DNA of 64,000 nucleotides, taken from positions 85,160-149,159 of the forward strand of contig DASRHC010000004.1 in the NCBI GenBank assembly GCA_035650715.1, given 5' to 3'. This document shows positions 1 through 64,000 of the stretch, piece after piece. A program made the position numbers and the translations under genes. The stretch comes from Candidatus Methylomirabilota bacterium (lineage in GTDB: Bacteria > Methylomirabilota > Methylomirabilia > Rokubacteriales > CSP1-6). The notes under the pieces were generated by a model. That model ran no database searches. It saw nothing but the letters and a program-made list of their open reading frames with translations, and was not told the DNA's origin. Positions within the stretch are counted from its first letter, which is position 1. The number at the start of each line of letters is the position of its first letter.

Positions 1-3000
1 AGCGTGCCCTCCACCAGCAGGAACGACTCGTTCACCAGCGAGAGCCGGTGCTGGTGGAAGAGCGCGGGCCGGACGATCACGTTGATCAGCCCGGTCTCGT
101 CCTCCAGGTTGAGGAAGACGAACCCCTTGGCGGTGCCCGGCCGCTGGCGCACCACCACCGCGCCCGCCACCTTCACCCACGCCCCGTGACGGAAGGCGGC
201 GAGATCCGCCGCCCGCGACACGCCCATGCGCAGGAGCCGGCCCCGCCGGAACGCCATCGGGTGCGGCCCGAGGGTGAGGCCGGTGCCGTCGTAGTCGGCG
301 AGCAGCCGCTCCTCCGCGCTCATGGGCCGGAGCGGTGAGGCCTCGCGGGGGGCGGGCAGATCCTCGTAGAGATCGCCCGCGGGCCGCCCCGCCCGCTCCG
401 CCGCCCAGAGGGCCGCCCGGCGCTCCGGCTCCAGGCTGCCCAGCGCCCCCACCCGCGCCAGCTGCGCCACCTCGTCGCGCCGGAGCCGGCCGCGCCGGAC
501 CACGTCCTCGACCGAGTCGAACGGCCGCCGCGCGCGCTCGGCCTCGAGCCGTCGGCCCGCGTCCTCGCGCAAGCCGCGCACGTAGCGCAGCCCCAGGCGC
601 ACCGCCCCCCCGGTCGATCCCGGTGAACCGCCCGCGTCTTCGCCCACATCTTCGATGGTGCACAGCCAGCCCGAGAAGTTGACGTCGGGGGGACGGATGA
701 CCTGCCCGTGTCGGCCCGCGTCGTTGACGATGGTGGCGGGATCGTAGAAGCCCATCGGCTGGTTGTTCAGCAGCGCGGCGTAGAAGGCGGCCGGGTGGTG
801 CGTCTTGAGATAGGCGCTCCCGTAGGCCAGCAGGGCGAAGCTGGCCGCGTGCGACTCCGGGAAGCCGTAGAGCGCGAACGCGGTGATGGAGGCGATGACG
901 GCCTCGGCGGCGGCGCCTGCGATGCCCTTCCGGGCCATGCCCGCGCGAAGCTTCACCTCCACCTCCTTCATGGCGCGCTCCGAACGCTTGAACCCGAAGG
1001 CGCGGCGCAGCTCCTCGGCCTCGCCGCCGGTGAAGCCGGCGGCGGCCATCGCCATGCGCAGCAGCTGCTCCTGGAAGAGCGGGACGCCGAGCGTGCGGCG
1101 CAGGATGGGCTCGAGGTCCGGATGCGGCACCGTGATGGCCTCGCGGCCCGCGCGGCGGCGCAGATAGGGATGCACCATGTCGCCCACGATGGGGCCGGGC
1201 CGGATGATCGCCACCTGCACCACCAGGTCGTAGAAGCGCTCCGGGCGCAGGCGCGGCAGCGTCGCCATCTGGGCGCGGCTCTCGACCTGGAACACCCCGA
1301 TGGTGTCGGCCTCCTGCAGCATGCGGTAGACCGCGGGGTCCTGGGGCAGATGGGCCAGGTCCACCGCCCCGCCCCGGCGGCGGATCATCTCGAGCGCGTC
1401 CTGCAGCAGCGACATCATGCCGAGCCCGAGCAGGTCGACCTTCACGATGCCGAGCGCGGCGCAGTCGTCCTTGTCCCACTGCACCACGCTGCGCCCGGGC
1501 ATGGTGGCGGGCTCGAGCGGCACCACCCCGTCGAGGCGCCCCTGGGCGATCACCATGCCGCCCGAGTGCTGGCCGAGATGCCGCGGCAGGTCCTGGATCG
1601 CGGTCCACAGGCGCGCGAAGTCCTGCATGCGGGGCTCGGCCGGATCGCATCCCGCCTCCCCGAGGTGCGCGAGCAGGCTGTCGCCGGGGTCGGTGTACTC
1701 CCACGTGCTCACCAGCTGCGAGAGCCGCTCGATCACGTCCGGGGGCAGGCCGAGGACCTTGCCGACCTCGCGGGCGGCGCTGCGCCCGCGATAGGTGATG
1801 ACGTTGGCGGTCATGGCCGCGCCCAGGCGGCCGTAGCGCTCATAGACGTACTGGATCACCTGCTCGCGGCGGTCGCCGCTCGGCAGGTCGAGATCGATGT
1901 CGGGCCACTCCCCGCGCTCCTCGGAGAGGAAGCGCTCGAAGAGCAGCTCCATCCCCACCGGGTCCACCGCGGTGAGGCCGAGCGCGTAGCAGACCGCGCT
2001 GTTGGCCGCGGAGCCGCGTCCCTGCACCAGCACCCCGTGCGCGCCGCAGTACTGCACGATGTCCCACACGATGAGGAAGTAGCCCGCGAGATCCAGGCGA
2101 CCGATCACGTTCAGCTCGTGCTCGATCTGCCGGCGCGCCCTCTCCGCGAGGGGCCCCGAGCCGTACCGCCTCCGCGCCCCCGCCTCGGCGAGCGTTCGCA
2201 GGAAGCCGATGGGCGTCTCCCCGCGCGGCAGCGGATAGTCCGGAAAGCGATAGCCCAGGTCCTTGAGGGTGAAGCCGAGGCGCATCGCGAGCTCGCCGGT
2301 GTTGGCCACCGCTTCCGGGCAATCCGCGAAGAGCCGCTCCATGGCCGGCCCGCTCTGCATGAAGTGCTCGCTGTTGCGCGCGAGCCGCCGGCCCGCCTGC
2401 TCGAGCGTCACGTGCTCGCGGATGCACGTGAGCACGTCCAGCAGCGGCCGGTCGCGCCGCGCGACGAGGCGCGGCTCGTTGGTGGCCAGCGGGGCGAGGC
2501 GAAGCCGGGCCGCCTCCCCCCGCAGCCAGTCGTTGCGCGCCTCCTCCGGGCGGCTCAGGTGCCGCTGCAGCTCCGCGAAGACGTTGGAGCGGCCGTAGAT
2601 CGAGACCAGCCGCTCGAGGAGCCGCCGGCCCCCGGGCGCGCCCTCGCGCGCGAGCGCGGCGGCGACCGGTCCGCGGCCGCCCCCGGTGAGGCACACGAGC
2701 CCGCCCGCGAACTCCGCGAGCTCGTCCAGCGTGGCCGCGCCCGCGCCCTTGGCCGCGCGCATCTTGATGCGGGTGAGCAGCCGGCAGAGGTTCTGGTAGC
2801 CCTCGCGATCCTCGACCAGCAGCGGCAGCCGGCTGCCGTCGGTGAGCGTGACCTCCGCGCCCACCCGCGCGGAGATGCCGAGCCGGGTGCACGCGCGATA
2901 GAGCCGCGGGGCGCCGTAGACGCCGTCGGCGTCCAGCAGCGCGATGGCGGGCTGCCCGAGCGCGGCGGCCCGCTCGGCCAGCGCCTCCGGCAGGACCGCC

Positions 3001-3047
3001 GCCTCCAGGAAGCTGAAGGCGCTCCGGGCGTGCAGCTCGACGAACAC
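1..3047 (-). CDS. dnaE2: Error-prone DNA polymerase III alpha subunit DnaE2 (ImuC), partial. The C-terminal part lies beyond the window start.
   Basis: The minus strand in the imuB frame reads AVFVELHARSAFSFLEAAVLPEALAERAAALGQPAIALLDADGVYGAPRLY, the DnaE2 PHP-domain N-terminus. Mid-gene translation gives the DnaE-like VIAQGRLDGVVPLEPATM. No in-window stop, so it is absent from the ORF track. The start is probably GTG near 3047, just after the imuB stop. The plus-strand ORF 708..3092 is its antisense artefact. Confidence 0.8.
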   Translation of the reverse strand, partial: MFVELHARSAFSFLEAAVLPEALAERAAALGQPAIALLDADGVYGAPRLYRACTRLGISARVGAEVTLTDGSRLPLLVEDREGYQNLCRLLTRIKMRAAKGAGAATLDELAEFAGGLVCLTGGGRGPVAAALAREGAPGGRRLLERLVSIYGRSNVFAELQRHLSRPEEARNDWLRGEAARLRLAPLATNEPRLVARRDRPLLDVLTCIREHVTLEQAGRRLARNSEHFMQSGPAMERLFADCPEAVANTGELAMRLGFTLKDLGYRFPDYPLPRGETPIGFLRTLAEAGARRRYGSGPLAERARRQIEHELNVIGRLDLAGYFLIVWDIVQYCGAHGVLVQGRGSAANSAVCYALGLTAVDPVGMELLFERFLSEERGEWPDIDLDLPSGDRREQVIQYVYERYGRLGAAMTANVITYRGRSAAREVGKVLGLPPDVIERLSQLVSTWEYTDPGDSLLAHLGEAGCDPAEPRMQDFARLWTAIQDLPRHLGQHSGGMVIAQGRLDGVVPLEPATMPGRSVVQWDKDDCAALGIVKVDLLGLGMMSLLQDALEMIRRRGGAVDLAHLPQDPAVYRMLQEADTIGVFQVESRAQMATLPRLRPERFYDLVVQVAIIRPGPIVGDMVHPYLRRRAGREAITVPHPDLEPILRRTLGVPLFQEQLLRMAMAAAGFTGGEAEELRRAFGFKRSERAMKEVEVKLRAGMARKGIAGAAAEAVIASITAFALYGFPESHAASFALLAYGSAYLKTHHPAAFYAALLNNQPMGFYDPATIVNDAGRHGQVIRPPDVNFSGWLCTIEDVGEDAGGSPGSTGGAVRLGLRYVRGLREDAGRRLEAERARRPFDSVEDVVRRGRLRRDEVAQLARVGALGSLEPERRAALWAAERAGRPAGDLYEDLPAPREASPLRPMSAEERLLADYDGTGLTLGPHPMAFRRGRLLRMGVSRAADLAAFRHGAWVKVAGAVVVRQRPGTAKGFVFLNLEDETGLINVIVRPALFHQHRLSLVNESFLLVEGT

Positions 3048-3119
3048 GGCGTCACCGCCCGGGCGGTGCCGACAGCCGGGACGACGGCGTGAAGCCGCGG
3101 AACGCGACGTGGGTGGACA

Positions 3120-4433
3120 TCAGTCATAGACGCCGGCCAGGAGCCAGGCGGAGCCGTCGTGGGCCAGGCGGCAGAGCGTGCCGTCGGCCAGCTCCACGTC
3201 CCACTCGTCCTGCAGCCACGGATGAGGGGTCCACCACTCGCCCGACACCCGCCACGGGCCGACCCCGGCCACGATGCGCCCCCCGAGGCGACTCGATCGC
3301 AGCGCGACCGGCCGCCCCGATGCGACGGTGACCGCGGCGGGCGCGGGCGGGCGGAAGCGGCGGAGGGCGAGGACCGGGCCCCTCACCCTGCCCTCTCCTC
3401 GGTGGGGAGAGGTCGAGCCCCGGCGGGGAGGAGCAGATGTCCCTCGGCGGAGAGAGAGCGGGGCATAGGCGCCCAGGCCCACCGCGTCGGGGCGATGGCT
3501 GTCGAGCAGCGTCGGGGCGCCGACGCGGTCCGGGCCCACCAGCGCCACCAGGCGGTTCATGGTGGCCTCGAGGAAGCGCGGGCTCGGACGCGAAGGATCC
3601 GTGAACGACTCCTGCGCGGCGGCCGCACGGGTGGGGCGCACGCGCAGGACGATCGCGCGCACGATGCCGCGCGGCGGCCGGCCCTCGAGGGCCAGGCGCA
3701 GCAAGGCGGTCACCGCGCCGGACTCGGTCAGCGGCACCGCGGGCGTGAGCGCGCCCTCGTGCGCGCGTCCGTCGGCGAGCCGGCACGTCCACTCGAAGCC
3801 GTCGGCGGCCAGGCCGCGCGCGGCCAGTCTGGCGCAGAGGCGCTCGGCCATCGCCCCGAGCCGCTCCATCAGCGGCCCGAGCGCCTCGAGGCCCCACTCG
3901 CACTCGACCGACTCCTCGAAGACCGGCCCCGGCCGCCAGGCGCTGAGAGGCCGTGGGTCGTCGCCGCGGGCCAGCCGCTGGGCCCGGACGCCCTCGGCGC
4001 CGGCCCGCTCGAAGAGCCCCGTGGTCGGCAGCGCCGCCAGCTCGCCCATGGTCCGCAGGCCCCACCGCTCCAAGCGGGTGGCGAGCTCCTCCGATATCGG
4101 CAGCAGCGAGAGCGGTGCCGGGGCCAGCGCGGCCGCGTCGCCATCGGGCTCGACGATGGCGACCCCGGCACCGAGACGGGCCGCCACCAGCGCGGCGAGA
4201 CGGCTGCCGGCAACGCCCACCCGGATCGAGAAGCCCTCCGCGAGGGCGGCGGCGCGGAGCCGCTCGGCGAGGGTGGGCTCGTCGCCGAAGAGGCCCTCGA
4301 GTCCCGCCGCATCGAGATAGACGCAAGTGCTCGCTTCTTCGACACGAGGAGAATGTGCGAGCGCGACCTGGAGCAGGGCCCCCGGCGGGGGGAGCGACGG
4401 AGCCTCGGGGAGCAGGCAGCCGATGCGGCTCAC
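3120..4433 (-). CDS. imuB: ImuB, the Y-family-polymerase-like protein of the imuA-imuB-dnaE2 mutagenesis cassette
   Basis: 437 aa. N-terminus MSRIGCLLPEAP resembles Y-family MRRIACLWLPDFPL. Y-family-like VYLDAAGLEGLFGDEPTLAERLRAAALAEGFSIRVGVAGSRLAALVAARLG. C-terminal ImuB-like SGEWW motif. Sits immediately upstream of dnaE2 in the same frame. Confidence 0.7.
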   Translation of the reverse strand: MSRIGCLLPEAPSLPPPGALLQVALAHSPRVEEASTCVYLDAAGLEGLFGDEPTLAERLRAAALAEGFSIRVGVAGSRLAALVAARLGAGVAIVEPDGDAAALAPAPLSLLPISEELATRLERWGLRTMGELAALPTTGLFERAGAEGVRAQRLARGDDPRPLSAWRPGPVFEESVECEWGLEALGPLMERLGAMAERLCARLAARGLAADGFEWTCRLADGRAHEGALTPAVPLTESGAVTALLRLALEGRPPRGIVRAIVLRVRPTRAAAAQESFTDPSRPSPRFLEATMNRLVALVGPDRVGAPTLLDSHRPDAVGLGAYAPLSLRRGTSAPPRRGSTSPHRGEGRVRGPVLALRRFRPPAPAAVTVASGRPVALRSSRLGGRIVAGVGPWRVSGEWWTPHPWLQDEWDVELADGTLCRLAHDGSAWLLAGVYD

Positions 4434-5110
4434 GCGCCCCTCCGGTCACCGGCGCACCCGGCGCCGGAAGGCACGTCCTGAAGACTCCACTCGACCGCCC
4501 AGTGCCCCTCCCCCTGCCCTCTCCCCGGAGAGGAGAGGGTGGAGATGCGGACGCGGGTGATGGCGATCTCCGAGCGAAGACCGGCCAGCCGGGTGAGCGG
4601 TCGCAGGCCCATCCACTGCGGGCCGAGCCGTCGCGTGGTCAGCACCAGGGAGGCGGGGCTCCCCTCGCGGTGCCGGGCCACGCGGAGGATCAGGATCGTG
4701 TCGGTGTCCTCCACCGCCCGCTGCAGGCGGATGCACGTGGAGGCGGGCACCGGCCCCAGATCATCGAGGTCCAGCACGACCAGGGCAAAGCCCGGGCAGC
4801 GGGCCAGCAGGTCGGCGGCGCCGAGGGCCACCCGGAGGCGGCCGCCGCAGCGCACCCAGAGCAGCGCCGAGAGATCGGCGCCGGCCGCCGCAGCGGAATC
4901 GGGATCGAGCGAGTCGGTGGCGTCCACGAAGGCCACCTGTCCACCGGCCGTCGTGATGCGGGCGATGAGGGCCAGGAGCAGGCTGCTGGCTCCGGAGGAG
5001 CGGGAACCGACGACCTCGCTGAGCCGGCCCGGCGGAAACAGCCCGAGCAGGCCGTCGATCCCCTCGCGCTCCCACCCTGGCGGGGGTGAGGACTCGATCG
5101 GGATGCCCAT
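4430..5110 (-). CDS. imuA: ImuA, a RecA-fold SulA/ImuA-family protein
   Basis: 226 aa with a RecA-like core GRLSEVVGSRSSGASSLLLALIARITTAGGQVAFVDATDSLDP. Its stop abuts the imuB start. The 3' end contains a REP-like GC-rich palindrome sequence. Confidence 0.6.
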   Translation of the reverse strand: MGIPIESSPPPGWEREGIDGLLGLFPPGRLSEVVGSRSSGASSLLLALIARITTAGGQVAFVDATDSLDPDSAAAAGADLSALLWVRCGGRLRVALGAADLLARCPGFALVVLDLDDLGPVPASTCIRLQRAVEDTDTILILRVARHREGSPASLVLTTRRLGPQWMGLRPLTRLAGLRSEIAITRVRISTLSSPGRGQGEGHWAVEWSLQDVPSGAGCAGDRRGA

Positions 5111-5198
5111 CGCCTCGATTACACGTCACCTGTTAAGTATATTTCAACAACAAGATACAGGGGCTCAGGGGGGACACCGGCCCCAGATAGAGGGCCGA
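5111..5198 (-). promoter_or_regulatory. Candidate promoter/operator (possible SOS box) upstream of imuA
   Basis: A ~45-nt AT-rich island in a 70% GC background. Read toward imuA it is TTGAAA-N18-TGTAAT-N7-ATG with GAGG. It carries the imperfect palindrome TGTTAAG-TATAT-TTCAACA. imuA-imuB-dnaE2 cassettes are typically LexA-regulated. Confidence 0.3.
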
Positions 5199-5615
5199 CT
5201 ACCGCTGCACGCGCCGGCCGACCCGCCAGCGCACAAGGGCGACGTAGGCCACCGCGTACACCAGCACGCCGGCCACATTGCTCCAGGCCATCGCCCACAT
5301 CGTCGAGCCGGCCGCGTACCGGGTGAACCCCTCGTACGCGAAGATGCTGAGGAAGATCCCGGACGGCGCCATCAGCAGCGCCGCGACGATGCGCGGCGCC
5401 GAGCCGCGCGTGACCGCCCAGGGGGCCAGCAGCAGGCCGGCCTGCGAGACCAGGCCCATCACCCCGAAGATGGCGAGGCTGATCAGGTCCGTGCGCTCCG
5501 GCTCCGAGGCGCGCCCGAACCCATAGGCCGCGCTGGCGAAGGCCGCCGCCAGCGACAGTCCGGTCAGCCACGTGAGCACGAAGAAGACGACGAAGACGCG
5601 CTGGCGATCAGCCAA
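5199..5615 (-). CDS. Small integral membrane protein, hypothetical
   Basis: 138 aa with about four hydrophobic helices rich in W/Y/F. Composition is clean, unlike the overlapping ORFs. Confidence 0.5.
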   Translation of the reverse strand: MADRQRVFVVFFVLTWLTGLSLAAAFASAAYGFGRASEPERTDLISLAIFGVMGLVSQAGLLLAPWAVTRGSAPRIVAALLMAPSGIFLSIFAYEGFTRYAAGSTMWAMAWSNVAGVLVYAVAYVALVRWRVGRRVQR

Positions 5616-6216
5616 GCCAGGGCATCTCCGCGCGGCGGCGGGCCTCGAAGGCCTCGATGGCCGGCATCTGCTCGAGGGTCAGCGCCAGCTCGTCCCGCCC
5701 GGTGAGCAGCCCGTGCTTGCGGAATCCGTCGACCTCGAAGTGGATGGCGGCCCCGTCCGGCCCGGTGATGGTCTGCGCCTCCAGGTCCACCGTGAGCGCG
5801 GTGCCGGGCCGGGCCGCGAGCGTCTGCCGGAGCGCGGCCGCGGTCGCGGCCGGCACCACGATGGGCAGCGCGCCGTTCTTGAAGCAGTTCTCGAAGAAGA
5901 TGTCGCCGAAGCTCGGGCCGATGAGCACCCGGATGCCGTGATCGAGCAGCGCCCACACCGCCATCTCGCGCGAGGAGCCGCAGCCGAAGTTCTCGGCGGT
6001 CACCAGGATGCGCGCCGGCCGGTAGGCGGGCCGGTTCAGCACGAACTCCGGCCGCTCCGTCCCGCTCGCGTCGAAGCGCACGTCGTGGAAGAGCAGCGGC
6101 CCGAAGCCGCTCTCGCGCGGCCGCCGCAGGAAGCGCGCCGGGATGATGCGGTCGGTATCGATGTTGGGCAGGTCCATCGGGGCCGCCACCGCGGTGAGCC
6201 GGACGAAGGGCTCCAT
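5608..6216 (-). CDS. leuD: 3-isopropylmalate dehydratase small subunit
   Basis: 202 aa closely resembling E. coli LeuD: NIDTDRIIPARFL, ENFGCGSSRE, DVDLEAQ, FEVDGFRKH. Confidence 0.9.
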   Translation of the reverse strand: MEPFVRLTAVAAPMDLPNIDTDRIIPARFLRRPRESGFGPLLFHDVRFDASGTERPEFVLNRPAYRPARILVTAENFGCGSSREMAVWALLDHGIRVLIGPSFGDIFFENCFKNGALPIVVPAATAAALRQTLAARPGTALTVDLEAQTITGPDGAAIHFEVDGFRKHGLLTGRDELALTLEQMPAIEAFEARRRAEMPWLG

Positions 6217-6223
6217 GCCTCCC

Positions 6224-7624
6224 TCAGGCGAGGGTGCGCACGTCGGTGAGCCGGCCGGTCACCGCGGCGGCCGCGGCCATCGCGGGGCTCATCAGGTGGG
6301 TGCGGGCCCCCGGCCCCTGGCGGCCCTCGAAGTTGCGGTTGGACGTGCTGGCCACCCGCTCCCCCGCCGCCGCGGTGTCACCGTTCATGCCGACGCACAT
6401 CGAGCAGCCCGGCTCGCGCCACTCGAAGCCCGCGTCCCGGAACACGCGGTCGAGGCCCTCGGCCTCCGCCGCGCGCTTGACCCCGCCGGAGCCCGGCACC
6501 ACCCAGGCCGGCACCGCGGCCCGCCGGCCACGCGCGACCGCCGCGGCGGCGCGCAGGTCCTCCAGCCGGCTGTTGGTGCAGGAGCCGATGAACACGCGGC
6601 TGACCGGGGTGCCGGCGAGCGGGGCCCCGGGCGTGAGCCCCATGTAGGCGAGCGCGCGCTCCATGCTGGCGCGCCGGGCGGCGTCGCCCACCGCGGCCGG
6701 ATCCGGGACGCGCGCGCTGATCGGCAGCGCGTCCTGCGGGCTCGTGCCCCAGGTCACGGTGGGCGCGATGTCGGCCGCGTCGAGGGTCACCTCCCGGTCG
6801 AAGACCGCGTCCGGATCGGAGGGCAGCGTGCGCCAGTAGGCCAGCGCCTGCGCCCAGCGATCCCCGCGGGGCGCCAGCGGCCGGTTCTGGAGATACGCGA
6901 ACGTGGTCTCGTCCGGCGCCACCATGCCGGCGCGGGCGCCCGCCTCGATCGACATGTTGCACACCGTCATGCGCTCGTCCATCGACATGGCCCGGATGAC
7001 CGGCCCCGCGTACTCGATGGCGTGCCCGACCCCGCCGCCCGCCCCGATGCGCGCGATGATCGCCAGGATCACGTCCTTCGCCGCGATCCCGGGCGCGCGC
7101 GTGCCGCTGACGGTGATGCGCATCACGCGGGGCTTGCGCTGCCAGAGGCACTGGCTGGCCAGCACGTGCTCCACCTCGGTGGAGCCGATGCCGAAGGCCA
7201 GCGCCCCGAACGCGCCGTGGGTCGCGGTGTGGGAGTCGCCGCACACCAGCAGGATGCCGGGCTGGGTGGCCCCCTGCTCCGGGCCGATCACGTGCACGAT
7301 GCCCTGGCGCGGCTCGCCGCGTCCGAAGAACGGGATGCCGAGCCGCCCGGTATGACGGCCCAGGTCGGCGACCATGCGCCGCACCTCGGGATCCGCGATC
7401 TCCGGGGTGCCGGGGGCGGTCGGCACGTAGTGATCCGCGGTGGCCAGGCACGCCTCGGGGCGGCGCACCGCGAGCCCCTTCCGCTCCATGCGGCCGAAGG
7501 CGTGCGTGGAGCCCTCGTGGAGCAGGTGGCGATCGACGTAGAGCAGGCTCCGGCCGCCCGGGCCCTCCGTCACCACGTGACGGCGCCAGATCTTCTCGAA
7601 GAGCGTGAGACCGGAGCCCGCCAT
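6224..7624 (-). CDS. leuC: 3-isopropylmalate dehydratase large subunit (aconitase family)
   Basis: Starts [13 protein letters not shown] inside ORF 6224..8539. Near-identical blocks to E. coli LeuC: [75 protein letters not shown]. Its ATG overlaps the upstream gene stop (ATGA). Confidence 0.9.
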
Positions 7625-8487
7625 CAGCGCTGCGCGAACTTCTCCTCGATGCCGTGCCACCAGTCGAAGCCGACCCGGCGGAAGATGTCCATCGGGCTCA
7701 GCACCGGCCCCGGCTGCCAGTCGGTGCCGTGCTCCTTCAGGTACTGCAGCGACCTCTCCATCGCGGGCACCGCGGCCGCCATGCACACCGCCGGGAAGAT
7801 CACCATCTTGAAGCCGAGGCGCTCGAGCTCGGACACCTTCACCGCGGGCGTCTTGCCCCCGATCACCATGTTGGCGAGCAGCGGGGCCTTGATCTCGCGC
7901 GCCACCCGCCGGATCTCCTCCTCGGTCTGCGGCGCCTCGAAGAAGATCACGTCGGCCCCCGCCTCCGCGTAGCGGTTGCCGCGGTCGATCGCGTCCTCGA
8001 GCGAGGTGACCGCGCGGGCGTCGGTGCGGGCGATGATCACGAAGTCGGGATCGGTCCGGTACTCGGAGGCGGCGCGGATCTTGTCGCAGAACTCCTCGGT
8101 GGGGATCACCTGCTTGCCCGCGATGTGCCCGCACTTCTTGGGCGCGACCTGGTCTTCTAGATGTAACGCCGCGACCCCCGACCGCTCGTACTCTCGAACC
8201 GTGCGCACCACGTTCAGCACGTTGCCGTAGCCGGTGTCGGCGTCCGCGATCACCGGCAGCGACACGCACGAGGCCAGGTGCGAGGCGTGGGTCGCCATCT
8301 CGGTGAGGGTGGCCAGGCCCAGGTCCGGCTGCCCCAGGTGCGAGGCGGCGGTGCCGGCCCCGGTCATGTAGACGGCCGGGAAGCCGGCCGCCTCGATGAG
8401 GCGCGCGGAGAAGCCGTCGTAGGCGCCGGGGGCGACGATGATGCCGGGAGCCTGGAGCATCTGGCGGAGTCGGGTCGTGGTGCGCAT
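7624..8487 (-). CDS. Isocitrate lyase / PEP mutase superfamily enzyme (2-methylisocitrate lyase or dimethylmalate lyase-like)
   Basis: Starts [30 protein letters not shown] inside ORF 7624..8694. Has the KKCGH motif and a PrpB/ICL-like fold signature. Confidence 0.8.
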
Positions 8488-8692
8488 GAGCGGGAGCCTT
8501 TCCCGGGCGCGGGGCCCGTCGAGGGAGCTGACGCGCCATCCGAGACGGCGGCGGCGTCGACGATTGTGGGCCCAGGCCGCGGGCGGCGTCAAGGTGTCGT
8601 CACCCGCCGGCGCGGCAACCCCGGTCGGTGCGTCCGGATGGCTTGTTGTACAATCCGCGAGGATCGCACCCCAGATCGGAGCCGAGCCAGCC

Positions 8693-9595
8693 ATGCCATT
8701 CGCCGACGTCGCCGGGATCAGGCTGTTCTACGAGGAGGTCGGCGAGGGCGTCCCGCTGATCTTCGTCCACGAGTTCGCGGGGGACCACCGGAGCTGGCAC
8801 CTGCAGGTGCGATGCTTCTCGCGCCGCTACCGCACCATCGCCTACAACGCCCGCGGCTATCCACCCTCGGACGTGCCGGAGGACCCGGGCGCCTACTCGC
8901 AGGACCGCGCCGCCGACGACATCCTGGGCATCCTCGATCACCTGAAGATCCCGCAGGCCCACGTGTGCGGGCTCTCGATGGGCGGCTACGCGACGCTCCA
9001 CTTCGGCCTGCGCCATCCCGAGCGCGCGCGGTCGCTCACGGTGGCGGGGGCCGGCTACGGCAGCGTGCCCGGCGAGCGCGAGCGCTTCCGCAAGGACGTG
9101 GAGGAGACCGCGCGCCTCTTCGAGACCGAGGGCATGGCCGGGGTGGCCGCCTTCTACACCAAGGGCCCCACCCGGGTCCAGTTCATGGACAAGGACCCCA
9201 AGGGCTGGCAGGAGTTCTACGACCAGTTCGTGGCCCAGTCCGCCCGCGGGCACGCGCTCACCATGCGCGGCGTCCAGATGTCGCGGCCGTCCATCTTCGA
9301 CCTCGGGCCGGCGATGGAGCGCCTGGAGGTGCCCACGCTGATCATGACCGGCGACGAGGACGAGCCCTGCCTCGAGCCCGCGCTCTACATGAAGCGCAAG
9401 ATCCGCTCCTCGGGGCTGGTGGTGATCCCCAAGGCCGGCCACACCATCAACCTGGAGGACCCGGACCTCTTCAATCGTGCGCTGCTCGACTTCCTCACCG
9501 CGGTGGACGCGGGACGCTGGCCGCTGCGCAACCCGGCCTCGCTGAGCGGCTCCGCGATCATGCCCGCCTCCATGAAGCCGGGAGCCGCACGATGA
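8693..9595 (+). CDS. Alpha/beta hydrolase fold protein
   Basis: Starts MPFADVAGIRLFYEEVGEG inside ORF 8438..9595. Has a GLSMGG nucleophile elbow. Divergent from the leuCD operon. Confidence 0.8.
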   Translation: MPFADVAGIRLFYEEVGEGVPLIFVHEFAGDHRSWHLQVRCFSRRYRTIAYNARGYPPSDVPEDPGAYSQDRAADDILGILDHLKIPQAHVCGLSMGGYATLHFGLRHPERARSLTVAGAGYGSVPGERERFRKDVEETARLFETEGMAGVAAFYTKGPTRVQFMDKDPKGWQEFYDQFVAQSARGHALTMRGVQMSRPSIFDLGPAMERLEVPTLIMTGDEDEPCLEPALYMKRKIRSSGLVVIPKAGHTINLEDPDLFNRALLDFLTAVDAGRWPLRNPASLSGSAIMPASMKPGAAR

Positions 9596-9629
9596 CGCGC
9601 CCGCCGGCGGCCGCCCCCGGAGGGTCCCG

Positions 9630-10796
9630 ATGACGCCGCCCCTCGCGCCCTACACCGTGATCGATCTCACCCGCGCCCGCTCGGGCCCCACCTGCGTGCG
9701 GCAGCTCGCGGACATGGGCGCGCGGGTGATCCAGATCTCGGCCCGCGAGGACGTGGAGGGCGACTTCCCGCGGCGGGGCTTCGACTCCCAGAACCTCCAC
9801 CGCAACAAGCGCTCGCTCACGCTCGACCTCAAGGCGCCGCGGGGCATCGAGATCGTGCGCAAGCTGGTCAGGACCGCGGACGTGGTGGTGGAGAACTTCC
9901 GGCCCGACGTGAAGACGCGCCTGGGCCTCGACTACGAGACGCTCTCCCGCATCAACCCGCGCCTGGTCTACGGCAGCATCTCCGGCTTCGGCCAGGACGG
10001 ACCGTACCGGGACCGCCCCGGCTACGATCAGATCGCGCAGGGCATGGGCGGGCTCATGTCGATCACCGGGCTGCCCGGCCAGGGCCCGGTGCGGGTCGGC
10101 ATCCCGGTGGCCGATCTCACCGCCGGTCTGTTCCTGGCCCAGGGCATCCTGGTGGCCCTGCTGGAGCGCGAGCGCTCCGGCAAGGGCCAGTGGGTGCACA
10201 CCTCGCTGCTGCAGGCGATGGTCACCATGCTCGATTTCCAGGCCGCGCGCTGGCTGATCGGCAAGGAGATCCCGCCCCAGGCGGGCAACGACCATCCCAC
10301 CGCGATCCCCACCGGGGTGTTCAAGACCGCGGACGGGCACCTCAACATCGCCGCCTCCGGCCAGCACATGTTCAAGCGGCTGTGCGAGGCGCTCGGCACC
10401 GAGGCGCTGCTCGACGATCCGCGCTTCCGCACCGCGCCCGATCGCTCCCGCAACCGGAAGGCGCTCGCGGTCGAGCTGGAGAAGGGCTTCGCCCGGCGCA
10501 CCACCCGGGAGTGGGTGGACCTGCTCAACGCCAAGGGCGTGCCGTCGGGGCCCATCCTCGACATCAAGCAGGTCTACGAGGACCCGCAGATCCGTCACCT
10601 GAAGATGGCGGTGCCGGTGCAGCACCCGGCCCTGGGGGAGCTGATGCTGCAGGCCCCGCCGGTCACGCTCTCACGCACGCCCGGCTCGGTGCGCACCCAT
10701 GCCCCCGACACCGGCGAGCACAACGTCGAGATCCTGACCGAGCTCGGCTACTCCCCCGCCGACATCGAAACCCTGCGCCGGGAGAAGGTCATCTAG
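9630..10796 (+). CDS. CoA-transferase family III (CaiB/BaiF, formyl-CoA transferase-like)
   Basis: 388 aa: LAPYTVIDLTRARSGPTCVRQLADMGARVIQIS, and FRPDV...GLDYE. Confidence 0.85.
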   Translation: MTPPLAPYTVIDLTRARSGPTCVRQLADMGARVIQISAREDVEGDFPRRGFDSQNLHRNKRSLTLDLKAPRGIEIVRKLVRTADVVVENFRPDVKTRLGLDYETLSRINPRLVYGSISGFGQDGPYRDRPGYDQIAQGMGGLMSITGLPGQGPVRVGIPVADLTAGLFLAQGILVALLERERSGKGQWVHTSLLQAMVTMLDFQAARWLIGKEIPPQAGNDHPTAIPTGVFKTADGHLNIAASGQHMFKRLCEALGTEALLDDPRFRTAPDRSRNRKALAVELEKGFARRTTREWVDLLNAKGVPSGPILDIKQVYEDPQIRHLKMAVPVQHPALGELMLQAPPVTLSRTPGSVRTHAPDTGEHNVEILTELGYSPADIETLRREKVI

Positions 10797-10798
10797 CC

Positions 10799-10861
10799 GG
10801 GGTCAGGTCTTACATTCCGACATTTGACGCGTCGCGATGTCGGAATGTAAGACCTGACCCC
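10799..10861. repeat. Inverted-repeat element copy 1. Perfect 25-bp arms GGGGTCAGGTCTTACATTCCGACAT / ATGTCGGAATGTAAGACCTGACCCC with a 13-nt loop.
   Basis: Seen directly. Starts 3 nt after the CaiB-family stop and ends 13 nt before the next gene start. Confidence 0.9.
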
Positions 10862-10874
10862 ATCGGAGAGTCAC

Positions 10875-11666
10875 GTGAGAGAGAACGCGCTGAAGAAGAT
10901 CTGGGCCAAGGGCGAGGCGGTGGTGAACGGCTGGCTGTCGATCCCGAGCGGCTTCTCGGCCGAGGTGATGGCGCACCAGGGCTTCGACTCGCTCACCATC
11001 GACATGCAGCACGGCGTGGTCGACTACCAGGTGGCGGTGAGCATGCTCCAGGGCATCTCCACCCTCGCGGTGGTGCCGCTGGCCCGCGTGCCGTGGAACG
11101 ATCCGGCGCGCCTCATGAAGATCCTCGACGCGGGCGCGTACGGGGTCATCTGCCCCATGATCAACACCGCCAAGGAGGCGGAGGCGATGGTGCGGGCCTG
11201 CAAGTACCCACCGCGCGGCTATCGCAGCTGGGGGCCGGTGCGCGCCTCGCTCTACGCGGGCTCCGACTACGGCGACCACGCCAACGTGGAGACCATCGTG
11301 ATGCCGATGATCGAGACCGCGGAGGCGCTCAAGAATCTGGACGAGATCCTGAGCGTGGACGGCGTGGACGCCATCTACGTGGGCCCGTCCGACCTGAGCC
11401 TGGCCCTGGGCCTCAAGCCGCGCCTGGACCAGACCGATCCCCCGGTGGTGGAGGCCCAGCGGAAGATCGCGGCGGCGTGCCAGCGGCACAACGTGGTGGC
11501 GGGCATCCACAACGCCACCGCGACCTACGCCCTCAAGATGATCGCGGAGGGCTACCAGTTCGTGACCCTCGCGAGCGACAGCCGGCACATGGCGGCCAAG
11601 GCCGCCGAGGAGGTCGGCATCGTGCGCAAGACCGGCACCAAGACGGGCAGGCTCCCGGCCTACTAG
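10875..11666 (+). CDS. HpcH/HpaI-family class II aldolase (2-keto-3-deoxy-sugar-acid aldolase-like)
   Basis: 263 aa starting GTG with a GGAGAG RBS. Has DSLTIDMQHG and MIETAEAL. Confidence 0.85.
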   Translation: MRENALKKIWAKGEAVVNGWLSIPSGFSAEVMAHQGFDSLTIDMQHGVVDYQVAVSMLQGISTLAVVPLARVPWNDPARLMKILDAGAYGVICPMINTAKEAEAMVRACKYPPRGYRSWGPVRASLYAGSDYGDHANVETIVMPMIETAEALKNLDEILSVDGVDAIYVGPSDLSLALGLKPRLDQTDPPVVEAQRKIAAACQRHNVVAGIHNATATYALKMIAEGYQFVTLASDSRHMAAKAAEEVGIVRKTGTKTGRLPAY

Positions 11667-12289
11667 TGCCGGCGCTCCTCGACGACGCGCTGCTGGAGCG
11701 GGCGCGCGCCCACCTGGGGGCCTTCGAGCGCGTGCCCCTGCCCGACGACGGGCGGCGGCGCGCCGCGGTGGCCCAGGTGCTGGTGGCCGACGACGACGGC
11801 CGCGCGTGCTTCCTCATCACCCGGCGCGCTGCCACCCTGCGCAACCACACCGGCCAGTGGGCCCTGCCCGGCGGCCGCATCGACACCGGCGAGACCGCGG
11901 AGGACGCGGCGCTGCGGGAGCTGCGCGAGGAGGTCGGCCTCACCCTGGAGGCGGGCGCGGTGCTGGGGCTGCTCGACGACTACGGCACGCGCTCCGGCTA
12001 CATCATCACGCCGGTGGTGGTGTGGGGCGGCGCGGTGGGCGCGCTGGTGCCGAACCCGGCCGAGGTGGCCAGGGTCTTCCGGGTGCCCCTCGACGATCTC
12101 GAGGGCCCGGACGTGCCCCGGCTCGTCTCGATCCCGGAGTCGGATCGCCCGGTCATCCAGCTCCCGCTGCTCGGCACGCTGATCCACGCGCCGACCGCGG
12201 CGGTCGTCTACCAGATGCGCGAGGTCGTCGTCCACGGACGGCCCACGCGCGTGAGTCACTTCGAGCAGCCGGTGTGGGCCTGGCGGTGA
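11666..12289 (+). CDS. NUDIX hydrolase, CoA pyrophosphatase-like
   Basis: GTG start overlaps the aldolase stop (TAGTG), in frame with ORF 10190..12289. Nudix box GGRIDTGETAEDAALRELREEVGL. Confidence 0.75.
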   Translation: MPALLDDALLERARAHLGAFERVPLPDDGRRRAAVAQVLVADDDGRACFLITRRAATLRNHTGQWALPGGRIDTGETAEDAALRELREEVGLTLEAGAVLGLLDDYGTRSGYIITPVVVWGGAVGALVPNPAEVARVFRVPLDDLEGPDVPRLVSIPESDRPVIQLPLLGTLIHAPTAAVVYQMREVVVHGRPTRVSHFEQPVWAWR

Positions 12290-12318
12290 GCGCCGGGCGT
12301 CCCGGGCGGAGGAGCGGC

Positions 12319-13107
12319 ATGGGCGTTCTCGACGGGCAGGTCGCGATCATGACGGGCGGCGGCAGCGGCATCGGCCGCGCGGCGGCGCTGATGCTGGCCG
12401 CCGAGGGCGCGCAGGTGGTGGTGGCGGGCCGGCGCAAGGCGCCGATCGAGGCGGTCGCGGCCGAGATCGCCCGCGCGGGCGGCCGCGGGATCGCGCGCGT
12501 GTGCGACGTGGAGAAGCCCGCGGAGGCGCGCGGCCTCGCGGAGTGGACCATCGGCCAGTGCGGCCGCGTCGACATCCTGGTCAACAACGCGGGGCACTCG
12601 AGCCGGGCCCGCAACATCCGCTGGGTCGGCCAGGAGGAGTGGGACAGCGTGCTCGCGGTGAACCTGACCGGGGTCTACGCGCTCACCCAGGCGGTGCTGC
12701 CCGGCATGATCGAGCGCGGGGGCGGCACCATCATCACGGTCAGCTCGCTGGCCGCGCTCAAGCCCGGGCTGATCGGCGGGGCGCCCTATGGCGCCGCCAA
12801 GGCCGGGGTGCGGAACCTGATGGGCCACGTCCACACCGTGCTGCGCGAGAAGGGCATCCGCGCGACCACCATCATGCCCGCCGAGGTCGACACCCCGATC
12901 CTCGACAACCGCCCCCTGCGGCCCGACGCGCAGGCCCGGGCGACGATGATGCAGGCCGAGGACGTGGCGCGCGCCATCCTGCTCTGCGCCACCCTGCCCC
13001 CGCGCACCGTGATCGAGGAGATCGTGATGAGCCCGACGATCCTGCGGGATCAGTCCGCGGACATCCGGATCGCGCGCGACGAGGGGGCGCCGCCGGGGGC
13101 GCGGTAG
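12319..13107 (+). CDS. SDR-family oxidoreductase
   Basis: Starts MGVLDGQVAIMTGGGSGIGRA inside ORF 11806..13107. Has NNAG, YGAAKAG and GIR motifs. A GGAG lies upstream. Confidence 0.85.
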   Translation: MGVLDGQVAIMTGGGSGIGRAAALMLAAEGAQVVVAGRRKAPIEAVAAEIARAGGRGIARVCDVEKPAEARGLAEWTIGQCGRVDILVNNAGHSSRARNIRWVGQEEWDSVLAVNLTGVYALTQAVLPGMIERGGGTIITVSSLAALKPGLIGGAPYGAAKAGVRNLMGHVHTVLREKGIRATTIMPAEVDTPILDNRPLRPDAQARATMMQAEDVARAILLCATLPPRTVIEEIVMSPTILRDQSADIRIARDEGAPPGAR

Positions 13108-13138
13108 GCCGAGACCGCGGAGGTGCCCGGGGCCGGAT

Positions 13139-13606
13139 TCACCGGCCCAGCGAGGCCTGCTGCACGCGGTTGCGGAAGCCGATGGGGTCGCGCACGCGGC
13201 GGAAGACCTCGCGGGCCCCGCCGGTGCCGGTCACGATCAAATCGCCGAAGCCCAGCATGCGGCCGATCAGCCCTTGCTGGATGCCGATGCTCTCCACCTT
13301 GGAGAGGAGCAGCTCGGTGGTGTAGCGCGAGATGAGCCCCACCTTGAGGATGAGGCGGCTGGTGGTCACCGCGAACTCGGAGGTCATCAGCTCCACGTAG
13401 TGCACCAGCGCCCAGGCGGCCCCGATCACCACGACGCCCGCGCCGATCAGCCAGATCCAGGGCGGATCCTGCACCGGCCGCAGCACGACGGCGAGCGCGA
13501 TCCCCGCGATGATCACCAGGGCCGGCCGCAGGAAGAGGATCCAGTGCAGCCGCGTCTTGTACACGACGCGCTCCCCCTCCAGCAGGTGCCGCTCCACGTA
13601 CCCCAC
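13139..13606 (-). CDS. Membrane protein with bacterial PH domain (DUF304 / YdbS-like)
   Basis: 155 aa with two TM helices followed by a PH-like region. Confidence 0.7.
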   Translation of the reverse strand: MGYVERHLLEGERVVYKTRLHWILFLRPALVIIAGIALAVVLRPVQDPPWIWLIGAGVVVIGAAWALVHYVELMTSEFAVTTSRLILKVGLISRYTTELLLSKVESIGIQQGLIGRMLGFGDLIVTGTGGAREVFRRVRDPIGFRNRVQQASLGR

Positions 13607-13622
13607 GCGCCCAGCCTAGCGC

Positions 13623-13706
13623 GGGGTCAGGTCTTACATTCCTACATTTTCGGCGGCGGGGCGGCGGGGGGCGGAAGAGAAATGTCGGAATGTAAGACCT
13701 GACCCC
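13623..13706. repeat. Inverted-repeat element copy 2. 25-bp arms (one mismatch in the left arm) with a 34-nt GC-rich loop.
   Basis: Seen directly. Overlaps the 3' end and stop codon of the gamma-CA-like gene and lies 17 nt upstream of the PH-domain gene start. Confidence 0.9.
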
Positions 13707-14208
13707 GGTAGTCGCGGTGCCAGAGGTCGAGGTACTCGGTGGCGTTGCGGGCGATGTCGTCGAGCTCCTCCTGGCTCATCTTGCGCACCGGCTTGGCCGG
13801 GACGCCCATGACCAGCCAGCCCGACGGCACCACCTTGCCCGGCGGGACCACCGCGCCCGCCCCCACCTGCGCCCACTCCTCGATCACCGCGCCGGTGAGC
13901 ACCACCGCCCCGATGCCGATGCGCACGTTGTCCATCACCCGGCAGGCGTGCACCACCGCCCGGTGGCCGATCGTCACGTTGGCCCCCACGATGCACGGGA
14001 ACTGGGGCGTCACGTGCAGCACCGAGTTGTCCTGGACGTTGGAGTTGCGACCGAGCACGACGTAGTTGTCCTGGTCGCCCCGCAGCACGGTGAAGGGCCA
14101 CACGCTCGCGCCCGCCTCGATCGTCACGTCGCCGATGACCTGCGCGGCCGGATCCACGTAGGCCTCCGGGTGCACCCGCGGCGTCCGCCCCGGCACCGAG
14201 CGGATCAC
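13642..14208 (-). CDS. Gamma-carbonic-anhydrase-like hexapeptide-repeat protein (PaaY/CaiE family)
   Basis: GTG start overlaps the crotonase stop (GTGA). Reads MIRSVPGRTPRVHPEAYVDPAAQVIGDVTIEAGASVWPFTVLRGD... The C-terminal tail [20 protein letters not shown] and the stop are encoded by the inverted-repeat element. Confidence 0.8.
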   Translation of the reverse strand: MIRSVPGRTPRVHPEAYVDPAAQVIGDVTIEAGASVWPFTVLRGDQDNYVVLGRNSNVQDNSVLHVTPQFPCIVGANVTIGHRAVVHACRVMDNVRIGIGAVVLTGAVIEEWAQVGAGAVVPPGKVVPSGWLVMGVPAKPVRKMSQEELDDIARNATEYLDLWHRDYRGQVLHSDISLPPPAAPPPKM

Positions 14209-14987
14209 CGGCCGCTCCAGCGCGCGGGGCGCTTGTCGAGAAAGGCCCGCACGCCCTCGTGGAAGTCGGCGCTGGTGTAGGTCCACGCGATCAGATCCTC
14301 GTCCTCGGGGAGCGCCCGGCTGCGCGCCAGGCGCCGGATGGCCTCCTTGGTGACCGCCAGCGTGATCGGCGCGTGCTCGGCGATCTGCCGGGCCAGCGCG
14401 GCCACCCGCGCCGCGATGTCCTCCGGCGGCACGATCTCGTGGACGTAGCCGGCCGCGCGCGCCTCCTCGGCCCCGAGCAGACGCGCGGTGAAGAGCAGCT
14501 CGGTGACCCGCGAGGGCCCGAACACGTCCACCAGGCGCGCGTAGGCCGCCATCGACAGGCAGTTGCCGAGCGTGCGGGCGATGGGCGCGCCGAACCGGGC
14601 GTCGGGCGTGGCCACGCGGATGTCGCACGCGGTCGCGATCCGGAAGCCGCCGCCCACCGCGACGCCCTCGATCTGGGCGATCACCGGCTTGTTCACCGAC
14701 TCGAGCCGCGCGATGCGGCGATCGCCGTCGCGCTCGTAGGCGATGCCGTCCTCGGCGCGCTCGAACACCTGGAACTGGCTGATGTCCGTGCCGGCCACGA
14801 ACGCCTTGCCGCCCGCCCCGCGGAGCACCAGCACCCGGACGGAGTCGTCGGCGTCGACCTCCTCGCACACCTGGTAGAGCCGGTCGTACATCGCCCACGT
14901 CATGGCGTTGCGCGCGGCGGGCCGGTTGAAGGTGAGCGTCATCACCGGCCCCTCGCGGGTGACCAGCGTCTCGTCTTGCGTCGGCAC
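14205..14987 (-). CDS. Enoyl-CoA hydratase/isomerase family protein (crotonase)
   Basis: GTG start with a GGGAGG RBS 8 nt upstream. Reads MPTQDETLVTREGPVMTLTFNRP, with AFVAGTDISQF and VAVGGG. Confidence 0.85.
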   Translation of the reverse strand: MPTQDETLVTREGPVMTLTFNRPAARNAMTWAMYDRLYQVCEEVDADDSVRVLVLRGAGGKAFVAGTDISQFQVFERAEDGIAYERDGDRRIARLESVNKPVIAQIEGVAVGGGFRIATACDIRVATPDARFGAPIARTLGNCLSMAAYARLVDVFGPSRVTELLFTARLLGAEEARAAGYVHEIVPPEDIAARVAALARQIAEHAPITLAVTKEAIRRLARSRALPEDEDLIAWTYTSADFHEGVRAFLDKRPARWSGR

Positions 14988-15087
14988 GGCGTGCGCCTCC
15001 CGTTGCTCGTGATGGTGCCGCGTGGGTCGCCGCATCGTATCACCTTCCCGCGCACGGCCGCCCCGACCCTCGCGTTAGCATGGACGG

Positions 15088-15789
15088 ATGACGCGCCCCG
15101 CCGGCCTCGTGCTCGACTACGGCAACGTGCTGACCCTCCCGCAGGACGAGACCTTCATGGCGGATGCGGCGCGCCGCCTCGGCGTCGAGCCCGACGCCTT
15201 CCGCGAGGCGTACTGGCGCCACCGTCACGCCTACGACGCCGGTCTGCCCGCGGCCGCGTACTGGCGCCGCGTGGTGGCGGACGTGCGGCCGGGCGGCCCG
15301 ACGCTCGACGATCCCGCGTGGCTGATCGCGGCCGACGTCGCCTCGTGGACGATCTACCACGAGGCGGTCTGGAGCGTCGCGGCCGCGTTCCGGGCCGCGG
15401 GCGGGCGCACCGCGCTGCTCTCCAACAGCGGGCCCGAGGTCATGGCGCGCGTGCGCGCGGAGCGCGACCTCGAGGCGCGCTTCGACGCGGTGATCGTCTC
15501 CTGCGAGGTGGGGCTGGCCAAGCCCGACCCCGCCATCTTCCATCTGTGCCTGGACCGGCTGCGGCTGCCCGCCCGCTCGGTGCTCTTCGTGGACGACCGC
15601 GCCGACAACATCGAGGGTGCCGCGCGCGTCGGGCTGCGGACCCTGCACTTCGACGCGCCGGGCGCGGTGGACCGACTGCGCGCGGCGCTCGGCCAGGCTG
15701 CCGGTCGGTCGCACGTTCCCCAGGCTGGGAAATCCCCTTCTGGCCATGGGCCCGGCACTTCAGGCGCAACCTTTGCGGGCGACCCCTAA
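15088..15789 (+). CDS. HAD-superfamily hydrolase
   Basis: 233 aa: LVLDYGNVL, LLSNSGPE, LFVDDRADNIEGA. Confidence 0.8.
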   Translation: MTRPAGLVLDYGNVLTLPQDETFMADAARRLGVEPDAFREAYWRHRHAYDAGLPAAAYWRRVVADVRPGGPTLDDPAWLIAADVASWTIYHEAVWSVAAAFRAAGGRTALLSNSGPEVMARVRAERDLEARFDAVIVSCEVGLAKPDPAIFHLCLDRLRLPARSVLFVDDRADNIEGAARVGLRTLHFDAPGAVDRLRAALGQAAGRSHVPQAGKSPSGHGPGTSGATFAGDP

Positions 15790-15897
15790 GTGGCCGTCGG
15801 GCAATCGATGATTGCCTGGTCCGGCTCTTGCGTTTCAGGCCCGCCATCGTGGCAGGCGCGGCCGCGAGCCACGCCACTTCCGACGGGGGGACGACGC

Positions 15898-16377
15898 ATG
15901 AGGCGATGGGGCATGGTGCTGGTGGTCGGCGGCGCGCTGGCGCTCCTGGCCGGGCCGGCGGCGGCGCAGTGGCGGTACACGGACGACGAGGGGAAGAGCC
16001 GCGTCACCCAGTACAAGATCGACATCCCGAAGCACCTGCGCGACGGCGCGGAGTGGATCGGCCCGGTCGGGCCGGGCAAGCCGGGGCTCAGCGCGGAGCA
16101 GAAGCAGAAGGCCCAGCGCGAGGAAGCCAACCGCCGTCTCATCGCCGCGGAGGCCGGACTGATCGGCTACCGCCACCTCCCGCCTCCGGCGCGGCCCGCT
16201 CCGGACCGCGGGGGCCCCGACCGGATCCTGGCCACCATGTGCATCGCCGGCCAGCAGCGGGTGATGACCTCGCCCGGTAGCTGGAAGGTGGTCGGATCCT
16301 GCTCCTCCGACTTCTCGACGGGCTACGTGGGGGGCTACCCGACCCTCGGGGGCTGGGGCGGCTACCCCACGCACTGA
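15898..16377 (+). CDS. Secreted hypothetical protein (DUF4124-like)
   Basis: Signal peptide MRRWGMVLVVGGALALLAGPAAAQ followed by WRYTDDEGKSRVTQY. Confidence 0.55.
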   Translation: MRRWGMVLVVGGALALLAGPAAAQWRYTDDEGKSRVTQYKIDIPKHLRDGAEWIGPVGPGKPGLSAEQKQKAQREEANRRLIAAEAGLIGYRHLPPPARPAPDRGGPDRILATMCIAGQQRVMTSPGSWKVVGSCSSDFSTGYVGGYPTLGGWGGYPTH

Positions 16378-16413
16378 TCGGCACCCGGACGCGGGGCGGT
16401 CCGACGCGATCGG

Positions 16414-16968
16414 CTAGATCTTGAAGCGCGCGCGGATCTCGTCGGGCCGCTCCGAGTAGGGCGGGATCGCCTCCCGGGGATCGAACGCGATTTCCACCAC
16501 GATCGCGGCGGGACTTCCCGCCCGGCGGGCGGCGGCGAGGGCCTCGCGCAGCGCGGCCGGATCGCCCACGGTGGCGACGTGGCGCAGGCCCGCAGCCCGC
16601 GCCAGCCCGGGCCAGTCCACCGCCACCGGCGGCAGCGCCTGCCCGCCGGAGGACTCGTAGCGCCCGTTCACCCAGAGCAGCACCGTGAGGTTCGGCGGGG
16701 CCGCCGCGGCCACGGTGGCGAGCACGTTGGGGCTCATCAACAGGGAGCCGTCGCCCTCCAGGGCCACCACGTGGCGGTCCGGCCGCTGGAGCGCCACGCC
16801 CAGCGCCAGGGGAATCGCCGCGCCCATCGAGTCGCAGAGCGCGAACACCGGGCACGGCACCGTCATGTGCGGCAGGTAGCGCGCGTTCGCGCCGAGGCAG
16901 GAGATCAGCACGTCGGTCGGCGTCAGCGTCGCGACCAGCGCGTCCAGCAGCGGCTTGCGTGGCGTCAC
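16414..16968 (-). CDS. Sulfopyruvate/phosphonopyruvate-decarboxylase-like TPP enzyme, beta subunit (PP-binding domain)
   Basis: GTG start overlaps the alpha-subunit stop (GTGA). Has the TPP-binding motif ALEGDGSLLMSPNVLATVA. Confidence 0.75.
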   Translation of the reverse strand: MTPRKPLLDALVATLTPTDVLISCLGANARYLPHMTVPCPVFALCDSMGAAIPLALGVALQRPDRHVVALEGDGSLLMSPNVLATVAAAAPPNLTVLLWVNGRYESSGGQALPPVAVDWPGLARAAGLRHVATVGDPAALREALAAARRAGSPAAIVVEIAFDPREAIPPYSERPDEIRARFKI

Positions 16969-17455
16969 GCGAGATCCTCCCCGCTGATCAGCAGCACGAA
17001 GGGCCCGCGCGATTCCACGCAGAACTCGACGCCCTGCTTCACCTGCCCCGCCAGATCGCCGCGCCGGTCGGCGTGGGCGTGGGGCAGCCGCCAGGCCCGC
17101 AGCGTCTCCTCGGTGACCCGCCCCTTGGGGGCGTGGTAGTAGACCGGGTCGCGATGGTCCCCGCGCAGCGACACGATGAAGAAGCACGGCAGCCGGTAGA
17201 GCTCGACCAGGCCCGCCAGCACCCCGCCGCAGTTGAGCAGGCCCGCGTTCTGGATCAGCACCGCGCCGCGCCCGCCGGCCAGGTTGGCGCCGCACGCGAC
17301 CGCGACCGCCTCCTCCTCCCGGGCCACGTCGACCGCCCGCAGCCGGGGCGAGCGCCGCACACCCTCCATCAGCCGGCCGATCCAGGTGTCCGGCACCGAG
17401 GCCACCAGCGTGACCCCGGCGGCCTCGAGCCCGGACACGATCTGCTCCACGCCCG

Positions 17456-17459
<4 letters not shown>
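16965..17459 (-). CDS. Sulfopyruvate/phosphonopyruvate-decarboxylase-like TPP enzyme, alpha subunit (Pyr domain)
   Basis: 164 aa, MTGVEQIVSGLEAAGVTLVASVPDTWIGRLMEG. Pairs with the beta subunit, ComD/ComE-like. Confidence 0.75.
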
Positions 17460-18535
<1,076 letters not shown>

Positions 18536-18562
18536 CAGCTCACCGCCCGCCGCTCGAGCCCA

Positions 18563-19339
18563 TCAGCCGCGATGGTGGAGGAACACGCCCCCCAGGTCGA
18601 GGAAGCGGTCGGCGAGCCAGACCACCACGAACGTCACCACGATGAACAGGGTGGAGAGCGCGGCGATGGTGGGATCGGTGTAGTTCACCACGTAGGTGAA
18701 CATGGCCACCGGCAGGATCTCGGTGAGCCGCGTCGAGATGAACAGCGAGACCACGAACTCGTTCAGCGACACGATCACCGCGAACAGCAGCGCCGCCACG
18801 AGCCCGGGGCGGAGCAGCGGCAGGGTCACGCGGCGGAAGGCGCGCCACGGGGTGGCGCCCAGGCTGGCCGCGGCGCGCTCGAGGGTGGGATCGAGGTTGC
18901 GCGCGCTCACCCACACCGAGCGCACCACGAAGGGCAGCACCAGCGCCACGTGGGCCGCGATCAGCACCACCCGGCTCCGGAGGAGGCCGAGCGCGGCGCC
19001 CAGGATGAGGAAGCCGAGGCCGGCGGCCACGCCGGGCACCACCAGCGGCGACAGCAGCACGGTGGACCAGAGCGACGTCCCGCGCCGGCCCCGGGCCAGC
19101 GCGAGCGCGGCCGCGGTGCCGACCGGCATCGCCACCGCCACCGCGCCGAGGGTGACCACCAGGCTGTTCCACATCGCGCGCTGGAACTGCGGGTACGTGA
19201 GCACGTTGACGTACCAGCGCCACGAGAACCCGCTCGGGGGAAACGACAGGATGGCGGTCGGGTTGAACGATACCGCGATCACCACCACCGTGGGCAGGGT
19301 CATGAACGCGACCAGCAGGAGCACCGCGAGGCGGAGCAT
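18563..19339 (-). CDS. ABC transporter permease (PotC-like)
   Basis: Starts MLRLAVLLLVAF inside ORF 18563..19963. Six TM helices. Its ATG overlaps the upstream permease stop. Confidence 0.85.
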   Translation of the reverse strand: MLRLAVLLLVAFMTLPTVVVIAVSFNPTAILSFPPSGFSWRWYVNVLTYPQFQRAMWNSLVVTLGAVAVAMPVGTAAALALARGRRGTSLWSTVLLSPLVVPGVAAGLGFLILGAALGLLRSRVVLIAAHVALVLPFVVRSVWVSARNLDPTLERAAASLGATPWRAFRRVTLPLLRPGLVAALLFAVIVSLNEFVVSLFISTRLTEILPVAMFTYVVNYTDPTIAALSTLFIVVTFVVVWLADRFLDLGGVFLHHRG

Positions 19340-20133
19340 CACGCGCTCCGCGCGGGGCCCGCGGTGAGCCGGCCCACCGCGGCCAGCAGCAGCAGCGTCA
19401 CCGCCAGGGCGAAGACCGCGAAGGCCGCCCCGCCCGGCCAGTTGAAGGAGTCGAGCGCCAGGTCCCGCACCACGTTGGCGATCATCTTCACGCGCCCGCC
19501 GCCCAGCAATTCGGGCGTGGCGAAGGCGCTCAGGGTCCAGGCGAAGACGATGACCGAGCCGGAGACGACGCCCGGCATCGACAGGGGCAGGGTCACCCGC
19601 CAGAACACCCGCGCCGGGCTCGCCCCCAGGCTGGCCGCGGCCCGCTCGTAGACCGGATCGATGTGGCTGATGGCGGCCGCCAGCAGCAGGATCATGGTCG
19701 GCATCGAGAAGTGCACCAGCCCCACCAGCACGCCGCGCGCGGTGAACAGCATGGGGATCGGCCAGGTGACCACCGTGTTGCCCAGCACCAGCACCCACGC
19801 GTAGGTGCGCACGATGGCGCCGGTGAAGAACGGCGCCAGCGTGAGCACGAGCAGGATCGAGCGCGCCCGCGCGCTCCGGGTGCGGGCGAGCAGGTAGGCC
19901 ACCGGATAGGAGGCCACGAGGGTGAGCGCGGTGGTGGCCAGGCTCAAAACCACCGTGTCCCACACCGCGCCCAGGTACTGGCGACTCATGATGCCGGTGA
20001 AGTTGGCGAGGGTGAGCCCGCCGGTCTGCAGCGACCCCGGCACGAACTCGAGCACGCTGTAGCGCAGCAGCGCGCCGAGCGCGGCCGCGAACACCGCCAC
20101 CACGAGCACGGCCGGGGTCAGGAGCAGCCGCAT
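19339..20133 (-). CDS. ABC transporter permease (PotB-like)
   Basis: 264 aa hydrophobic protein, MRLLLTPAVLVVAVF. Confidence 0.85.
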   Translation of the reverse strand: MRLLLTPAVLVVAVFAAALGALLRYSVLEFVPGSLQTGGLTLANFTGIMSRQYLGAVWDTVVLSLATTALTLVASYPVAYLLARTRSARARSILLVLTLAPFFTGAIVRTYAWVLVLGNTVVTWPIPMLFTARGVLVGLVHFSMPTMILLLAAAISHIDPVYERAAASLGASPARVFWRVTLPLSMPGVVSGSVIVFAWTLSAFATPELLGGGRVKMIANVVRDLALDSFNWPGGAAFAVFALAVTLLLLAAVGRLTAGPARSA

Positions 20134-20146
20134 CGGCCGGAGCGCG

Positions 20147-21172
20147 CTACTTGACGATGTTGGCGGTGAACCACTCGCGCCAGGCGGGCAGGTTCTTGGC
20201 GCGGACCTCGTCGTTCATGATGTAGGCGCCCGCCTTCCACTCGGCCGGGGTCAGGAAGATGCCCGGCTGGCCGTGATAGGCCGCGGGCACCGTGGCTCCG
20301 CCGTTGACCGGGCCCGCCTTGAGCGCCTTGGCCAGCTCGGTCTGGATCTCCCTGGAGAGCGCCAGGTTGATGAACTGGTGCGCGGCGTCCGCCTTCGCGC
20401 TGCCCGCCATGACCGACATGCAGTCGATGCCCACGATGCCGGGGAAGTCCTTGGTCGCCACCAGCTTCACCTGGATCCCCTGCTCCTGCAGGTGATAGGC
20501 GTTGACCGAGAGCATCACCTGCACCGGCGCCTGCCCGGTCTTCATCAGGTCCTGGCTCTGGGCGTCGGTGGAGTAGAACGCGGCGATGCTCGGCTTGAGC
20601 GCCTTGAGCTTGTCCTGCCCCTTCTGCCACGTCGCCTCGTTGCCTCCCTCCATCAGGGCCGCGATCGTGATGATGTGGGAGGGGTCGAAGTCGGGCATCG
20701 CGATCTTGCCCTTGAGCGAGGGCTTCCACAGATCGGACCAGCGGGTGATCTCCTCCTTCACGAGATCCGGCCGGTAGACGATCGTGTACACGTAGCTCCA
20801 GCCGCCGATCTGGTAGTCGCTGCGCAGCGCCTCCCTGGCGACCTCCTTGGCGTTGGGCAGCTTGGCCATGTCGAGCTTGGCGAAGAGGCCGTCCGACATG
20901 TAGAGGCGGCCGACGTGGCTGGTGGTGAACGTGAGGTCGACCAGCGGGCTGCCCTTGGCCACCCGGGCCTTGGCGAGCCGGTCGATGGTGCCGCCCACCT
21001 CGAACTCCACCGGCATGCCGGTCTTGGCGGTGAACGCCTTGCCGATCACCTTCTCCACCGTGTCCTTCCAGTTGCCGCCCCACACGCTGACCACCAGCGA
21101 GTTCTGGGCGTGGGCGGGCGTGACCCCGAGCCCGAGCGCGAGCAGTGATGCCACGACGAGGCGAGCGAGCAT
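20147..21172 (-). CDS. ABC transporter periplasmic substrate-binding protein (PotD/PotF family)
   Basis: 341 aa with a signal peptide and an SBP fold. Confidence 0.85.
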   Translation of the reverse strand: MLARLVVASLLALGLGVTPAHAQNSLVVSVWGGNWKDTVEKVIGKAFTAKTGMPVEFEVGGTIDRLAKARVAKGSPLVDLTFTTSHVGRLYMSDGLFAKLDMAKLPNAKEVAREALRSDYQIGGWSYVYTIVYRPDLVKEEITRWSDLWKPSLKGKIAMPDFDPSHIITIAALMEGGNEATWQKGQDKLKALKPSIAAFYSTDAQSQDLMKTGQAPVQVMLSVNAYHLQEQGIQVKLVATKDFPGIVGIDCMSVMAGSAKADAAHQFINLALSREIQTELAKALKAGPVNGGATVPAAYHGQPGIFLTPAEWKAGAYIMNDEVRAKNLPAWREWFTANIVK

Positions 21173-21182
21173 GGCGTGTCTC

Positions 21183-21674
21183 CTATGGCCTGCGGGGTGG
21201 GGGCGGCGCGAGGGCCCTGGCGGCCGCCTCGATGGCCTCGACGATGAAGTGGTAGCCGGTGCAGCGGCACAGGTGCCCGGCCAGCATCTCGCGGATCTCC
21301 TCGCGCGAGGGCTGCGGCCGCTCGCGGAGGAACGCGCAGGTGCTCATGACGATGCCCGGCGTGCAGTAGCCGCACTGCAGCCCGTGCCTGGCCCAGAACG
21401 CTTCCTGGATCGGGTGCAGCCCGCCGTCGGCGGGCGCCACCCCCTCGATGGTGGTGATCCGGTGCCCGTCGGCCTGCACCGCGAGCATCAGGCAGGCGCG
21501 GACCGGCTCGTCGTCCAGCAGGACGGTGCACGCGCCGCACACCCCGTGCTCGCAGCCCACGTGGGTGCCGGTCAGGTCCAGGTCCTCGCGCAGGAAGTCG
21601 GCCAGCGTCTGGCGCGGCTCCACCGCGCGCGCGTGCTCCTGCCCGTTGACGGTGACGCGGATCGAGTGGGTCAT
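21183..21674 (-). CDS. Molybdenum hydroxylase small subunit, 2Fe-2S binding (CoxS/CutS-like)
   Basis: Starts MTHSIRVTVNGQ inside ORF 21183..22292. Cysteine motifs CEHGVCGACTV and CGYCTPG. Confidence 0.85.
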   Translation of the reverse strand: MTHSIRVTVNGQEHARAVEPRQTLADFLREDLDLTGTHVGCEHGVCGACTVLLDDEPVRACLMLAVQADGHRITTIEGVAPADGGLHPIQEAFWARHGLQCGYCTPGIVMSTCAFLRERPQPSREEIREMLAGHLCRCTGYHFIVEAIEAAARALAPPPPRRP

Positions 21675-22540
21675 CGGGGGCCTCCGCAGCGGCCGAGCGC
21701 CGCGGTCAGCGTGCGCTCGGCCAGCGTGGCCGCCACCCGGCGGCGATAGGCCGCGGTCGCGTGGATGTCGCCGTCCGGCGAGAGCCCGGCGGCGGCCGCC
21801 CGCGCCGCCTCCCGGATCCGCTCCGGGGTCGGGGCTTGGCCGGTCAGCGCCTGCTCCGCGGCGGTGGCGCGCACCGGCGTGCCGCCCGCCCCGAAGAAGG
21901 CGAGCCGCGCCGGGCCGAGCGTGCCGTTTCCATCGCGCGCGAGCACCGCCACCGCGCCCACCAGGGCGAAGTCGCCGTGGCGGCGCGAGACCTCCGCGAA
22001 GCCCCAGCCGGCCCCGGCGGGCGGCAGCGTGAAGCGCACCGCGGTCGCCAGCTCGTCGGGCCCCAGCGCGGTGGTGAGCGGGGCGCGGTAGAACCGGTCG
22101 GCCGGGATCATGCGCTCGCCGCGCGGCCCGCGCGCGACCACCACGCCCTCCAGGCACAGGAGCACCGCGGGCAGCTCGGAGGCCGGATCGGCGTGGACCA
22201 CGTTGCCCACCACCGTGCCCCGGTTCCGGATGGGCGGATGCGCCACGTGCCGGAGCACCTCCGCGAAGAGCGGCGAGCGGGAAACGGCCCACCGCTCGAG
22301 CGCACGCTGCCGCACCAGCGCGCCGATCTCGAGCATGCCGGAGGCTTCGCGGATGCCGTCCAGGCCCGGCAGCCGGTTGATGTCCACCAGCAGCGTGGGT
22401 CGCGCCAGGCGCAGCGCCAGCATCGGGATCAGGCTCTGGCCGCCGGCCAGGACCTTGGCGTCCCCCCCGCCGCCCGCGAGGGCGCCCACCGCCTCGTCGA
22501 GACTCCGCGGGGCCGCGTACTCGAACGGGGCGGGCTTCAC
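21671..22540 (-). CDS. Molybdenum hydroxylase FAD-binding medium subunit (CoxM/CutM-like)
   Basis: 289 aa: AGGQSLIPML, and a CO-dehydrogenase flavoprotein-like fold. Confidence 0.85.
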   Translation of the reverse strand: MKPAPFEYAAPRSLDEAVGALAGGGGDAKVLAGGQSLIPMLALRLARPTLLVDINRLPGLDGIREASGMLEIGALVRQRALERWAVSRSPLFAEVLRHVAHPPIRNRGTVVGNVVHADPASELPAVLLCLEGVVVARGPRGERMIPADRFYRAPLTTALGPDELATAVRFTLPPAGAGWGFAEVSRRHGDFALVGAVAVLARDGNGTLGPARLAFFGAGGTPVRATAAEQALTGQAPTPERIREAARAAAAGLSPDGDIHATAAYRRRVAATLAERTLTAALGRCGGPR

Positions 22541-24873
22541 GACTCCCCCAGGAGGCCCAGCACCACCGACGGGCCGAGCGGCGTCCGCGTGACCTTGGCG
22601 CCGAACGAGGCGAGGGCGTCCTCCACCGCGTTGGCGATGGCGGCGGGCGGCGAGATGGCCCCGCCCTCCCCGATGCCCTTCATGCCGAGCGGATTGCGCG
22701 GCGACGGATATTCGAGGTGCACGGTCTCGATGTCGGGCAGCTCCATCGCGGTGGGGACCAGGTAGTCCATGAACGTGCCGGTCAGCAGCTGGGCCTGCTC
22801 GTCGTACACCATCTCCTCGAGCAGGCCGCCGCCGACGCCCTGCGCGACCCCGCCGTGGATCTGCCCCTCCACGATCACCGGGTTGATGATCTTGCCGCAG
22901 TCGTGCGCGACCAGGTAGCGCCGCAGCGTGACCGCCCCGGTGCCGGTGTCGACGTCCACCACCGCCACGTGGACCGCGCTGGTGTAGGTCACGGTGGGCT
23001 GGTGGTGGTACACCGTCGCCTCGAAGTCGAGCTCGGTCACTCCGGGCCTGGCGAAGGTCGGCGTCGCGGCGCGGATGACCGCGGCGAGCGGCGTGGCCGA
23101 CCCGGGCGCGCCGCGCACCGACACGGCGCCGTCGCTCACCTCGATGTCGGCGGGCGACGCCTCCAGGAGCGCGGCGGCCGCGGCCACGATCTTGTCCCTC
23201 ACGCGGCCGGAGGCCTCGTGGATCGAGCTGCCCGCGTTGACCGCGCTGCGCGAGGCGAACGTCCCGACCCCGAACGGGATCGCCGCGGTGTCACCGCCCA
23301 CCACCGTGACCCACTCGAGCGGGATCCCGAGGGCGTCGGCCGCGATCTGGGCAAACGAGGTCTCGTGCCCCTGCCCCTGGCAGCAGGCGCCGGTGGCCAC
23401 CACCGCGTGCCCCGAGGGATCCAGGCGCACGGTCGCGCCCTCGTAGGGGCCGATCGCCGTGCCCTCCACGTACCCCGAGATGCCGATCCCGCGATGGATG
23501 CCCTGCTCGCGCAGGCGCGCCTGCTCCGCGCGCAGGGCCGGATAGTCCACCGCGGCGAGCGCGGCCTCCAGCCCGGCGCGGAAGTCGCCGCTGTCGTAGA
23601 CGAGCGGGTTGCCGTCGCGGTACGGGATGTGGAGCTCGTACGGCATGTCGGCCTCGGTGAGGTAGTTGCGCCGGCGCAGGTCGGCGGGGTCCATGCCGAG
23701 CGCGCGCGCGAGACGGTCGACGATGCGGTCCATCGCGAACACGGTCTCCGGCCGGCCCGCCCCGCGGTAGGGCGCGTTCGGGGTCTTGGTGGTGACCACG
23801 CCGAGGCACTCCACGTCGAGGCTCGGCACCCGGTGCGGGCCCAGCAGGTGCGCCACCGTGTTGTACGGCAGCACGATGCCCCACGAGTTGTAGGCCCCGA
23901 GGTCCACCCAGATGCGGTCCCGTACCGCGAGCATGGTGCCGTCGCGCCGGGCCCCGATCTCGATGTCGTGCACCTGCGCGCGGGCGTGGGCGGATCCCAT
24001 CATGTGCTCGCGGCGGTCCTCGATCCACTTCACCGGGCGGCGCGAGGCGATGGCCGCGGCCGGGATCAGTAGATCTTCCGGGTACCCGTTGGCCTTGGTG
24101 CCGAACCCGCCGCCCACGTCCGGGGCGATCACCCGGATCTTGTGGGGCGGCAGGCCGAGCGCGGCGACCAGCCCCTGCTGGACGAAGTGCACCACCTGGG
24201 TGCCGTTCCAGGAGGTGAGCGTGCCGTCGCGCGGGTCCCACTGCGCGATCACCCCGCGCGTCTCGATCGGCATGCCGACGTAGCGCGGGATCGTGAACCG
24301 CTCACGCACCCGGACATGGGCCTCCCGCAATCCGGCCTCCGCGTCGCCGAACCCGGTCCGGAACGAGAGCGCGATGTTGTCGCCCCACTCCGGGTAGAGC
24401 ACCGGGGCGTCCGGCTGCGCCGCCGCGATCACGTCCGCCAGCACCGGCAGCGGCTCGTAGTCCACCTGCACCCGCTCCGCGGCGTCCTCGGCCAGCGCGC
24501 GGCTGCCGGCCAGCACCATGGCCACGATCTCGCCGACGTGCCGCACCTCGTCGCGGCACATCGCCAGCTGGCCGACCTGCCTCATCGTCACCGCCACCCG
24601 GGCGGAGAGGCCGGGCGGGATCGCCCCGAAGAGCGGCAGCGGCTTCATCCATCGCTCGAGGTCCGCGAAGGTGTAGACGTGGGCCACCCCGGGCAGGGCG
24701 CGAGCCGGCTCGGTGCGGATCGCGGTGATGCGCGCGTGCGCGTACGGGCTGCGCACGAAGGCGGCGTGCAGCATGCCGGGCAGCTTGATGTCGTCCACGA
24801 AGCGGCCCTCGCCACGGAGGTAGCGCGGGTCCTCGCGGCGCCGGACGGAGGCTCCGAAGTACTTGGCGCCCAT
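22537..24873 (-). CDS. Molybdopterin-dependent oxidoreductase large subunit (xanthine dehydrogenase / CoxL family)
   Basis: Starts MGAKYFGASVRRREDPRYLRG with GGGAG 9 nt upstream. Has GGGFG, and an aldehyde-oxidase/XDH-like C-terminus. Confidence 0.85.
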   Translation of the reverse strand: MGAKYFGASVRRREDPRYLRGEGRFVDDIKLPGMLHAAFVRSPYAHARITAIRTEPARALPGVAHVYTFADLERWMKPLPLFGAIPPGLSARVAVTMRQVGQLAMCRDEVRHVGEIVAMVLAGSRALAEDAAERVQVDYEPLPVLADVIAAAQPDAPVLYPEWGDNIALSFRTGFGDAEAGLREAHVRVRERFTIPRYVGMPIETRGVIAQWDPRDGTLTSWNGTQVVHFVQQGLVAALGLPPHKIRVIAPDVGGGFGTKANGYPEDLLIPAAAIASRRPVKWIEDRREHMMGSAHARAQVHDIEIGARRDGTMLAVRDRIWVDLGAYNSWGIVLPYNTVAHLLGPHRVPSLDVECLGVVTTKTPNAPYRGAGRPETVFAMDRIVDRLARALGMDPADLRRRNYLTEADMPYELHIPYRDGNPLVYDSGDFRAGLEAALAAVDYPALRAEQARLREQGIHRGIGISGYVEGTAIGPYEGATVRLDPSGHAVVATGACCQGQGHETSFAQIAADALGIPLEWVTVVGGDTAAIPFGVGTFASRSAVNAGSSIHEASGRVRDKIVAAAAALLEASPADIEVSDGAVSVRGAPGSATPLAAVIRAATPTFARPGVTELDFEATVYHHQPTVTYTSAVHVAVVDVDTGTGAVTLRRYLVAHDCGKIINPVIVEGQIHGGVAQGVGGGLLEEMVYDEQAQLLTGTFMDYLVPTAMELPDIETVHLEYPSPRNPLGMKGIGEGGAISPPAAIANAVEDALASFGAKVTRTPLGPSVVLGLLGES

Positions 24874-24926
24874 GTCAGTGGTCTCCCCGGTGGTGGTGCG
24901 GCGGTCCACCGTTTAGATCTTCAAGG

Positions 24927-25062
24927 CTCTTCAGCTGCGGGGGCCCAGAAATGGCCCCCGCACTCCCCCAGCCGGCGGACGACCGTCTACTTCTGAAACT
25001 CTTCAGCTGCGGGGGCCCAGAAATGGCCCGCGCACTCCCCCAGCCGGCGGACGACCGTCTGT
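24927..25062. repeat. Two tandem ~65-bp units, each with a perfect 9-bp-stem hairpin GCGGGGGCC-CAGAAAT-GGCCCCCGC
   Basis: Seen directly. Unit: CTCTTCAGCTGCGGGGGCCCAGAAATGGCCCCCGCACTCCCCCAGCCGGCGGACGACCGTCT. Lies in the 207-nt gap between the livF stop and the coxL start. A third inverted copy is at ~34963-35030. Confidence 0.85.
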
Positions 25063-25080
25063 GGCTCAGGTTCATGGTGG

Positions 25081-25771
<691 letters not shown>

Positions 25772-25785
<14 letters not shown>

Positions 25786-26542
25786 GCGCGCCCGATCCCA
25801 GGTAGGCCCGCACCACCTCGGGGTCCCGCTGCACCGTGGCGGGGTCGCCGTCGGCGATCAGGCGGCCGTAGTTGAGCACCAGCACCCGGTCGGAGATACC
25901 CATGACCAGGCGCATATCGTGCTCGACCAGGAACACGGTGACGCCGCCGTCCCGGATGCGCGCGATCAGCCCGGCCACCGTGGCCTTCTCCGAGGCGGTC
26001 ATCCCGGAGGCCGGCTCGTCGAGCAGCAGGAGCCGCGGCCGCGCCGCGAGCGCGACCGCCAGCTCCAGCAGGCGCTGCTCGCCGTAGGAGAGCCCGCCGG
26101 CGAGCTCGTCGCGGCGGCCGCCCAGCCCCACGAACTCGATCACCCGATCGGCCTCCTCCGCGAGGCGCCGCTCCTCCGCGCGCACCCGTGCGCGGGCCAG
26201 CAGCGCCGCGGCCACCCCGACGCGGCCCTGCAGGTGGAGGCCGGTGAGCACGTTCTCGCGCACGGTGAGCCCGGCAAACACGCTGGTCTTCTGGAACGTG
26301 CGCACCAGGCCGCGCGCCGCGATCCGATGCGGCCGCCAGCCGGTGATCACCTGGCCGTCGTGCCGGACGGTGCCCTGCGTCGGTCGCTGAAAGCCGGTGA
26401 TCACGTTGAACGCGGTGGTCTTCCCCGCGCCGTTGGGGCCGATCAGGCTCGTCACAGTGCCGGGCGCCACCTGGAAGCTCACGCCCGCCAGCGCCGCCAC
26501 GCCACCGAACCGCACGGTGAGGTCCCGGGCCTCGAGGATCAC
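25772..26542 (-). CDS. livG: Branched-chain amino acid ABC transporter ATP-binding protein (LivG type)
   Basis: GTG start overlaps the livM stop (GTGA). Has GPNGAGKTT and LSYGEQRLLELA. Confidence 0.9.
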
Positions 26543-27504
26543 GCGGGGGAAGCGCGCCGGTGGGGCTCGGGCCGGAGCCGGCGCAGGGCCGGCACGATCC
26601 CCTCCGGCAGGAAGAAGAGCACCGCGACCAGCAGGATGCCGTAGAGCAGCATCTGCCACTGCCACGAGGTGGCGGCCCGCAGCGCCTCGGGCAGCACCGT
26701 GAACAGCACCGCGCCCACCACCGGACCCGCGAGGGTGCCCTTGCCGCCGGCCACCACCATGATCACCATCGTGACCGTGTAGGTGAAGAGGAACACTTCC
26801 GGGCTGACGAAGCGCGTGTAGTGGGCGTAGAGGCCGCCCCCGAAGCCGGCCATGGCGGCGCTGATCACCGCGGCCAGCACCAGGTAGTGGGTGCCGTCGA
26901 TGCCCACCGAGGCGGCCAGCGTCTCGTTCTCCCGCAGCGCGACCAGGGCCCGCCCCACCCGCGAGCGGATCAGCGCGAGGCACAGGAGGTACGCGAGCAT
27001 CACCGCAAGGAGCACCACGTAGTAGAACGCGGTCTTGCTGCGCAGCGGCAGCGCGGGCAGCCCGGGCAGCGCGATCTCGAGCGCGGGGACGCCGGGCAGC
27101 CCCAGCGGCCCGTTGGTCAGATCCATCCAGTTCACGCTCACCAGCGACACGCAGCCCGCGAACGAGATCGTGAGCAGCACGAAGTACGCCCCGCGCAGCT
27201 TGAGCGCGAGCCGCCCGATGACCCAGCCCGCCACCCCGGGCAGCACGATGGCGGCCAGGAGCCCGATCCACGGCGAGCAGCCGCCCTTCACGGAGAGCAG
27301 CGCGGTGGCGTAGGCGCCGATGCCGAAGAACGCGGCGTGGCCGAGCGAGAGCTGGCCGGTGTAGCCGAGCAGGAGGTTCAGGCTGAGGGCCAGCACCGCG
27401 AAGATGCCGGCCATGATCAGCGTGTGCAAGTGGTACGGGTTCCACACCCAGAGCGGCGCGGTGACCGCCACCGCGAGGCCGATCACGAACGCGAGCCGCC
27501 TCAT
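26539..27504 (-). CDS. livM: Branched-chain amino acid ABC transporter permease (LivM type)
   Basis: Starts MRRLAFVIGLAVAV inside ORF 26539..28068. Strongly hydrophobic. Confidence 0.85.
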   Translation of the reverse strand: MRRLAFVIGLAVAVTAPLWVWNPYHLHTLIMAGIFAVLALSLNLLLGYTGQLSLGHAAFFGIGAYATALLSVKGGCSPWIGLLAAIVLPGVAGWVIGRLALKLRGAYFVLLTISFAGCVSLVSVNWMDLTNGPLGLPGVPALEIALPGLPALPLRSKTAFYYVVLLAVMLAYLLCLALIRSRVGRALVALRENETLAASVGIDGTHYLVLAAVISAAMAGFGGGLYAHYTRFVSPEVFLFTYTVTMVIMVVAGGKGTLAGPVVGAVLFTVLPEALRAATSWQWQMLLYGILLVAVLFFLPEGIVPALRRLRPEPHRRASPA

Positions 27505-28373
27505 CCCACCCGCTCCGCGCGCGCGAAAATGCCGGAGGGCCGCAGCAGCAGGACGGCCACGATCATGAGGAAACCGACCGCGTCGCGGTAGCCGGAGGAG
27601 ACGTAGCCCGCGCCCAGCTCCTCGGCCACGCCCAGCACCAGGCCGCCCAGCGCGGCGCCCGCGAAGTTGCCGAGGCCGCCCAGGATCACCACCGAGAAGG
27701 CCTTCAGCGAGGCGAGATCGCCCATCGACGGATAGAGCAGGAACACCGGACCGAGCAGCGCGCCCGCGGCGGCGGCGAGCCCGGCCCCGAACGCGAACGT
27801 GATGGTGTGGATGCGCTCGATGCTCACGCCCATCAGGGCCGCGGTCTCCCGGTCCTGGAAGGTGGCGCGCATGGCGCGCCCGAGCTTGGTGCGCGCCAGC
27901 AGCAGGTGGGCGCCCAGGATCAGGCCCGCGGACACCACGAAGACGAACACCCGTAGCGGCGCCACCGACACCGGGCCAAGCACGAGCGGCTGGGTGGGGA
28001 ACGGGGTGGGCACGCTCCTGGCCACCCCGCCCCAGCCGAGCAGCTCCGCGTTCTGCATGGCGATCCACACCCCGATCATCACCAGCATCACGGTGTCGAT
28101 GGACTGCCCGCGGAGCGGTCGCAGGAGCAGGCGCTCGCAGATCGCGCCCGCGCCGGCGCCGGCCACGATCGCGAGCGGGATCGCCAGGAAGAAGTGGACC
28201 GACGCGAGCGCGAGGGCGGCGAACGCGGCGTAGGCCCCGAGCGTGTAGAACTCGCCGTGGGCGAAGTTCACCACGTTCATGAGGCCGAAGACCAGCGTCA
28301 GGCCGATGCCGAGCAGGCTGTACGTGGCCCCCAGCAGCAGCCCGTTCAGCAGGTGCTGGAGTAGCTGGTCCAA
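27501..28373 (-). CDS. livH: Branched-chain amino acid ABC transporter permease (LivH type)
   Basis: 290 aa, MDQLLQHLLNGLLLGATYSLLGIGLTLVFG. Confidence 0.85.
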   Translation of the reverse strand: MDQLLQHLLNGLLLGATYSLLGIGLTLVFGLMNVVNFAHGEFYTLGAYAAFAALALASVHFFLAIPLAIVAGAGAGAICERLLLRPLRGQSIDTVMLVMIGVWIAMQNAELLGWGGVARSVPTPFPTQPLVLGPVSVAPLRVFVFVVSAGLILGAHLLLARTKLGRAMRATFQDRETAALMGVSIERIHTITFAFGAGLAAAAGALLGPVFLLYPSMGDLASLKAFSVVILGGLGNFAGAALGGLVLGVAEELGAGYVSSGYRDAVGFLMIVAVLLLRPSGIFARAERVG

Positions 28374-28395
28374 GCGCTCGCGATCGTGGCCCGCG

Positions 28396-29568
28396 CTACT
28401 TCTTCACGAACGCGGGAAGCGCGATCTTGCCGTCCTTGACCTGGACGATGAAGATGCTCGGCTTGGACTGGCCGCTCTCCTTGCCGGCCGGGCCGTCCTT
28501 CTCGAACTTGATCGGCCCGTTGAGCCCCATCAGGTTCACCTTCCAGAGCGCCTGCTGCACCGCCTTGGGGTCGGCCTTGCCGGCCACCCGAATGCCCTCG
28601 ACCGCGGTGAGGATGCCGTCGTGACCGCGGAAGCCCTCGGTCAGGCCCTCGAAGGGATGACCGCGCTTGGCCCACTCGTCCACGAACGCCTTCGCGAGCT
28701 TGCCGTCCGGCATCGCCTCGGGGAACCAGGGCAGGAAGAACAGGATGTGGTAGGTGCCCTCCGCGGCCGCGCCGGCCTGCTTGATCAGCTGGCTGGGCGA
28801 CGAGCTGCCGCCGGTGGTGATCACCTTGCGGGTGAGCCGCTGCTCCTGCGCCTGCTTCAGCACCAGGGTGATCTGCTCCACGCTGGTGGTGAGGAACAGG
28901 GTGTCGGCCGAGCCCGCCTTCACCTTGGTGATCTGCGCGTTCATGTCGGTGGCGGCCTGGTCCATGAACTCCACCGCGCCCACCGACGCGCCCGACTTCT
29001 TGAGAAGGTTGCCGAACGCGGTGACCGAGCCGCGGCCCCAGTCGGTGTTGACGGCGAGGAAGTCGGCCTGCTTGATGCCGAAGTCCTTCAGGTACTTCTC
29101 GAGGCCGAGGGCCTCCATCTCGCTCGGGGGGCTGATGCGGAAGATCCAGGGGTTGCCGCTCTTGGTGATGCTGGCCGCGCTCGAGGTCTCCACCACCATC
29201 GGCACGCCGTACTCCTCGAGCTTCGGCATGGCGGCGAGCGTCATCGAGCTGCCCCAGGCCCCCATGATCACCGGCACCTTGTCCCGCACGATCAGCTTCT
29301 CGGCGGCGGTGGCGGCCTCCTTCGGGTCCGACTTGTTGTCCTCGATGAGGAGCTCGATCTTGCGTCCGAGCACGCCGCCCTTGGCGTTGATCCAGTCGCG
29401 CGCGATCTCGGCGCCCATGCGCACGTAGTTGCCGGAGGCCGCCACCGGGCCCGACAGGGGCTCGATCACGCCGATCTTCACCGTCTCCTGCGCCCACGCG
29501 GTGGGAGCGCCGAGGGCGAACAGCACGGCCAGCGCCACGGACAGGGCTCGGATTGCTCGCGTCATCAC
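28396..29568 (-). CDS. Periplasmic substrate-binding protein of the Liv-type ABC transporter (LivK/LivJ family, ligand unknown)
   Basis: 390 aa with signal peptide MMTRAIRALSVALAVLFALGAPTAWA and a type I PBP fold. Confidence 0.85.
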   Translation of the reverse strand: MMTRAIRALSVALAVLFALGAPTAWAQETVKIGVIEPLSGPVAASGNYVRMGAEIARDWINAKGGVLGRKIELLIEDNKSDPKEAATAAEKLIVRDKVPVIMGAWGSSMTLAAMPKLEEYGVPMVVETSSAASITKSGNPWIFRISPPSEMEALGLEKYLKDFGIKQADFLAVNTDWGRGSVTAFGNLLKKSGASVGAVEFMDQAATDMNAQITKVKAGSADTLFLTTSVEQITLVLKQAQEQRLTRKVITTGGSSSPSQLIKQAGAAAEGTYHILFFLPWFPEAMPDGKLAKAFVDEWAKRGHPFEGLTEGFRGHDGILTAVEGIRVAGKADPKAVQQALWKVNLMGLNGPIKFEKDGPAGKESGQSKPSIFIVQVKDGKIALPAFVKK

Positions 29569-29686
29569 CGATCTCCTCTGGCCCGGTCACCCGCTCGGGG
29601 GCCGGGGCCCTTCTCCTGGTTTGGACTGCGCCGCCACGCTGCGGTGGTTTCTGGAATCGCGCACTTATCCTACATTTCATGGAACG

Positions 29687-29741
29687 TGTCAAATGAAAAC
29701 CCGATTGACAACGTCGATTCGCGCGCCAAGAATACGGCGCC
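29687..29741 (+). promoter_or_regulatory. Sigma-70-like promoter with an overlapping inverted repeat (candidate GntR autoregulatory operator)
   Basis: TTGACA, a 17-nt spacer, then AAGAAT, 8 nt before the gntR ATG (near-leaderless). The inverted repeat TGTCAA-N12-TTGACA overlaps the -35. Confidence 0.4.
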
Positions 29742-30437
29742 ATGTCCCCGTCTCGCTCCACCGCCCCGCGGGCGGCGATCGCTCCGCTTCTCCACGAGAG
29801 CCTGGGCGAGCGCGTCTACCGCACCGTGCGCGACCTCATCCTGAGCCAGGTCTTCCCGCCCGGCTCGAAGCTGAACGTGGAGCAGCTCTGCCGCGACCTC
29901 GGGGTGAGCCGGACCCCGGTGTGGGACACCATGCGCCGCCTGGAGAGCGAGGGACTGGTCAACACGGTCGCCCGGCACGGGGTGTTCGTGCTGAACTACG
30001 GCGACGCGCAAATCCGCGACCTCTTCGCGGTGCGCGGGGCCCTCGAGGCCCTCGCGGTGCGGCAGGCCGCCGCCAACCCCGACGCGCGCGCGCTCCTCGA
30101 GCCGGCGATGAAGGAGATGGAGGAGGCGGTGGCGGCGGGCGCGATCGAGCAGTACTCGCGCGCGGCCATCGACTTCCACGACCGCATGCTGATGGCGGCG
30201 CGGAACCAGGTGCTCGGCCGGCTGCTGGAGAACGTCTACGCGCAGATCCTGGTGCTGCGCCTGCGCTCGCTCTACCTGCCCGAGCGTCTCGCGTCGAGCG
30301 TGGCCGAGCACCGCGCACTGTTCGAGGCGGTGGGGGCCGGCGACGGCGAGGGCGGCGAGCGGCTGGCCCGCTCCCACGCCGATCACGTGCTGCAGGACGC
30401 GCTCGAGTTCACGCGCCGGGCCGAGCAGGAGCGGTGA
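29742..30437 (+). CDS. GntR-family transcriptional regulator (FadR/FCD subfamily)
   Basis: 231 aa with an N-terminal wHTH (RVYRTVRDLILSQVFPPGSKLNVEQLCRDLGVSRTPVWDTMRRLESEGLV) and an FCD C-terminal domain. Confidence 0.85.
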   Translation: MSPSRSTAPRAAIAPLLHESLGERVYRTVRDLILSQVFPPGSKLNVEQLCRDLGVSRTPVWDTMRRLESEGLVNTVARHGVFVLNYGDAQIRDLFAVRGALEALAVRQAAANPDARALLEPAMKEMEEAVAAGAIEQYSRAAIDFHDRMLMAARNQVLGRLLENVYAQILVLRLRSLYLPERLASSVAEHRALFEAVGAGDGEGGERLARSHADHVLQDALEFTRRAEQER

Positions 30438-31107
30438 GCGGCCGGCTCGATGGCAGCGCGATCGTGGTCACCGGAGGCGCGGCCGGGCTCGGGCTGGCCT
30501 ACGCCCGCCGCTTCGTGCGCGAGGGGGCGTGCGTGTTCCTGGCCGACATCGTGGATCCGGCCCCCGCGGTCGCGAGCCTCGACGCGGGGGATCGCGCGGC
30601 CGGCTGCCGGGTCGACGTGGCCTCGTCCGCCTCGGTGGACGCGATGGTGGCCGCCGCGCTGCGCCACCTCGGGCGTATCGACGTGCTGGTGAACAATGCG
30701 GCGGTCTTCGCGACCCTCACCCCGAAGCCGTTCGAGACCATTCCGGAGGAGGAGTGGGACCGGGTCATGGCGGTCAACGTGCGCGGCATGTGGAACTGCG
30801 TGAAGGCGGTCACTACGTGGCGTCCAAGGGTGCGGTGATCGCCATGACCCGCGCGCTCGCCCGCGAGCTGGGCGACGACGGCATCGCGGTCAACGCGGTG
30901 GCGCCTGGCCTGATCCTGAGCGACACCGTGCGAGCCAATCCGGCGGTCACCGGCTTCCAGGCCGCGAGCGTGCTCCAGTCCCGCGCCTTCAAGCGGGAGG
31001 CGCTGCCGGAGGACGTGGAGGGCGCGGTGGTGTTTCTCGCCTCGTCGGACAGCGCCTTCATGACCGGCCAGACGCTGGTCGTCGACGGCGGATCGGTGTT
31101 CGTCTAG
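30434..31107 (+). pseudogene. SDR-family oxidoreductase disrupted by an internal ~85-nt deletion or frameshift
   Basis: GTG start overlaps the gntR stop (GTGA). The N-terminal part (IVVTGGAAGLG...VLVNNAA...NVRGMWNCVKAV) is in the frame of ORF 29429..30838. The C-terminal part (HYVASKGAVIAMTRALARELG...GGSVFV) is in the frame of ORF 30529..31107. About 28 residues around the catalytic Ser are missing between them. Confidence 0.5.
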
Positions 31108-31114
31108 GCCCGCC

Positions 31115-32128
31115 GTGCTGACCACCGTCCCCGTCATCGACATCGCCCCGTTCGCCCCCGGTGCGCACGGCCCTGCCGCGGCGCGCGACGCGGTCGCGAG
31201 GGCGGTGGATGAGGCCTGCCGCGACATCGGCTTCTTCACGATCGCCGGACACGGGGTGCCGCCCGCGCTGGTCGATCGCATGCTGGAGACCTCGCGCGCC
31301 TTCTTCGACCGGCCGCTCGAGGAGAAGCAGCGGGTCGCGCGCCCGCGTCCGGAGCAGAGCCGCGGCTACATCGCGCTCGGCGCGGAGAACCTCTCCTACA
31401 GCCGGGGCGACGCCTCCACTACCGATCTGAAGGAGTTCTTCGCCATCGGCCCGGTGGACGTGCCCGACGACGAGTATCACCGGCGGCCGGAGGCCTACCC
31501 GTCGTTCGCGCCTAACCTCTGGCCCGAGCGGCCCGCGGACCTCCGGGCGGTGTGGACGGAGTACTACCGCACGATGGAGGCGCTGGCCGGGCGCCTCATG
31601 GCCATCTTCGCGCGGGCCCTCGATCTGCCCGAGGACTACTTCCGCCGCTTCATCGAGCGCCACATCAGCGGCATCCGGGCCAACCACTACCCCGAGCAGG
31701 TGGAACCGCCCGCCCCGGGGCAGATCCGCGCCGGCGCGCACACCGACTACGGCGCGGTCACCATCCTGCTGCCCGAGAACGTGCCGGGGCTGCAGGTGCT
31801 GAACCGCGCCGGGGTCTGGACCGACGTGGTGGCCCCACCCGGCACCTTCGTCTGCAACATCGGCGATCTCATGCAGCACTGGACCAACGACCGGTGGATC
31901 TCCACCATGCACCGGGTGGTGAACCCGCCGCGCGAGGCGGCGGCCGGCAACCGGCGTCTGTCGATCCCGTTCTTCTTCCAGCCCAACTACGACGCCGTCA
32001 TCGAGTGCCTGCCCACCTGCTGCGGACCCGACCATCCGCCGCGCTACGAGCCGGTCACCTCCGGCCGGCACCGGCTCACCAAGTTCCTGCGGGGCGTCGG
32101 CGCGACCGCGCCGGGCCTCCGAGGCTGA
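31115..32128 (+). CDS. 2-oxoglutarate/Fe(II)-dependent oxygenase (isopenicillin N synthase family)
   Basis: 337 aa: the DIOX_N-like VPVIDIAP, and the HxD...H facial triad (HTDYG...H). Confidence 0.85.
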   Translation: MLTTVPVIDIAPFAPGAHGPAAARDAVARAVDEACRDIGFFTIAGHGVPPALVDRMLETSRAFFDRPLEEKQRVARPRPEQSRGYIALGAENLSYSRGDASTTDLKEFFAIGPVDVPDDEYHRRPEAYPSFAPNLWPERPADLRAVWTEYYRTMEALAGRLMAIFARALDLPEDYFRRFIERHISGIRANHYPEQVEPPAPGQIRAGAHTDYGAVTILLPENVPGLQVLNRAGVWTDVVAPPGTFVCNIGDLMQHWTNDRWISTMHRVVNPPREAAAGNRRLSIPFFFQPNYDAVIECLPTCCGPDHPPRYEPVTSGRHRLTKFLRGVGATAPGLRG

Positions 32129-32132
32129 CGCC

Positions 32133-33191
32133 ATGACCACCGATCGCTCGCCCCAGTGGGACCGCTACGCCACCGCGCTGTCCTCCATCGCCGCCGCGGT
32201 GGGCCGCACCCCGCTGGTGCGCCTCAATCGCCTGACCCGCGACCTCCGGCCCGCGATCTACGTCAAGGTGGAGTGGTACGGGGCGACCGGGAGCCTCAAG
32301 GACCGCATCTACCTCCACATGTTCGAGCGGGCCGAGGCGCGCGGCGACCTCAAGCCGGGCATGCAGGTGCTCGAGTGCTCCACCGGGAATGCGGGCATCG
32401 CGTGCGCGTGGGTCTCGGCGGTGAAGGGCTATCCGTGCACGATCGTGATGCCGGAGGGGATGAGCGACGAGCGCAAGAAGATCATGCGCGCCTACGGCGC
32501 CGAGCTGGTGTTCACGCCCGGCGGGGAGAGCGACGTGGACCTCTCGCTCGAGCGCCTCCGCGCCATCCGCGACGCGGCGCCCGGCCGCTACTGGGTGCCG
32601 GGCCAGTTCGACAACCCGGACAACGTGGAGGCCCACGTCCTCAGCACCGGTCCCGAGCTCTGGGAGCAGTCGGGCGGGCGCATCGGGGCGTTCGTGGACT
32701 CGCAGGGCTCGGGCGGCCTGCTCACCGGGGTGGGCCGCTACCTGCGCAGCCGCGATCCCCAGGTGAAGCTCTACGCGGTGGAGCCGGCGGAGTGCGCGCT
32801 GCTGTCGCGGCGGGCGTGGGGGCACCACGGCATCGAGGGCATCGGCGACGGCTTCGTGCCCCGCAATCTCGACGTCTCCCTGCTCACCGGCGTGATCACC
32901 ACCACCACCGAGGAAAGCGTGGACATCGCGCGCCGCCTCGCCCGCGAGGAAGGCATCTTCTGCGGGATCTCGAGCGGCTGCAACGTGGCCGCCGCGCTCA
33001 AGCTGGCCCGCCGCCATCCCGAGCTGCCTTCGGTGGTGACGGTCATCAACGACACCGGCCAGCGCTACTTCACCACCCCGCTCTGCGGGGAAGCCAAGCA
33101 CGTGGAGATCCCCGAGCGCGAGCATCCGCTCGACCCCTACACCGTGGAGCAGCTGGACCGCTACCAGAAGGGCTGGGAGGTGCTCGCGTGA
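32133..33191 (+). CDS. PLP-dependent cysteine synthase / cystathionine beta-synthase family enzyme (CysK-like beta-replacement enzyme)
   Basis: 352 aa: the Lys motif GATGSLKDR, STGNAG, and the GISSG loop. Confidence 0.85.
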   Translation: MTTDRSPQWDRYATALSSIAAAVGRTPLVRLNRLTRDLRPAIYVKVEWYGATGSLKDRIYLHMFERAEARGDLKPGMQVLECSTGNAGIACAWVSAVKGYPCTIVMPEGMSDERKKIMRAYGAELVFTPGGESDVDLSLERLRAIRDAAPGRYWVPGQFDNPDNVEAHVLSTGPELWEQSGGRIGAFVDSQGSGGLLTGVGRYLRSRDPQVKLYAVEPAECALLSRRAWGHHGIEGIGDGFVPRNLDVSLLTGVITTTTEESVDIARRLAREEGIFCGISSGCNVAAALKLARRHPELPSVVTVINDTGQRYFTTPLCGEAKHVEIPEREHPLDPYTVEQLDRYQKGWEVLA

Positions 33192-34150
33192 CGATCGCGC
33201 CGCGCGAGTACGACTTCGAGGCGGCGCGCCGCCGGCTCGAGGCCAAGCCGAAGGCGGCGGGGCCGAAGCTCGTGTCGCTGGAGGCGGCGGCCGCGCTGAT
33301 CAAGGACGGCGACCACGTGGCCATCGGCGGCTGCCTCTACTCGCGCACGCCCCTGGCCCTCGTCTGGGCGCTCCTGCGCCGGCGGCCGCGCCACCTCACC
33401 TTCTCGCGGAACCTGATGTGCTACGAGGGCGAGTGGGGCATGGTGGCGGGCGCGGTGGACAAGGTCGTCACCTCGTGGATGGGCATCGGGCTGCCGTGGG
33501 GGCTCTCGCGCATCCAGCGGGAGTTCGTGGAGGCCGGCCGCGTGGAGTTCGAGGAGTGGAGCCACCTGGGTTTGGGCCTCCGCTACCGCGCGGCCGCGAT
33601 GGGCGTGCCCTTCCTGCCGTCGCTCACCATGCTGGGCTCGGGGCTGATGGGCGTGGGCGGCTCCCGGATGGTGGAGTGCCCGTACACCGGCGCGCGCCTC
33701 CACGCGGTCCCGGCGCTCTTCCCGGACGTGGCGATCATCCACGTGCAGCGGGCCGACCGTCTCGGCAACTGCCAGATCGACGGCTACCCCCACATGGACG
33801 GCGACATCGCCCGCGCCGCCTCCACCGTCCTGGTGACCGCGGAGGAGATCGTGGACGAGGACGAGATCCGGCGGCACGGCGATCGCACCGTGATCCCCGG
33901 ATTCACCGTGGACGCCGTCGCCCACGTGCCGTACGGCTCCTACCCGCACGAGTGCTACGGGGCCTACGACTCCGAGCCCGAGCACTTCACCACGTACGTC
34001 GAGGCGATCCAGCAGCGCGGGGCCGGCGGCGTCGCGGACTACCTCGAGCGCTACGTCTACGCGCCCGGCAGCCACGCCGAGTACCTGGCCCTGTTCGGGG
34101 AATCCCGTCTCGCCCGAGCGGCCGAGCGGGGCCGGATGCTGACGACGTGA
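33188..34150 (+). CDS. CoA-transferase subunit A (glutaconate/3-oxoacid CoA-transferase family)
   Basis: GTG start overlaps the upstream stop (GTGA). C-terminal 320 aa of ORF 32156..34150. Confidence 0.8.
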   Translation: MTIAPREYDFEAARRRLEAKPKAAGPKLVSLEAAAALIKDGDHVAIGGCLYSRTPLALVWALLRRRPRHLTFSRNLMCYEGEWGMVAGAVDKVVTSWMGIGLPWGLSRIQREFVEAGRVEFEEWSHLGLGLRYRAAAMGVPFLPSLTMLGSGLMGVGGSRMVECPYTGARLHAVPALFPDVAIIHVQRADRLGNCQIDGYPHMDGDIARAASTVLVTAEEIVDEDEIRRHGDRTVIPGFTVDAVAHVPYGSYPHECYGAYDSEPEHFTTYVEAIQQRGAGGVADYLERYVYAPGSHAEYLALFGESRLARAAERGRMLTT

Positions 34151-34908
34151 GCGTGACCGCGAGCGAGCTGCTGGCCGTGATGGGGGCCCGCGAGCTGCGG
34201 GACAACACGACCGTGTTCACGGGAGTGGGCGCACCGATGATGGCCTCGGTGCTCGCCCAGCGCTCGCACGCCCCCGGCCTCACCATGATGGTGGAGGGTG
34301 GGGTCATCGGCCCGATGTGGAAGCCGGGGGAGCTGCCGATCTCCACCAACGAGATGCGCGCGGCGTACCGGGCCCAGGCGCTGCCCGGCATCACCGACGC
34401 CTTCCTGCTCGCCCAGCGCGGCTTCTTCGACGTGGGCTTCATCGGGGGCGCCCAGATCGACCGCCACGGCAACCTCAACACCAGCGCCATCGGCGGCTAC
34501 GCCCGGCCCAAGGTCCGGCTGCCCGGCAGCGGGGGCGCCAACGACATCATCTCGCTCTGTCGCGAGGTGATGATCCTGACCGTGCACGAGAAGCGCCGGT
34601 TCACCGAGCGGGTGGACTTCGTGACCAGCCCCGGCTACCTGGAGGGCGGCGACGCCCGCCGGCGCCACGGCCTGCTCTTCGGCGGCGTCTCCCGCCTGAT
34701 CACCACCCTGGGCATCTTCGGCTTCGACAACGAGGACCACCGCATGGAGGTCCTGGCCCTGCATCCGGGCTGCACCCTCGAGCAGGTCCGCGAGCACACC
34801 GGCTTCGAGGTCCTGGTGAGCCCCAGGCTCACGACGACAAAGCCGCCCACGGACGAGGAGCTCGCCATCCTTCGCATGCTGGACCCAGCGCGCCAGTTCA
34901 TAGGATGA
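34147..34908 (+). CDS. CoA-transferase subunit B
   Basis: GTG start overlaps the subunit A stop (GTGA). Subunit-B-like blocks: GVGAPMMASVLAQ, and GGAQIDRHGNLN. Confidence 0.8.
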   Translation: MSVTASELLAVMGARELRDNTTVFTGVGAPMMASVLAQRSHAPGLTMMVEGGVIGPMWKPGELPISTNEMRAAYRAQALPGITDAFLLAQRGFFDVGFIGGAQIDRHGNLNTSAIGGYARPKVRLPGSGGANDIISLCREVMILTVHEKRRFTERVDFVTSPGYLEGGDARRRHGLLFGGVSRLITTLGIFGFDNEDHRMEVLALHPGCTLEQVREHTGFEVLVSPRLTTTKPPTDEELAILRMLDPARQFIG

Positions 34909-34962
34909 CCACATGCCCGATCGCCCAGCGAGTCCGCGTACGACCAATCACCGGCCGAATCC

Positions 34963-35030
34963 ACAGTCGGTTGTCCGCCGGCTGGGGGAGTGCGGGGGCC
35001 ATTTCGGGGCCCCCGCAGCTGAAGAGCTTG
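34963..35030. repeat. Third, inverted copy of the 65-bp hairpin repeat seen at 24927-25062
   Basis: The reverse complement matches the tandem units: CTCTTCAGCTGCGGGGGCCCCGAAATGGCCCCCGCACTCCCCCAGCCGGCGGA. Lies between the CoA-transferase B stop and the LLM start. Confidence 0.8.
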
Positions 35031-35067
35031 AGGAAGCAGACGGTAGCCCGCTTTCGGCGAACAGGAG

Positions 35068-36012
35068 GTGCCGCCCGTGACCGACTTCGGCCTCGCCATT
35101 CGCAACTTCGTGGGCCCCGGCGAGGTGCCGGACATCCCTGCGCTCTACGCCTACGCCGAGCGCGCGGAGGCCCTCGGCTTCGAGTCCCTGTGGGCGTGGG
35201 ACCACGTCCTGCTGGGCGTGGAGCCCTCGTTCCCCATCGTGGACTCCATCACCATGCTGGGCGCGGTGGCGGCGCGCACCCGCACCATCAAGCTGGGCAC
35301 CGGGGTCCTGGTGCTGCCGCTGCGCAATCCGGTGGTGGCGGCCAAATCGCTCGGCAGCCTCGACGTGATCTCGGGAGGCCGCCTCGTCCTGGGCGTGGCC
35401 GCGGGCTGGTATGCGCGCGAGTTCGACGCGGTGGGCGTGCCGTTCAAGCAGCGCGGCCGCCAGTTCGAGCGGAACCTCGACATCCTGATGCGTCTCTGGA
35501 CCGAGGAGCGCGTCACCCTCAAGGTGGACGAGTTCAACCTGCGGGAGGCGGTGATGGTTCCCCGCACCGTGCAGCGCCCGCGCCCGCCAGTCCTGATCGG
35601 CGGCTACGTGGACGCGGTGCTCAAGCGCGCGGGCACCCGGGGAGACGGCTGGCTCACCTACTTCTACACCCCGGAAAGCTTCACCCGGGGGTGGGAGAAG
35701 GTGAAGGCCTTCGCCCGGGAGGCGGGCCGCGATCCCCGCACTCTCACCGCCACCAACCAGCTCGCGATCTACGTGGGGCGCTCGCGGCAGGAGACCGCCG
35801 CCGACATGCGCCAGTGGCTGTCCACCGAGTGGGATACCGCGGCGTGGAGCGAGTCCACCATCGACCACGCCGTGCACGGGTCCGCCGCCGAGTGCGTCGA
35901 GCAGCTGCGCGCCCACGTGCGGACGGGCGTGCATCGGATTATCCTGATCCCGTACCGTTACCAGGCCGAGCAGGTCGAGCGCATCGCCAAGGAGGTCTTG
36001 CCCAAGCTATGA
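35068..36012 (+). CDS. LLM-class (luciferase-like monooxygenase), F420/flavin-dependent oxidoreductase
   Basis: 314 aa with a TIM-barrel LLM signature: LGFESLWAWDH, LGTGVLVLPLRNPVVAAK. Confidence 0.85.
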   Translation: MPPVTDFGLAIRNFVGPGEVPDIPALYAYAERAEALGFESLWAWDHVLLGVEPSFPIVDSITMLGAVAARTRTIKLGTGVLVLPLRNPVVAAKSLGSLDVISGGRLVLGVAAGWYAREFDAVGVPFKQRGRQFERNLDILMRLWTEERVTLKVDEFNLREAVMVPRTVQRPRPPVLIGGYVDAVLKRAGTRGDGWLTYFYTPESFTRGWEKVKAFAREAGRDPRTLTATNQLAIYVGRSRQETAADMRQWLSTEWDTAAWSESTIDHAVHGSAAECVEQLRAHVRTGVHRIILIPYRYQAEQVERIAKEVLPKL

Positions 36013-36797
36013 GCCAGCCCGTCTACATCGACATCAACTGCGACATGGGGGAGAGTTACGGCCGCTGGACCCTCGGGAACGACGAGGAGGTCATGCCGAA
36101 CATCACCTCGGCCAACATCGCGTGCGGCTTCCACGGGGGCGACCCGCACGTGATGCGGCGCACCGTGGAGCTGGCGCTCCAGCACGGCGTGGCGGTGGGC
36201 GCCCACCCGGGCCTGCCCGACCTGATGGGCTTCGGCCGCCGGCGCATGGAGGTCTCGCCGGCCGAGCTGAAGGACTACCACCGCTACCAGATCGGGGCGC
36301 TCTCCGCCTTCGCCAAGGCCGCGGGGACCAAGGTGCAGCACGTGAAGCCCCACGGCATCCAGTACCACATGTTCGAGGAGAACCTCGCGCTCGCGCGGGC
36401 CACCGCCGAGCAGGTGCTCGAGCTGGATCCCGAGCTGATCCTGATGACGATGGCCATGACCAAGTACGATGCCGAGGCCCGCAAGGTGAAGGGCCTCCGC
36501 GTCGCGGCGGAGGGCTTCGCGGACCGGGTGTACGCCGACGACGGCCAGCTCGTGTCCCGCAGGCTCGGCAAGGACGCGCTGATCACCGACCCGTCCAAGG
36601 CCGCCGACCAGGCGGTGCGCATGGCCATGGAGGGCAAGGTGCGCACGATCACCGGCAAGGTCATCGACGCGCACGTGCAGACCATCTGCATCCACGGCGA
36701 CAGCCCGGGCTCGGACAAGATCGTGGCCGCGGTGCGTGACGGCCTGGTGAAGGCCGGCGCCACCGTGAAGCCGCTGCGCGACTGGCTTCCCCGCTGA
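36009..36797 (+). CDS. pxpA: LamB/YcsF-family protein (5-oxoprolinase subunit A, PxpA-like)
   Basis: ATG overlaps the LLM stop (ATGA). Has MSQPVYIDINCDMGESYG and ACGFHGGDP. Confidence 0.85.
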   Translation: MSQPVYIDINCDMGESYGRWTLGNDEEVMPNITSANIACGFHGGDPHVMRRTVELALQHGVAVGAHPGLPDLMGFGRRRMEVSPAELKDYHRYQIGALSAFAKAAGTKVQHVKPHGIQYHMFEENLALARATAEQVLELDPELILMTMAMTKYDAEARKVKGLRVAAEGFADRVYADDGQLVSRRLGKDALITDPSKAADQAVRMAMEGKVRTITGKVIDAHVQTICIHGDSPGSDKIVAAVRDGLVKAGATVKPLRDWLPR

Positions 36798-37260
36798 GAA
36801 GACCTGACGCGTAGCGCAGGTCCTGCAGGGTCGGACCGGGGCGTCCGAAAACGGTACACTGTCTGGCGCTCCTCGTCACCCGGCCTCGGAGCCCCGGCCG
36901 ACCTGCAGGGTGTAACCCTCCGGCCCGCCGTCCGTTTCCCCCCTCCGAAAACTGGCACCGACTTTGCCGTGGAAGAGCCGCGGCACCAACCATGGCGGAC
37001 TACACGGACGGCAGGAGCGTGAAGAGCACGAGGAGCGGCGGCCGCCGGCCCGGCGAGATCAAGCCGAGCGCGGGCCACCGCGGACATCGTCTCGCGGGTC
37101 TTCATGCTCCTCGCGGGGACTTCCGGGAGCGTCACGCCCTGGAGTTCCGACCGCACGAGCACCCCGGTCAGCTCGCGCGGGCTCATCGCCTCCCCCATCA
37201 TCCGCGGGGTCAGGGCCGATGAGCGCGACGGCCGGAATCGCCACAGGGGAGGAACGGACC

Positions 37261-37599
37261 ATGATGCTCACCGAACGCACCAGCGGGAACGCGACGCTTC
37301 GCCTGCTCGCCGGATCGGGGTACCGGCGCGAGCCCAGCGCCATGCCGTCGGATTCGCAGATCGCCCACGCCCTCTACGACGCGCAGAGCGTTCCCGGCAT
37401 GCGGAAGAGCTTCGACGAGATCCTCTTCATGGGCCAGCACAGCACGGGCTGGACGCAGGTCTTCAAGCAGCTGAAGTCGGAAGGCCTCATCGAGGAGCAG
37501 ACCCTCGGTCACGTGGTGGCGCGGTGGACCAACCGCACCGTCCGGAGCCGCCGGCCCGCGATCGCTCCCGCCGACCTCGCGGTCGGCGCGTCCGCCTAG
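37261..37599 (+). CDS. Hypothetical small protein
   Basis: Starts MMLTERTSGN with a GGGGAGGAA RBS 7 nt upstream. Non-biased composition. No family recognised. Confidence 0.4.
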   Translation: MMLTERTSGNATLRLLAGSGYRREPSAMPSDSQIAHALYDAQSVPGMRKSFDEILFMGQHSTGWTQVFKQLKSEGLIEEQTLGHVVARWTNRTVRSRRPAIAPADLAVGASA

Positions 37600-37617
37600 C
37601 CTCCCGTCGTCCCGGCG

Positions 37618-38637
37618 CTACCGCGCGGCCAGCAGCCCCTCGAACCGCGCGGTAGCGCGCTCCCAGTCGAACTGAGTCCTCACGAAGTCCCGCCCGTCCC
37701 GGGCCAGCCGCTCCCGTAGGTCCCTTCCCTCCACCAGCCGCAGCAGCGCCCACGCCAGCGCGTCCACGTCCCGTCGGGGCGCCACCAGCGCGGTGCGGCC
37801 GTCGATGGCGTAGTCGCGGCACCCTCCGTTGTCGTAGGTGCAGAGCGCGGCGCCGCAGGCCATCGCCTCCATGGCGGGCATGCCGAGGCCCTCGTCCCAC
37901 GACGGGCAGAGGTAGATCGGGCAGCGGCTGTAGAGCCAGGCCAGCCGCTCCTGGGGCAGGTTCTCGTGATACTCCGCGAAGGGCAGGCGGCGGGGCGGCG
38001 CCTTGACCCCGAAGCCCACCAGGCTGAGCTCGGGGTGACGCGCCTTCGCGCGGTCGAAGGCCTCGAGCCCGTCGGCCACGCCCTTCCACGGGTACTCGTG
38101 GAAGAGCATGAGCACCCGCAGGGTGTCGTCGGCCTCCACCGGCACCGGATGGAAGAGGGCCGGGTCCACCGGGGTCACGACCACCGCGGCCGGCGAGTCG
38201 AAGCGCTCGGCCATCACGTCGGCGAGCCAGGTCGAGATCACGATCTTGCGCAGCGGCAGCCGGTAGGTCGCGTCCACCCGCGCGGGGTCGCCGTGGTAGA
38301 GGCTCTCGTAGTGCTGGATGAAGTAGAACTTCCGGCCACAGCGGGCCGGCGCCGCGGCGACCGCCTCCACCGACTGCCACGAGGTGGCGATCAGCGCATC
38401 GCCGTCGGGCAGGCGCGCGGCGCTCCACTCGCGGACCCAGTGGATGCGGGCCTCGAGCCCGGGCATCCACTGCGGGCCGGAGCGCGCGCGGTTGCGCCAC
38501 CACGCCGCGATCGCGCGCTTCACCGGCACGATCACCGTCACCTCGTGGCCCCGGCGGGCCAGCCGGTCGGCGTGGATCAGGATCGCGCGGACGCCTCCCG
38601 CGATGCGCAGGTGGGGGCAGAGGAACGTGATCCTCAT
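37618..38637 (-). CDS. Glycosyltransferase family 4
   Basis: 339 aa, the GT4 C-terminal catalytic motif. Begins MRITFLCPHLRIAGGV. Confidence 0.85.
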   Translation of the reverse strand: MRITFLCPHLRIAGGVRAILIHADRLARRGHEVTVIVPVKRAIAAWWRNRARSGPQWMPGLEARIHWVREWSAARLPDGDALIATSWQSVEAVAAAPARCGRKFYFIQHYESLYHGDPARVDATYRLPLRKIVISTWLADVMAERFDSPAAVVVTPVDPALFHPVPVEADDTLRVLMLFHEYPWKGVADGLEAFDRAKARHPELSLVGFGVKAPPRRLPFAEYHENLPQERLAWLYSRCPIYLCPSWDEGLGMPAMEAMACGAALCTYDNGGCRDYAIDGRTALVAPRRDVDALAWALLRLVEGRDLRERLARDGRDFVRTQFDWERATARFEGLLAAR

Positions 38638-38655
38638 AACCTCATCGCACCCCGC

Positions 38656-40308
38656 TCAGATCGCCATGGACACCTGGCCGGTGCGGCGATACGCGGTCGG
38701 ATCGAGCACCACGTTGATGCACCAGACCTCGCCGGAGCCGAGCGCCCGCTCGAGCGCGGGCCGGAGCTGGCCCGGCTCGGTCACGTGGCGGCCGCGGCCG
38801 CCCAGGGCCTCCACCATCTGCTCGTAGCGGGTGAAGGGCAGCGAGGTCGCCACCGCCCGCTCCGCCCCGAAGAAGGCCAGCTGGGGGTTGCGGATCTGCC
38901 CCCAGCCCCCGTCGTTGCCCACCACCACCGTCATCGGCAGCTTGAAGCGCACCGCGGTCTCGAGCTCCATGCCGTTCAGGCCGAAGGCGCCGTCGCCCGC
39001 GATCAGCAGCACCCGCTGCGCGGGCCGCAGGAGGCGGGCCGCGATCGCGAACGAGGGACCGACCCCGAGACAGCCGAAGGGCCCCGGGTCGAGCCACTGT
39101 CCCGGGCGCGAGAGCGGCACGATCTTCGACGCGCAGCCCACCACGTCGCCCCCGTCGCCCACCACCGTGGTCTCCGCGTCCACCACCGCTGCGATCTCGT
39201 GGGCGAGCCGGTAGTGGCTGATGGGCACGTCGTCGGACAGCCGTTCCGCCATGAGCCGCCCCTGCGCCTCGGTCTCCTTCTTCCGCACCGCCTCCCGCCA
39301 CGGCGCCACGCGCCCGGACAGCGTCCGCGGCACCGCGTCGGCCAGCGCCCGCAGGGTGAGCCCGATGTGGCTCGTGAGCCCGAGCGCGAGCGGGCGATTG
39401 CGTCCGAGCTCCACCGGGTCGCAGTCCACCATGGCGACCCGGGCGTTCTCCGCGAAGGACGGCGGCCGGCCGTAGCCCAGCCGGAAATCGAGCGGCGTGC
39501 CCAGCACCAGCACCACGTCCGCCTGGCCCAGGGCGAAGCCGCGCGCCTGGGCGAAGGCCTGCGGATGATGGTGCGGCAGGCAGCCGCGGCCCGCGCCGTT
39601 GGTGAAGACCGGCACGCCGCTGGCCTCGGCGAGCGCCCGCAGCTCGGCCGCCGCGTCGTCCCAGTAGACGCCGCTGCCCGCCATGATCATCGGCCGCTCG
39701 GCCCCCGCGAGCAGCGCGGCCAGCTCCTCGACCGCCGTGGGATCGGGCGCGGTCGGCCGCCGGTGCACGTAGGCGGTGGGGATCGGGGCCAGCCGGTCCT
39801 CGACCACGGTCATCAGCAGATCCACCGGGATCTCCACGAACACCGGCCCGGGCCGACCGGTCAGCGCGTGGCGGATCGCGGTGGTGAGCACCTCCGGAAT
39901 CTGGCGCGTCTCGGAGACGGTCCACGAGCCCTTGGTGATCGGCCGCAGCAGGTCCACCTGCTCCACCTCCTGCAGCGAGCCGAGCCCGCGCAGCCCGAGG
40001 GGCGCCGCGCCGCCGATCAGCAGCACCGGGCTGCGCGCGGAGTAGGCGTTCGCGATGCCGGTGACCGCGTCGGTGACGCCCGGGCCCGCGGTGACCAGGG
40101 CCACCCCGATGTTCCGGGTGAGGCGCGCGTAGGCGTCGGCGGCGTGTGCGCAGGCCTGCTCGTGGCGCATGTCCACCACCTGCACGCCCTCGGTGAGGCA
40201 GCCGTCATAGATGGGCAGGATGTGGCCCCCGCAGAGCGTGAAGACGTGGCCCACGCCGGCCTGCCGCAGGGTGCGGGCGACGAGGTGCCCGCCGTTCAGG
40301 TCGGCCAC
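38656..40308 (-). CDS. Thiamine-pyrophosphate enzyme of the acetolactate synthase / POX family
   Basis: 550 aa with an N-terminal Pyr domain (GHVFTLCGGHILPIYD), the TPP motif GDGAFGLNGMELETAV, and NDGGWG. Confidence 0.85.
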   Translation of the reverse strand: MADLNGGHLVARTLRQAGVGHVFTLCGGHILPIYDGCLTEGVQVVDMRHEQACAHAADAYARLTRNIGVALVTAGPGVTDAVTGIANAYSARSPVLLIGGAAPLGLRGLGSLQEVEQVDLLRPITKGSWTVSETRQIPEVLTTAIRHALTGRPGPVFVEIPVDLLMTVVEDRLAPIPTAYVHRRPTAPDPTAVEELAALLAGAERPMIMAGSGVYWDDAAAELRALAEASGVPVFTNGAGRGCLPHHHPQAFAQARGFALGQADVVLVLGTPLDFRLGYGRPPSFAENARVAMVDCDPVELGRNRPLALGLTSHIGLTLRALADAVPRTLSGRVAPWREAVRKKETEAQGRLMAERLSDDVPISHYRLAHEIAAVVDAETTVVGDGGDVVGCASKIVPLSRPGQWLDPGPFGCLGVGPSFAIAARLLRPAQRVLLIAGDGAFGLNGMELETAVRFKLPMTVVVGNDGGWGQIRNPQLAFFGAERAVATSLPFTRYEQMVEALGGRGRHVTEPGQLRPALERALGSGEVWCINVVLDPTAYRRTGQVSMAI

Positions 40309-40350
40309 GCTAGCCTCGGCCCGCGGGCAGGTGCACGACCGCCCGGCACC

Positions 40351-41052
40351 TCACCAGAACTTCTCCCACTTCACGCTCTTGCGATCCATGCCCTTCTTGA
40401 CCAGCACCTCCCGCACCCGATTGATCGTCTCCCCGCCCCCGCACACGTAGACGACCAGCTTGTCCACGCCGAACACCAGCCGGTCGACCGCCTCCGCGGG
40501 CTCACCCCGCTCTCCCCGCCAGGTCGGGGGCGGCTCGCGCAGCACCGGCAGGTACGAGAAGCCCGGGTAGCGGCGCGCGAGCGACCGGAAGTCCGCGTCG
40601 TAGACCAGCCAGCCGAGGTTGCGCGCCCAGTAGATGAGCGCGGCGGGCCGGCCGTAGCCGGTCTCGAAAAGATGGGTGAGGATCGAGCGCACCGGCACGA
40701 TGCCGATCTCCTCGGCCACGAACACGGCGCGGCGGGGATCGGCGCGGTTGAACACGAAGCCGCCGGTCGGCCCCTTGAAGCGAAACTCGTGGCCGGGCTC
40801 GAGCGCCCGCACCCACTGCGAGCCGATCCCGCCCGGCGCCACGTCGATGGCGAGCGTGAAGCCGCCCCGGCGGGTGGGCGAGGACACCATGGTCCACGCC
40901 CGCACCGTCTTGGGGCCGAACGGCACCGAGATCCACTGCCCGGCGTCGAACGTGAACTCGGCGGGCTCGAGCACCTCCACGTCGACCTCGATGATCGCGG
41001 GCGTGAGCGCCCGCACCGCGGTCACGCGGCCCCGGCACTCCCGCGGCTTCAT
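40351..41052 (-). CDS. Ferredoxin-NADP reductase-like FAD/NAD(P)-binding oxidoreductase
   Basis: Starts MKPRECRGRVTAV inside ORF 40351..41877. FNR-like RAWTMVSSP (RxYS) and a GGIG motif. Its ATG overlaps the LLM stop. Confidence 0.75.
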   Translation of the reverse strand: MKPRECRGRVTAVRALTPAIIEVDVEVLEPAEFTFDAGQWISVPFGPKTVRAWTMVSSPTRRGGFTLAIDVAPGGIGSQWVRALEPGHEFRFKGPTGGFVFNRADPRRAVFVAEEIGIVPVRSILTHLFETGYGRPAALIYWARNLGWLVYDADFRSLARRYPGFSYLPVLREPPPTWRGERGEPAEAVDRLVFGVDKLVVYVCGGGETINRVREVLVKKGMDRKSVKWEKFW

Positions 41053-41978
41053 CGCGACGAAAAGCGCGGGAGGATCTCGCCGGCGATGGTCTCGAGCTGC
41101 GCCGCCTCCTCCGCCGGATCGCCGATGGGATTCAGGACGAAGTAGCGGCAGCCGGCCTGAACGAAGCGATCGATCTGCTCGGCGCACTGCTCGGGGGTGC
41201 CGATGACCCCGTACTTGCGGGCGAGCGGAGCGAAGTCCTGGGCGTAGCGGTTGGAGAGCACCCGCACCCACGCGCGCTCGGCGCTCTCGTAGTCCCGTCC
41301 CACCGTGATGAAGGTCAGGTGCGCGGCCACGAAGCGTGTGAGATCGCGCCCGGCCTCCGCGGCGGCACGGCGGATCTTCTCCAGGCTCTGCGCGTACCGC
41401 TCGGGCTGCACCACGTAGGAGATCCACCCGTCGCCCTGGCGGCCCGCGCGGGCGAGGGCCGCGTCGGAGCGCCCGCCGATCCAGACGGGCGGGCCGGGCC
41501 GCTGCACCGGCTTGGGGTCGATGCTGACGCCGTCGAACCGGGTGAAGCGCCCCTTGAACGAGGCGGGCGTGTCGCGCCAGAGCGCGCGCACGACGTCGAT
41601 GCCCTCGGTGACCCGCGCCCCGCGCTCCCGGTGCGGCACCCCGCAGGCCTCGAACTCCTTGGGGTTCTCGCCGCCCACGCCCACCCCGAAGATCAGCCGG
41701 CCCCCGCAGAGCGCATCGAGCGTGGAGGTGATCTTGGCCACCACGGTGGGGTGCCGCAAAGCGAGCAGGTAGACACCGCTGCCGAGCCGGATGCGGCTCG
41801 TGATCGACGCGTAGGAGGCCAGCAGGGTCAGCGACTCGTAGAGCGGGTTGTGGAACGACACGTGGTCGCCCGTCCACAGCGAGTCGAGGCCGAGGGCCTC
41901 GCAGCGGCGCGCCAGCGCGAACTGCTCGGCGGGCGCGTGCATCGACAGGAACGCGCCGAACTGCAACTCGGCAGCCAT
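41049..41978 (-). CDS. LLM-class F420/flavin-dependent oxidoreductase
   Basis: Starts MAAELQFGAFLS inside ORF 41049..42038. Has LGLDSLWTGDH. Confidence 0.8.
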   Translation of the reverse strand: MAAELQFGAFLSMHAPAEQFALARRCEALGLDSLWTGDHVSFHNPLYESLTLLASYASITSRIRLGSGVYLLALRHPTVVAKITSTLDALCGGRLIFGVGVGGENPKEFEACGVPHRERGARVTEGIDVVRALWRDTPASFKGRFTRFDGVSIDPKPVQRPGPPVWIGGRSDAALARAGRQGDGWISYVVQPERYAQSLEKIRRAAAEAGRDLTRFVAAHLTFITVGRDYESAERAWVRVLSNRYAQDFAPLARKYGVIGTPEQCAEQIDRFVQAGCRYFVLNPIGDPAEEAAQLETIAGEILPRFSSR

Positions 41979-41989
41979 GGCCGCGGCGC

Positions 41990-44050
41990 TCAGCGCGGGA
42001 AGGCGTCCTTGACGCCCCCGTCCACCGTGATCGTGCACCCGGTGGTCTTCGCGGACCGGTCCGAGGCGAGGAACAGCACCGCCTCCGCCACGTCCTCCGG
42101 GAGGATGGGCCGGGCCAGGATGTTGCGCCTGCGGTAGAAGTCCTCGAGCTCGTCCACCGTGATGCCCTGGGCCTTCGCCCGCTCGCGGCGGACGTCCTCA
42201 GACCAGAGCCTGGAGTCGCGGAACACCGCGTCCGGGTTCACGATGTTCGAGCGGATGCCGTGCGGCCCGCCTTCGAGGGAGAGCACCTTGGCCAGCTGCG
42301 CCTCCGCCGCCTTGGACGCCGAGTAGGCCGAGAAGTCCTTGCCGGGCGACATCACGTTCTTGGTGGCCACGAACACGAAGGCCCCGCCCAGGCCCTGGGC
42401 CTTCATCACCCGCACGCCCTCGCGCGCGACCAGGAAGTGGCCGGTGGCGTTGACCGCGAACGAGCGCTCCCAGTCCGCGAGCTCCATGCGATCGACCGGC
42501 GCCGAGTGCGCCACCCCCGCGTTGGACACCACGATGTCCACGCCCCCGTAGGCCAGCACCGCCTCCTCGAAGGCGGCCCGCACGGAGGCCTCGCTGGTCA
42601 CGTCCATGCCGAGCCCGATGGCCCGCCCCGCGCCGTTGGCCCCCACGATCTCCTCGGCGGCCTTGCGCGCGCCCGCCGCGTCCAGGTCGCCGAGCACCAC
42701 GTGCGCACCCTCCGCGGCCAGGCGCTGCGCGGCCGCGCGGCCGATGCCGCTGGCCGCGCCGGTGACCAGCGCGATCCGCCGCGCCAGCTCCTTCTCGGGC
42801 GGCGCGAGCGAGAGCTTGTAGAGCTCGAGCGGCCAGTACTCCACGTCGAAGGCGTCGCGGGCCGAGAGCGACACGTAGTTGCCGAAGCTGGTGGCGGCGC
42901 CCAGGACCGAGATCGTGTGATGGTAGATGTCGTCCACGATCCCGGCGGTGCGCCGGTCCTTGCCCGCCGCGAAGAGCCCGAGCCCACCCACCACGATCAC
43001 CCGCGGGTACGGGTCGGTGAGCGTGGCCCCGCCGGTGTTGTGCGCCTCGAAGTAGGCGGTGTAGTCGGCGACGAAGCGCTCCACCGCCGCGGTGACCCCG
43101 GTCCGCACCGCCTCCGGGTCCCCCGGGTCCGAGACCGGCGCGAAGCACGGCAGGCGCTTGGTGAAGATGGTGTGGTCGGGGGTGGCGGGGCCGATGCGGC
43201 AGAGCGCGTCCGCCTCGCGCGAGCTCGCGAACTCCAGCACGTCGGGCGCGTCGTCGAAGGTCACCACCTGTCGCCGGCTCCGCCCGAGCAGGCCCCGCAG
43301 GTGCGGGGCGACCCGGATCGCGACGCGACGACGCACCTCGGCGGGCGGACTCGCGAGGGCGACGCCTCCGAAGCGCGTGCGTCCCCGGGCCCGATGCGCG
43401 ATGGCCTCCTCCGCCCGGCTGATCAGCTCGATGGTGGCCTGGTAGGCTTCCTTCACGGAGTCGCCCCAGCAGATCGTCCCGTGCTTCTGGAGCAGGATCG
43501 CCCGGGCCTTCGGATGCGCCGCGAACACGTCCGCGACCTCGCGCGAGATCAGGAAGCCGGGCCGCCGGTAGTCGAGCGCGACGACCTCGTCGCCGTAGAC
43601 CTCGCGCAGCACCTCCCGGCTCTGGTCGTTGTTGGTCAGCGAGACCACCGCGTCGGCGTGGGTGTGGATCACCGCGGCGGCGGGCAGGAAGCCGTGCAGC
43701 AGGGTCTCGATGGACGGCCGGGGGCTCGCCGGCTCCTGCAGCGCGTGGGCGAGATAGTCCACCATCTCCTGGTCGCCCATGTCCTGCCGCTCCAGCAGGG
43801 CCAGGACGTCGTCCATGCGCACGCCCGGGAAGTCCTTCCGCTGGATCGACTTGAGGTCGGAGCCGCTGCCCTTCACGCGGAGGACGCGGGTGGGACGCCC
43901 GCGGTGGTCACGCTCCTCCCGCTTGATGGAGGTGTTGCCCCCGCCCCAGACCACGAGCGTGGTCTCCGCGCCGATCAGCCGCGAGGCGTAGACCAGGAGA
44001 TCGAGATCGCTCTTGCCCTGCGCCTCGGCGTCGCTCCAGCGGGAGTGCAT
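41990..44050 (-). CDS. Bifunctional class II aldolase/adducin-domain and SDR protein (rhamnulose-1-phosphate aldolase / alcohol dehydrogenase-like)
   Basis: Starts MHSRWSDAEAQGKSDLDLLVYASRL inside ORF 41990..44155. The N-terminal ~430 aa are aldolase II-like. The C-terminal SDR has VTGAASGIGRA, NAG and YSASKAA. Confidence 0.85.
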   Translation of the reverse strand: MHSRWSDAEAQGKSDLDLLVYASRLIGAETTLVVWGGGNTSIKREERDHRGRPTRVLRVKGSGSDLKSIQRKDFPGVRMDDVLALLERQDMGDQEMVDYLAHALQEPASPRPSIETLLHGFLPAAAVIHTHADAVVSLTNNDQSREVLREVYGDEVVALDYRRPGFLISREVADVFAAHPKARAILLQKHGTICWGDSVKEAYQATIELISRAEEAIAHRARGRTRFGGVALASPPAEVRRRVAIRVAPHLRGLLGRSRRQVVTFDDAPDVLEFASSREADALCRIGPATPDHTIFTKRLPCFAPVSDPGDPEAVRTGVTAAVERFVADYTAYFEAHNTGGATLTDPYPRVIVVGGLGLFAAGKDRRTAGIVDDIYHHTISVLGAATSFGNYVSLSARDAFDVEYWPLELYKLSLAPPEKELARRIALVTGAASGIGRAAAQRLAAEGAHVVLGDLDAAGARKAAEEIVGANGAGRAIGLGMDVTSEASVRAAFEEAVLAYGGVDIVVSNAGVAHSAPVDRMELADWERSFAVNATGHFLVAREGVRVMKAQGLGGAFVFVATKNVMSPGKDFSAYSASKAAEAQLAKVLSLEGGPHGIRSNIVNPDAVFRDSRLWSEDVRRERAKAQGITVDELEDFYRRRNILARPILPEDVAEAVLFLASDRSAKTTGCTITVDGGVKDAFPR

Positions 44051-44076
44051 CGCGTCACACCATACCCGAATCCGCC

Positions 44077-44970
44077 ATGGCGGTAAAGGTTGCGGGACGC
44101 TATGGTGGACGCGTGATCGCGACGGCAAGACGGCGGCTCGCGCGGGGCGGCGCACTCGCGCTCGCCGGCCTGGCGGTCCTCGTCGGCGGCACGGCGACGG
44201 GGCCGCGCGCGGCGCGCGCCGACGGGATCATGCTGATCGAGGCCGGCGCGTTCTGGATGGGCAGCGACACCGACTCGCCCGACGAGGCGCCGCTCCACCG
44301 CGTGTACGTGCGCGACTTCTGGCTCGACCGCCACAAGGTCACCAACCGCGAGTACGCGCGGTTCCTGGAGGCGCGCGGGCTCCGGAGCGCCGAGGGCCTG
44401 CCCTACCATGACCTCGACGACCCGGACGCGCGGATCGTCCGCTCCGGTCCCGGCTTCGCGGCCCGGCCGGGCTTCGAGGACCACCCCGCGGTCGAGGTCA
44501 CCTGGGTCGGCGCCCGGGACTACTGCCTCTGGCGCGGCCGGCGCCTGCCCACCGAGGCCGAGTGGGAGAAGGCGGCCCGCGGCGCGGACCGCCGCCGCTA
44601 CCCGTGGGGGGACGAGCCGCCGACCGACGATCGTGCGGTGGTGGGCCGCCCGTACGGCGCGACCGATCGCGGCGACCGGCGGCCGGCCGGGGCGGGCCCG
44701 GGCGGCGTCCAGGACCTGCTCGGCAACCTCCGCGAGTGGACGTCCTCCGCCTACCGGCCCTACCCGTACCGCGCCGACGACGGCCGCGAGAGCGCGCCGC
44801 TCGAGGCCGGCCGGGTCGTCCGGGGCGCGAGCCACGACGATCCGCTCGACGCGCTGCGCGTGACGATCCGCCGGCTGTCCTCGTATGATGAGGGCCGTGG
44901 CGGGCTGGCTCACGGCCACCACCACACCGGCTTTCGCTGTGCCACCTCGGAGGACCTCGGAGGACGATGA
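44077..44970 (+). CDS. Formylglycine-generating enzyme (SUMF1/FGE-sulfatase) family protein. The start is uncertain and is possibly the GTG at ~44113.
   Basis: Tat-like signal RRRLARGGALALAGLAVLVGG, an FGE-like WMGSD motif, and RGGSWxx-like C-terminal motifs. Confidence 0.75.
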   Translation: MAVKVAGRYGGRVIATARRRLARGGALALAGLAVLVGGTATGPRAARADGIMLIEAGAFWMGSDTDSPDEAPLHRVYVRDFWLDRHKVTNREYARFLEARGLRSAEGLPYHDLDDPDARIVRSGPGFAARPGFEDHPAVEVTWVGARDYCLWRGRRLPTEAEWEKAARGADRRRYPWGDEPPTDDRAVVGRPYGATDRGDRRPAGAGPGGVQDLLGNLREWTSSAYRPYPYRADDGRESAPLEAGRVVRGASHDDPLDALRVTIRRLSSYDEGRGGLAHGHHHTGFRCATSEDLGGR

Positions 44971-44974
44971 CGCC

Positions 44975-46600
44975 ATGAAGGGCCTGATGATGGACTACCC
45001 CCTCACCCTCACCCAGTTCTTCGAGCGCACGCGCCGGCTCTTCCATCGGAAGACCCTGGCCACCCGCGTGCCCGGGATGGGGCTGCAGCGCTACACCTAC
45101 GCGGACTACGCCGACCGGGTGTGCCGCCTGGCCGGCGCGCTGCGCGGACTGGGCCTGCAGAAGAGCGCGCGGGTGGGCACCTTCGCCTGGAACTCGCACC
45201 GCCACATGGAGGTGTACATGGCGGCGCCGCTCATGGGCCTGGTGCTCCACACCGTGAACATCCGCCTCTCCGCCCAGGACATCACCTACATCGTCAACCA
45301 CGCGGGCGACGAGGTGCTGATCGTCGACGCGAGCCTCTGGCACCTCCTGCAGCCGATCCGGAAGGACCTCACCACCGTCAAGCACGTGATCGTGATGAGG
45401 GACACCCCCGATGCGGCGGTGCCGCCGGGGGCGCTCGACTACGAGCAGCTCGTGATGGGCACCGAGCCGGTGACCGAGTGGCCGCGCCTCGAGGAGACCG
45501 ACGCGGCCGGCATCTGCTACACCTCCGGCACCACCGGGCATCCGAAGGGCGTGGTCTACAGCCACCGCGCCATCTACCTCCACTGCTTCGCCTCGTCCAC
45601 CGTCGACGTGATGGGCATCTGCGAGCGCGACGTGATCCTGCACGTCGTGCCCATGTTCCACGCCAACGCGTGGTGCGTGCCCTTCGCGGGGGTGATGAAC
45701 GGCTCCACCCAGATCTTCGGCGGGCCCAATCCCCAGCCGCGGGACATCGTGGAGATCGTCCACAACGAGAAGGTGACGGTGGTGGGCGCGGTGCCGACGG
45801 TGTGGATCGCCATCCAGGCCATCCTCGAGAAGGAGCCGCACTGGGACATCTCCTCGATCCGCTGCATTCCCATCGGCGGATCGGCGGCCCCGCGCACCCT
45901 CATCGAGCAGTTCGACAAGAAGTACGGGGCCTACATGCTCCACGCGTGGGGCATGACCGAGATGACCCCGCTCGGCACCGTCTGCCGCCCGCGCTCCTAC
46001 ATGGACGCCCTCTCGGAGGACGAGCGCTACGCGGTGCGGGCCAAGCAGGGCGCGCCGGTCGCCGGCGTGGACATGCGGATCGTCGACGACGCGGGCCACG
46101 TGCTGCCGTGGGACGGCAAGAGCGCGGGCGAGATCCAGGTGCGCGGGCCGTGGATCACCAGCGGCTACTACAACAACCCCCAGGGCGCCGACCAGTTCAC
46201 GCCCGACGGCTGGTTCCGCACCGGCGACGTGGCGACCATGGATCCCGACGGCTACATCCAGATCACCGACCGCACCAAGGACCTCATCAAGTCGGGCGGC
46301 GAGTGGATCTCGAGCGTGGACATGGAGACCACCATCATGGGCCACCCCAAGGTGCTGGAGGCGGCGGTGATCGCGGTGCCGCACGAGCGCTGGGTGGAGC
46401 GGCCGCTCGCCTGCGTCGTGCCCAAGCCGGAGTTCAAGGCGACGCTGACCGCGGAGGAGATCTACGAGTACCTGAAGCCCCGCGTGGCCAAGTGGTGGCT
46501 CCCCGACGGCGTGGTCTTCATCGACGCGGTGCCCAAGACCAGCGTCGGCAAGTTCGACAAGAAGGTCCTCCGCGACCGCTTCAAGACCTGGAAGCCGTAG
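44975..46600 (+). CDS. Long-chain/medium-chain fatty acid-CoA ligase (AMP-dependent synthetase)
   Basis: Starts [19 protein letters not shown] inside ORF 44885..46600. Has [12 protein letters not shown] and GWFRTGD. Confidence 0.9.
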
Positions 46601-46601
46601 G

Positions 46602-46688
46602 GGGGTCAGGTCTTACATTCCGACATTTTTCCCGCTGGAGGCGTCACCACGCCACCCACGAAAATGTCGGAATGTAAGACCTGACCCC
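46602..46688. repeat. Inverted-repeat element copy 3. Perfect 25-bp arms with a 37-nt loop.
   Basis: Seen directly. Lies between convergent genes, 2 nt after the CoA-ligase stop and 4 nt before the M48 peptidase stop. Confidence 0.9.
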
Positions 46689-46692
46689 ATCT

Positions 46693-47787
46693 TCAGCAGC
46701 GCCGGGTGAGGGCGGGCCAGTCGGCGCCGGGGAGGAGGGGCTCGGGGGTGCCCTTCCAGGCCTGGGCCATCGCGCGGAGCCGCGCGATGCGCTCGGCGGG
46801 CTCGGGGTGGGTCGAGAGGTACGTCAGGGGCCGGGGCGTGGGGCCTTCCTCCTGCCGGATCCGGTCGAAGAACGCGATCATCCCGGCCGGATCCACCCGG
46901 GCCGCCAGCAGCATCTTCATCCCCTCCACGTCCGCCTCGTCCTCCGCCCGGCGCGAGTAGCGCAGCTCCCCCAGCGTGCGCGCCGTCTGCAGCCCGTAGG
47001 CGAGCGGCCCGGTGACGTCGCCGGTCAGCGCCATCAGCAGGAGCCCGGTGGAGGCGTCCTGGATCACCGCGCGCGTGGCGTGGCGCCGCACGATGTGCTG
47101 CAGCTCGTGCGCCATGACGCCGGCCAGCTCCTCCGGGGTGCGCGTCTCCCGGAGCAGCGCGGTGAAGATCACCATGCGGCCCCCCGGCAGCGCGTACGCG
47201 TTCACCACCGGGTGGCTCACCACGTACACCCGGAACGTGTACGGTGAAGGCGGCGCGGCCCCGGCGAGACGCCGCACGATGGCGTCCGTCGCGGCCGCGA
47301 GCTCGGGATCGCCGCAGCGGCGCTCCGGCGGCGCGAGGTAGCCCACGGCGGAGCGGCCGACGCTCTCCTCCCACGCCACCGGCACGCGCGGGGCGAGCAG
47401 CGCGGCGAGGGCCGGGATCCCCCAGAGATAGATCCCGGCGGTGATCGCCAGCACCGCGACCGCCGCCCCGATGGTGAGGCGCAGGCGCGCGGCCCGCCGC
47501 CGCGGATCGTGGAAGCGCAGCCCCAGCTGCGGCGCCACCTCGTGCAGGCTCTCCAGGAATCCGCGCTCGGCCACCACGAGCGTCTCGGGCAGCGGGGCGC
47601 CGCGCTCGATGCGCACCTCCTCGCCCTCGTAGAAGCCCTGGGTCTGCCGCACCTCGCGGTAGGGCCAGAGCCGGGTCGCGGCGCCCACCGGGCTGATCTC
47701 GAGCCCCTCGCGCATGAGCCGGACGGTGGCGGGGCGCCGTGTCGCGGTCTGCCCGTCGAGATGGAAGCCCGGCCAGTCGGTGCGCAT
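46693..47787 (-). CDS. M48-family zinc metallopeptidase
   Basis: 364 aa with a HELQH (HExxH) motif and TM helices. Confidence 0.8.
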   Translation of the reverse strand: MRTDWPGFHLDGQTATRRPATVRLMREGLEISPVGAATRLWPYREVRQTQGFYEGEEVRIERGAPLPETLVVAERGFLESLHEVAPQLGLRFHDPRRRAARLRLTIGAAVAVLAITAGIYLWGIPALAALLAPRVPVAWEESVGRSAVGYLAPPERRCGDPELAAATDAIVRRLAGAAPPSPYTFRVYVVSHPVVNAYALPGGRMVIFTALLRETRTPEELAGVMAHELQHIVRRHATRAVIQDASTGLLLMALTGDVTGPLAYGLQTARTLGELRYSRRAEDEADVEGMKMLLAARVDPAGMIAFFDRIRQEEGPTPRPLTYLSTHPEPAERIARLRAMAQAWKGTPEPLLPGADWPALTRRC

Positions 47788-47802
47788 GGAGCGGGCGGCG
47801 GC

Positions 47803-48915
47803 TCAGGCCAGGTCGAAGCCGGAGTCGAAGAAGCCGGAGAGCCCCTCGCCGATGCTGCCCGCCTGCTGGGCCTCCTGGCGGATGCGCTCGAAGTCGAGCG
47901 GCCCCACGAGGGCCAGGTTGCGGAAGGCGAAATCGATGTTGCGCACGCGGACCCACGGCCACGCGAGGCCGATCGTCGCGATCAGCAGCAGCGCGTTCAC
48001 CAGCCACAGCTTGAGCAGGGCGAAACCGTTCACCGTGCACGCGAAGCGCGCGGTGGAGAACGACGTGTGCCGCCAGAAGTACCGCCGCTTGAAGGCGACG
48101 TACCAGATCCAGCACAGGCCCAGGGTGGGCAGCGTGAGCAGGATCGCCACCACGAAGGCACTGAAGAGATCGCGCCCGCGGCCGGTGAAGTCGAAGCGCT
48201 CGTTCCCGAAGTAGGAGTACGACACCAGGAACGCCTGCCGCGACACCAGGAAGAACGGATAGTAGAGGCCGAAGGTGACCGCGGTGAGCAGGCTGCCGAC
48301 GAGAAAGATCTTCAGCAGCTCGGCCACCCGGCCCCGGAAGGAGAACCGGATCCCGCGCCACGACGTCCGGCTCAGACGGTAGCGCCGCGCCCCCACCATG
48401 GCGATCGGGAAGAAGGCGTAGGCGAGCACCGCCACCAGCAACGCGGCCAGCCCGCGCACCGCGGGCGGCACGTCCAGCACGTCACGCACCGCCTGCAGGA
48501 TGAGGATCGGCACGCCGAAGACCAGCACGGCCTTGATGGTCCCCAGCAGCAGCTCGCCCGCGGTGCCGTGATAGGCGAAGCGGTCGCCCTCGAACTCGCT
48601 CTGGCTCGCGAGGTAGGCGCGCACCCGCGTCTTGGCCCAGAAGTAGTAAATGCCGACGGTGACGATCGTCAGCAGGACGTTCACGACGTGGATGCCGAAC
48701 AGGGTGCCGCCCCGCCCGTGGAAGACCGGACGCCGCACGGCGGAGGCCCGGGAGGGCTCGGGGCCGGGCGTCGAGCCGCCCGCGGCGGTCGGGAGCGGCG
48801 GCTGCGCGGGAGGCGGCGGCGGGGGCGGCAGGGACGGTCGCAGGTGCGACGGCGTGGAGGGCGGGGTCGGCTTGCGGAAGAACGACGGGCCGCCTTCAGC
48901 TCCCTCCCCGACCAT
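47803..48915 (-). CDS. DUF898-family (YjgN-like) inner-membrane protein. The real start is possibly downstream, near 48738.
   Basis: Multi-TM protein with FHGRGGTLFGIHVVNVLLTIVTVGIYYFW. The N-terminal Pro-rich extension may be an artefact. It is the usual partner of M48 peptidases. Confidence 0.7.
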   Translation of the reverse strand: MVGEGAEGGPSFFRKPTPPSTPSHLRPSLPPPPPPPAQPPLPTAAGGSTPGPEPSRASAVRRPVFHGRGGTLFGIHVVNVLLTIVTVGIYYFWAKTRVRAYLASQSEFEGDRFAYHGTAGELLLGTIKAVLVFGVPILILQAVRDVLDVPPAVRGLAALLVAVLAYAFFPIAMVGARRYRLSRTSWRGIRFSFRGRVAELLKIFLVGSLLTAVTFGLYYPFFLVSRQAFLVSYSYFGNERFDFTGRGRDLFSAFVVAILLTLPTLGLCWIWYVAFKRRYFWRHTSFSTARFACTVNGFALLKLWLVNALLLIATIGLAWPWVRVRNIDFAFRNLALVGPLDFERIRQEAQQAGSIGEGLSGFFDSGFDLA

Positions 48916-48977
48916 ACCGATCGATCATGGGCGGAACGCCCGGATCAGTCAAACTTTCGGTCGGCCGCTCGTGGAAG

Positions 48978-50117
48978 TCAGCCGCTCGCCTGGCGCGCGA
49001 ACCGCTCCAGGTGGTGCTCCGCGTCGCCGAAGGTCTGGGCGATCATGGTGAGCCGGCGGAACGTGTGGCTCACCTTGAGCTCCTCGGTCATGCCCATGCC
49101 TCCGTGCAGCTGGACGGATTCCTGGCTCACGTGGCGGCAGGCGTCGGCCACCTTGATCTTGGCCGCGGAGACCGCGCGGCGGCGCTCGTCGGGCGGCGCG
49201 GTGTCCACCTTCACGCAGGCCAGGCAGGCCATGGAGCGCGCCTGCTCGTAGCTGATCACCATGTCGACCATGCGGTGCTGCAGGGCCTGGAAGCTGCCGA
49301 TCGGCACCCCGAACTGCCGCCGGGTCTTGAGGTACTCGAGCGTCGCCTCGTTGGCGAAGCGGATGCCGCCCACCGCCTCCGCGCAGAGCAGCGCGGTGGC
49401 GTAGTCCGCCGCGTCCTCGATCAGCGGCAGCGCGCGCCCCTCCTCGCCGAGGCGCGCCTCCTCCGGGACGGTGACGCCCGAGAGCCACACGTCGGCGGCC
49501 CGGAGCTCGTCGATGGTGCGGTACTCCTTGAGGGTCACGCCGGGCGCCCCGCGCTCCACCAGGAACAGGCTGATGCCGGCCGGGTCGGTGTCGGCGCCGC
49601 CGGTGCGGGCGGACACGATCAGGGTGTCGGCGGACCGTCCGTGCAGCACCGCGCGCTTCTCGCCCTCCAGCGTGTAGCCCCCGCCGGTGCGCTTGGCCCG
49701 CAGGCCCACGTGGGCCAGGTCGTAGCGGGCGGTGCGCTCGGTGTGCGCGAACGCGACGCGATGCTTGCCCTGGATCAGGGCGGGGAGGATCCGCTTCTGC
49801 TGCGCCTGGGAGCCGGCGCGCGCCACCAGCCGACCCGCAAGCCCCACGTTCACCCAGTAGGGCTCGACCACCAGGCTCTCGCCGAGCGCCTCCATGACCA
49901 GCATCACGTCCACCGCGTTGCCGCCGAAGCCGCCGTGCTCCTCCGCGAACGGCACGCCGAGCAGCCCCATCTCGGCGAACGCGGCCCAGACCTTCTCGCT
50001 CCAGCCCGTGTCGGAGTCGACGATCCTCGCCCGCGCATCCAGCGAGTACTCGTTCGCCAGATATCGCTTGAGGCTGTCCGCCAGCAGCTGCTGCTCTTCA
50101 GTCAGATCAAAGTTCAT
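48978..50117 (-). CDS. Acyl-CoA dehydrogenase
   Basis: 379 aa, an ACAD N-/middle-/C-domain signature. Begins MNFDLTEEQQLLADSL. Confidence 0.9.
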   Translation of the reverse strand: MNFDLTEEQQLLADSLKRYLANEYSLDARARIVDSDTGWSEKVWAAFAEMGLLGVPFAEEHGGFGGNAVDVMLVMEALGESLVVEPYWVNVGLAGRLVARAGSQAQQKRILPALIQGKHRVAFAHTERTARYDLAHVGLRAKRTGGGYTLEGEKRAVLHGRSADTLIVSARTGGADTDPAGISLFLVERGAPGVTLKEYRTIDELRAADVWLSGVTVPEEARLGEEGRALPLIEDAADYATALLCAEAVGGIRFANEATLEYLKTRRQFGVPIGSFQALQHRMVDMVISYEQARSMACLACVKVDTAPPDERRRAVSAAKIKVADACRHVSQESVQLHGGMGMTEELKVSHTFRRLTMIAQTFGDAEHHLERFARQASG

Positions 50118-50149
50118 CCGATGCTCCTAGCGGGAATGTGCACTCGGCA

Positions 50150-50345
50150 CCGCGACGTGGGCGGGGTGGAGGGCGAGCGGGGCGGGGCGTGGGGGGGCCG
50201 GGTGACCCGTTCCCGCCCGGGGCGGACCGCCCGACATCCGCCCAGGTTGGGAACTCCTCCGAAGGTGGCCGCGGAGGACACGGTCGTGGTCAGAGGCCCC
50301 CCACGCCCCGCACCGCCCGCCCCCCACCCCGCCGGACCTCGCCAC
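50150..50345. repeat. Large imperfect inverted repeat: a ~42-bp G-tract-rich arm and its C-rich complement, separated by a ~95-nt loop
   Basis: Arm 1 is GTGGGCGGGGTGGAGGGCGAGCGGGGCGGGGCGTGGGGGGGCC. The reverse complement of arm 2 is CCGGCGGGGTGGGGGGCGGGCGGTGCGGGGCGTGGGGGGCC. Intergenic, between the two ACAD genes. Confidence 0.7.
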
Positions 50346-50349
50346 TGCG

Positions 50350-51531
50350 CTACAGCCCGAGCGTCGCCTTGGCGATGATGTTTCTCTGGATCTCGTTGGA
50401 GCCGGCGTAGATCGTCGCCTTGCGGAGGTTGCAGTATCTCGGCGCGAGGCGCGCGGTGAAGTGGTCGAAGTCCATGGCGTCCACGGGGCGGAAGGCCTGG
50501 GCGAGCGGGCCGGCGGCCTGCATCATCAGCTCGGTGATCGCCTGCTGGATCTCGGTGCCCTTGATCTTCAGCATCGACACGTCGGCGCCGGGTGGCCGGC
50601 CGCTGCGGCGCATCTGATCGAGGAAGCGCAGGTTGGTGATCTCGAGCGCCATCAGCTCGACCTCGACCCGGGTGAGACGGTCGCGGAAGCGCGGATCCTC
50701 GATGAGCGGGCGGCCGTCCTTCATCTGCTCCGCGGCCAGCTCCTTCAGCTTCTGCAGCTCGCGCTTGGAGGCGCCGATGCGGCCGGTGCCCATGCGCTCG
50801 TAGCCCAGCAGGTACTTGGCCACCGTCCAGCCCTTGCCCTCCTCGTGCACGAGGTTCTCGACCGGCACCTTCACGTCGTCGAAGAACACCTCGTTGACCT
50901 CCCTGCTGCCGTCCATCAGGACGATCGGCCTCACCGTGATGCCGGGCGTCTTCATGTCGATGAGCAGGAACGAGATGCCGTCCTGCCGCTTGCTCGTGTT
51001 GGGATCGGTGCGGACGAGGCAGAAGATCCAGTCCGCGTAGTGCGCGAGGGTGGTCCAGATCTTCTGGCCGGTGACCACGTAGTGGCCGTTCTCGCGCACC
51101 GCCCGCGTCTTGAGCGAGGCCAGGTCCGAGCCCGAGCCCGGCTCCGAGTAGCCCTGGCACCAGAAGTCGTCGCCGTTGTAGATGCGCGGCAGGAACCGCT
51201 TCTTCTGCTCCTCGGTGCCGAAGCGCAGCAGCACCGGCGCGCACATGCGCACCCCGAAGGGCACGATCATGGGGGTGGCCGCGTAGCCGCACTCCTCCTC
51301 GAAGATGTAGCGCTGCACCACGTTCCAGTCCGTCCCGCCCCACTCCTTCGGCCAGTCGGGGGCGACCCATCCCTTCCGGGCCAGGATCTTGTGCCAGCGC
51401 AGGAGCTCTTCCTTGCTCAGCTCCTGGTAGCTCTCCATCTTCTGGCGCAGATCCGCGGGCAGGTTCGTGCGGAGCCACCCGCGCACCTCGTCGCGGAACG
51501 CCAGCTCCTCGGGGGAGTAGTTCAGATCCAT
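50350..51531 (-). CDS. Acyl-CoA dehydrogenase
   Basis: 393 aa: MDLNYSPEELAFRDEVRGWL, and the C-terminal YAGSNEIQRNIIA. Confidence 0.9.
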   Translation of the reverse strand: MDLNYSPEELAFRDEVRGWLRTNLPADLRQKMESYQELSKEELLRWHKILARKGWVAPDWPKEWGGTDWNVVQRYIFEEECGYAATPMIVPFGVRMCAPVLLRFGTEEQKKRFLPRIYNGDDFWCQGYSEPGSGSDLASLKTRAVRENGHYVVTGQKIWTTLAHYADWIFCLVRTDPNTSKRQDGISFLLIDMKTPGITVRPIVLMDGSREVNEVFFDDVKVPVENLVHEEGKGWTVAKYLLGYERMGTGRIGASKRELQKLKELAAEQMKDGRPLIEDPRFRDRLTRVEVELMALEITNLRFLDQMRRSGRPPGADVSMLKIKGTEIQQAITELMMQAAGPLAQAFRPVDAMDFDHFTARLAPRYCNLRKATIYAGSNEIQRNIIAKATLGL

Positions 51532-51576
51532 CGTCGGGCTCCTTTGAGCAGGATGGCCTCGGGGCCGGGGGCCATG

Positions 51577-52611
51577 CTATCCCAGCGCGCGGATGAGGTC
51601 CAGCAAGCGGCCCAGGGTGGCCAGGCGCGCGGCGAGCCCCTCCCCCGCCGGCTCGACCCGGAGGGTCGTGATGCCGGCGCGGCGATAGGTCTCGAGGCGG
51701 GCGCGGACCATGGCCTCGGTGCCCAGGAGGTTGGTCTTGAGCACGAGCTCGTCCGGGACCCGGGCCGCGGCCTCCTCGCGCTTGCCGGCCAGCCAGAGCC
51801 GCTGCACCTCGATGGCGGCGTCCTCGTAGCCGGCCCGCCGGAAGGCGTCGTTGTAGAAGTTGTGCTGGCGGGAGCCCATGGCCCCGAGGGTGAAGGCGAG
51901 GCCGGGCTTGCGGGCGGGCAGGAGGCGCTCCACGTCGTCGGAGAAGGCCACGAAGCCGCCGGCCTGCAGGTCCAGGTCGGAGAGCGACCGGCCCGCCCGC
52001 GCGGCGCCGGCGGCCAGAGGGGCGGTGAAGATGCTGGCGTGGTCGGGCATGAAGGAGGTGCCGAGCCACCCGTCGGCGATCTCGCCCGTCATCTCAAGGC
52101 TACGCGGCGAAAGTGTCGCCAGATATATCGGAATACCTTGCTCTGGCCTGGCCGCAGACCGAAGGGCCTTGCCCTCGCCGCCGGGCAGCGGCAGCTGGTA
52201 GATCCGCCCCTTGTAGATGAGGTGCTGGCCGGTCACCGCCCGGCGGACGATCTCCACGATCTCTCGCATGCGCTGCACCGGCCGGTCGAACCGGATGCCG
52301 TGCCAGCCCTCGATCACCTGCGGCCCGCTCACGCCCAGCCCCAGCACGAACCGGCCGTTGGACATGGAGGCCAGGCTCATGGCGGTCATGGCGACCAGCG
52401 CGGGAGTCCGCGTGCCCGCCTGGATGATGCCCGTCCCCAGGCGAATGCGGGACGTGCGCGCGGCCATGAAGGCGAGCGGGGTGACCGCGTCGTGGCCCCA
52501 GGCTTCGGCGGACCAGACATCGTGGACCCCGAGGCGCTCCGCCTCGGTCACGTAGGCGCTCGCCTCCGCCCAGTCGGTCTGGGCCAGGCGCAGCGAGATC
52601 GAGACCCGCAT
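51577..52611 (-). CDS. LLM-class F420/flavin-dependent oxidoreductase
   Basis: Starts MRVSISLRLAQTDW inside ORF 51577..52989. Has VHDVWSAEAWGHD. Confidence 0.8.
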   Translation of the reverse strand: MRVSISLRLAQTDWAEASAYVTEAERLGVHDVWSAEAWGHDAVTPLAFMAARTSRIRLGTGIIQAGTRTPALVAMTAMSLASMSNGRFVLGLGVSGPQVIEGWHGIRFDRPVQRMREIVEIVRRAVTGQHLIYKGRIYQLPLPGGEGKALRSAARPEQGIPIYLATLSPRSLEMTGEIADGWLGTSFMPDHASIFTAPLAAGAARAGRSLSDLDLQAGGFVAFSDDVERLLPARKPGLAFTLGAMGSRQHNFYNDAFRRAGYEDAAIEVQRLWLAGKREEAAARVPDELVLKTNLLGTEAMVRARLETYRRAGITTLRVEPAGEGLAARLATLGRLLDLIRALG

Positions 52612-53153
52612 CAGGCGGGGCGGTCGGGGGGCGCCGAGGCGGGCGCGGCGAGGGCGGCGGCGATCTTCTGCAGCTGGCCGGCGTGATCCAGGTCGTGCAG
52701 GCGGGTGAAGAGCAGCGTCTCCCGCCAGGAGAGGGGCCCGAACATCGGGTGCTCGATCCGCCGGTCGGCGGCCGCCGCGGGGTCGGCGGCCAGGACGTCG
52801 GCGAAGAGCGTTTCGCGCTGGGCGTCCAGGGCGGCACACCACGCCTGGGCGGTCTGGAGCGGCGCGTCCTCGACGCGCTCCCGCGGCAGCCGGGGCTCCG
52901 CGGGGCGGCCGGCGAGGGCGGCGCGGATGCCACCGCCGAAGTAGCGGTCCGCCGCCAGCACGTGGGCCATCACCTCGTTGCCGCTCCACTCCCCGGGCTC
53001 GGGGCGCTCGCCGAAGCGCGCGGCCGGCACCGCCAGCGCCGCCTCGCGCAGGTCGGCCATGGCCGCCCGCACCTTGTCCACGATGGCCGTCGGCGTCAGC
53101 TTCGCGCCCTGCGCCACCAGGTAGCTCCGGATCCGCGCCAGCTCCTCGTTCAT
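52611..53153 (-). CDS. DinB_2 / DinB-superfamily (mycothiol-dependent isomerase-like) metal-binding protein
   Basis: Starts MNEELARIRSYLV inside ORF 52611..53192. His-rich C-terminus, HDLDHAGQ. Confidence 0.65.
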   Translation of the reverse strand: MNEELARIRSYLVAQGAKLTPTAIVDKVRAAMADLREAALAVPAARFGERPEPGEWSGNEVMAHVLAADRYFGGGIRAALAGRPAEPRLPRERVEDAPLQTAQAWCAALDAQRETLFADVLAADPAAAADRRIEHPMFGPLSWRETLLFTRLHDLDHAGQLQKIAAALAAPASAPPDRPA

Positions 53154-53193
53154 CGCGCCTCGGACTCTATCCCGCCCACCCGCCCCCCGCAAC

Positions 53194-53279
53194 GGGGTCA
53201 GGTCTTACATTCCGACATTGCCCAAACGCGAGACCCGACGCCATCCGCAATCAATGTCGGAATGTAAGACCTGACCCCA
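53194..53279. repeat. Inverted-repeat element copy 4. Perfect 25-bp arms with a 35-nt loop.
   Basis: Seen directly. Immediately 3' of the alpha/beta hydrolase gene stop. Confidence 0.9.
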
Positions 53280-53280
53280 T

Positions 53281-54045
53281 CTAGAGGACGCCGGTGGCGG
53301 TGAGGAATCGGGCGATCACCTGCTGGACCTCGGCGCGGTGGCTGCGGTTCGGGAAGTGGGGGCCGCCCTGCACCACGTGCAGGCGGGCGCCGGGGATGGT
53401 CTCGGCCACCCGACGCGACATGGCGACGGTGGGGTAGCGGTCGTCGGAGCCCGCGATGATCTGTACCGGGCAGCGGATGCGGCGGCAGTCGGCGAGCCAC
53501 TCGTGGCGGCTGTAGGTCTCGTCCAGCAGCGCCAGCAGCGAGGCGACCGAGTGGCGATGGAGCATCGCCACCATCTCCGCGTGACGCTCGGGCCGCGCCT
53601 TGAGCCGGGCCAGCGCCTCCTCCCCCATGCGCAGGCGCACGTTGGCGTCGAAGTAGTCGGCGAAGCGCCCCGTCTCCACCAAAGGTCGGTGGCGGGCCCA
53701 CCACGCCTTGTCCTCGGCGCTGGGCTCGTAGGGCGGGCCGCTGATCGAGATCACCGCCCGCGCCCGCTCGGGGGCGTGGACCGCGATCCACAGCGACAGC
53801 GCCGCGCCCATGGAAGCGCCGCCCCAGACCGCCTCCCGCACCCCGAGCACGTCGAGCCACGCCAGCAGGTCCTCGGCCTTCCGCGCATAGGTGTAGTCGG
53901 CCGCCCGCTCGAACCGCGTGGAGAGCCCGTGGCCGCGCGTGTCCGGGAACAGCGCGCGCACGCGGCCGACGAAGGGCTCGAGGTCGGCCACCATCATCGA
54001 CGAGTCCTCCACCGAGCCGCCGTGGATCCACACCATGACCGGCAC
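53281..54045 (-). CDS. Alpha/beta hydrolase fold protein
   Basis: 254 aa: VWIHGG, and GASMGAA. Confidence 0.8.
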   Translation of the reverse strand: MPVMVWIHGGSVEDSSMMVADLEPFVGRVRALFPDTRGHGLSTRFERAADYTYARKAEDLLAWLDVLGVREAVWGGASMGAALSLWIAVHAPERARAVISISGPPYEPSAEDKAWWARHRPLVETGRFADYFDANVRLRMGEEALARLKARPERHAEMVAMLHRHSVASLLALLDETYSRHEWLADCRRIRCPVQIIAGSDDRYPTVAMSRRVAETIPGARLHVVQGGPHFPNRSHRAEVQQVIARFLTATGVL

Positions 54046-54136
54046 CGGCCCCGCAGCCGAACCTGACGATGCGGACGACGATGGTGGCGACCCGGCCTCC
54101 CGCCAGTGGAGGCGGACGCCGGTGGGCAGGTCGACT

Positions 54137-54814
54137 TCAGGCAGGGCCCATCCTCTTCTCCAGGTAACGCGCGTAGCGGGACATGGAGTACGTGCACACC
54201 CAGTACACCACCGCGATGAAGAGGTAGATCGGGAACGGGCGGATCTCGCGGTTGTTCACCACCTGGGCGGCCTTGGTCAGGTCCATGAAGCCGATGATCG
54301 AAGCCAGCGAGGTGTCCTTGAACAGCACGATGAACTGGGTCACCAGCGACGGGATCATGTTCTTGAGCGCCTGCGGCAGGATCACGAAGCGCATGCCCTG
54401 CGCGCCCGAGAGGCCGAGCGCGGTGGCGGCCTCCACCTGCCCGCGCGGCACCGACTGGATGCCCGCCCGCACGATCTCGCCCAGGTACGCCGCCTCGAAG
54501 ATCACGAACGCGGCCAGGGCCACCCCGAACTCGGGGATCGTGGTGTTGAGCACGATCGGCATGATGAACCACATCCAGAAGATCACCATGACGAGCGGGA
54601 CGCCGCGGAAGAACTCCACGTACAGGACCGCGGGAGTGCGGATCCACCACTGCGGCGCGAGGCGGGCGATGCCGATGAAGATGCCGAGGATGAACCCGAG
54701 CACGATGGACGGGATCGCCAGCCGCACCGTCCCGCCCACGAAGTTGCCGATCCCCAGGAAGCCCTGCAGGAGCAGGAAGGGCAGGTTGCGCCAGATGACG
54801 TCGAGGTCGAGCAT
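54137..54814 (-). CDS. Polar amino acid ABC transporter permease (His/Glu/Gln/Arg/opine family)
   Basis: 225 aa, an EAA-loop-containing permease. Confidence 0.85.
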   Translation of the reverse strand: MLDLDVIWRNLPFLLLQGFLGIGNFVGGTVRLAIPSIVLGFILGIFIGIARLAPQWWIRTPAVLYVEFFRGVPLVMVIFWMWFIMPIVLNTTIPEFGVALAAFVIFEAAYLGEIVRAGIQSVPRGQVEAATALGLSGAQGMRFVILPQALKNMIPSLVTQFIVLFKDTSLASIIGFMDLTKAAQVVNNREIRPFPIYLFIAVVYWVCTYSMSRYARYLEKRMGPA

Positions 54815-54817
54815 GGC

Positions 54818-55540
54818 TCAGCGCCGCCGGCGGCCGCCGGTGATCAGCCCCGGGATGGCGGTGCGGCGCTCCACCCACGCCATGATGGTCGCGATGGAGA
54901 TGCACAGCACCAGGTAGATGAGCGTGCCGGCGGTCAGCGCCTCGATGGCCTTGGCGGTGTACGTCTCGATCTGACGCGTCTGGAAGGTCAGCTCGGCCAC
55001 GCTGATGGTGAGCGCCACCGAGGAGTTCTTCAGCAGGTTCAGCGACTCGTTGGTGCCGGGCGGGATGATCAGCCGCAGGGCCACCGGCAGGACCACGTAG
55101 CGGTAGGACTGGAAGGTGGTGAGCCCGGAGGCCACCGAGGCCTCGAGCTGGGTGCGGGGGATGGCCTGGATGCCGGAGCGCAGCACCTCGGAGAAGCGCG
55201 CCCCGCTGTAGACGCCGAGGGCGCACACCGCCGCCCAGAACTCGAGGCCGTGGGCGAAGAGCCAGCCCTGCACCTCCACGGGAAGGAGCGGCGGCACCGC
55301 GAAGTACCAGAAGAACATCCACACCAGCAGGGGGACGTTCCGGAAGAACTCCACGTAGACCGTGGCCGCGACGCGCAGGGGCGCGAAGCGCACCGTGCGG
55401 AGCGCGCCCGACACCACCCCGAGGACCGCCGCCAGCAGCCACGCCGCCGCGGACAGCTCGAGCGTGGTGATCAGGCCGCTCAGGAGCCAGGCGCCGGACT
55501 CGCCGGTCCAGAGCACCGACCAGTTGAACTGGTATCTCAT
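54818..55540 (-). CDS. Polar amino acid ABC transporter permease
   Basis: Starts MRYQFNWSVLW inside ORF 54818..55579. Hydrophobic. Confidence 0.8.
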   Translation of the reverse strand: MRYQFNWSVLWTGESGAWLLSGLITTLELSAAAWLLAAVLGVVSGALRTVRFAPLRVAATVYVEFFRNVPLLVWMFFWYFAVPPLLPVEVQGWLFAHGLEFWAAVCALGVYSGARFSEVLRSGIQAIPRTQLEASVASGLTTFQSYRYVVLPVALRLIIPPGTNESLNLLKNSSVALTISVAELTFQTRQIETYTAKAIEALTAGTLIYLVLCISIATIMAWVERRTAIPGLITGGRRRR

Positions 55541-55579
55541 CGACGGGGCCGCGACCCTCTCGACTCCGAACCCCCTCAC

Positions 55580-55650
55580 CCTGCCCTCCCCCCCGAGGGG
55601 GAAAGGGTGAGCGAGAGCCCTCCGGGGAGAGGATTGGGGTGAGGGGTTGA
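55580..55650. repeat. GC-rich REP-like palindromic element (family CCCTCACCCTGCCCTC...GGGGAGAGG...GGTGAGGG)
   Basis: Intergenic, between two minus-strand ABC genes. A related copy is at ~59330-59437, and partial matches fall inside imuB (~3380-3425) and imuA (~4500-4545). Confidence 0.6.
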
Positions 55651-55658
55651 GGGCGCTG

Positions 55659-56522
55659 CTACTTCGGCACCACCTGCAGGAGCATGAAGCTGCGGACCTG
55701 CGGGCTCATCGGATACGGCAGCTCGCCCTTGGGGCCGAACCACTTGTCGTAGATCTCGAAGAACTTCCCGGACTCGATGCCCTCCATCAGGCCCGCGTTC
55801 ACCACGTTGCGGAAATCGGCGTCGCCCTTCCGCATCGCCATGCCGTAGGGCTCGTAGGAGTAGAAGTCGCCCACGATCTCCCACTGGGCCGGGTTCTGGG
55901 CCTTCGACTTGAGCCCGGCCAGCTGGATGCCGTCGTTGGTGTAGGCATCGACCTGCCCCTGGACGAGGGCCTGGAAGGCGGCGGGCTGGTCCGGAAACTC
56001 GCGCAGCACCGCCTTGGGCGCCCTCTCGCGGAGGATCCGCGCGTTGGTCGAGCCCTGCTGGGCCGCGATGCGCTTTCCGTCGATGCTCTTGATGCCCTTG
56101 ATGGGGCTGCCCTTCTTGACCAGGAACTGGGCCCCGGTCACGAAGAACGTCAGCGAGAAGTCCACGCTCTCCCGCCGGGTCCGGGTGTCGGTCATGGTCT
56201 CGGCGATCAGGTCCACCGCGCCCGAGGACAGCAGCGGGATGCGGGTCGGCGGCGTGGATTCCTTCTTCTCGATCTTGATGGTCTTGCCGAGCTTCTTCTC
56301 GATCGCGGGCTTGATCAGCTCGTCGACCAGGTCGATGGAAAAGCCGACCCACTCGTTCTTGGCGTTGACGTAGGCGAAGGGCGGCGAACCGGTCCGGGTG
56401 CCGATCGTCAACGTGCCGGTCTCCCCGATCTTGTCGAGCGTGCTCTTCTGCTGGGCCGCCCCGGGGCCGACGCCCGCCACGAGCACCGTCAAGGCCACCA
56501 ACAATCCCATCAATCTCCGCAT
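55659..56522 (-). CDS. Polar amino acid ABC transporter substrate-binding protein (SBP family 3)
   Basis: 287 aa with a signal peptide. Begins MRRLMGLLVALTVLVAGVGPGAAQQ. Confidence 0.85.
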   Translation of the reverse strand: MRRLMGLLVALTVLVAGVGPGAAQQKSTLDKIGETGTLTIGTRTGSPPFAYVNAKNEWVGFSIDLVDELIKPAIEKKLGKTIKIEKKESTPPTRIPLLSSGAVDLIAETMTDTRTRRESVDFSLTFFVTGAQFLVKKGSPIKGIKSIDGKRIAAQQGSTNARILRERAPKAVLREFPDQPAAFQALVQGQVDAYTNDGIQLAGLKSKAQNPAQWEIVGDFYSYEPYGMAMRKGDADFRNVVNAGLMEGIESGKFFEIYDKWFGPKGELPYPMSPQVRSFMLLQVVPK

Positions 56523-56544
56523 GCACGTCCTCCTGGGTGAAAGG

Positions 56545-57282
56545 TCAGTGGGTCAGGATCTTCGACAGGAAATCCTTCGCGCGGTCGGACTGCGGGTTGG
56601 CGAAGAAGGCCTCCGGCTTCTGCACCTCCACGATCTTTCCGTAGTCCATGAATACGATTTGGCTCGCCACCCGTCGGGCAAAGCCCATCTCGTGAGTCAC
56701 CACCATCATCGTCATGCCCTCGCGGGCCAGATCCGTCATGACGTCCAGCACCTCGTTGATCATCTCGGGATCCAGCGCCGAGGTCGGCTCGTCGAACAGC
56801 ATGATGCGCGGCTGCATGGCCAGCGCCCGCGCGATGGCCACGCGCTGCTGCTGGCCTCCCGACAGGTTGGCCGGGTAGTAGTCGGCGCGGTCCGGGATGC
56901 GCACCCGCTCCAGCAGGGCCCGGGCGATCCGCTCGGCCTCCGCCGCGTCCAGCCCCTTCACCTTCCTCGGCGCCAGCGTGATGTTCTGCAGCACCGTCAT
57001 GTGGGGGAAGAGGTTGAAGGACTGGAAGACCATCCCCACCTCGGTGCGCAGCTTCACCAGGTTCACGCGCGGGCCGGTGATGGGCTCGCCGTGGACCCGG
57101 ATCTCGCCCCCCTGCACCGGCTCCAGCCGGTTCACGCAGCGGATGAGCGTGCTCTTGCCCGAGCCGGAGGGCCCACACACCACGATGACCTCGCCCGCGT
57201 CCACCGTGAGGTCCACGTCGGTGAGCACGTGGTGCGACCCGAACCACTTGTTGACACCCTTGAACTCGATGGCGGGCGGCAT
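56545..57282 (-). CDS. Polar amino acid ABC transporter ATP-binding protein (GlnQ/HisP-like)
   Basis: GPSGSGKST, LSGGQQQRVAIARAL. Confidence 0.9.
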   Translation of the reverse strand: MPPAIEFKGVNKWFGSHHVLTDVDLTVDAGEVIVVCGPSGSGKSTLIRCVNRLEPVQGGEIRVHGEPITGPRVNLVKLRTEVGMVFQSFNLFPHMTVLQNITLAPRKVKGLDAAEAERIARALLERVRIPDRADYYPANLSGGQQQRVAIARALAMQPRIMLFDEPTSALDPEMINEVLDVMTDLAREGMTMMVVTHEMGFARRVASQIVFMDYGKIVEVQKPEAFFANPQSDRAKDFLSKILTH

Positions 57283-57283
57283 G

Positions 57284-57781
57284 CTACTCGATCACCACCA
57301 GCACGTCGCCCGGATTGACCGCCTGGCCCGCCTCGACCCGGATCTCCTTCACGGTGCCGGCCACCGCCGCCTTGAACTCGTTCTCCATCTTCATGGCCTC
57401 GAGCACGATGAGGCCGTCGCCCGGCGCCACCGTCTGACCGATCGTGACCTCGACCACCGTGACCTTGCCCGGCATCGGCGCCTTGAGCACCTGGCCCCGG
57501 GCGCTCGCGGTCGCGCCGCGGGTGCGGATGAGGTAGCGCGTTTGCTCCTCGACCCGGATCGTGTAGCGCTCGCCCGCGACGTCGACCGCGTAGCCCGCCT
57601 CCTGCTCGGCGACGGCGGCCACGTGGGAGGCGCCGTCCAGCAGGATCGACCAGATGCCCTCCGCGGTCTGTCGCGCGTCCACGGTGACGGCGGCGCCGTC
57701 GATCACGAGCGTGTACCGCCCCGCCTCCCCGGTGACCTCGACCGGCACCGTGCGGCCGTCGTGCTCGGCCTGGAACTTCAC
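57284..57781 (-). CDS. Biotin carboxyl carrier protein / biotinyl-domain protein (BCCP)
   Basis: C-terminal biotinyl domain with EAMKMEN. A GTG start would overlap the biotin carboxylase stop (GTGA). It may instead be the frameshifted C-terminus of a fused BC-BCCP alpha subunit. Confidence 0.6.
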   Translation of the reverse strand: MKFQAEHDGRTVPVEVTGEAGRYTLVIDGAAVTVDARQTAEGIWSILLDGASHVAAVAEQEAGYAVDVAGERYTIRVEEQTRYLIRTRGATASARGQVLKAPMPGKVTVVEVTIGQTVAPGDGLIVLEAMKMENEFKAAVAGTVKEIRVEAGQAVNPGDVLVVIE

Positions 57782-59283
57782 CGGTGTCGCCACCCGGGCC
57801 GGAGCGCGCGCCGCCACTCGCTGCCGGACGGTGCCTTCGACAGCGGCGCCTGCCGGCCGGCCCGGTCGTAGGCGGCGAGTGCCGCCGCGATCAGCGCGAC
57901 CTGCCGGTGCCGGCCGGCGCCCTCGGGGCGGTCGGCGGCCAGCAGCCGCTCCATGAACGCGGTGGAGAGCCGGCCGGCCACGAAGTCCGGGTGCGCGACG
58001 ATCCGCCGCAGCACCGGGATCGTGGTGCGCACGCCCGCCACCTGGTACTCGCCGAGCGCGCGCTGCATGCGGGCGATGGCCGCGTCGCGGTCCGGCCCCC
58101 ACACGATCAGCTTGGCCATCAGGGTGTCGTAGAAGCGGGGGATCGTGTAGCCCGCGTACACCCCGGTGTCGTCGCGCACCCACGGGCCGCCCGGCGCGCG
58201 CAGGCTCGAGATCCGCCCCGGCGAGGGGATGAACGACGCGGAGGGATCCTCGGCGTTGATCCGGCACTCGATCGCCCAGCCGTGCGCGACCACGTCGTCC
58301 TGGGTGAAGCCCAGCTTGTCGCCCGCCGCGATGCGGATCTGGTCCTTCACGAGATCGCGCCCGGTGGTCAGCTCGGTGACCGGGTGCTCCACCTGCAGCC
58401 GCGTGTTCATCTCGAGGAAGTAGAAGTTCCGGTCGCGGTCCACCAGGAACTCGACGGTGCCCGCGTTGACGTAGCCGACCGCCGCGGACACCCGGCACGC
58501 GGCCTCTCCCATGCGCCGGCGCAGCTCCGGGGTGACGAAGGGCGACGGGCTCTCCTCGACCAGCTTCTGGTGCCGCCGCTGGATCGAGCACTCGCGCTCG
58601 CCCAGGTGCACCACCCCGCCGTGGCCGTCGGCCAGCACCTGGATCTCGATGTGCCGCGGCTCCTCCACGTAGCGCTCGATGTAGACGGCGGCGTCGCCGA
58701 AGGCCGCCCCCGCCTCCCCGCGCGCCGCCCGCAGCGAGCCCGGCAGCTCCGCCGGCGTCCGCACCAGGCGCATGCCCTTGCCGCCGCCGCCCATCGCCGC
58801 CTTGAGCATCACCGGATAGCCCACCGCCGTCGCCACCCGCGCCGCCTCGGCGTCGTCGGCCACGGGCTGCTCGGTTCCCGGGACCACCGGCACCCCCAGC
58901 CCGATCGCGACACGCCGGGCCGCCATCTTGTCGCCCATGGCCCGGATCGCGGCCGGCGGCGGGCCGATGAAGGTGAGCCCGGCCGCCTCGCACGCCTCCG
59001 CGAACGCCGCGTTCTCGGCCAGGAACCCGTAGCCCGGGTGCACCGCCTCCGCGCCGGTGGCGCGCGCGGCCGCAACCAGGCGATCGATGACCAGGTAGCT
59101 CTCGGCGGCAGGCGCGGCGCCGATGGGCACCGCCTCGTCGGCGGCGAGGACGTGGAGGGACTCACGGTCGACATCGGAGAACACCGCGACGGTCGCGATG
59201 CCCAGCTCGCGGCACGCCCGGATGACCCTCACGGCGATCTCGCCGCGATTGGCGATGAGGATTTTTCCGAACGGGGCGCTCAC
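57778..59283 (-). CDS. Biotin carboxylase (acyl-CoA / acetyl-CoA carboxylase alpha, BC domain)
   Basis: Probable GTG start giving MSAPFGKILIANRGEIAVRVIRA. ATP-grasp GGGGKGMR, and EMNTRLQVEHPVTE. Confidence 0.85.
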   Translation of the reverse strand: MSAPFGKILIANRGEIAVRVIRACRELGIATVAVFSDVDRESLHVLAADEAVPIGAAPAAESYLVIDRLVAAARATGAEAVHPGYGFLAENAAFAEACEAAGLTFIGPPPAAIRAMGDKMAARRVAIGLGVPVVPGTEQPVADDAEAARVATAVGYPVMLKAAMGGGGKGMRLVRTPAELPGSLRAARGEAGAAFGDAAVYIERYVEEPRHIEIQVLADGHGGVVHLGERECSIQRRHQKLVEESPSPFVTPELRRRMGEAACRVSAAVGYVNAGTVEFLVDRDRNFYFLEMNTRLQVEHPVTELTTGRDLVKDQIRIAAGDKLGFTQDDVVAHGWAIECRINAEDPSASFIPSPGRISSLRAPGGPWVRDDTGVYAGYTIPRFYDTLMAKLIVWGPDRDAAIARMQRALGEYQVAGVRTTIPVLRRIVAHPDFVAGRLSTAFMERLLAADRPEGAGRHRQVALIAAALAAYDRAGRQAPLSKAPSGSEWRRALRPGWRHR

Positions 59284-59329
59284 GACAGCATGATCATAGC
59301 AGCAGTGGCCCCTCCGGGCCAACGCTCAA

Positions 59330-59437
59330 ACCCGCGCCCCGTCTAGCCAAATCCCCGCTCTCCTCTCTCCCTCCACCCCTGGAGAGGCCCCCTGTCCCTC
59401 TCCCCTCAGGGGAGAGGGCAGGGTGAGGGGCTGTGAC
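59330..59437. repeat. GC-rich REP-like palindromic element with a hairpin CCCTGTCCCTCTCCCC-TCA-GGGGAGAGGGCAGGG
   Basis: Intergenic, between the biotin carboxylase start and the SBP stop. Same family as 55580-55650. Confidence 0.6.
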
Positions 59438-60478
59438 CTACTTCTCCAACCCCTTCACCGCCTCCTCCACGAAGGAGGTGTCCACGACCGCCCGCACCGG
59501 CAGCGGCTTCTTCATGAACCCGTTCGCCACCCACCACGTGATCTGCCGCTCGATGTCGGGCACCAGCAGCCGCCCGTTCCGGTCCTGGAAGGGGAACCCG
59601 AGCTTGATGATCTCGGGGCGCGCTCCCGTGTACTTCGCGGTGATGGCCACCACCTCGTCGTAGGCGGGGCCGTGCGCCCGCTGCCCGTCCTTCTGCACCA
59701 GCGCCGCGTCGTAGTAGTAGCGCGAGGCCTTCACGTAGCCCTTCATGAACGCCACCGCTCGGGCCCGGTCGCGGGCGAGCGCGTCCGAGTAGAACACGGC
59801 CGCGATCTGCCACGGGTAGAGATCGCCCGCCCAGGCCAGGATGTGGCCGAAGCCCTGGGCCTCCGCGGCGCCGGGAAACGGCTGCGGCACCAGGATCGCG
59901 TCCACCTGCTTGCCCTTGAGGGCTTCCATGGTGGCCGGCATGGCCTGGAGCGGCACCATCCGCACGTCGGCGAGCGTGAGCCCTTCCTTCTCCAGGATGT
60001 GGCCGATGTGGTAGTGGAAGGTCGAGCCGAGCTGGGTCACCCCGATCCGCTTGCCCTTGAGATCCTTGATCGACCGGAGCCCACCCTCCCACAGGTCCTT
60101 CTGCACCACGATGGCCACCAGCGGATAGCCCGGCCACTCACGGCCCTTGTCGGCCACGATCCACAGCTTCTCGCCGCCCAGCACGATGTTGTAGAGCGCC
60201 GCGGTGAGGCCGGTGGCGCCCACGTCGAGCTGGCCGGCGGCCAGCGCGGTGGCGATCGGCGCGGCGGCCTGGAAGTAGACCAGCTCCGGCTCCACGCCGA
60301 ACTCCTTGAAGAAGCCCTTCTCCACCCCGACGAAGATCGGCGCGGAGGAGGTGAGCTTCAGCACTCCCACCTTCACGGGCCGGGACTGGGCCTGCGCGCT
60401 CCCGGTCAGCATCACCGCGGCGGTGCAGGCCACGGCCAGCAGGGCGACGACACGACGACGCGTCACGGACATGCGCAC
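59438..60478 (-). CDS. ABC transporter substrate-binding protein (NitT/TauT family, NMT1-like)
   Basis: 346 aa with signal peptide MRMSVTRRRVVALLAVACTAAVMLTGSAQA. Confidence 0.8.
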   Translation of the reverse strand: MRMSVTRRRVVALLAVACTAAVMLTGSAQAQSRPVKVGVLKLTSSAPIFVGVEKGFFKEFGVEPELVYFQAAAPIATALAAGQLDVGATGLTAALYNIVLGGEKLWIVADKGREWPGYPLVAIVVQKDLWEGGLRSIKDLKGKRIGVTQLGSTFHYHIGHILEKEGLTLADVRMVPLQAMPATMEALKGKQVDAILVPQPFPGAAEAQGFGHILAWAGDLYPWQIAAVFYSDALARDRARAVAFMKGYVKASRYYYDAALVQKDGQRAHGPAYDEVVAITAKYTGARPEIIKLGFPFQDRNGRLLVPDIERQITWWVANGFMKKPLPVRAVVDTSFVEEAVKGLEK

Positions 60479-60515
60479 GAGCCTCCTATCGGGTTTCTCG
60501 GTTCCTCAAGTTGCA

Positions 60516-61313
60516 TCAGATATGGCGCCAGCGGACCACCAGCCGCTCCAGCGCGCCGAGCGCCCAGTAGGAGGCGACGCCCAGCAGCGAGAGCACCACG
60601 ATGCCCACCATGAGCCGGGTGGTCTCCATCAGGTTGCCGGACTGCAGGATCAGGAAGCCGATGCCCGCGTCCGCCGCGATCTGCTCCGCGGCCACCAGCA
60701 GGAGCAGTGCGGTCCCCGCCCCCAGCCGGAGGCCGGCGAACACCATGGGCAGGGCCGACGGCACCACCACCTTGCGGATCACGCTCCAGCGTCCCGCGCC
60801 GAAGGAGACCGCGGCGCGGATCAGCAGCGGGTCCGCCTGGCGCACGCCCGCGTAGGTGTTGATCGCCATCGGGAAGAACACCCCGAGGGCCACCACCGCG
60901 ACCTTCGAGGCCTCCCCGATGCCGAGCCAGAGGATCAGCAGCGGCAGCAGCGCGATCTTGGGGATCGGGAACGTGGCCGCGATGATCGGCTGCACCACCG
61001 CCTCCGCCATCGCGAAGAATCCCACCGCCACGCCCACCCCCACCCCGGCCAGCGCCCCGACGCCGAAGCCCCACGCCAGGCGCTGGAGGCTCTTGCCCAG
61101 GTGCACCAGGAGCTGGCCCGAGCGCGCCATGTCGAGTCCCTCCGCCAGCACGCCGGAGGGCGACGGCAGGAACAGCGACGAGACCCACCCGGTGCGCGTC
61201 ACCGCCTCCCACAGCAGCACGAGGGCGACCAGGGCGAGCGCGCGCACCACCCGGTAGTCCGGACGCCGCAGGAACGCGGTGCGATCGACGACGACCAGCC
61301 GCTCGACCGCCAT
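60516..61313 (-). CDS. ABC transporter permease (NitT/TauT family)
   Basis: Starts MAVERLVVVDRTAFL inside ORF 60516..61844. Hydrophobic, with an EAA loop. Confidence 0.8.
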   Translation of the reverse strand: MAVERLVVVDRTAFLRRPDYRVVRALALVALVLLWEAVTRTGWVSSLFLPSPSGVLAEGLDMARSGQLLVHLGKSLQRLAWGFGVGALAGVGVGVAVGFFAMAEAVVQPIIAATFPIPKIALLPLLILWLGIGEASKVAVVALGVFFPMAINTYAGVRQADPLLIRAAVSFGAGRWSVIRKVVVPSALPMVFAGLRLGAGTALLLLVAAEQIAADAGIGFLILQSGNLMETTRLMVGIVVLSLLGVASYWALGALERLVVRWRHI

Positions 61314-62109
61314 CAGCGCTCGGCCTCGCCGTCGCCGTCCAGCAGCGCGGCCTGCGCCTGCGACTTGATCAGCCCCCAGATCCGGTCGGCGGTCTGCACG
61401 AACACCGGCTCGCCCTGCTGCCCCTCGTGCCGCGGGCGCGGCAGCTTGATCGGCACCACGTCCAGCACCTCGCCCGGCCGCCGCGACAGGACGATCACCC
61501 GGTCGGCCATGAACACCGCCTCCTGGATGTTGTGGGTCACGTAGAGGATGGTCTGCCGCGTGCGCGCCCAGATGCCGAGCAGCTCGTCCATCATCAGCGT
61601 CCGGGTCTGCGCGTCCAGGGCCGAGAACGGCTCGTCCAGCAGCAGCACCGCCGGCTCCACCGCCAGCGCCCGCGCGATGCCCACCCGCTGGCGCATGCCG
61701 CCCGAGAGCTGGTGCGGGTACTTCCCCTCGAAGCCGGTGAGGCCCGTCATCTCCAGATACCGGCGGCTGCGCTCCGCCCGCTCCGCCGCGGGCAGGCCCA
61801 GCTCCTCGAGCCCCAGCTCCACGTTGGCCCGCACCGTGCGCCACGGGAACAGCGCGAACTCCTGGAACACGGTGGCGGTGACCGGCGCGCCGCCCGGACG
61901 CGGCTCGCCCTCGAAGTACACGCGACCCGCGCTGGGCGGCAGAAGCCCCGCGATGATGTTGAGCAGCGTCGACTTGCCGCAGCCGGAGGGCCCGAGCAGC
62001 GCCACGAACTCCCGCGGCTCCACCGCGAAGTCGACCTGGCCCAGAGCCACCACGTCGCGGCCGCGGCGATCGTGGAAGGTCTTGGTGACCCGGTCGACGA
62101 CGATGCGCA
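61313..62109 (-). CDS. ABC transporter ATP-binding protein (NitT/TauT family)
   Basis: Starts MRIVVDRVTKTF inside ORF 61313..63283. Has GPSGCGKSTLL and LSGGMRQRVGIARAL. Confidence 0.85.
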
Positions 62110-62118
62110 TGGCGGCGG

Positions 62119-63669
62119 CTACGGCCGACGGAGCGCGTACCGCTGGACCTTGCCGGTCGGCGTCCGCGGCAGCTCCGTGACGAACTCCACCCAGCGAGGG
62201 GACTTGTAGCCGCCCAGGCGCTTGCGCACGCCCTCGCGCAGCTCCGCGGCCAGCGCCTCGGAGCCGGTCACCCCGTCGCGCAGCACGCAGTAGGCGTGCG
62301 GCTTGGTGAGGCCGTCGGCGTCGCCGCGCCCGACGACCACCGCCTCCAGGACCGCGGGATGGTCCCCGAGGACCGCCTCCACCTCGGCGGGCCCCACCCA
62401 CATGCCGCCGACCTTCAGCATGTCGTCGGTGCGGCCGCAGAAGTAGAAGTAGCCGTCGGTGTCCTGGTAGAACATGTCGCCGGTGCGCAGCCACTCGCCC
62501 AGCATGGTGGCCCGGGTGCGCTCGTGCCGGTTCCAGTAGCCGGGCGAGGTGGAGTCGCCCTTGACGAGGAGCTGGCCGATCATCCCCGGCGCCACCGGCC
62601 GACCCTCGTCGTCCACCAGCCGCGCCTCGAAGCCGGGGATCACCTGCCCGCTGGATCCGGCCCGCGAGTGGCCCGGCCGGTTGGCGATGAAGTCGTGGAG
62701 CGCCTCGGTGGAGCCCACCACGTCGAGCAGCTCGTGGCCGAAGCGCTCGTGCCAGGCGTGGTAGATCGCCGACGGCAGCGGCTCCCCCGACGAGACGCAG
62801 CAGCGCAGCGAGGAGAGGTCGAAGCGCTCGGCCGCGTCCTCCACCTGCAGCAGGCGGCGGTAGACGGTGGCCACCGCGAACAGCAGGGTGGGCCGCTCGA
62901 TCTGGATCAGCTCGAAAATCGCCTCCGGGTCCGGCCGCTCCGGCACCAGGATGGACGCCGCGCCCACGAGCGCCGGGAAGTAGAGCGTGTTGCCGAGGCC
63001 GTACGCGAAGTGGAGCTTGGACGCCGAGAGGATCACGTCGTCGGGCCCGATGCCGAACACGCCCCGCCCCACCAGCTCCGCGGCGTATACCAGGTCGTGG
63101 TGCAGGTGCAGCGCCGCCTTCGGGCGCCCGGTGGAGCCCGAGGTGTAGAGCCAGAGCGCCACGTCGTCGCGGCTCGTGTCCGCCGCGGTCAGCTCGGGCG
63201 AGGCGCGCTCCAGCAGCCGCTCGTAGTCGAGCGCCCCGCGGCGCCCGCCGCCCACCGCGATGACCGCCTGCAGCGCGGGACACCGGCCGCGCACCTTCAG
63301 GATCTCGGCCGCCGCCGCGTGCGAGGCGACGACCGCCCGCGCGCGGCTGTCCTGCAGCACGAACGCCAGGTCCTCAGCGGGGAGCGCGTCGCTCACCGGC
63401 ACCGGCACCGCGCCGATCTTCATGGTGCCCCAGAAGGCCTCCGCGAACTCGGGCCGGTCGGGCAGCACCAGCACCACGCGCTGCTCCATCTGCACGTCGC
63501 GCGCGAGCAGCGCGTTGCCGAGCCGGTTGGCCCGCACCGCGACCTCCGCGTAGGTGATCGGCCGGCCCCGGAAGCGGAAGGCGGTCCGGCCGCCGCGGCC
63601 CTCGGCGAGGTGCCGGTCGACGAAGTGGGTGGCGGCGTTGAAGCGCTCCGGCACCTCGATCGCCGCCAT
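62119..63669 (-). CDS. AMP-binding acyl/aryl-CoA ligase (benzoate-CoA ligase-like family)
   Basis: 516 aa: YTSGSTGRPKA, and GKVQRYALR. Confidence 0.85.
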   Translation of the reverse strand: MAAIEVPERFNAATHFVDRHLAEGRGGRTAFRFRGRPITYAEVAVRANRLGNALLARDVQMEQRVVLVLPDRPEFAEAFWGTMKIGAVPVPVSDALPAEDLAFVLQDSRARAVVASHAAAAEILKVRGRCPALQAVIAVGGGRRGALDYERLLERASPELTAADTSRDDVALWLYTSGSTGRPKAALHLHHDLVYAAELVGRGVFGIGPDDVILSASKLHFAYGLGNTLYFPALVGAASILVPERPDPEAIFELIQIERPTLLFAVATVYRRLLQVEDAAERFDLSSLRCCVSSGEPLPSAIYHAWHERFGHELLDVVGSTEALHDFIANRPGHSRAGSSGQVIPGFEARLVDDEGRPVAPGMIGQLLVKGDSTSPGYWNRHERTRATMLGEWLRTGDMFYQDTDGYFYFCGRTDDMLKVGGMWVGPAEVEAVLGDHPAVLEAVVVGRGDADGLTKPHAYCVLRDGVTGSEALAAELREGVRKRLGGYKSPRWVEFVTELPRTPTGKVQRYALRRP

Positions 63670-63762
63670 GCGGCCGATTCTAGCAGGACCGCGCCCGCGC
63701 CCCGCGCTCCCGCTCCCTCCGCATGCGCGGCCCGGCCGGAAGGTCTACCATGAATCGCGACC

Positions 63763-64000
63763 ATGTCCGACCTCATCGCCGCGCGCTCGCAGATGGCCAT
63801 GTCGCTCGGCTTCCACATCATCTTCGCGGTGGTGGGCATCGGCATGCCGCTGCTGATGGTGCTGGCCGAGCGGCGGTGGCAGCGCACCGGCGACCGCATC
63901 TACCTCGAGCTGGCCCACCGCTGGGCCAAGGGCACCGCGATCCTCTTCGCGGTGGGCGCGGTCTCGGGCACCGTGCTCTCCTTCGAGCTGGGCCTGCTCT
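63763..64000 (+). CDS. cydA: Cytochrome bd ubiquinol oxidase subunit I, N-terminal fragment running off the window
   Basis: MSDLIAARSQMAMSLGFHIIFAVVGIGMPLLMVLAERRWQRTGDRIYLELAHRWAKGTAILFAVGAVSGTVLSFELGLL is the canonical CydA N-terminus. Not in the ORF track because there is no stop in the window. Confidence 0.8.
   Translation, partial: MSDLIAARSQMAMSLGFHIIFAVVGIGMPLLMVLAERRWQRTGDRIYLELAHRWAKGTAILFAVGAVSGTVLSFELGLL

What the first reader, a model, noticed from the sequence alone, without database searches (positions are those of the whole stretch)
16414..17459. Split sulfopyruvate/phosphonopyruvate-decarboxylase-like TPP enzyme in a bacterium, coupled to a Pot-type transporter
The alpha (Pyr-domain, 164 aa) and beta (PP-domain, 184 aa) subunits have GTGA-overlapping genes. 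They resemble ComD/ComE of coenzyme M biosynthesis and the bacterial sulfolactate/cysteate degradation ComDE. They sit directly downstream of a PotABCD-like ABC transporter. PhnSTUV-type 2-aminoethylphosphonate importers belong to this transporter family, so phosphonate or sulfonate (sulfoacetaldehyde-forming) metabolism is plausible.
Basis: inference. Interest (0 to 1): 0.5.

Follow-up and report, generated by a model that had tools for sequence, protein, structure and literature searches.

The report
Orphan split thiamine decarboxylase with importer
Two overlapping genes encode a two-subunit thiamine-dependent decarboxylase of an uncharacterised, soil-Rokubacteria-specific clade; it is inherited together with an ABC importer and sits in an operon with a molybdenum oxidase, and nothing found here ties it to sulfonate or phosphonate metabolism.

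Summary
Alpha (16965-17459, 164 aa, Pyr domain) and beta (16414-16968, 184 aa, PP domain) overlap by GTGA. Alpha also overlaps the ATPase of a PotDBCA-like ABC importer by ATGA.

That operon starts with a form-II CoxLMS molybdenum hydroxylase.

The pair belongs to the ComDE/Ppd/RhiEF superfamily but scores below every curated cutoff:
- ComD model: 101 bits (cutoff 148)
- ComE model: 104 bits (cutoff 221.5)
- Ppd model: 62 and 99 bits (cutoff 312.5)

It forms a tight clade (at least 69% identity), almost confined to Rokubacteria MAGs.

In the 41 related genome loci:
- the importer sits immediately upstream of alpha in 21;
- this pairing recurs in relatives at 61% and 41% identity, so it is an ancestral module;
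- molybdenum hydroxylases of two paralogous types lie nearby in at least 23.

No Xsc or true PEP mutase was found. No hit to a PhnW/PhnX, SuyAB or sulfolactate-dehydrogenase model appeared among the proteins scanned.

Best reading: a catabolic 2-oxo-acid (or cyclic 2-imino-acid) decarboxylase whose product is oxidised by the molybdenum enzyme. The substrate is unknown. A LumKL-like heterocycle decarboxylase remains a live rival.

Verdict: moderately interesting, a new variant of a known kind.

The parts
16414..16968 (-). Beta subunit (PP domain, 184 aa) of the split TPP-dependent decarboxylase. GTG start; carries GDG(72-74)...N101 and the YESSGGQ motif.
   Evidence: PF02775 E 1.4e-18. PRK06163 109 bits (cutoff 240), TIGR03846 104 bits (cutoff 221.5), TIGR03297 99 bits (cutoff 312.5). 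Best PDB match is RhiF 9iz3_B at 50 bits.
16965..17459 (-). Alpha subunit (Pyr domain, 164 aa) of the split TPP-dependent decarboxylase. Catalytic Glu is E48.
   Evidence: PF02776 E 1.7e-9. TIGR03845 101 bits (cutoff 148). Best PDB matches are 9u8r_A (50 bits) and RhiE 9iz3_A (36 bits).
17456..18535 (-). ABC transporter ATPase with a TOBE_2 domain (PotA subfamily). Its stop overlaps the alpha start (ATGA).
   Evidence: TIGR01187 potA subfamily 363 bits (cutoff 356). PhnT2 372 bits (cutoff 458).
18563..19342 (-). ABC permease 2 (PotC-like). Start is GTG at 19342 or ATG at 19339.
   Evidence: 77-91% identical in related loci. No Pfam scan of the correct frame was run. The assignment rests on the hydrophobic sequence, the position in the operon, and orthology with called BPD_transp_1 genes in L052 and L055.
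19339..20133 (-). ABC permease 1 (PotB-like).
   Evidence: PF00528. PotB model 133 bits (cutoff 348).
20147..21172 (-). Periplasmic solute-binding protein of the PotD/PotF structural family, with a signal peptide. Ligand unknown.
   Evidence: PF13416. PotD model 60 bits (cutoff 582); PhnS2 41 bits (cutoff 393). Best PDB match is 4edp_A (113 bits, ligand unknown). Only 3 of 9 alignable PotD spermidine contacts are retained.
21183..21674 (-). [2Fe-2S] small subunit (CoxS-like, 163 aa) of the molybdenum hydroxylase.
   Evidence: The orthologue in L001 carries PF00111 and PF01799.
21671..22540 (-). FAD-binding medium subunit (CoxM-like) of the molybdenum hydroxylase.
   Evidence: PF00941, PF03450.
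22537..24909 (-). Molybdopterin large subunit (form-II CoxL-like, motif PYRGAGR). First gene of the tightly coupled nine-gene block.
   Evidence: PDB matches: M. smegmatis CoxL 536 bits, quinoline 2-oxidoreductase 515 bits, 6-hydroxypseudooxynicotine dehydrogenase 450 bits.
25081..29568 (-). LivKHMGF-type ABC importer directly upstream, on the same strand. It is separated from CoxL by a 171-nt spacer that carries two REP-like repeats. It is conserved upstream of CoxLMS in related loci and is probably part of the same regulon.
29742..30437 (+). GntR/FCD-family regulator, divergent from the Liv-Cox-Pot-alpha-beta strand. Candidate regulator of both divergent gene sets.
   Evidence: one sigma-70-like site at 29705-29733.
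31115..36797 (+). Divergent block: 2OG/Fe(II) oxygenase, CysK-like PLP enzyme, two-subunit CoA-transferase, F420-dependent LLM oxidoreductase and PxpA-type lactamase subunit. The same block lies next to alpha-beta in a 61%-identical relative (L052).

Best explanation
Shown: the two genes encode the Pyr (alpha) and PP (beta) halves of a heteromeric thiamine-diphosphate enzyme of the ComDE/Ppd/RhiEF superfamily. They are the last two cistrons of a nine-gene, translationally coupled block: form-II CoxL-CoxM-CoxS molybdenum hydroxylase, then a PotD/B/C/A-like ABC importer, then alpha and beta. The pair belongs to a tight clade found almost only in Rokubacteria/Methylomirabilota soil MAGs. That clade is distinct from bona fide sulfopyruvate and phosphonopyruvate decarboxylases.

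Inferred mechanism: the importer brings in an organic acid that probably contains nitrogen. Either this compound itself, or a 2-oxo acid made from it, is decarboxylated non-oxidatively by alpha-beta with TPP and Mg2+, giving an aldehyde. The 2-oxo acid might be produced by the neighbouring divergent operon (2OG oxygenase plus CysK-like PLP enzyme). The co-translated molybdenum enzyme then oxidises the aldehyde to the carboxylate, filling the role that NAD-dependent aldehyde dehydrogenases fill next to more distant split-TPP relatives. CoA-transferase, acyl-CoA dehydrogenase and hydratase genes nearby would carry the product onward.

The substrate is not identified. The enzyme is catabolic; it is not a coenzyme M or phosphonate biosynthetic enzyme.
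For: Anatomy: gene gaps are -4, -4, 10, 13, -4, 27, -4 and -4 nt from CoxL to beta. The catalytic Glu and the GDG...N motif are intact.

Family: the best curated models are ComD, ComE, Ppd and PRK06163, all below cutoff. Only two full-length 50%-identity clusters exceed 60% identity to alpha, and the next relatives are at 39-46%.

Distribution: 41 genome loci were found, 33 of them labelled Rokubacteria or Methylomirabilota.

Context:
- PotA lies immediately upstream of alpha in 21 of 41 loci.
- Molybdenum hydroxylase genes lie within the fetched flanks in at least 23 of 41.
- Twelve loci, plus the window, show the full CoxS-PotDBCA-alpha-beta order.
- Three loci have CoxLMS close to alpha-beta without the importer (directly adjacent in L001 and L012).
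- One clade has ACAD-alpha-beta-HyuA-HyuB-SDR followed by a PucD/XdhA-like molybdenum enzyme.

Tree: the importer linkage is basal and was lost secondarily.

Deeper relatives:
- L052 (alpha 61%) has PotD/C/A at 70-77% identity plus the PxpA-LLM-CoA-transferase-PALP-2OG oxygenase block.
- L055/L056 (alpha 41%) have a divergent PotDBCA at 46-52% identity, and no other gene shared with the window was recognised there.
- Armatimonadota L057 (alpha 39%) has PALP-MmgE/PrpD-alpha-beta-CoxM-CoxS...CoxL.

Aldehyde logic: split-TPP relatives at 27-44% identity in Deinococcus, Bradyrhizobium and Ruegeria sit beside NAD aldehyde dehydrogenases, together with an amino-acid dehydrogenase or an aminotransferase. 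The window CoxL scores 638 bits on the archaeal glyceraldehyde (aldehyde) dehydrogenase alpha model.
Against: No biochemical data exist for any member of the clade, and no cultured organism carrying it was found. The molybdenum enzyme's nearest solved relatives are a CO dehydrogenase and N-heterocycle hydroxylases (quinoline 2-oxidoreductase, 6-hydroxypseudooxynicotine dehydrogenase), not aldehyde oxidoreductases. This favours the heterocycle rival. An ATP-dependent lactamase recurs near alpha-beta (HyuAB-type or PxpA), and the simple 2-oxo acid to aldehyde to acid scheme does not explain it. No aminotransferase or amino-acid dehydrogenase lies in the operon. In L055/L056 the importer and decarboxylase stand alone. 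The aldehyde-dehydrogenase contexts come from relatives only 27-44% identical, which may act on other substrates.
Confidence: 0.45

Rival explanations
1. LumKL-type heterocycle decarboxylase. Alpha-beta would decarboxylate a heteroaromatic or cyclic alpha-imino carboxylic acid (the N=C-COOH motif mimics a 2-oxo acid). The co-transcribed molybdenum hydroxylase would then hydroxylate the freed carbon next to nitrogen, giving a lactam. An ATP-dependent lactamase (HyuAB or PxpA) would open that lactam.
For: LumK/LumL of Nocardioides simplex is a two-subunit TPP enzyme (20 and 23 kDa). It decarboxylates a 3-oxo-quinoxaline-2-carboxylate. The next step there is the xanthine-oxidase-like LumJ, and the cluster carries four transport genes (PMC12746152). 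In the window, alpha-beta shares an operon with a form-II CoxLMS whose near-top solved relatives include quinoline 2-oxidoreductase (515 bits) and 6-hydroxypseudooxynicotine dehydrogenase (450 bits). The link to molybdenum hydroxylases spans two paralogous enzyme types and two phyla. Caprolactamase-like HyuAB or PxpA recurs beside alpha-beta.
Against: LumK/LumL sequences could not be obtained, so no sequence relationship was tested. The window and related loci contain no Rieske or ring-cleavage dioxygenase and no amidohydrolase set typical of N-heterocycle pathways. The recurrent PLP enzyme, MmgE/PrpD and CoA-dependent partners fit aliphatic acid catabolism better. More distant relatives pair with NAD aldehyde dehydrogenases.
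Confidence: 0.22
2. Alpha-beta is a bacterial ComDE sulfopyruvate decarboxylase working in sulfolactate or cysteate degradation. It would produce sulfoacetaldehyde from a sulfonate taken up by the importer.
For: ComD and ComE are among the best-scoring curated models (101 and 104 bits). IMG names close relatives 'sulfopyruvate decarboxylase subunit alpha'. A CysK-like PLP enzyme (weak cysteate-synthase hit, 189 bits, cutoff 600) and an SsuA-family SBP (103 bits, cutoff 163.5) occur elsewhere in the window.
Against: Both subunits fall well below the equivalog cutoffs (148 and 221.5). The 20 nearest alpha relatives tested fall below them too. Xsc is absent: the window's full-length TPP enzyme scores 238 bits and the Type B one 241 bits against a cutoff of 676. 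No hit naming sulfolactate dehydrogenase, SuyAB, Pta or a sulfite exporter appeared in the window genes scanned. The LLM enzymes are F420-type, not SsuD. The conserved partners are molybdenum hydroxylases, a lactamase and acyl-CoA enzymes.
Confidence: 0.08
3. Alpha-beta is a split phosphonopyruvate decarboxylase (RhiEF/AepY-like), and the importer is a PhnSTUV-type 2-aminoethylphosphonate system.
For: RhiF is the best solved match of beta (50 bits). The ATPase scores 372 bits on PhnT2 (cutoff 458). IMG names some beta homologues 'phosphonopyruvate decarboxylase'. A PEP-mutase-superfamily gene lies about 8 kb away.
Against: TIGR03297 gives 62 bits (alpha) and 99 bits (beta) against a cutoff of 312.5. 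The PEP-mutase-family protein carries the lyase motif KKCGH and scores 305 bits on prpB but only 153 on PEP_mutase (cutoff 320). No ppm lies adjacent in any of the 44 close loci mapped. The SBP scores 29-41 bits on PhnS and PhnS2 (cutoffs 393-395). From established knowledge of the pathway, Ppd is a biosynthetic enzyme and has no role in AEP catabolism, which uses PhnW with PhnX or PhnY/PhnA.
Confidence: 0.03
4. Alpha-beta is not primarily a decarboxylase. It could carry out another TPP reaction, such as carboligation (acyloin formation) or C-C cleavage of a 2-hydroxyacyl or diketone substrate.
For: The TPP fold supports many reactions. The nearest solved alpha relative (9u8q/9u8r) comes from an actinomycete secondary-metabolite cluster and has no stated function. 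Type B loci place a second, full-length ALS-like TPP enzyme beside alpha-beta.
Against: All characterised members of the minimal two-domain split clade (ComDE, RhiEF, LumKL) are simple decarboxylases. There is no middle (TH3) domain and no FAD-binding region.
Confidence: 0.08

Closest known systems
ComDE sulfopyruvate decarboxylase (coenzyme M biosynthesis; bacterial sulfolactate degradation)
   Same: Two small subunits, Pyr then PP, with no middle domain and with overlapping genes. ComD and ComE are among the top curated model hits.
   Different: Scores are 101 and 104 bits against cutoffs of 148 and 221.5. There are no com, xsc or suy partner genes. The operon partners are a molybdenum hydroxylase and a Pot-like importer. 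The clade is restricted to Rokubacteria.
RhiEF / AepY (Ppd) phosphonopyruvate decarboxylase (PDB 9iz3, 9iz4)
   Same: Split alpha/beta architecture (RhiEF). RhiF is the best solved match for beta. Both share the ES(S/T)GGQ motif after the TPP-binding loop.
   Different: Only 36 and 50 bits to RhiE and RhiF. The TIGR03297 model is far below cutoff. There is no adjacent PEP mutase. The context is catabolic, not a biosynthetic cluster.
LumK/LumL TPP-dependent quinoxaline-carboxylate decarboxylase of riboflavin/lumichrome catabolism (PMC12746152)
   Same: A two-subunit TPP decarboxylase in a catabolic cluster, next to a xanthine-oxidase-family molybdenum hydroxylase and to transport genes.
   Different: The sequence relationship is untested because the sequences were not obtainable. 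The Lum cluster also has a P450, amidases and Rieske and catechol dioxygenases, none of which is present here. LumJ is a single 140-kDa polypeptide, whereas here the enzyme has three CoxLMS subunits.
Kitasatospora/Streptomyces split TPP enzyme, PDB 9u8q/9u8r/9u8s (function not stated in the entry)
   Same: The best solved match for alpha (50 bits), with the same two-subunit layout.
   Different: It lies in a secondary-metabolite cluster (P450, NRPS A-T, GTP cyclohydrolase I). Its beta subunit has TDGS instead of GDGS.
PotABCD spermidine/putrescine and PhnSTUV 2-AEP ABC importers
   Same: The same four-component architecture. The ATPase passes the potA subfamily model (363 bits, cutoff 356).
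   Different: The SBP is far below the PotD, PotF, PhnS and PhnS2 cutoffs. Three of the PotD spermidine contacts are kept (W34, D168, D257), while E171 becomes H, W255 becomes G and W229 becomes L. The contact list is recalled from the PotD structure literature.

Membership tests
Split (two-subunit) ComDE/Ppd-type TPP decarboxylase superfamily | Separate Pyr-domain and PP-domain polypeptides of about 160-190 aa, encoded by adjacent genes, with no TH3 middle domain | tested here: met
   164 aa with PF02776 only and 184 aa with PF02775 only; GTGA overlap.
Split (two-subunit) ComDE/Ppd-type TPP decarboxylase superfamily | Cofactor-activating Glu in the Pyr domain, and a GDG-X(24-27)-N metal/diphosphate motif in the PP domain | tested here: met
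   E48 aligns with the Glu of RhiE and 9u8r. G72-D73-G74...N101 is present.
Sulfopyruvate decarboxylase ComDE | Scores at or above the curated equivalog cutoffs of TIGR03845 (alpha) and TIGR03846 (beta) | tested here: not met
   101.3 bits against 147.95, and 104.1 bits against 221.5. The 20 nearest alpha relatives tested are also below cutoff.
Sulfopyruvate decarboxylase ComDE | Genomic association with sulfolactate/sulfoacetaldehyde genes (comABC, slcD, suyAB, xsc, pta, sulfite export) | tested here: not met
   None was recognised among the window genes scanned. The Xsc model gives 238-241 bits against a cutoff of 676. The related loci were mapped only with window-derived and Type B queries.
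Sulfopyruvate decarboxylase ComDE | Decarboxylates 3-sulfopyruvate to sulfoacetaldehyde | not testable with these tools
   Needs an enzyme assay.
Phosphonopyruvate decarboxylase (Ppd / AepY / RhiEF) | Score at or above the TIGR03297 cutoff | tested here: not met
   62.3 bits (alpha) and 99.1 bits (beta) against 312.5.
Phosphonopyruvate decarboxylase (Ppd / AepY / RhiEF) | Encoded next to a PEP phosphomutase | tested here: not met
   The nearest PEP-mutase-family gene (7624-8694) is about 8 kb away. It carries the lyase motif KKCGH and scores 153 bits on TIGR02320 (cutoff 320) but 305 bits on prpB. None lies adjacent in the related loci.
LumKL-type heterocycle decarboxylase | Two-subunit TPP enzyme encoded with a xanthine-oxidase-family molybdenum hydroxylase that acts on its product | tested here: inconclusive
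   The gene association is met (same operon; recurrent). The substrate-product relationship is unknown.
LumKL-type heterocycle decarboxylase | Sequence orthology to LumK/LumL of Nocardioides simplex | not testable with these tools
   No sequences or accessions are given in the paper or its supplement. A cluster look-up of 10 candidates found none.
PotABCD polyamine importer | SBP, two permeases and an ATPase with a TOBE domain | tested here: met
   The ATPase passes the TIGR01187 subfamily cutoff (363.2 against 355.6).
PotABCD polyamine importer | SBP is a PotD/PotF equivalog with the acidic and aromatic polyamine-binding site | tested here: not met
   PotD model 60 bits (cutoff 582) and PotF model 30 bits (cutoff 636). 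E171 becomes H, W255 becomes G, W229 becomes L and Y37 becomes T in the alignment to E. coli PotD.
PhnSTUV 2-aminoethylphosphonate importer | SBP reaches the PhnS or PhnS2 equivalog cutoffs | tested here: not met
   PhnS2 41 bits (cutoff 393) and PhnS 29 bits (cutoff 395).
Aerobic CO dehydrogenase (form I CoxL) | Active-site loop VAYRCSFR with the Cu-binding Cys | tested here: not met
   The loop reads NAPYRGAGRPE, which is the form-II signature. TIGR02416 gives 566 bits against a cutoff of 991.

The most novel reading that the evidence does not exclude
The Rokubacterial alpha-beta pair could be a second example of the TPP chemistry first reported in 2025 for LumKL. In this reading it decarboxylates an imported heteroaromatic or cyclic alpha-imino carboxylic acid, priming the ring for hydroxylation by the co-transcribed molybdenum hydroxylase and for ATP-dependent lactam opening. 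That would define a widespread soil pathway for N-heterocyclic carboxylates in an uncultured phylum.
Probability: 0.2. Interest if true: 0.65.

Novelty: new variant of a known kind. Interest (0 to 1): 0.4.

Why it matters
Two-subunit TPP decarboxylases were described in 2025 as rare and known only from coenzyme M, rhizocticin and riboflavin pathways (PMC12746152). The search here found 263 distinct 50%-identity clusters related to alpha at E <= 1e-10; some of these are longer, fused proteins. None of the 20 closest relatives tested reaches the ComD cutoff. Automatic KEGG/IMG-style annotation nevertheless labels them 'sulfopyruvate decarboxylase'. That label can create false sulfonate or coenzyme M signals in soil metagenome surveys.

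This clade is abundant in Rokubacteria. It has a conserved importer and a molybdenum enzyme as partners, which gives a concrete three-component system (binding protein, decarboxylase, oxidase) for working out the function by ligand screening and enzyme assays.

Tried and rejected
1. PEP mutase. I tested whether the PEP-mutase-family gene at 7624-8694 is a true Ppm. It is not: it has the KKCGH lyase motif, scores 305 bits on prpB and only 153 on PEP_mutase.

2. Xsc. I tested whether either full-length TPP enzyme is Xsc (window 38656-40308, and the gene beside ACAD in Type B loci). Neither is: 238 and 241 bits against a cutoff of 676.

3. SsuD. I tested whether the luciferase-like enzymes are SsuD-type sulfonate monooxygenases. 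They are not: both belong to the F420-dependent TIGR03619 family.

4. LumK/LumL sequences. I could not obtain them for a direct comparison. The paper and its supplement give no accession or sequence. A look-up of 10 high-GC candidate clusters found no Nocardioides entry.

5. PDB 9u8q/9u8r. I suspected these entries might be LumKL. The nearest homologues are from Kitasatospora and Streptomyces and sit in a secondary-metabolite cluster, so the idea was rejected.

6. Cultured hosts. I looked for one among the plasmid and chromid hits. The Burkholderia hit examined (L048) lies inside a 568-aa fused TPP enzyme rather than a split pair. The other hits are only 27-44% identical and sit in different contexts.

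7. RNA elements. An Rfam scan of the whole window found no riboswitch (for example TPP) or other RNA family.

8. Promoters and terminators. The scan gave one sigma-70-like site upstream of the GntR gene and nothing informative inside the operon.

9. RhiEF structure paper. It is not held in the library, so no residue-level comparison of the substrate pocket was possible.
Full report
**Observation.** The window is 72% GC. On the minus strand, 16965-17459 translates to a 164-aa protein and 16414-16968 to a 184-aa protein. The TGA of the first and the GTG of the second share GTGA at 16965-16968. Pfam finds only TPP_enzyme_N in the first (E 1.7e-9) and only TPP_enzyme_C in the second (E 1.4e-18). 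Alpha keeps the cofactor-activating glutamate: E48 aligns with the Glu of RhiE and of PDB 9u8r. Beta keeps GDG(72-74)...N101, followed by YESSGGQ as in RhiF. Homologues of identical length exist at up to 89% identity.

**Operon anatomy.** The alpha start overlaps the stop of an ABC ATPase (ATGA at 17456-17459). Upstream on the same strand lie:
- a second permease (18563-19342);
- a first permease (19339-20133);
- a signal-peptide-bearing solute-binding protein (20147-21172);
- only 10 nt further up, a three-subunit molybdenum hydroxylase: CoxS-like 21183-21674, CoxM-like 21671-22540 and CoxL-like 22537-24909.

The intergenic distances from CoxL to beta are -4, -4, 10, 13, -4, 27, -4 and -4 nt. 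These nine genes therefore form one translationally coupled unit.

CoxL carries the form-II loop PYRGAGR rather than the CO-dehydrogenase loop. Its best solved relatives are M. smegmatis CoxL (536 bits), quinoline 2-oxidoreductase (515 bits) and 6-hydroxypseudooxynicotine dehydrogenase (450 bits).

A LivKHMGF-type importer lies further upstream, beyond a 171-nt spacer. A GntR/FCD regulator is divergent from it. A divergent block at 31115-36797 encodes a 2OG/Fe(II) oxygenase, a CysK-like PLP enzyme, a two-subunit CoA-transferase, an F420-dependent LLM oxidoreductase and a PxpA lactamase subunit.

**Family placement.** In NCBIfam, alpha scores 101.3 bits on ComD (TIGR03845, cutoff 147.95) and 62.3 on Ppd (TIGR03297, cutoff 312.5). 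Beta scores 108.6 on PRK06163 (cutoff 240), 104.1 on ComE (TIGR03846, cutoff 221.5) and 99.1 on Ppd. The pair is thus in the ComDE/Ppd superfamily but is not an equivalog of any curated member.

Against solved structures, alpha is closest to 9u8r_A (50 bits) and RhiE (36 bits). Beta is closest to RhiF (50 bits) and 9u8q_G (43 bits). RhiEF is the split phosphonopyruvate decarboxylase of rhizocticin biosynthesis (PMC12141560). The nearest homologues of 9u8q/9u8r are from Kitasatospora and Streptomyces and lie in a secondary-metabolite cluster.

An exhaustive search of 1.84 billion 50%-identity representatives with alpha gave 1741 hits at E <= 1e-3 and 263 at E <= 1e-10. Only two full-length clusters exceed 60% identity (79% and 61%), and the next are at 39-46%. 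Twenty of the nearest relatives were scanned, and none reaches the ComD cutoff; the best scores are 145.9 and 141.2 bits. IMG nevertheless names many of them 'sulfopyruvate decarboxylase'.

**Comparative genomics.** A scan of one genome per GTDB species found 41 loci with beta at 69-89% identity. Thirty-three are labelled Rokubacteria or Methylomirabilota. The rest are soil MAGs with other labels. I mapped the neighbours by tblastn.

- The Pot-like ATPase lies immediately upstream of alpha in 21 of 41 loci.
- Twelve of these show the full window order CoxS-PotD-B-C-A-alpha-beta.
- Three loci (L001, L012, L017) have LivKHMGF-CoxLMS with alpha-beta directly or closely downstream and no importer.
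- Thirteen have an acyl-CoA dehydrogenase immediately upstream. This 'Type B' order is full-length TPP enzyme, ACAD, alpha, beta, HyuA, HyuB, SDR and then a second molybdenum hydroxylase.
- Mixed forms exist: PotDBCA-alpha-beta followed by the Type B genes (L027, L034, L035, L044).
- Molybdenum hydroxylase genes lie within the fetched flanks in at least 23 of 41 loci.

The second molybdenum hydroxylase is PucD/XdhA-like and only 32-34% identical to the window CoxL. HyuA and HyuB are caprolactamase-like.

A neighbour-joining tree of concatenated alpha and beta puts Type B in one derived clade and nests the importer-less loci inside importer-bearing ones.

Outgroups also carry the importer:
- L052 (alpha 61%) has PotD/C/A at 70-77% identity. 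Next to it lies the same PxpA-LLM-CoA-transferase-PLP-2OG oxygenase-LivK block as in the window.
- L055/L056 (alpha 41%) have a divergent PotDBCA at 46-52% identity, and no other gene shared with the window was recognised there.

The importer-decarboxylase pair is therefore an ancestral, co-inherited module. An Armatimonadota relative (alpha 39%) has PALP-MmgE/PrpD-alpha-beta-CoxM-CoxS...CoxL, so the link to molybdenum hydroxylases also crosses phyla.

**Tests of the sulfonate/phosphonate reading.**
- The PEP-mutase-family protein at 7624-8694 carries the lyase motif KKCGH. It scores 305 bits on methylisocitrate lyase but only 153 on PEP mutase (cutoff 320).
- The full-length TPP enzymes score 238 and 241 bits on Xsc (cutoff 676).
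- The SBP scores 41 and 29 bits on PhnS2 and PhnS (cutoffs about 393-395) and 60 on PotD (cutoff 582).
- The LLM enzymes are F420-type, not SsuD.
- No hit naming PhnW/PhnX, SuyAB, sulfolactate dehydrogenase, Pta or a sulfite exporter appeared among the window genes scanned. A few window ORFs were not scanned.
- One SsuA-family SBP, 43 kb away, is below its cutoff.
- From established pathway knowledge, Ppd is a biosynthetic enzyme that normally sits next to PEP mutase and has no role in AEP catabolism.

The rest of the genome could not be inspected. The refutation condition 'genes absent from the genome' is therefore tested only for the window and the flanks of related loci.

**What it most likely does.** More distant split-TPP pairs (27-44% identity) on plasmids and chromids of cultured bacteria sit beside NAD-dependent aldehyde dehydrogenases and a source of 2-oxo acids:
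- Bradyrhizobium: an amino-acid dehydrogenase, an aldehyde dehydrogenase, an ABC importer, MmgE/PrpD and a CoA-transferase.
- Deinococcus: MmgE/PrpD-alpha-beta-PxpA-ACAD-CaiB-MaoC-aldehyde dehydrogenase.
- Ruegeria: an aminotransferase, alpha-beta and an aldehyde dehydrogenase.

These suggest the general logic of 2-oxo acid to aldehyde to acid to acyl-CoA. In the Rokubacterial clade, the molybdenum enzyme occupies the place of the aldehyde dehydrogenase. It scores 638 bits on the archaeal molybdenum glyceraldehyde dehydrogenase model. I therefore commit to a catabolic 2-oxo-acid decarboxylase whose aldehyde product is oxidised by CoxLMS, acting on a compound delivered by the Pot-like importer. 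My confidence in this specific scheme is about 0.45. My confidence in the general statement is about 0.75: a non-ComDE, non-Ppd catabolic decarboxylase functionally tied to the importer and to a molybdenum enzyme.

**Main rival.** In 2025, LumK/LumL of Nocardioides simplex was shown to be a two-subunit TPP enzyme that decarboxylates a quinoxaline-2-carboxylate. The next step is a xanthine-oxidase-like hydroxylase, and the cluster carries transport genes (PMC12746152). Three observations fit a sequence of decarboxylation, hydroxylation next to nitrogen, and lactam opening:
- the operon's form-II CoxL resembles N-heterocycle hydroxylases;
- two different molybdenum hydroxylase paralogues partner the same decarboxylase;
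- an ATP-dependent lactamase recurs nearby.

Against this, no ring-cleavage dioxygenases or amidase sets are present, and the other partners look aliphatic. LumK/LumL sequences were not obtainable, so the decisive phylogenetic test could not be run.

**The importer.** The ATPase passes the potA subfamily model (363 bits, cutoff 356), but the SBP is not a polyamine-binding protein by model score. In the alignment to E. coli PotD it keeps W34, D168 and D257 but has E171H, W255G, W229L, Y37T and S83T. The contact list is recalled from the PotD structure literature. Its best solved relative, 4edp, has no stated ligand. The transported compound is unknown. Two retained aspartates hint at an amino group.

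**Verdict.** The sulfonate/phosphonate interpretation is not supported. The feature is an uncharacterised, phylum-restricted variant of the split TPP decarboxylases. It forms a conserved three-part system of importer, decarboxylase and molybdenum oxidase. Interest is moderate (0.4). It would be higher if the LumKL-like chemistry were demonstrated.

Noticed in passing
window 24932-24988, 25004-25060 (+) and 34965-35021 (-): A 57-nt GC-rich hairpin-containing repeat (REP-like) occurs three times. Two copies are in tandem between the LivF stop and the CoxL start, and one lies inverted between the CoA-transferase B gene and the F420-LLM gene. None is expected by chance.
   Followed up: partly
window 30440-31107 (+): A short-chain dehydrogenase gene between the GntR regulator and the 2OG oxygenase is split over two reading frames. 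The N-terminal TGGAAGLG part runs to about 30835, and the C-terminal YxxxK part runs from about 30814. This is either a frameshifted pseudogene or an assembly error.
   Followed up: partly
window 31115-36797 (+); L052 11460-16942: A block of 2OG/Fe(II) oxygenase, CysK-like PLP enzyme (329 bits, cutoff 344), glutaconate-CoA-transferase-sized A/B subunits, F420-dependent LLM oxidoreductase and PxpA lies divergent from the Liv-Cox-Pot-alpha-beta strand. It reappears next to alpha-beta in a 61%-identical relative, so it probably belongs to the same pathway.
   Followed up: partly
window 5608-11666: A PEP-mutase/isocitrate-lyase-family lyase (KKCGH motif), LeuCD-like aconitase subunits, an alpha/beta hydrolase, a family-III CoA-transferase and an HpcH/HpaI aldolase form a conserved neighbouring set. 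It looks like a branched or C5-dicarboxylate catabolic cluster rather than phosphonate metabolism.
   Followed up: partly
window 15790-16377 (+): A 195-aa ORF with coding-like GC3 (0.90) and no Pfam or NCBIfam match converges on the end of beta. It is conserved at 52-64% identity at the same position in Type A loci.
   Followed up: no
L003, L018-L022, L025, L029, L038, L040, L043 (Type B loci): The same decarboxylase (73-79% identity) sits between an acyl-CoA dehydrogenase and a caprolactamase-like HyuA/HyuB pair. A PRK08266-type full-length TPP enzyme lies upstream, and an SDR plus a PucD/XdhA-like molybdenum hydroxylase lie downstream. This is a second conserved wiring of the enzyme.
   Followed up: partly
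L004, L007, L012, L022, L024, L042: Six of the 41 related loci come from soil MAGs labelled Verrucomicrobiia, Acidoferrum, Limnocylindria, Binatia or Deferrimicrobiaceae, although their genes are 77-87% identical and syntenic to the Rokubacteria loci. Likely causes are mis-binning or mislabelling, or recent transfer.
   Followed up: no
window 41049-44155, 57778-63669: Other genes seen while annotating: a second F420-dependent LLM, a RhaD-like bifunctional aldolase/SDR, a biotin carboxylase (AccC model passed), an SsuA-family SBP below its cutoff, and a benzoate-CoA-ligase-family enzyme.
   Followed up: no

What the first reader, a model, noticed from the sequence alone, without database searches (positions are those of the whole stretch)
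24927..25062. Tandem pair of a 65-bp hairpin repeat between livF and the Mo-hydroxylase genes, with a third inverted copy 10 kb away
Two head-to-tail units of CTCTTCAGCTGCGGGGGCCCAGAAATGGCCCCCGCACTCCCCCAGCCGGCGGACGACCGTCT each contain a perfect 9-bp stem / 7-nt loop hairpin. They lie in the only sizeable non-coding gap (207 nt) inside the long minus-strand catabolic gene array. A third copy in inverse orientation lies at ~34963-35030, between the CoA-transferase B gene and the LLM gene of the plus-strand operon. This may be a REP-type element, an sRNA, or an internal attenuator or processing site.
Basis: seen in the sequence. Interest (0 to 1): 0.5.

Follow-up and report, generated by a model that had tools for sequence, protein, structure and literature searches.

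The report
Mobile hairpin repeat bridging operon genes
The tandem hairpin repeat is real and belongs to a family of at least 170 copies of a ~72-base repeat found in high-GC soil bacteria (probably Methylomirabilota/Rokubacteria), which sits between and sometimes inside genes, often within a tiny reading frame linking one gene's stop codon to the next gene's start, much like the MIRU repeats of mycobacteria.

Summary
The period is 72 nt, not 65. Only one of the two tandem units has a perfect 9-bp stem. All three copies point the same way relative to local transcription.

It is not an operon-specific regulator. It belongs to a large interspersed repeat family. Three species-representative MAGs also carry it; viral contigs do not.

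Orthologous operons in relatives have empty sites, with 7-16 nt spacers, at both window positions. Copy number at occupied sites varies from 1 to 4.

The family is about 79% co-oriented with flanking genes. Arrays are head-to-tail. It fills short intercistronic gaps.

In 24 of 58 analysable cases a small ORF starts at or near the upstream stop, reads through the hairpin and ends at the downstream start. In 17 of 58 the overlap is exactly -4 (NTGA). Element-free control spacers gave 1 of 37. Both window loci show this ORF.

At five other gene sites the element lies in frame inside a coding region (MutL and ABC-transporter linkers, among others).

Best reading: a MIRU-like, partly REP- and RPE-like, non-autonomous repeat that is tolerated because translation passes through it. 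No transposase was identified and there are no expression data.

The parts
24989..25060 (-). Repeat unit B (nearer livF), 72 nt: AGACGGTCGTCCGCCGGC-TGGGGGAGT-hairpin-AGCTGAAGAG-TTTCAGAAGT
   Evidence: TRF period 72; the repeat finder family D16; nhmmer E=5e-22
25009..25033 (-). Hairpin of unit B. One stem mismatch (GCGCGGGCC / GGCCCCCGC).
   Evidence: Sequence; the MFE fold does not form the canonical stem
24917..24988 (-). Repeat unit A (nearer the coxL-like gene), 72 nt. Its left and hairpin modules match unit B except for 1 nt. Its right module differs (CCTTGAAGAT...).
24937..24961 (-). Hairpin of unit A: perfect 9-bp all-G/C stem, 7-nt loop AUUUCUG
   Evidence: the 42-nt hairpin module folds at -23.5 kcal/mol, z = -3.1
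24899..24916 (-). End of the right module plus a partial left module (CTAAACGGTGGACCGCCG). This is the third, partial period.
   Evidence: TRF 2.2-copy row 24899-25060; conserved at 100% in orthologues L027 and L054
24875..25075 (-). Bridge ORF 1, 66 codons. Its ATG lies 5 nt after the livF TAG. It reads both units in frame a (..WGSAGAISGPPQLK..). Its TGA ends 1 nt before the coxL-like ATG.
   Evidence: the ORF listing; translation; the same ORF is present in the one-copy orthologue L027 (45 codons)
25081..25083 (-). Stop codon (TAG) of the livF-type ABC ATPase gene (25081-25785)
24871..24888 (-). The coxL-like gene's own Shine-Dalgarno-like GGGGAGA (24882-24888) and ATG (24871-24873). The Mo-hydroxylase large-subunit gene runs 22537-24873.
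   Evidence: Sequence; Pfam Ald_Xan_dh_C/MoCoBD
34963..35043 (+). Repeat unit C: left module AGTCGGTTGTCCGCCGGC, TGGGGGAGT, hairpin, AGCTGAAGAG, right module CTTGAGGAAGCAGACGG
   Evidence: the repeat finder I2/I3; nhmmer E=1.5e-23; orthologous copies in L051 and L126
34992..35016 (+). Hairpin of unit C: perfect 9-bp stem, loop AUUUCGG
34913..35080 (+). Bridge ORF 2, 55 codons. Its ATG lies 4 nt after the CoA-transferase TGA. It reads the unit in frame c. Its TGA overlaps the GTG start of the luciferase-like monooxygenase gene (GTGA, -4 overlap).
   Evidence: the ORF listing; translation
34905..34908 (+). ATGA at the stop of the CoA-transferase B gene. An ATG overlaps the TGA. GGATGA is present in every occupied version of this junction, and GGCTAG or GGCTGA in every empty one.
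35063..35079 (+). AGGAGG (35063-35068) and the GTG start (35077-35079) of the luciferase-like monooxygenase gene (to 36012)
   Evidence: start position supported by orthologues with TTG/ATG-ACC-GAC-TTC-GGC

Best explanation
The three units are copies of a lineage-specific, non-autonomous interspersed repeat of about 72 nt. The host lineage is uncultured, roughly 71% GC soil bacteria, most probably Methylomirabilota/Rokubacteriales.

Each unit has three modules:
- a left module, ACGG-NTGTCCGCC-NNN;
- a highly conserved hairpin module, TGGGGGAGT-GCGGGGGCC-AUNUCNG-GGCCCCCGC-AG-(A/C)TGAAGAG;
- a right module, CYTGAAGAAGTA(A/G)ACGG.

**Shown**
- The element is gained and lost at orthologous sites.
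- It forms head-to-tail arrays whose copy number varies.
- It is mostly co-oriented with transcription.
- It lies in the short spacer between co-directional genes.
- It is significantly often embedded in a small ORF that starts at or just after the upstream stop codon and ends at or overlapping the downstream start codon.
- It can also sit in frame inside genes, in inter-domain linkers.

**Inferred**
- In the window the units are passengers in two intercistronic junctions of a catabolic cluster, transcribed as part of the polycistronic mRNAs.
- The very stable hairpin would otherwise uncouple the neighbouring cistrons.
- Ribosomes that finish livF (or the CoA-transferase gene) re-initiate on the bridge ORF, melt the hairpin and terminate at the coxL-like (or monooxygenase) start. 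That would preserve translational coupling, as proposed for MIRUs.
- Surviving insertions are those compatible with being translated through.

The mobilising enzyme is unknown.
For: **Family size and spread**
- Three GTDB genome contigs carry the unit.
- These hold 174 oriented copies in 134 arrays: 103 single, 24 double, 5 triple, 2 quadruple.
- TGGGGGAGT was not part of the scan pattern, yet it is 96-99% conserved.

**Insertion polymorphism**
- Site 1 is empty in L130, L131 and L137, with 16-, 9- and 39-nt spacers. It holds 1-2 copies in L133, L135, L138, L027/L054 and the window.
- Site 2 is empty (7-nt spacer) in L130, L137 and L133. It is occupied in the window, L051, L126 and L138.
- L003, from the same population, has one copy instead of two.
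- The alpha/beta-hydrolase site holds 1-4 copies in different contigs.

**Core conservation**
- The core is identical between orthologues whose flanking genes are only 86-91% identical, while the rest of the spacer is unalignable.

**Orientation**
- Flanking genes are both co-oriented in 71 arrays and both anti-oriented in 19 (p = 3e-8). After an over-merging site clustering the counts are 27 and 7 (p = 8e-4).
- On contigs with two sites on opposite strands (window, L017, L116), each copy follows its local gene direction.

**Bridge ORFs**
- 24 of 58 co-oriented arrays have one, and 17 of 58 have an exact -4 overlap. Element-free 70-300-nt spacers in the same loci gave 1 of 37 and 0 of 37 (Fisher p = 1e-5 and 1.6e-4).
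- ATGA at the upstream stop occurs at 20 of 64 junctions against 74 of 558 control gene ends (p = 6e-4).
- Both window loci have a bridge ORF.

**The element's own ATG serves as the gene start**
- LarC: Pfam profile position 1-2 aligns at residue 4-8.
- ThrRS: the ORF is 598 aa, the length of most listed relatives, and its N-terminus matches theirs.

**In-frame copies inside genes**
- MutL, ABC exporter, ABC-F, SPOR-domain and PolyA_pol genes each carry one.

**Published MIRU model**
- PMC12548453, citing Supply 1997.
Against: - Only about 40% of analysable arrays have a bridge ORF by my criteria.
- About 20% of copies are anti-oriented.
- The two window bridge ORFs read the unit in different frames.
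- At this G+C content a 66-codon frame is open by chance about 28% of the time.
- The ATGA-initiated frame at window site 2 does not terminate at the next start.
- Gene starts and strands come from my own GC3-based heuristic. The control set is small (37).
- The metagenome scan pattern fixed the stem and the TGAA, so conservation of those positions and the ATGAA start context are partly ascertainment.
- No target-site duplication and no transposase were found. E. coli RayT gave no hit in 1.18 Mb.
- There are no transcript or ribosome data.
- Stem variants in 49 pattern-independent copies are non-compensatory. Nothing shows selection on the RNA structure itself.
Confidence: 0.7

Rival explanations
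1. A selfish repeat only. The element spreads and is tolerated, but the bridge ORFs do nothing. They would be a by-product of insertion next to start codons in stop-poor, GC-rich sequence, and downstream genes would rely on their own ribosome-binding sites.
For: - In the window both downstream genes keep their own Shine-Dalgarno-like sequences: GGGGAGA at 24882-24888 and AGGAGG at 35063-35068.
- 34 of 58 arrays lack a bridge ORF.
- Frames differ between loci.
- The unit-internal NTG..TAA frame is intact in only 17 of 60 units.
Against: - Exact -4 overlaps occur in 17 of 58 arrays against 0 of 37 controls.
- ATGA is enriched at the upstream stop, even though A at a third codon position is rare in these genomes.
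- In L135 a different repeat family at the same junction is also bridged from ATGA to ATGA.
- In L133 a 49-nt sequence replacing the 7-nt loop adds 42 nt and keeps the bridge ORF in frame.
Confidence: 0.2
2. A REP-like mRNA element. The G/C hairpin would act mainly at the RNA level, as a 3'-exonuclease barrier or processing site that sets different stabilities for the upstream and downstream parts of the operon transcript.
For: - The hairpin is very stable (-23.5 kcal/mol).
- It lies inside operons downstream of a stop codon (median 44 nt).
- It avoids divergent promoter regions (4 of 134 arrays).
- E. coli REPs are known, from my own knowledge, to stabilise upstream mRNA.
Against: - The hairpin is equally stable in either orientation, which does not explain a 4:1 orientation bias.
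- The element is absent from orthologous operons.
- In-frame copies occur inside genes.
- Stem variants show no compensatory changes.
- This reading is not exclusive of the best explanation.
Confidence: 0.07
3. A regulatory element specific to this catabolic cluster, such as an attenuator, a riboswitch-like leader, an operator or an sRNA, shared by the two divergent operons.
For: Two junctions of one gene cluster carry it in the same transcriptional orientation.
Against: - Nothing reached an Rfam gathering score, and the relaxed search gave only noise.
- No promoter-like or terminator-like site was found.
- Relatives with the same cluster lack it at one or both sites.
- More than 100 copies lie next to unrelated genes.
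Confidence: 0.02
4. A small protein gene with a 24-residue internal repeat (the 66-aa ORF).
For: - The 72-nt period is divisible by 3, and one ORF spans both units.
- Frame a is preferred among ATGA-initiated ORFs (17 of 24).
- Frame a is used at all in-gene copies (7 of 7).
Against: - The third copy is read in another frame.
- Array periods of 72-75 nt (spacings) and 1-nt length variants within the unit break the frame.
- There is a fully variable codon next to the core.
- The ORF is absent wherever the site is empty.
Confidence: 0.01

Closest known systems
MIRU (mycobacterial interspersed repetitive units; Supply et al. 1997, as summarised in PMC12548453)
   Same: - Units of tens of nucleotides in head-to-tail arrays.
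- Located inside operons between co-directional genes and co-oriented with them.
- Copy number varies between strains.
- A small ORF through the unit overlaps or abuts the downstream start (-4 spacing).
- Insertions lie at or next to start codons.
   Different: - No sequence relationship was tested, and the host phylum is unrelated.
- This unit is built around a 9-bp all-G/C hairpin with a near-invariant 49-nt core.
- Only about 40% of arrays show the bridge ORF.
- Copies also occur in frame inside genes.
- The element's own ATG(A) can serve as the gene's start codon.
REP / BIME / REPIN-RAYT systems (PMC3116915, PMC3337134)
   Same: - Short, G/C-rich palindromic units.
- Present in many copies in transcribed extragenic space.
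- Lineage-specific and often clustered.
   Different: - REPINs are inverted doublets (93% in P. fluorescens SBW25, PMC3116915). Here 31 arrays are direct and only 2 adjacent inverted pairs were seen.
- No RAYT was found near the copies.
- The 5' flank is GAGT rather than the GTAG that I recall for classical REPs.
- There is a strong bias to the transcribed orientation.
RPE (Rickettsia palindromic elements; PMC1166351)
   Same: Palindromic repeats that colonise both non-coding DNA and protein-coding genes in frame. Here that includes the MutL linker, the ABC exporter TMD-NBD linker, ABC-F, a SPOR-domain protein and a PolyA_pol protein.
   Different: - RPEs are longer (about 100-150 bp, from memory), AT-rich and restricted to Rickettsia.
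- This family is mainly intercistronic and forms tandem arrays.
Split ribosome-binding sites in which a hairpin brings the Shine-Dalgarno sequence and the AUG together (phage T4 genes 38 and 25; from memory, not checked here)
   Same: In roughly 15 copies the only Shine-Dalgarno-like sequence (GGGGGAG) lies 5' of the 25-nt hairpin, and the gene's AUG lies 2 nt after its 3' end.
   Different: Nothing here was tested functionally. The alternative is coupling through the frame-b ORF, whose TGA overlaps that AUG.

Membership tests
MIRU-type intercistronic repeats | Units of about 40-100 bp in direct (head-to-tail) arrays in intergenic regions of operons | tested here: met
   Period 72-75 nt. 31 multi-copy arrays, all direct. 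Median 44 nt from the upstream stop. Most downstream starts lie within 60 nt.
MIRU-type intercistronic repeats | Same orientation as the flanking genes | tested here: met
   71 co-oriented against 19 anti-oriented between co-directional genes. All 3 window copies are co-oriented. The bias is about 79%, not absolute.
MIRU-type intercistronic repeats | An ORF through the unit whose ends overlap or abut the flanking genes' stop and start codons (-4 spacing at the downstream gene) | tested here: met
   24 of 58 arrays, 17 of 58 with an exact -4 overlap, against 1 of 37 and 0 of 37 controls. Window ORFs 24875-25075 (+1 spacing) and 34913-35080 (-4, GTGA).
MIRU-type intercistronic repeats | Copy-number variation at a locus between strains | tested here: met
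   Site 1 holds 0, 1 or 2 copies and the hydrolase site 1-4. For L003, assembly collapse is not excluded.
MIRU-type intercistronic repeats | Sequence homology to mycobacterial MIRUs | not tested
Homology is unlikely given the unrelated phylum and the hairpin core.
REP / REPIN-RAYT | Short palindromic unit present in many extragenic copies | tested here: met
   9-bp stem and 7-nt loop; 174 copies
REP / REPIN-RAYT | Units organised as inverted doublets that form a longer hairpin (REPIN) | tested here: not met
   Arrays are head-to-tail. Only L033 and L091 have adjacent inverted copies.
REP / REPIN-RAYT | A cognate RAYT (Y1 transposase) gene flanked by the repeats | tested here: inconclusive
   phmmer --max with E. 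coli RayT against all ORFs of 70 aa or more in 1.18 Mb of fetched loci gave no hit at E up to 10. Whole genomes could not be searched.
RPE-type repeats | In-frame insertion into protein-coding genes without disrupting domains | tested here: met
   - MutL: element at aa 523-531, between DNA_mis_repair (369-482) and MutL_C (567-707).
- ABC exporter: element at aa 336-344, between ABC_membrane and ABC_tran.
- ABC-F, SPOR-domain and PolyA_pol proteins also carry one.
Rfam cis-regulatory RNA or sRNA families | A match at or above a family's gathering score | tested here: not met
   0 matches in the window. The best sub-threshold match is Yfr1, 17.5 bits against a gathering score of 38.
Intrinsic terminator / attenuator | G/C-rich hairpin followed by a U-run | tested here: not met
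   0 terminator-like sites in 24700-25300. The hairpin is followed by AGCUGAAGAG.

The most novel reading that the evidence does not exclude
The family may be more than tolerated junk. It could be a mobile module with built-in translation signals:
- a Shine-Dalgarno-like GGGGGAG;
- a hairpin that brings that sequence next to an AUG;
- an ATGA stop/start overlap;
- a stop-free frame.

Such a module could insert at start codons, at operon junctions and in protein linkers. It would then supply the start codon, or relay ribosomes, for the downstream gene. That would make it a convergent counterpart of MIRUs and RPEs in an uncultured phylum. The way the host bridges insertions (ATGA...NTGA ORFs) also appears with a second, unrelated repeat family in L135.
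Probability: 0.35. Interest if true: 0.65.

Novelty: new member of a known kind. Interest (0 to 1): 0.45.

Why it matters
**Annotation.** The two gaps in this catabolic cluster do not hold a regulator of the pathway. They hold copies of a repeat family that will recur throughout these genomes.

The family can:
- break assemblies;
- create spurious small-ORF calls;
- extend or shift predicted gene starts;
- add 12 or more residues to proteins.

**Biology.** It gives an independent, non-mycobacterial example in which intercistronic repeats are statistically associated with stop/start-overlapping bridge ORFs. The idea that mobile repeats persist in operons by preserving translational coupling could therefore be tested on natural occupied and empty site pairs.

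**Typing.** The copy-number variation could also serve as a strain marker for an uncultured soil lineage.

Tried and rejected
- **Rfam.** The whole window at gathering thresholds gave nothing. The repeat region at E up to 10 gave only noise: Yfr1, Guanidine-II and a miRNA.
- **Promoter and terminator scan.** None found.
- **A fixed unit-encoded peptide (NTG..TAA, 22 codons).** Rejected. The spacing from NTG to the hairpin is 21 nt in 59 copies and 20 nt in 51. From the hairpin to TAR it is 20 nt in 49 and 21 nt in 19. The frame is intact in only 17 of 60 units.
- **Covariation as a test of RNA structure.** Not informative. The stem was fixed by the scan pattern. In 49 pattern-independent copies the stem changes are single, non-compensatory or truncations. 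No covariance model was built.
- **Target-site duplication.** Comparing empty and occupied sites showed no clear duplication, only the recurring ATGA/NTGA motifs.
- **RAYT search.** E. coli RayT gave no hit.
- **Viral contigs.** No match.
- **Literature.** Searches for Rokubacteria or Methylomirabilota repeats, and for the core sequence string, found nothing relevant. The Rokubacteria genome paper reports 8-17% non-coding DNA and does not contain the word 'repeat'.
- **Integron attC and CRISPR.** Considered from the sequence and dropped. There are no R'/R'' core sites and the flanking genes are ordinary operon genes. The 10-13-nt 'spacers' are themselves conserved.
- **Taxonomy from MAG labels.** Labels are inconsistent (Methylomirabilota, Rokubacteria, Nitrosotalea, Dormibacteraeota, Pseudomonadales, Verrucomicrobiae, Binatia). 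The host assignment is therefore tentative.
- **My first ORF-based gene caller.** It was too crude. I replaced it with a local GC3 frame test.
Full report
**1. What is in the window**

Tandem Repeats Finder reports a 72-nt period at 24927-25060 (1.9 copies, 98% matches). A looser row from 24899 gives 2.2 copies. The repeat finder gives two 62-nt copies at 98% identity and an inverted third copy at 34961-35032, 92-95% complementary. A 49-nt consensus with up to 3 mismatches hits only these three places, with 0 expected by chance. A family profile HMM finds no further copy in the 64 kb.

- The period is 72 nt, not 65.
- The unit nearer livF has a stem mismatch (GCGCGGGCC / GGCCCCCGC) and no longer folds into the canonical hairpin.
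- There is a partial third period at 24899-24916.
- All three copies have the same orientation relative to local transcription. Two lie in the minus-strand livF-to-coxL-like operon and one in the plus-strand CoA-transferase-to-monooxygenase operon.

The 207-nt gap is the only junction longer than 27 nt in that array.

**2. Source and relatives**

The window is the reverse complement of positions 15705-79704 of an ENA metagenome contig, ERZ27279688 k141_957438, 164,841 bp. The same locus occurs in several NCBI metagenome assemblies. One of them, L003, has a single unit in the livF/coxL gap. That unit joins the 5' flank of unit B to the 3' flank of unit A. This is either a real copy-number difference or an assembly collapse.

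An exact 22-mer from the 5' half of the unit occurs in three species-representative MAG contigs. Two are labelled Methylomirabilota. The third is labelled Nitrosotalea but has 71% G+C. In each it sits between co-directional genes in the genes' orientation.

It found none in viral contigs. All fetched loci have 67-75% G+C.

ThrRS from one element-bearing contig has its closest named relatives under Methylomirabilota and Rokubacteria. Several plainly inconsistent MAG labels also appear. The host assignment is therefore probable but not firm.

**3. Anatomy of the family**

I extracted 174 oriented copies, of which 171 have distinct 150-mers. They form 134 arrays: 103 single, 24 double, 5 triple and 2 quadruple. 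All multi-copy arrays are head-to-tail, with periods of 72-75 nt.

The consensus unit is AAACGG-NTGTCCGCC-NNN-TGGGGGAGT-GCGGGGGCC-ATNTCNG-GGCCCCCGC-AG-(A/C)TGAAGAG-CYTGAAGAAGTA(A/G)ACGG.

- The nine bases TGGGGGAGT were not in the scan pattern, yet they are 96-99% conserved.
- The loop varies mainly at positions 3 and 6, and its last base is G or A.
- The left and right modules are more variable. They can be repeated, swapped for other tails or absent, giving a mosaic like BIMEs.
- The 42-nt hairpin module folds at -23.5 kcal/mol, z = -3.1.
- In 49 copies that do not match the scan pattern, stem changes are single mismatches, 1-nt deletions or truncations. None is compensatory. There is no covariation evidence for or against a selected RNA structure.

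**4. The element comes and goes**

I used homologues of the cluster's substrate-binding protein, 85-91% identical, to fetch the orthologous cluster from other assemblies.

*Site 1 (livF/coxL-like)*

| Locus | State |
|---|---|
| L130 | empty, 16-nt spacer |
| L131 | empty, 9-nt spacer |
| L137 | no element, 39-nt spacer |
| L027/L054 | 1 copy |
| L138 | 1 copy, one C missing from the 3' arm |
| L133 | 1 copy, 49 nt in place of the 7-nt loop |
| L135 | 2 copies |
| window | 2 copies |

*Site 2 (CoA-transferase/monooxygenase)*

| Locus | State |
|---|---|
| L130, L137, L133 | empty, 7-nt spacer (GGCTAG-AGGCGCC-ATGACC) |
| window, L051, L126, L138 | occupied by this element |
| L135 | occupied by a different repeat family |

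Between orthologues whose flanking genes are 86-91% identical, the core is identical except for the loop and the A/C position. The rest of the spacer cannot be aligned. I saw no target-site duplication.

Units A and B of the window share their left and hairpin modules (1 difference in 62 nt) but have different right modules. The pair is therefore not a simple local duplication.

**5. Orientation and position**

I used a local codon-position G+C test to call the coding strand on each side of an array. The flanking genes are both co-oriented with the element in 71 arrays, both anti-oriented in 19, convergent in 8 and divergent in 4 (binomial p = 3e-8). After a deliberately over-merging clustering of orthologous sites the counts are 27 and 7 (p = 8e-4).

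On three contigs with sites on opposite strands (window, L017, L116), each copy follows its own gene's direction. One contig (L074) does not. This argues that the bias tracks transcription or translation rather than replication, but only whole genomes can settle it.

The first hairpin begins a median 44 nt after the upstream stop. Most downstream starts lie within 60 nt of the last hairpin. The element essentially is the spacer.

**6. Relation to translation**

On the transcribed strand the unit has stops in two frames: TGA at +3 and +12, and TAA or TAG at +20, counted from the hairpin end. The third frame is open. The opposite strand has no stop in any frame (my reading of the consensus).

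A fixed unit-encoded peptide is not supported, because 1-nt length variants break the NTG..TAA frame in most units.

ORFs that begin at or just after the upstream gene's stop codon behave differently. They read through the hairpins and end at the downstream start much more often than in controls.

| Set | Bridge ORF (gap -4 to +10) | Exact -4 overlap (NTGA) |
|---|---|---|
| Co-oriented arrays | 24/58 | 17/58 |
| Anti-oriented arrays | 2/14 | 2/14 |
| Element-free 70-300-nt spacers, same loci | 1/37 | 0/37 |

Fisher tests of co-oriented arrays against controls give p = 1e-5 and 1.6e-4.

The upstream stop is ATGA at 20 of 64 junctions, against 74 of 558 control gene ends (p = 6e-4). ORFs starting at that ATG or GTG read the hairpin in frame a in 17 of 24 cases.

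The hairpin module itself ends in AG-ATGA-AG. In about 15 copies that ATG is the start of a real gene.
- For LarC, the Pfam profile begins at residue 4-8.
- For ThrRS, the ORF is 598 aa, the length of most listed relatives, and its N-terminus matches theirs.

In these copies a frame-b ORF stops on the overlapping TGA.

Both window loci fit the pattern.
- ORF 24875-25075 (66 codons) starts 5 nt after the livF TAG and ends 1 nt before the coxL-like ATG. It is conserved in the one-copy orthologue L027 and in L133, where the loop insertion adds 42 nt and stays in frame (read from the sequence).
- ORF 34913-35080 (55 codons) starts 4 nt after the CoA-transferase TGA, and its TGA overlaps the monooxygenase GTG.

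All occupied versions of site 2 have GGATGA at the upstream stop. All empty ones have GGCTAG or GGCTGA. In L135 the unrelated repeat at that site is bridged by an ORF running from ATGA to ATGA.

**7. Copies inside genes**

At seven loci, representing about five distinct genes, the hairpin module lies in frame a inside a long ORF with coding signal on both sides. It is translated as ..(W/G)GSAGA(I/M)SGPPQ(M/L)(K/N)...

Pfam places these insertions in linkers:
- MutL, between DNA_mis_repair and MutL_C;
- an ABC exporter, between ABC_membrane and ABC_tran;
- an ABC-F protein, before its C-terminal domain;
- a SPOR-domain protein;
- a PolyA_pol-domain protein.

**8. Interpretation**

*Shown.* This is a multi-copy, lineage-specific repeat with insertion and copy-number polymorphism. 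It has a strong but incomplete bias to the transcribed orientation, a position in intercistronic spacers, a significant association with stop/start-overlapping bridge ORFs, and occasional in-frame residence in genes.

*Inferred.* In the window the units are passengers, not regulators of the catabolic pathway. The bridge ORFs would let ribosomes leaving the upstream cistron unwind the hairpin and reach the next start, which would preserve coupling. [quoted passage not shown]

*Not excluded.*
- The bridge ORFs may be a by-product of where the element lands.
- The hairpin may also affect mRNA stability or processing.
- The GGGGGAG-hairpin-AUG arrangement may work as a split ribosome-binding site (an analogy from memory).

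*Unknown.* The means of spread is not known. E. coli RayT finds nothing in 1.18 Mb of fetched sequence.

**9. Comparison with known families**

- The family works like a MIRU. All four architectural features I could test are met. Homology was not tested and is unlikely.
- It resembles REPs in being a G/C palindrome in many extragenic copies. It fails the REPIN criterion of inverted doublets (PMC3116915), and no RAYT was found.
- It matches no Rfam family.
- I found no description of it in the searchable literature.

**10. Verdict**

The sRNA and attenuator options are not supported.

The element is a new, apparently undescribed member of the known class of bacterial interspersed intergenic repeats. 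It is closest in behaviour to MIRUs, with a REP-like hairpin and RPE-like tolerance inside genes.

Interest is moderate. It is ordinary as a class. It is useful as an independent natural test case for repeats maintained by translational coupling, and it is relevant to annotating these genomes.

**Main caveats**
- Gene calls are heuristic.
- The control set is small.
- The scan pattern introduces ascertainment.
- There is no whole-genome census.
- There are no expression data.

Noticed in passing
window 10797-10862, 13622-13707, 46601-46689, 53193-53279: A second repeat family: palindromic elements of about 65-90 nt with 26-nt terminal inverted repeats (GGGGTCAGGTCTTACATTCCGACATT ... AATGTCGGAATGTAAGACCTGACCCC) around a variable centre. 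Three of the four begin within a few nt of a stop codon.
   Followed up: partly
window 3378-3412, 4504-4539, 55571-55605, 59396-59431; L135 about 5099-5213: A third repeat family of the type GCCCCTCACCCTGCCCTCTCCCCGGAGAGGAGAGGG. In L135 an inverted pair of these fills the CoA-transferase/monooxygenase junction that holds the hairpin unit in the window. It is also spanned by an ORF running from an ATGA stop/start overlap to another ATGA.
   Followed up: partly
L133/L134 14509-14641: At the livF/coxL-like junction of a related genome, the element's 7-nt loop is replaced by 49 nt while both stem arms are kept. The extra 42 nt keep the bridge ORF in frame, and its TAG is followed directly by the coxL-like ATG.
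   Followed up: no
L008 (DATIWG010000066.1), L140 (DATIWG010000035.1, GCA_035519555.1); proteins P0009, P0047, P0138, P0185, P0234: Contigs and proteins of this 71% G+C lineage are filed in public MAGs under Nitrosotalea sp., Dormibacteraeota, Pseudomonadales, Verrucomicrobiae and Binatia, as well as Methylomirabilota/Rokubacteria. This points to mis-binning in soil MAG catalogues.
   Followed up: partly
window about 30434-31107 (+), equal to L001 4679-5352: The short-chain dehydrogenase gene next to the GntR regulator is called as two overlapping fragments (96 and 134 aa) here and in the NCBI assemblies. The orthologue in L138 is one gene of 243 aa. This may be a frameshift or a pseudogene.
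   Followed up: no
L099 5212-6192 and upstream: The ORF that starts at the element's ATG matches only the C-terminal part of a TonB-dependent receptor barrel (profile positions 165-436). The element may therefore split that gene or lie within it.
   Followed up: no
L127 1711-1757, L063 241-279, L078 277-313, L040 167-200, L090 2875-2916: These are half elements, consisting of the left module plus TGGGGGAGT plus only the 5' stem arm, followed directly by another left module. They suggest recombination or truncation at the hairpin.
   Followed up: no
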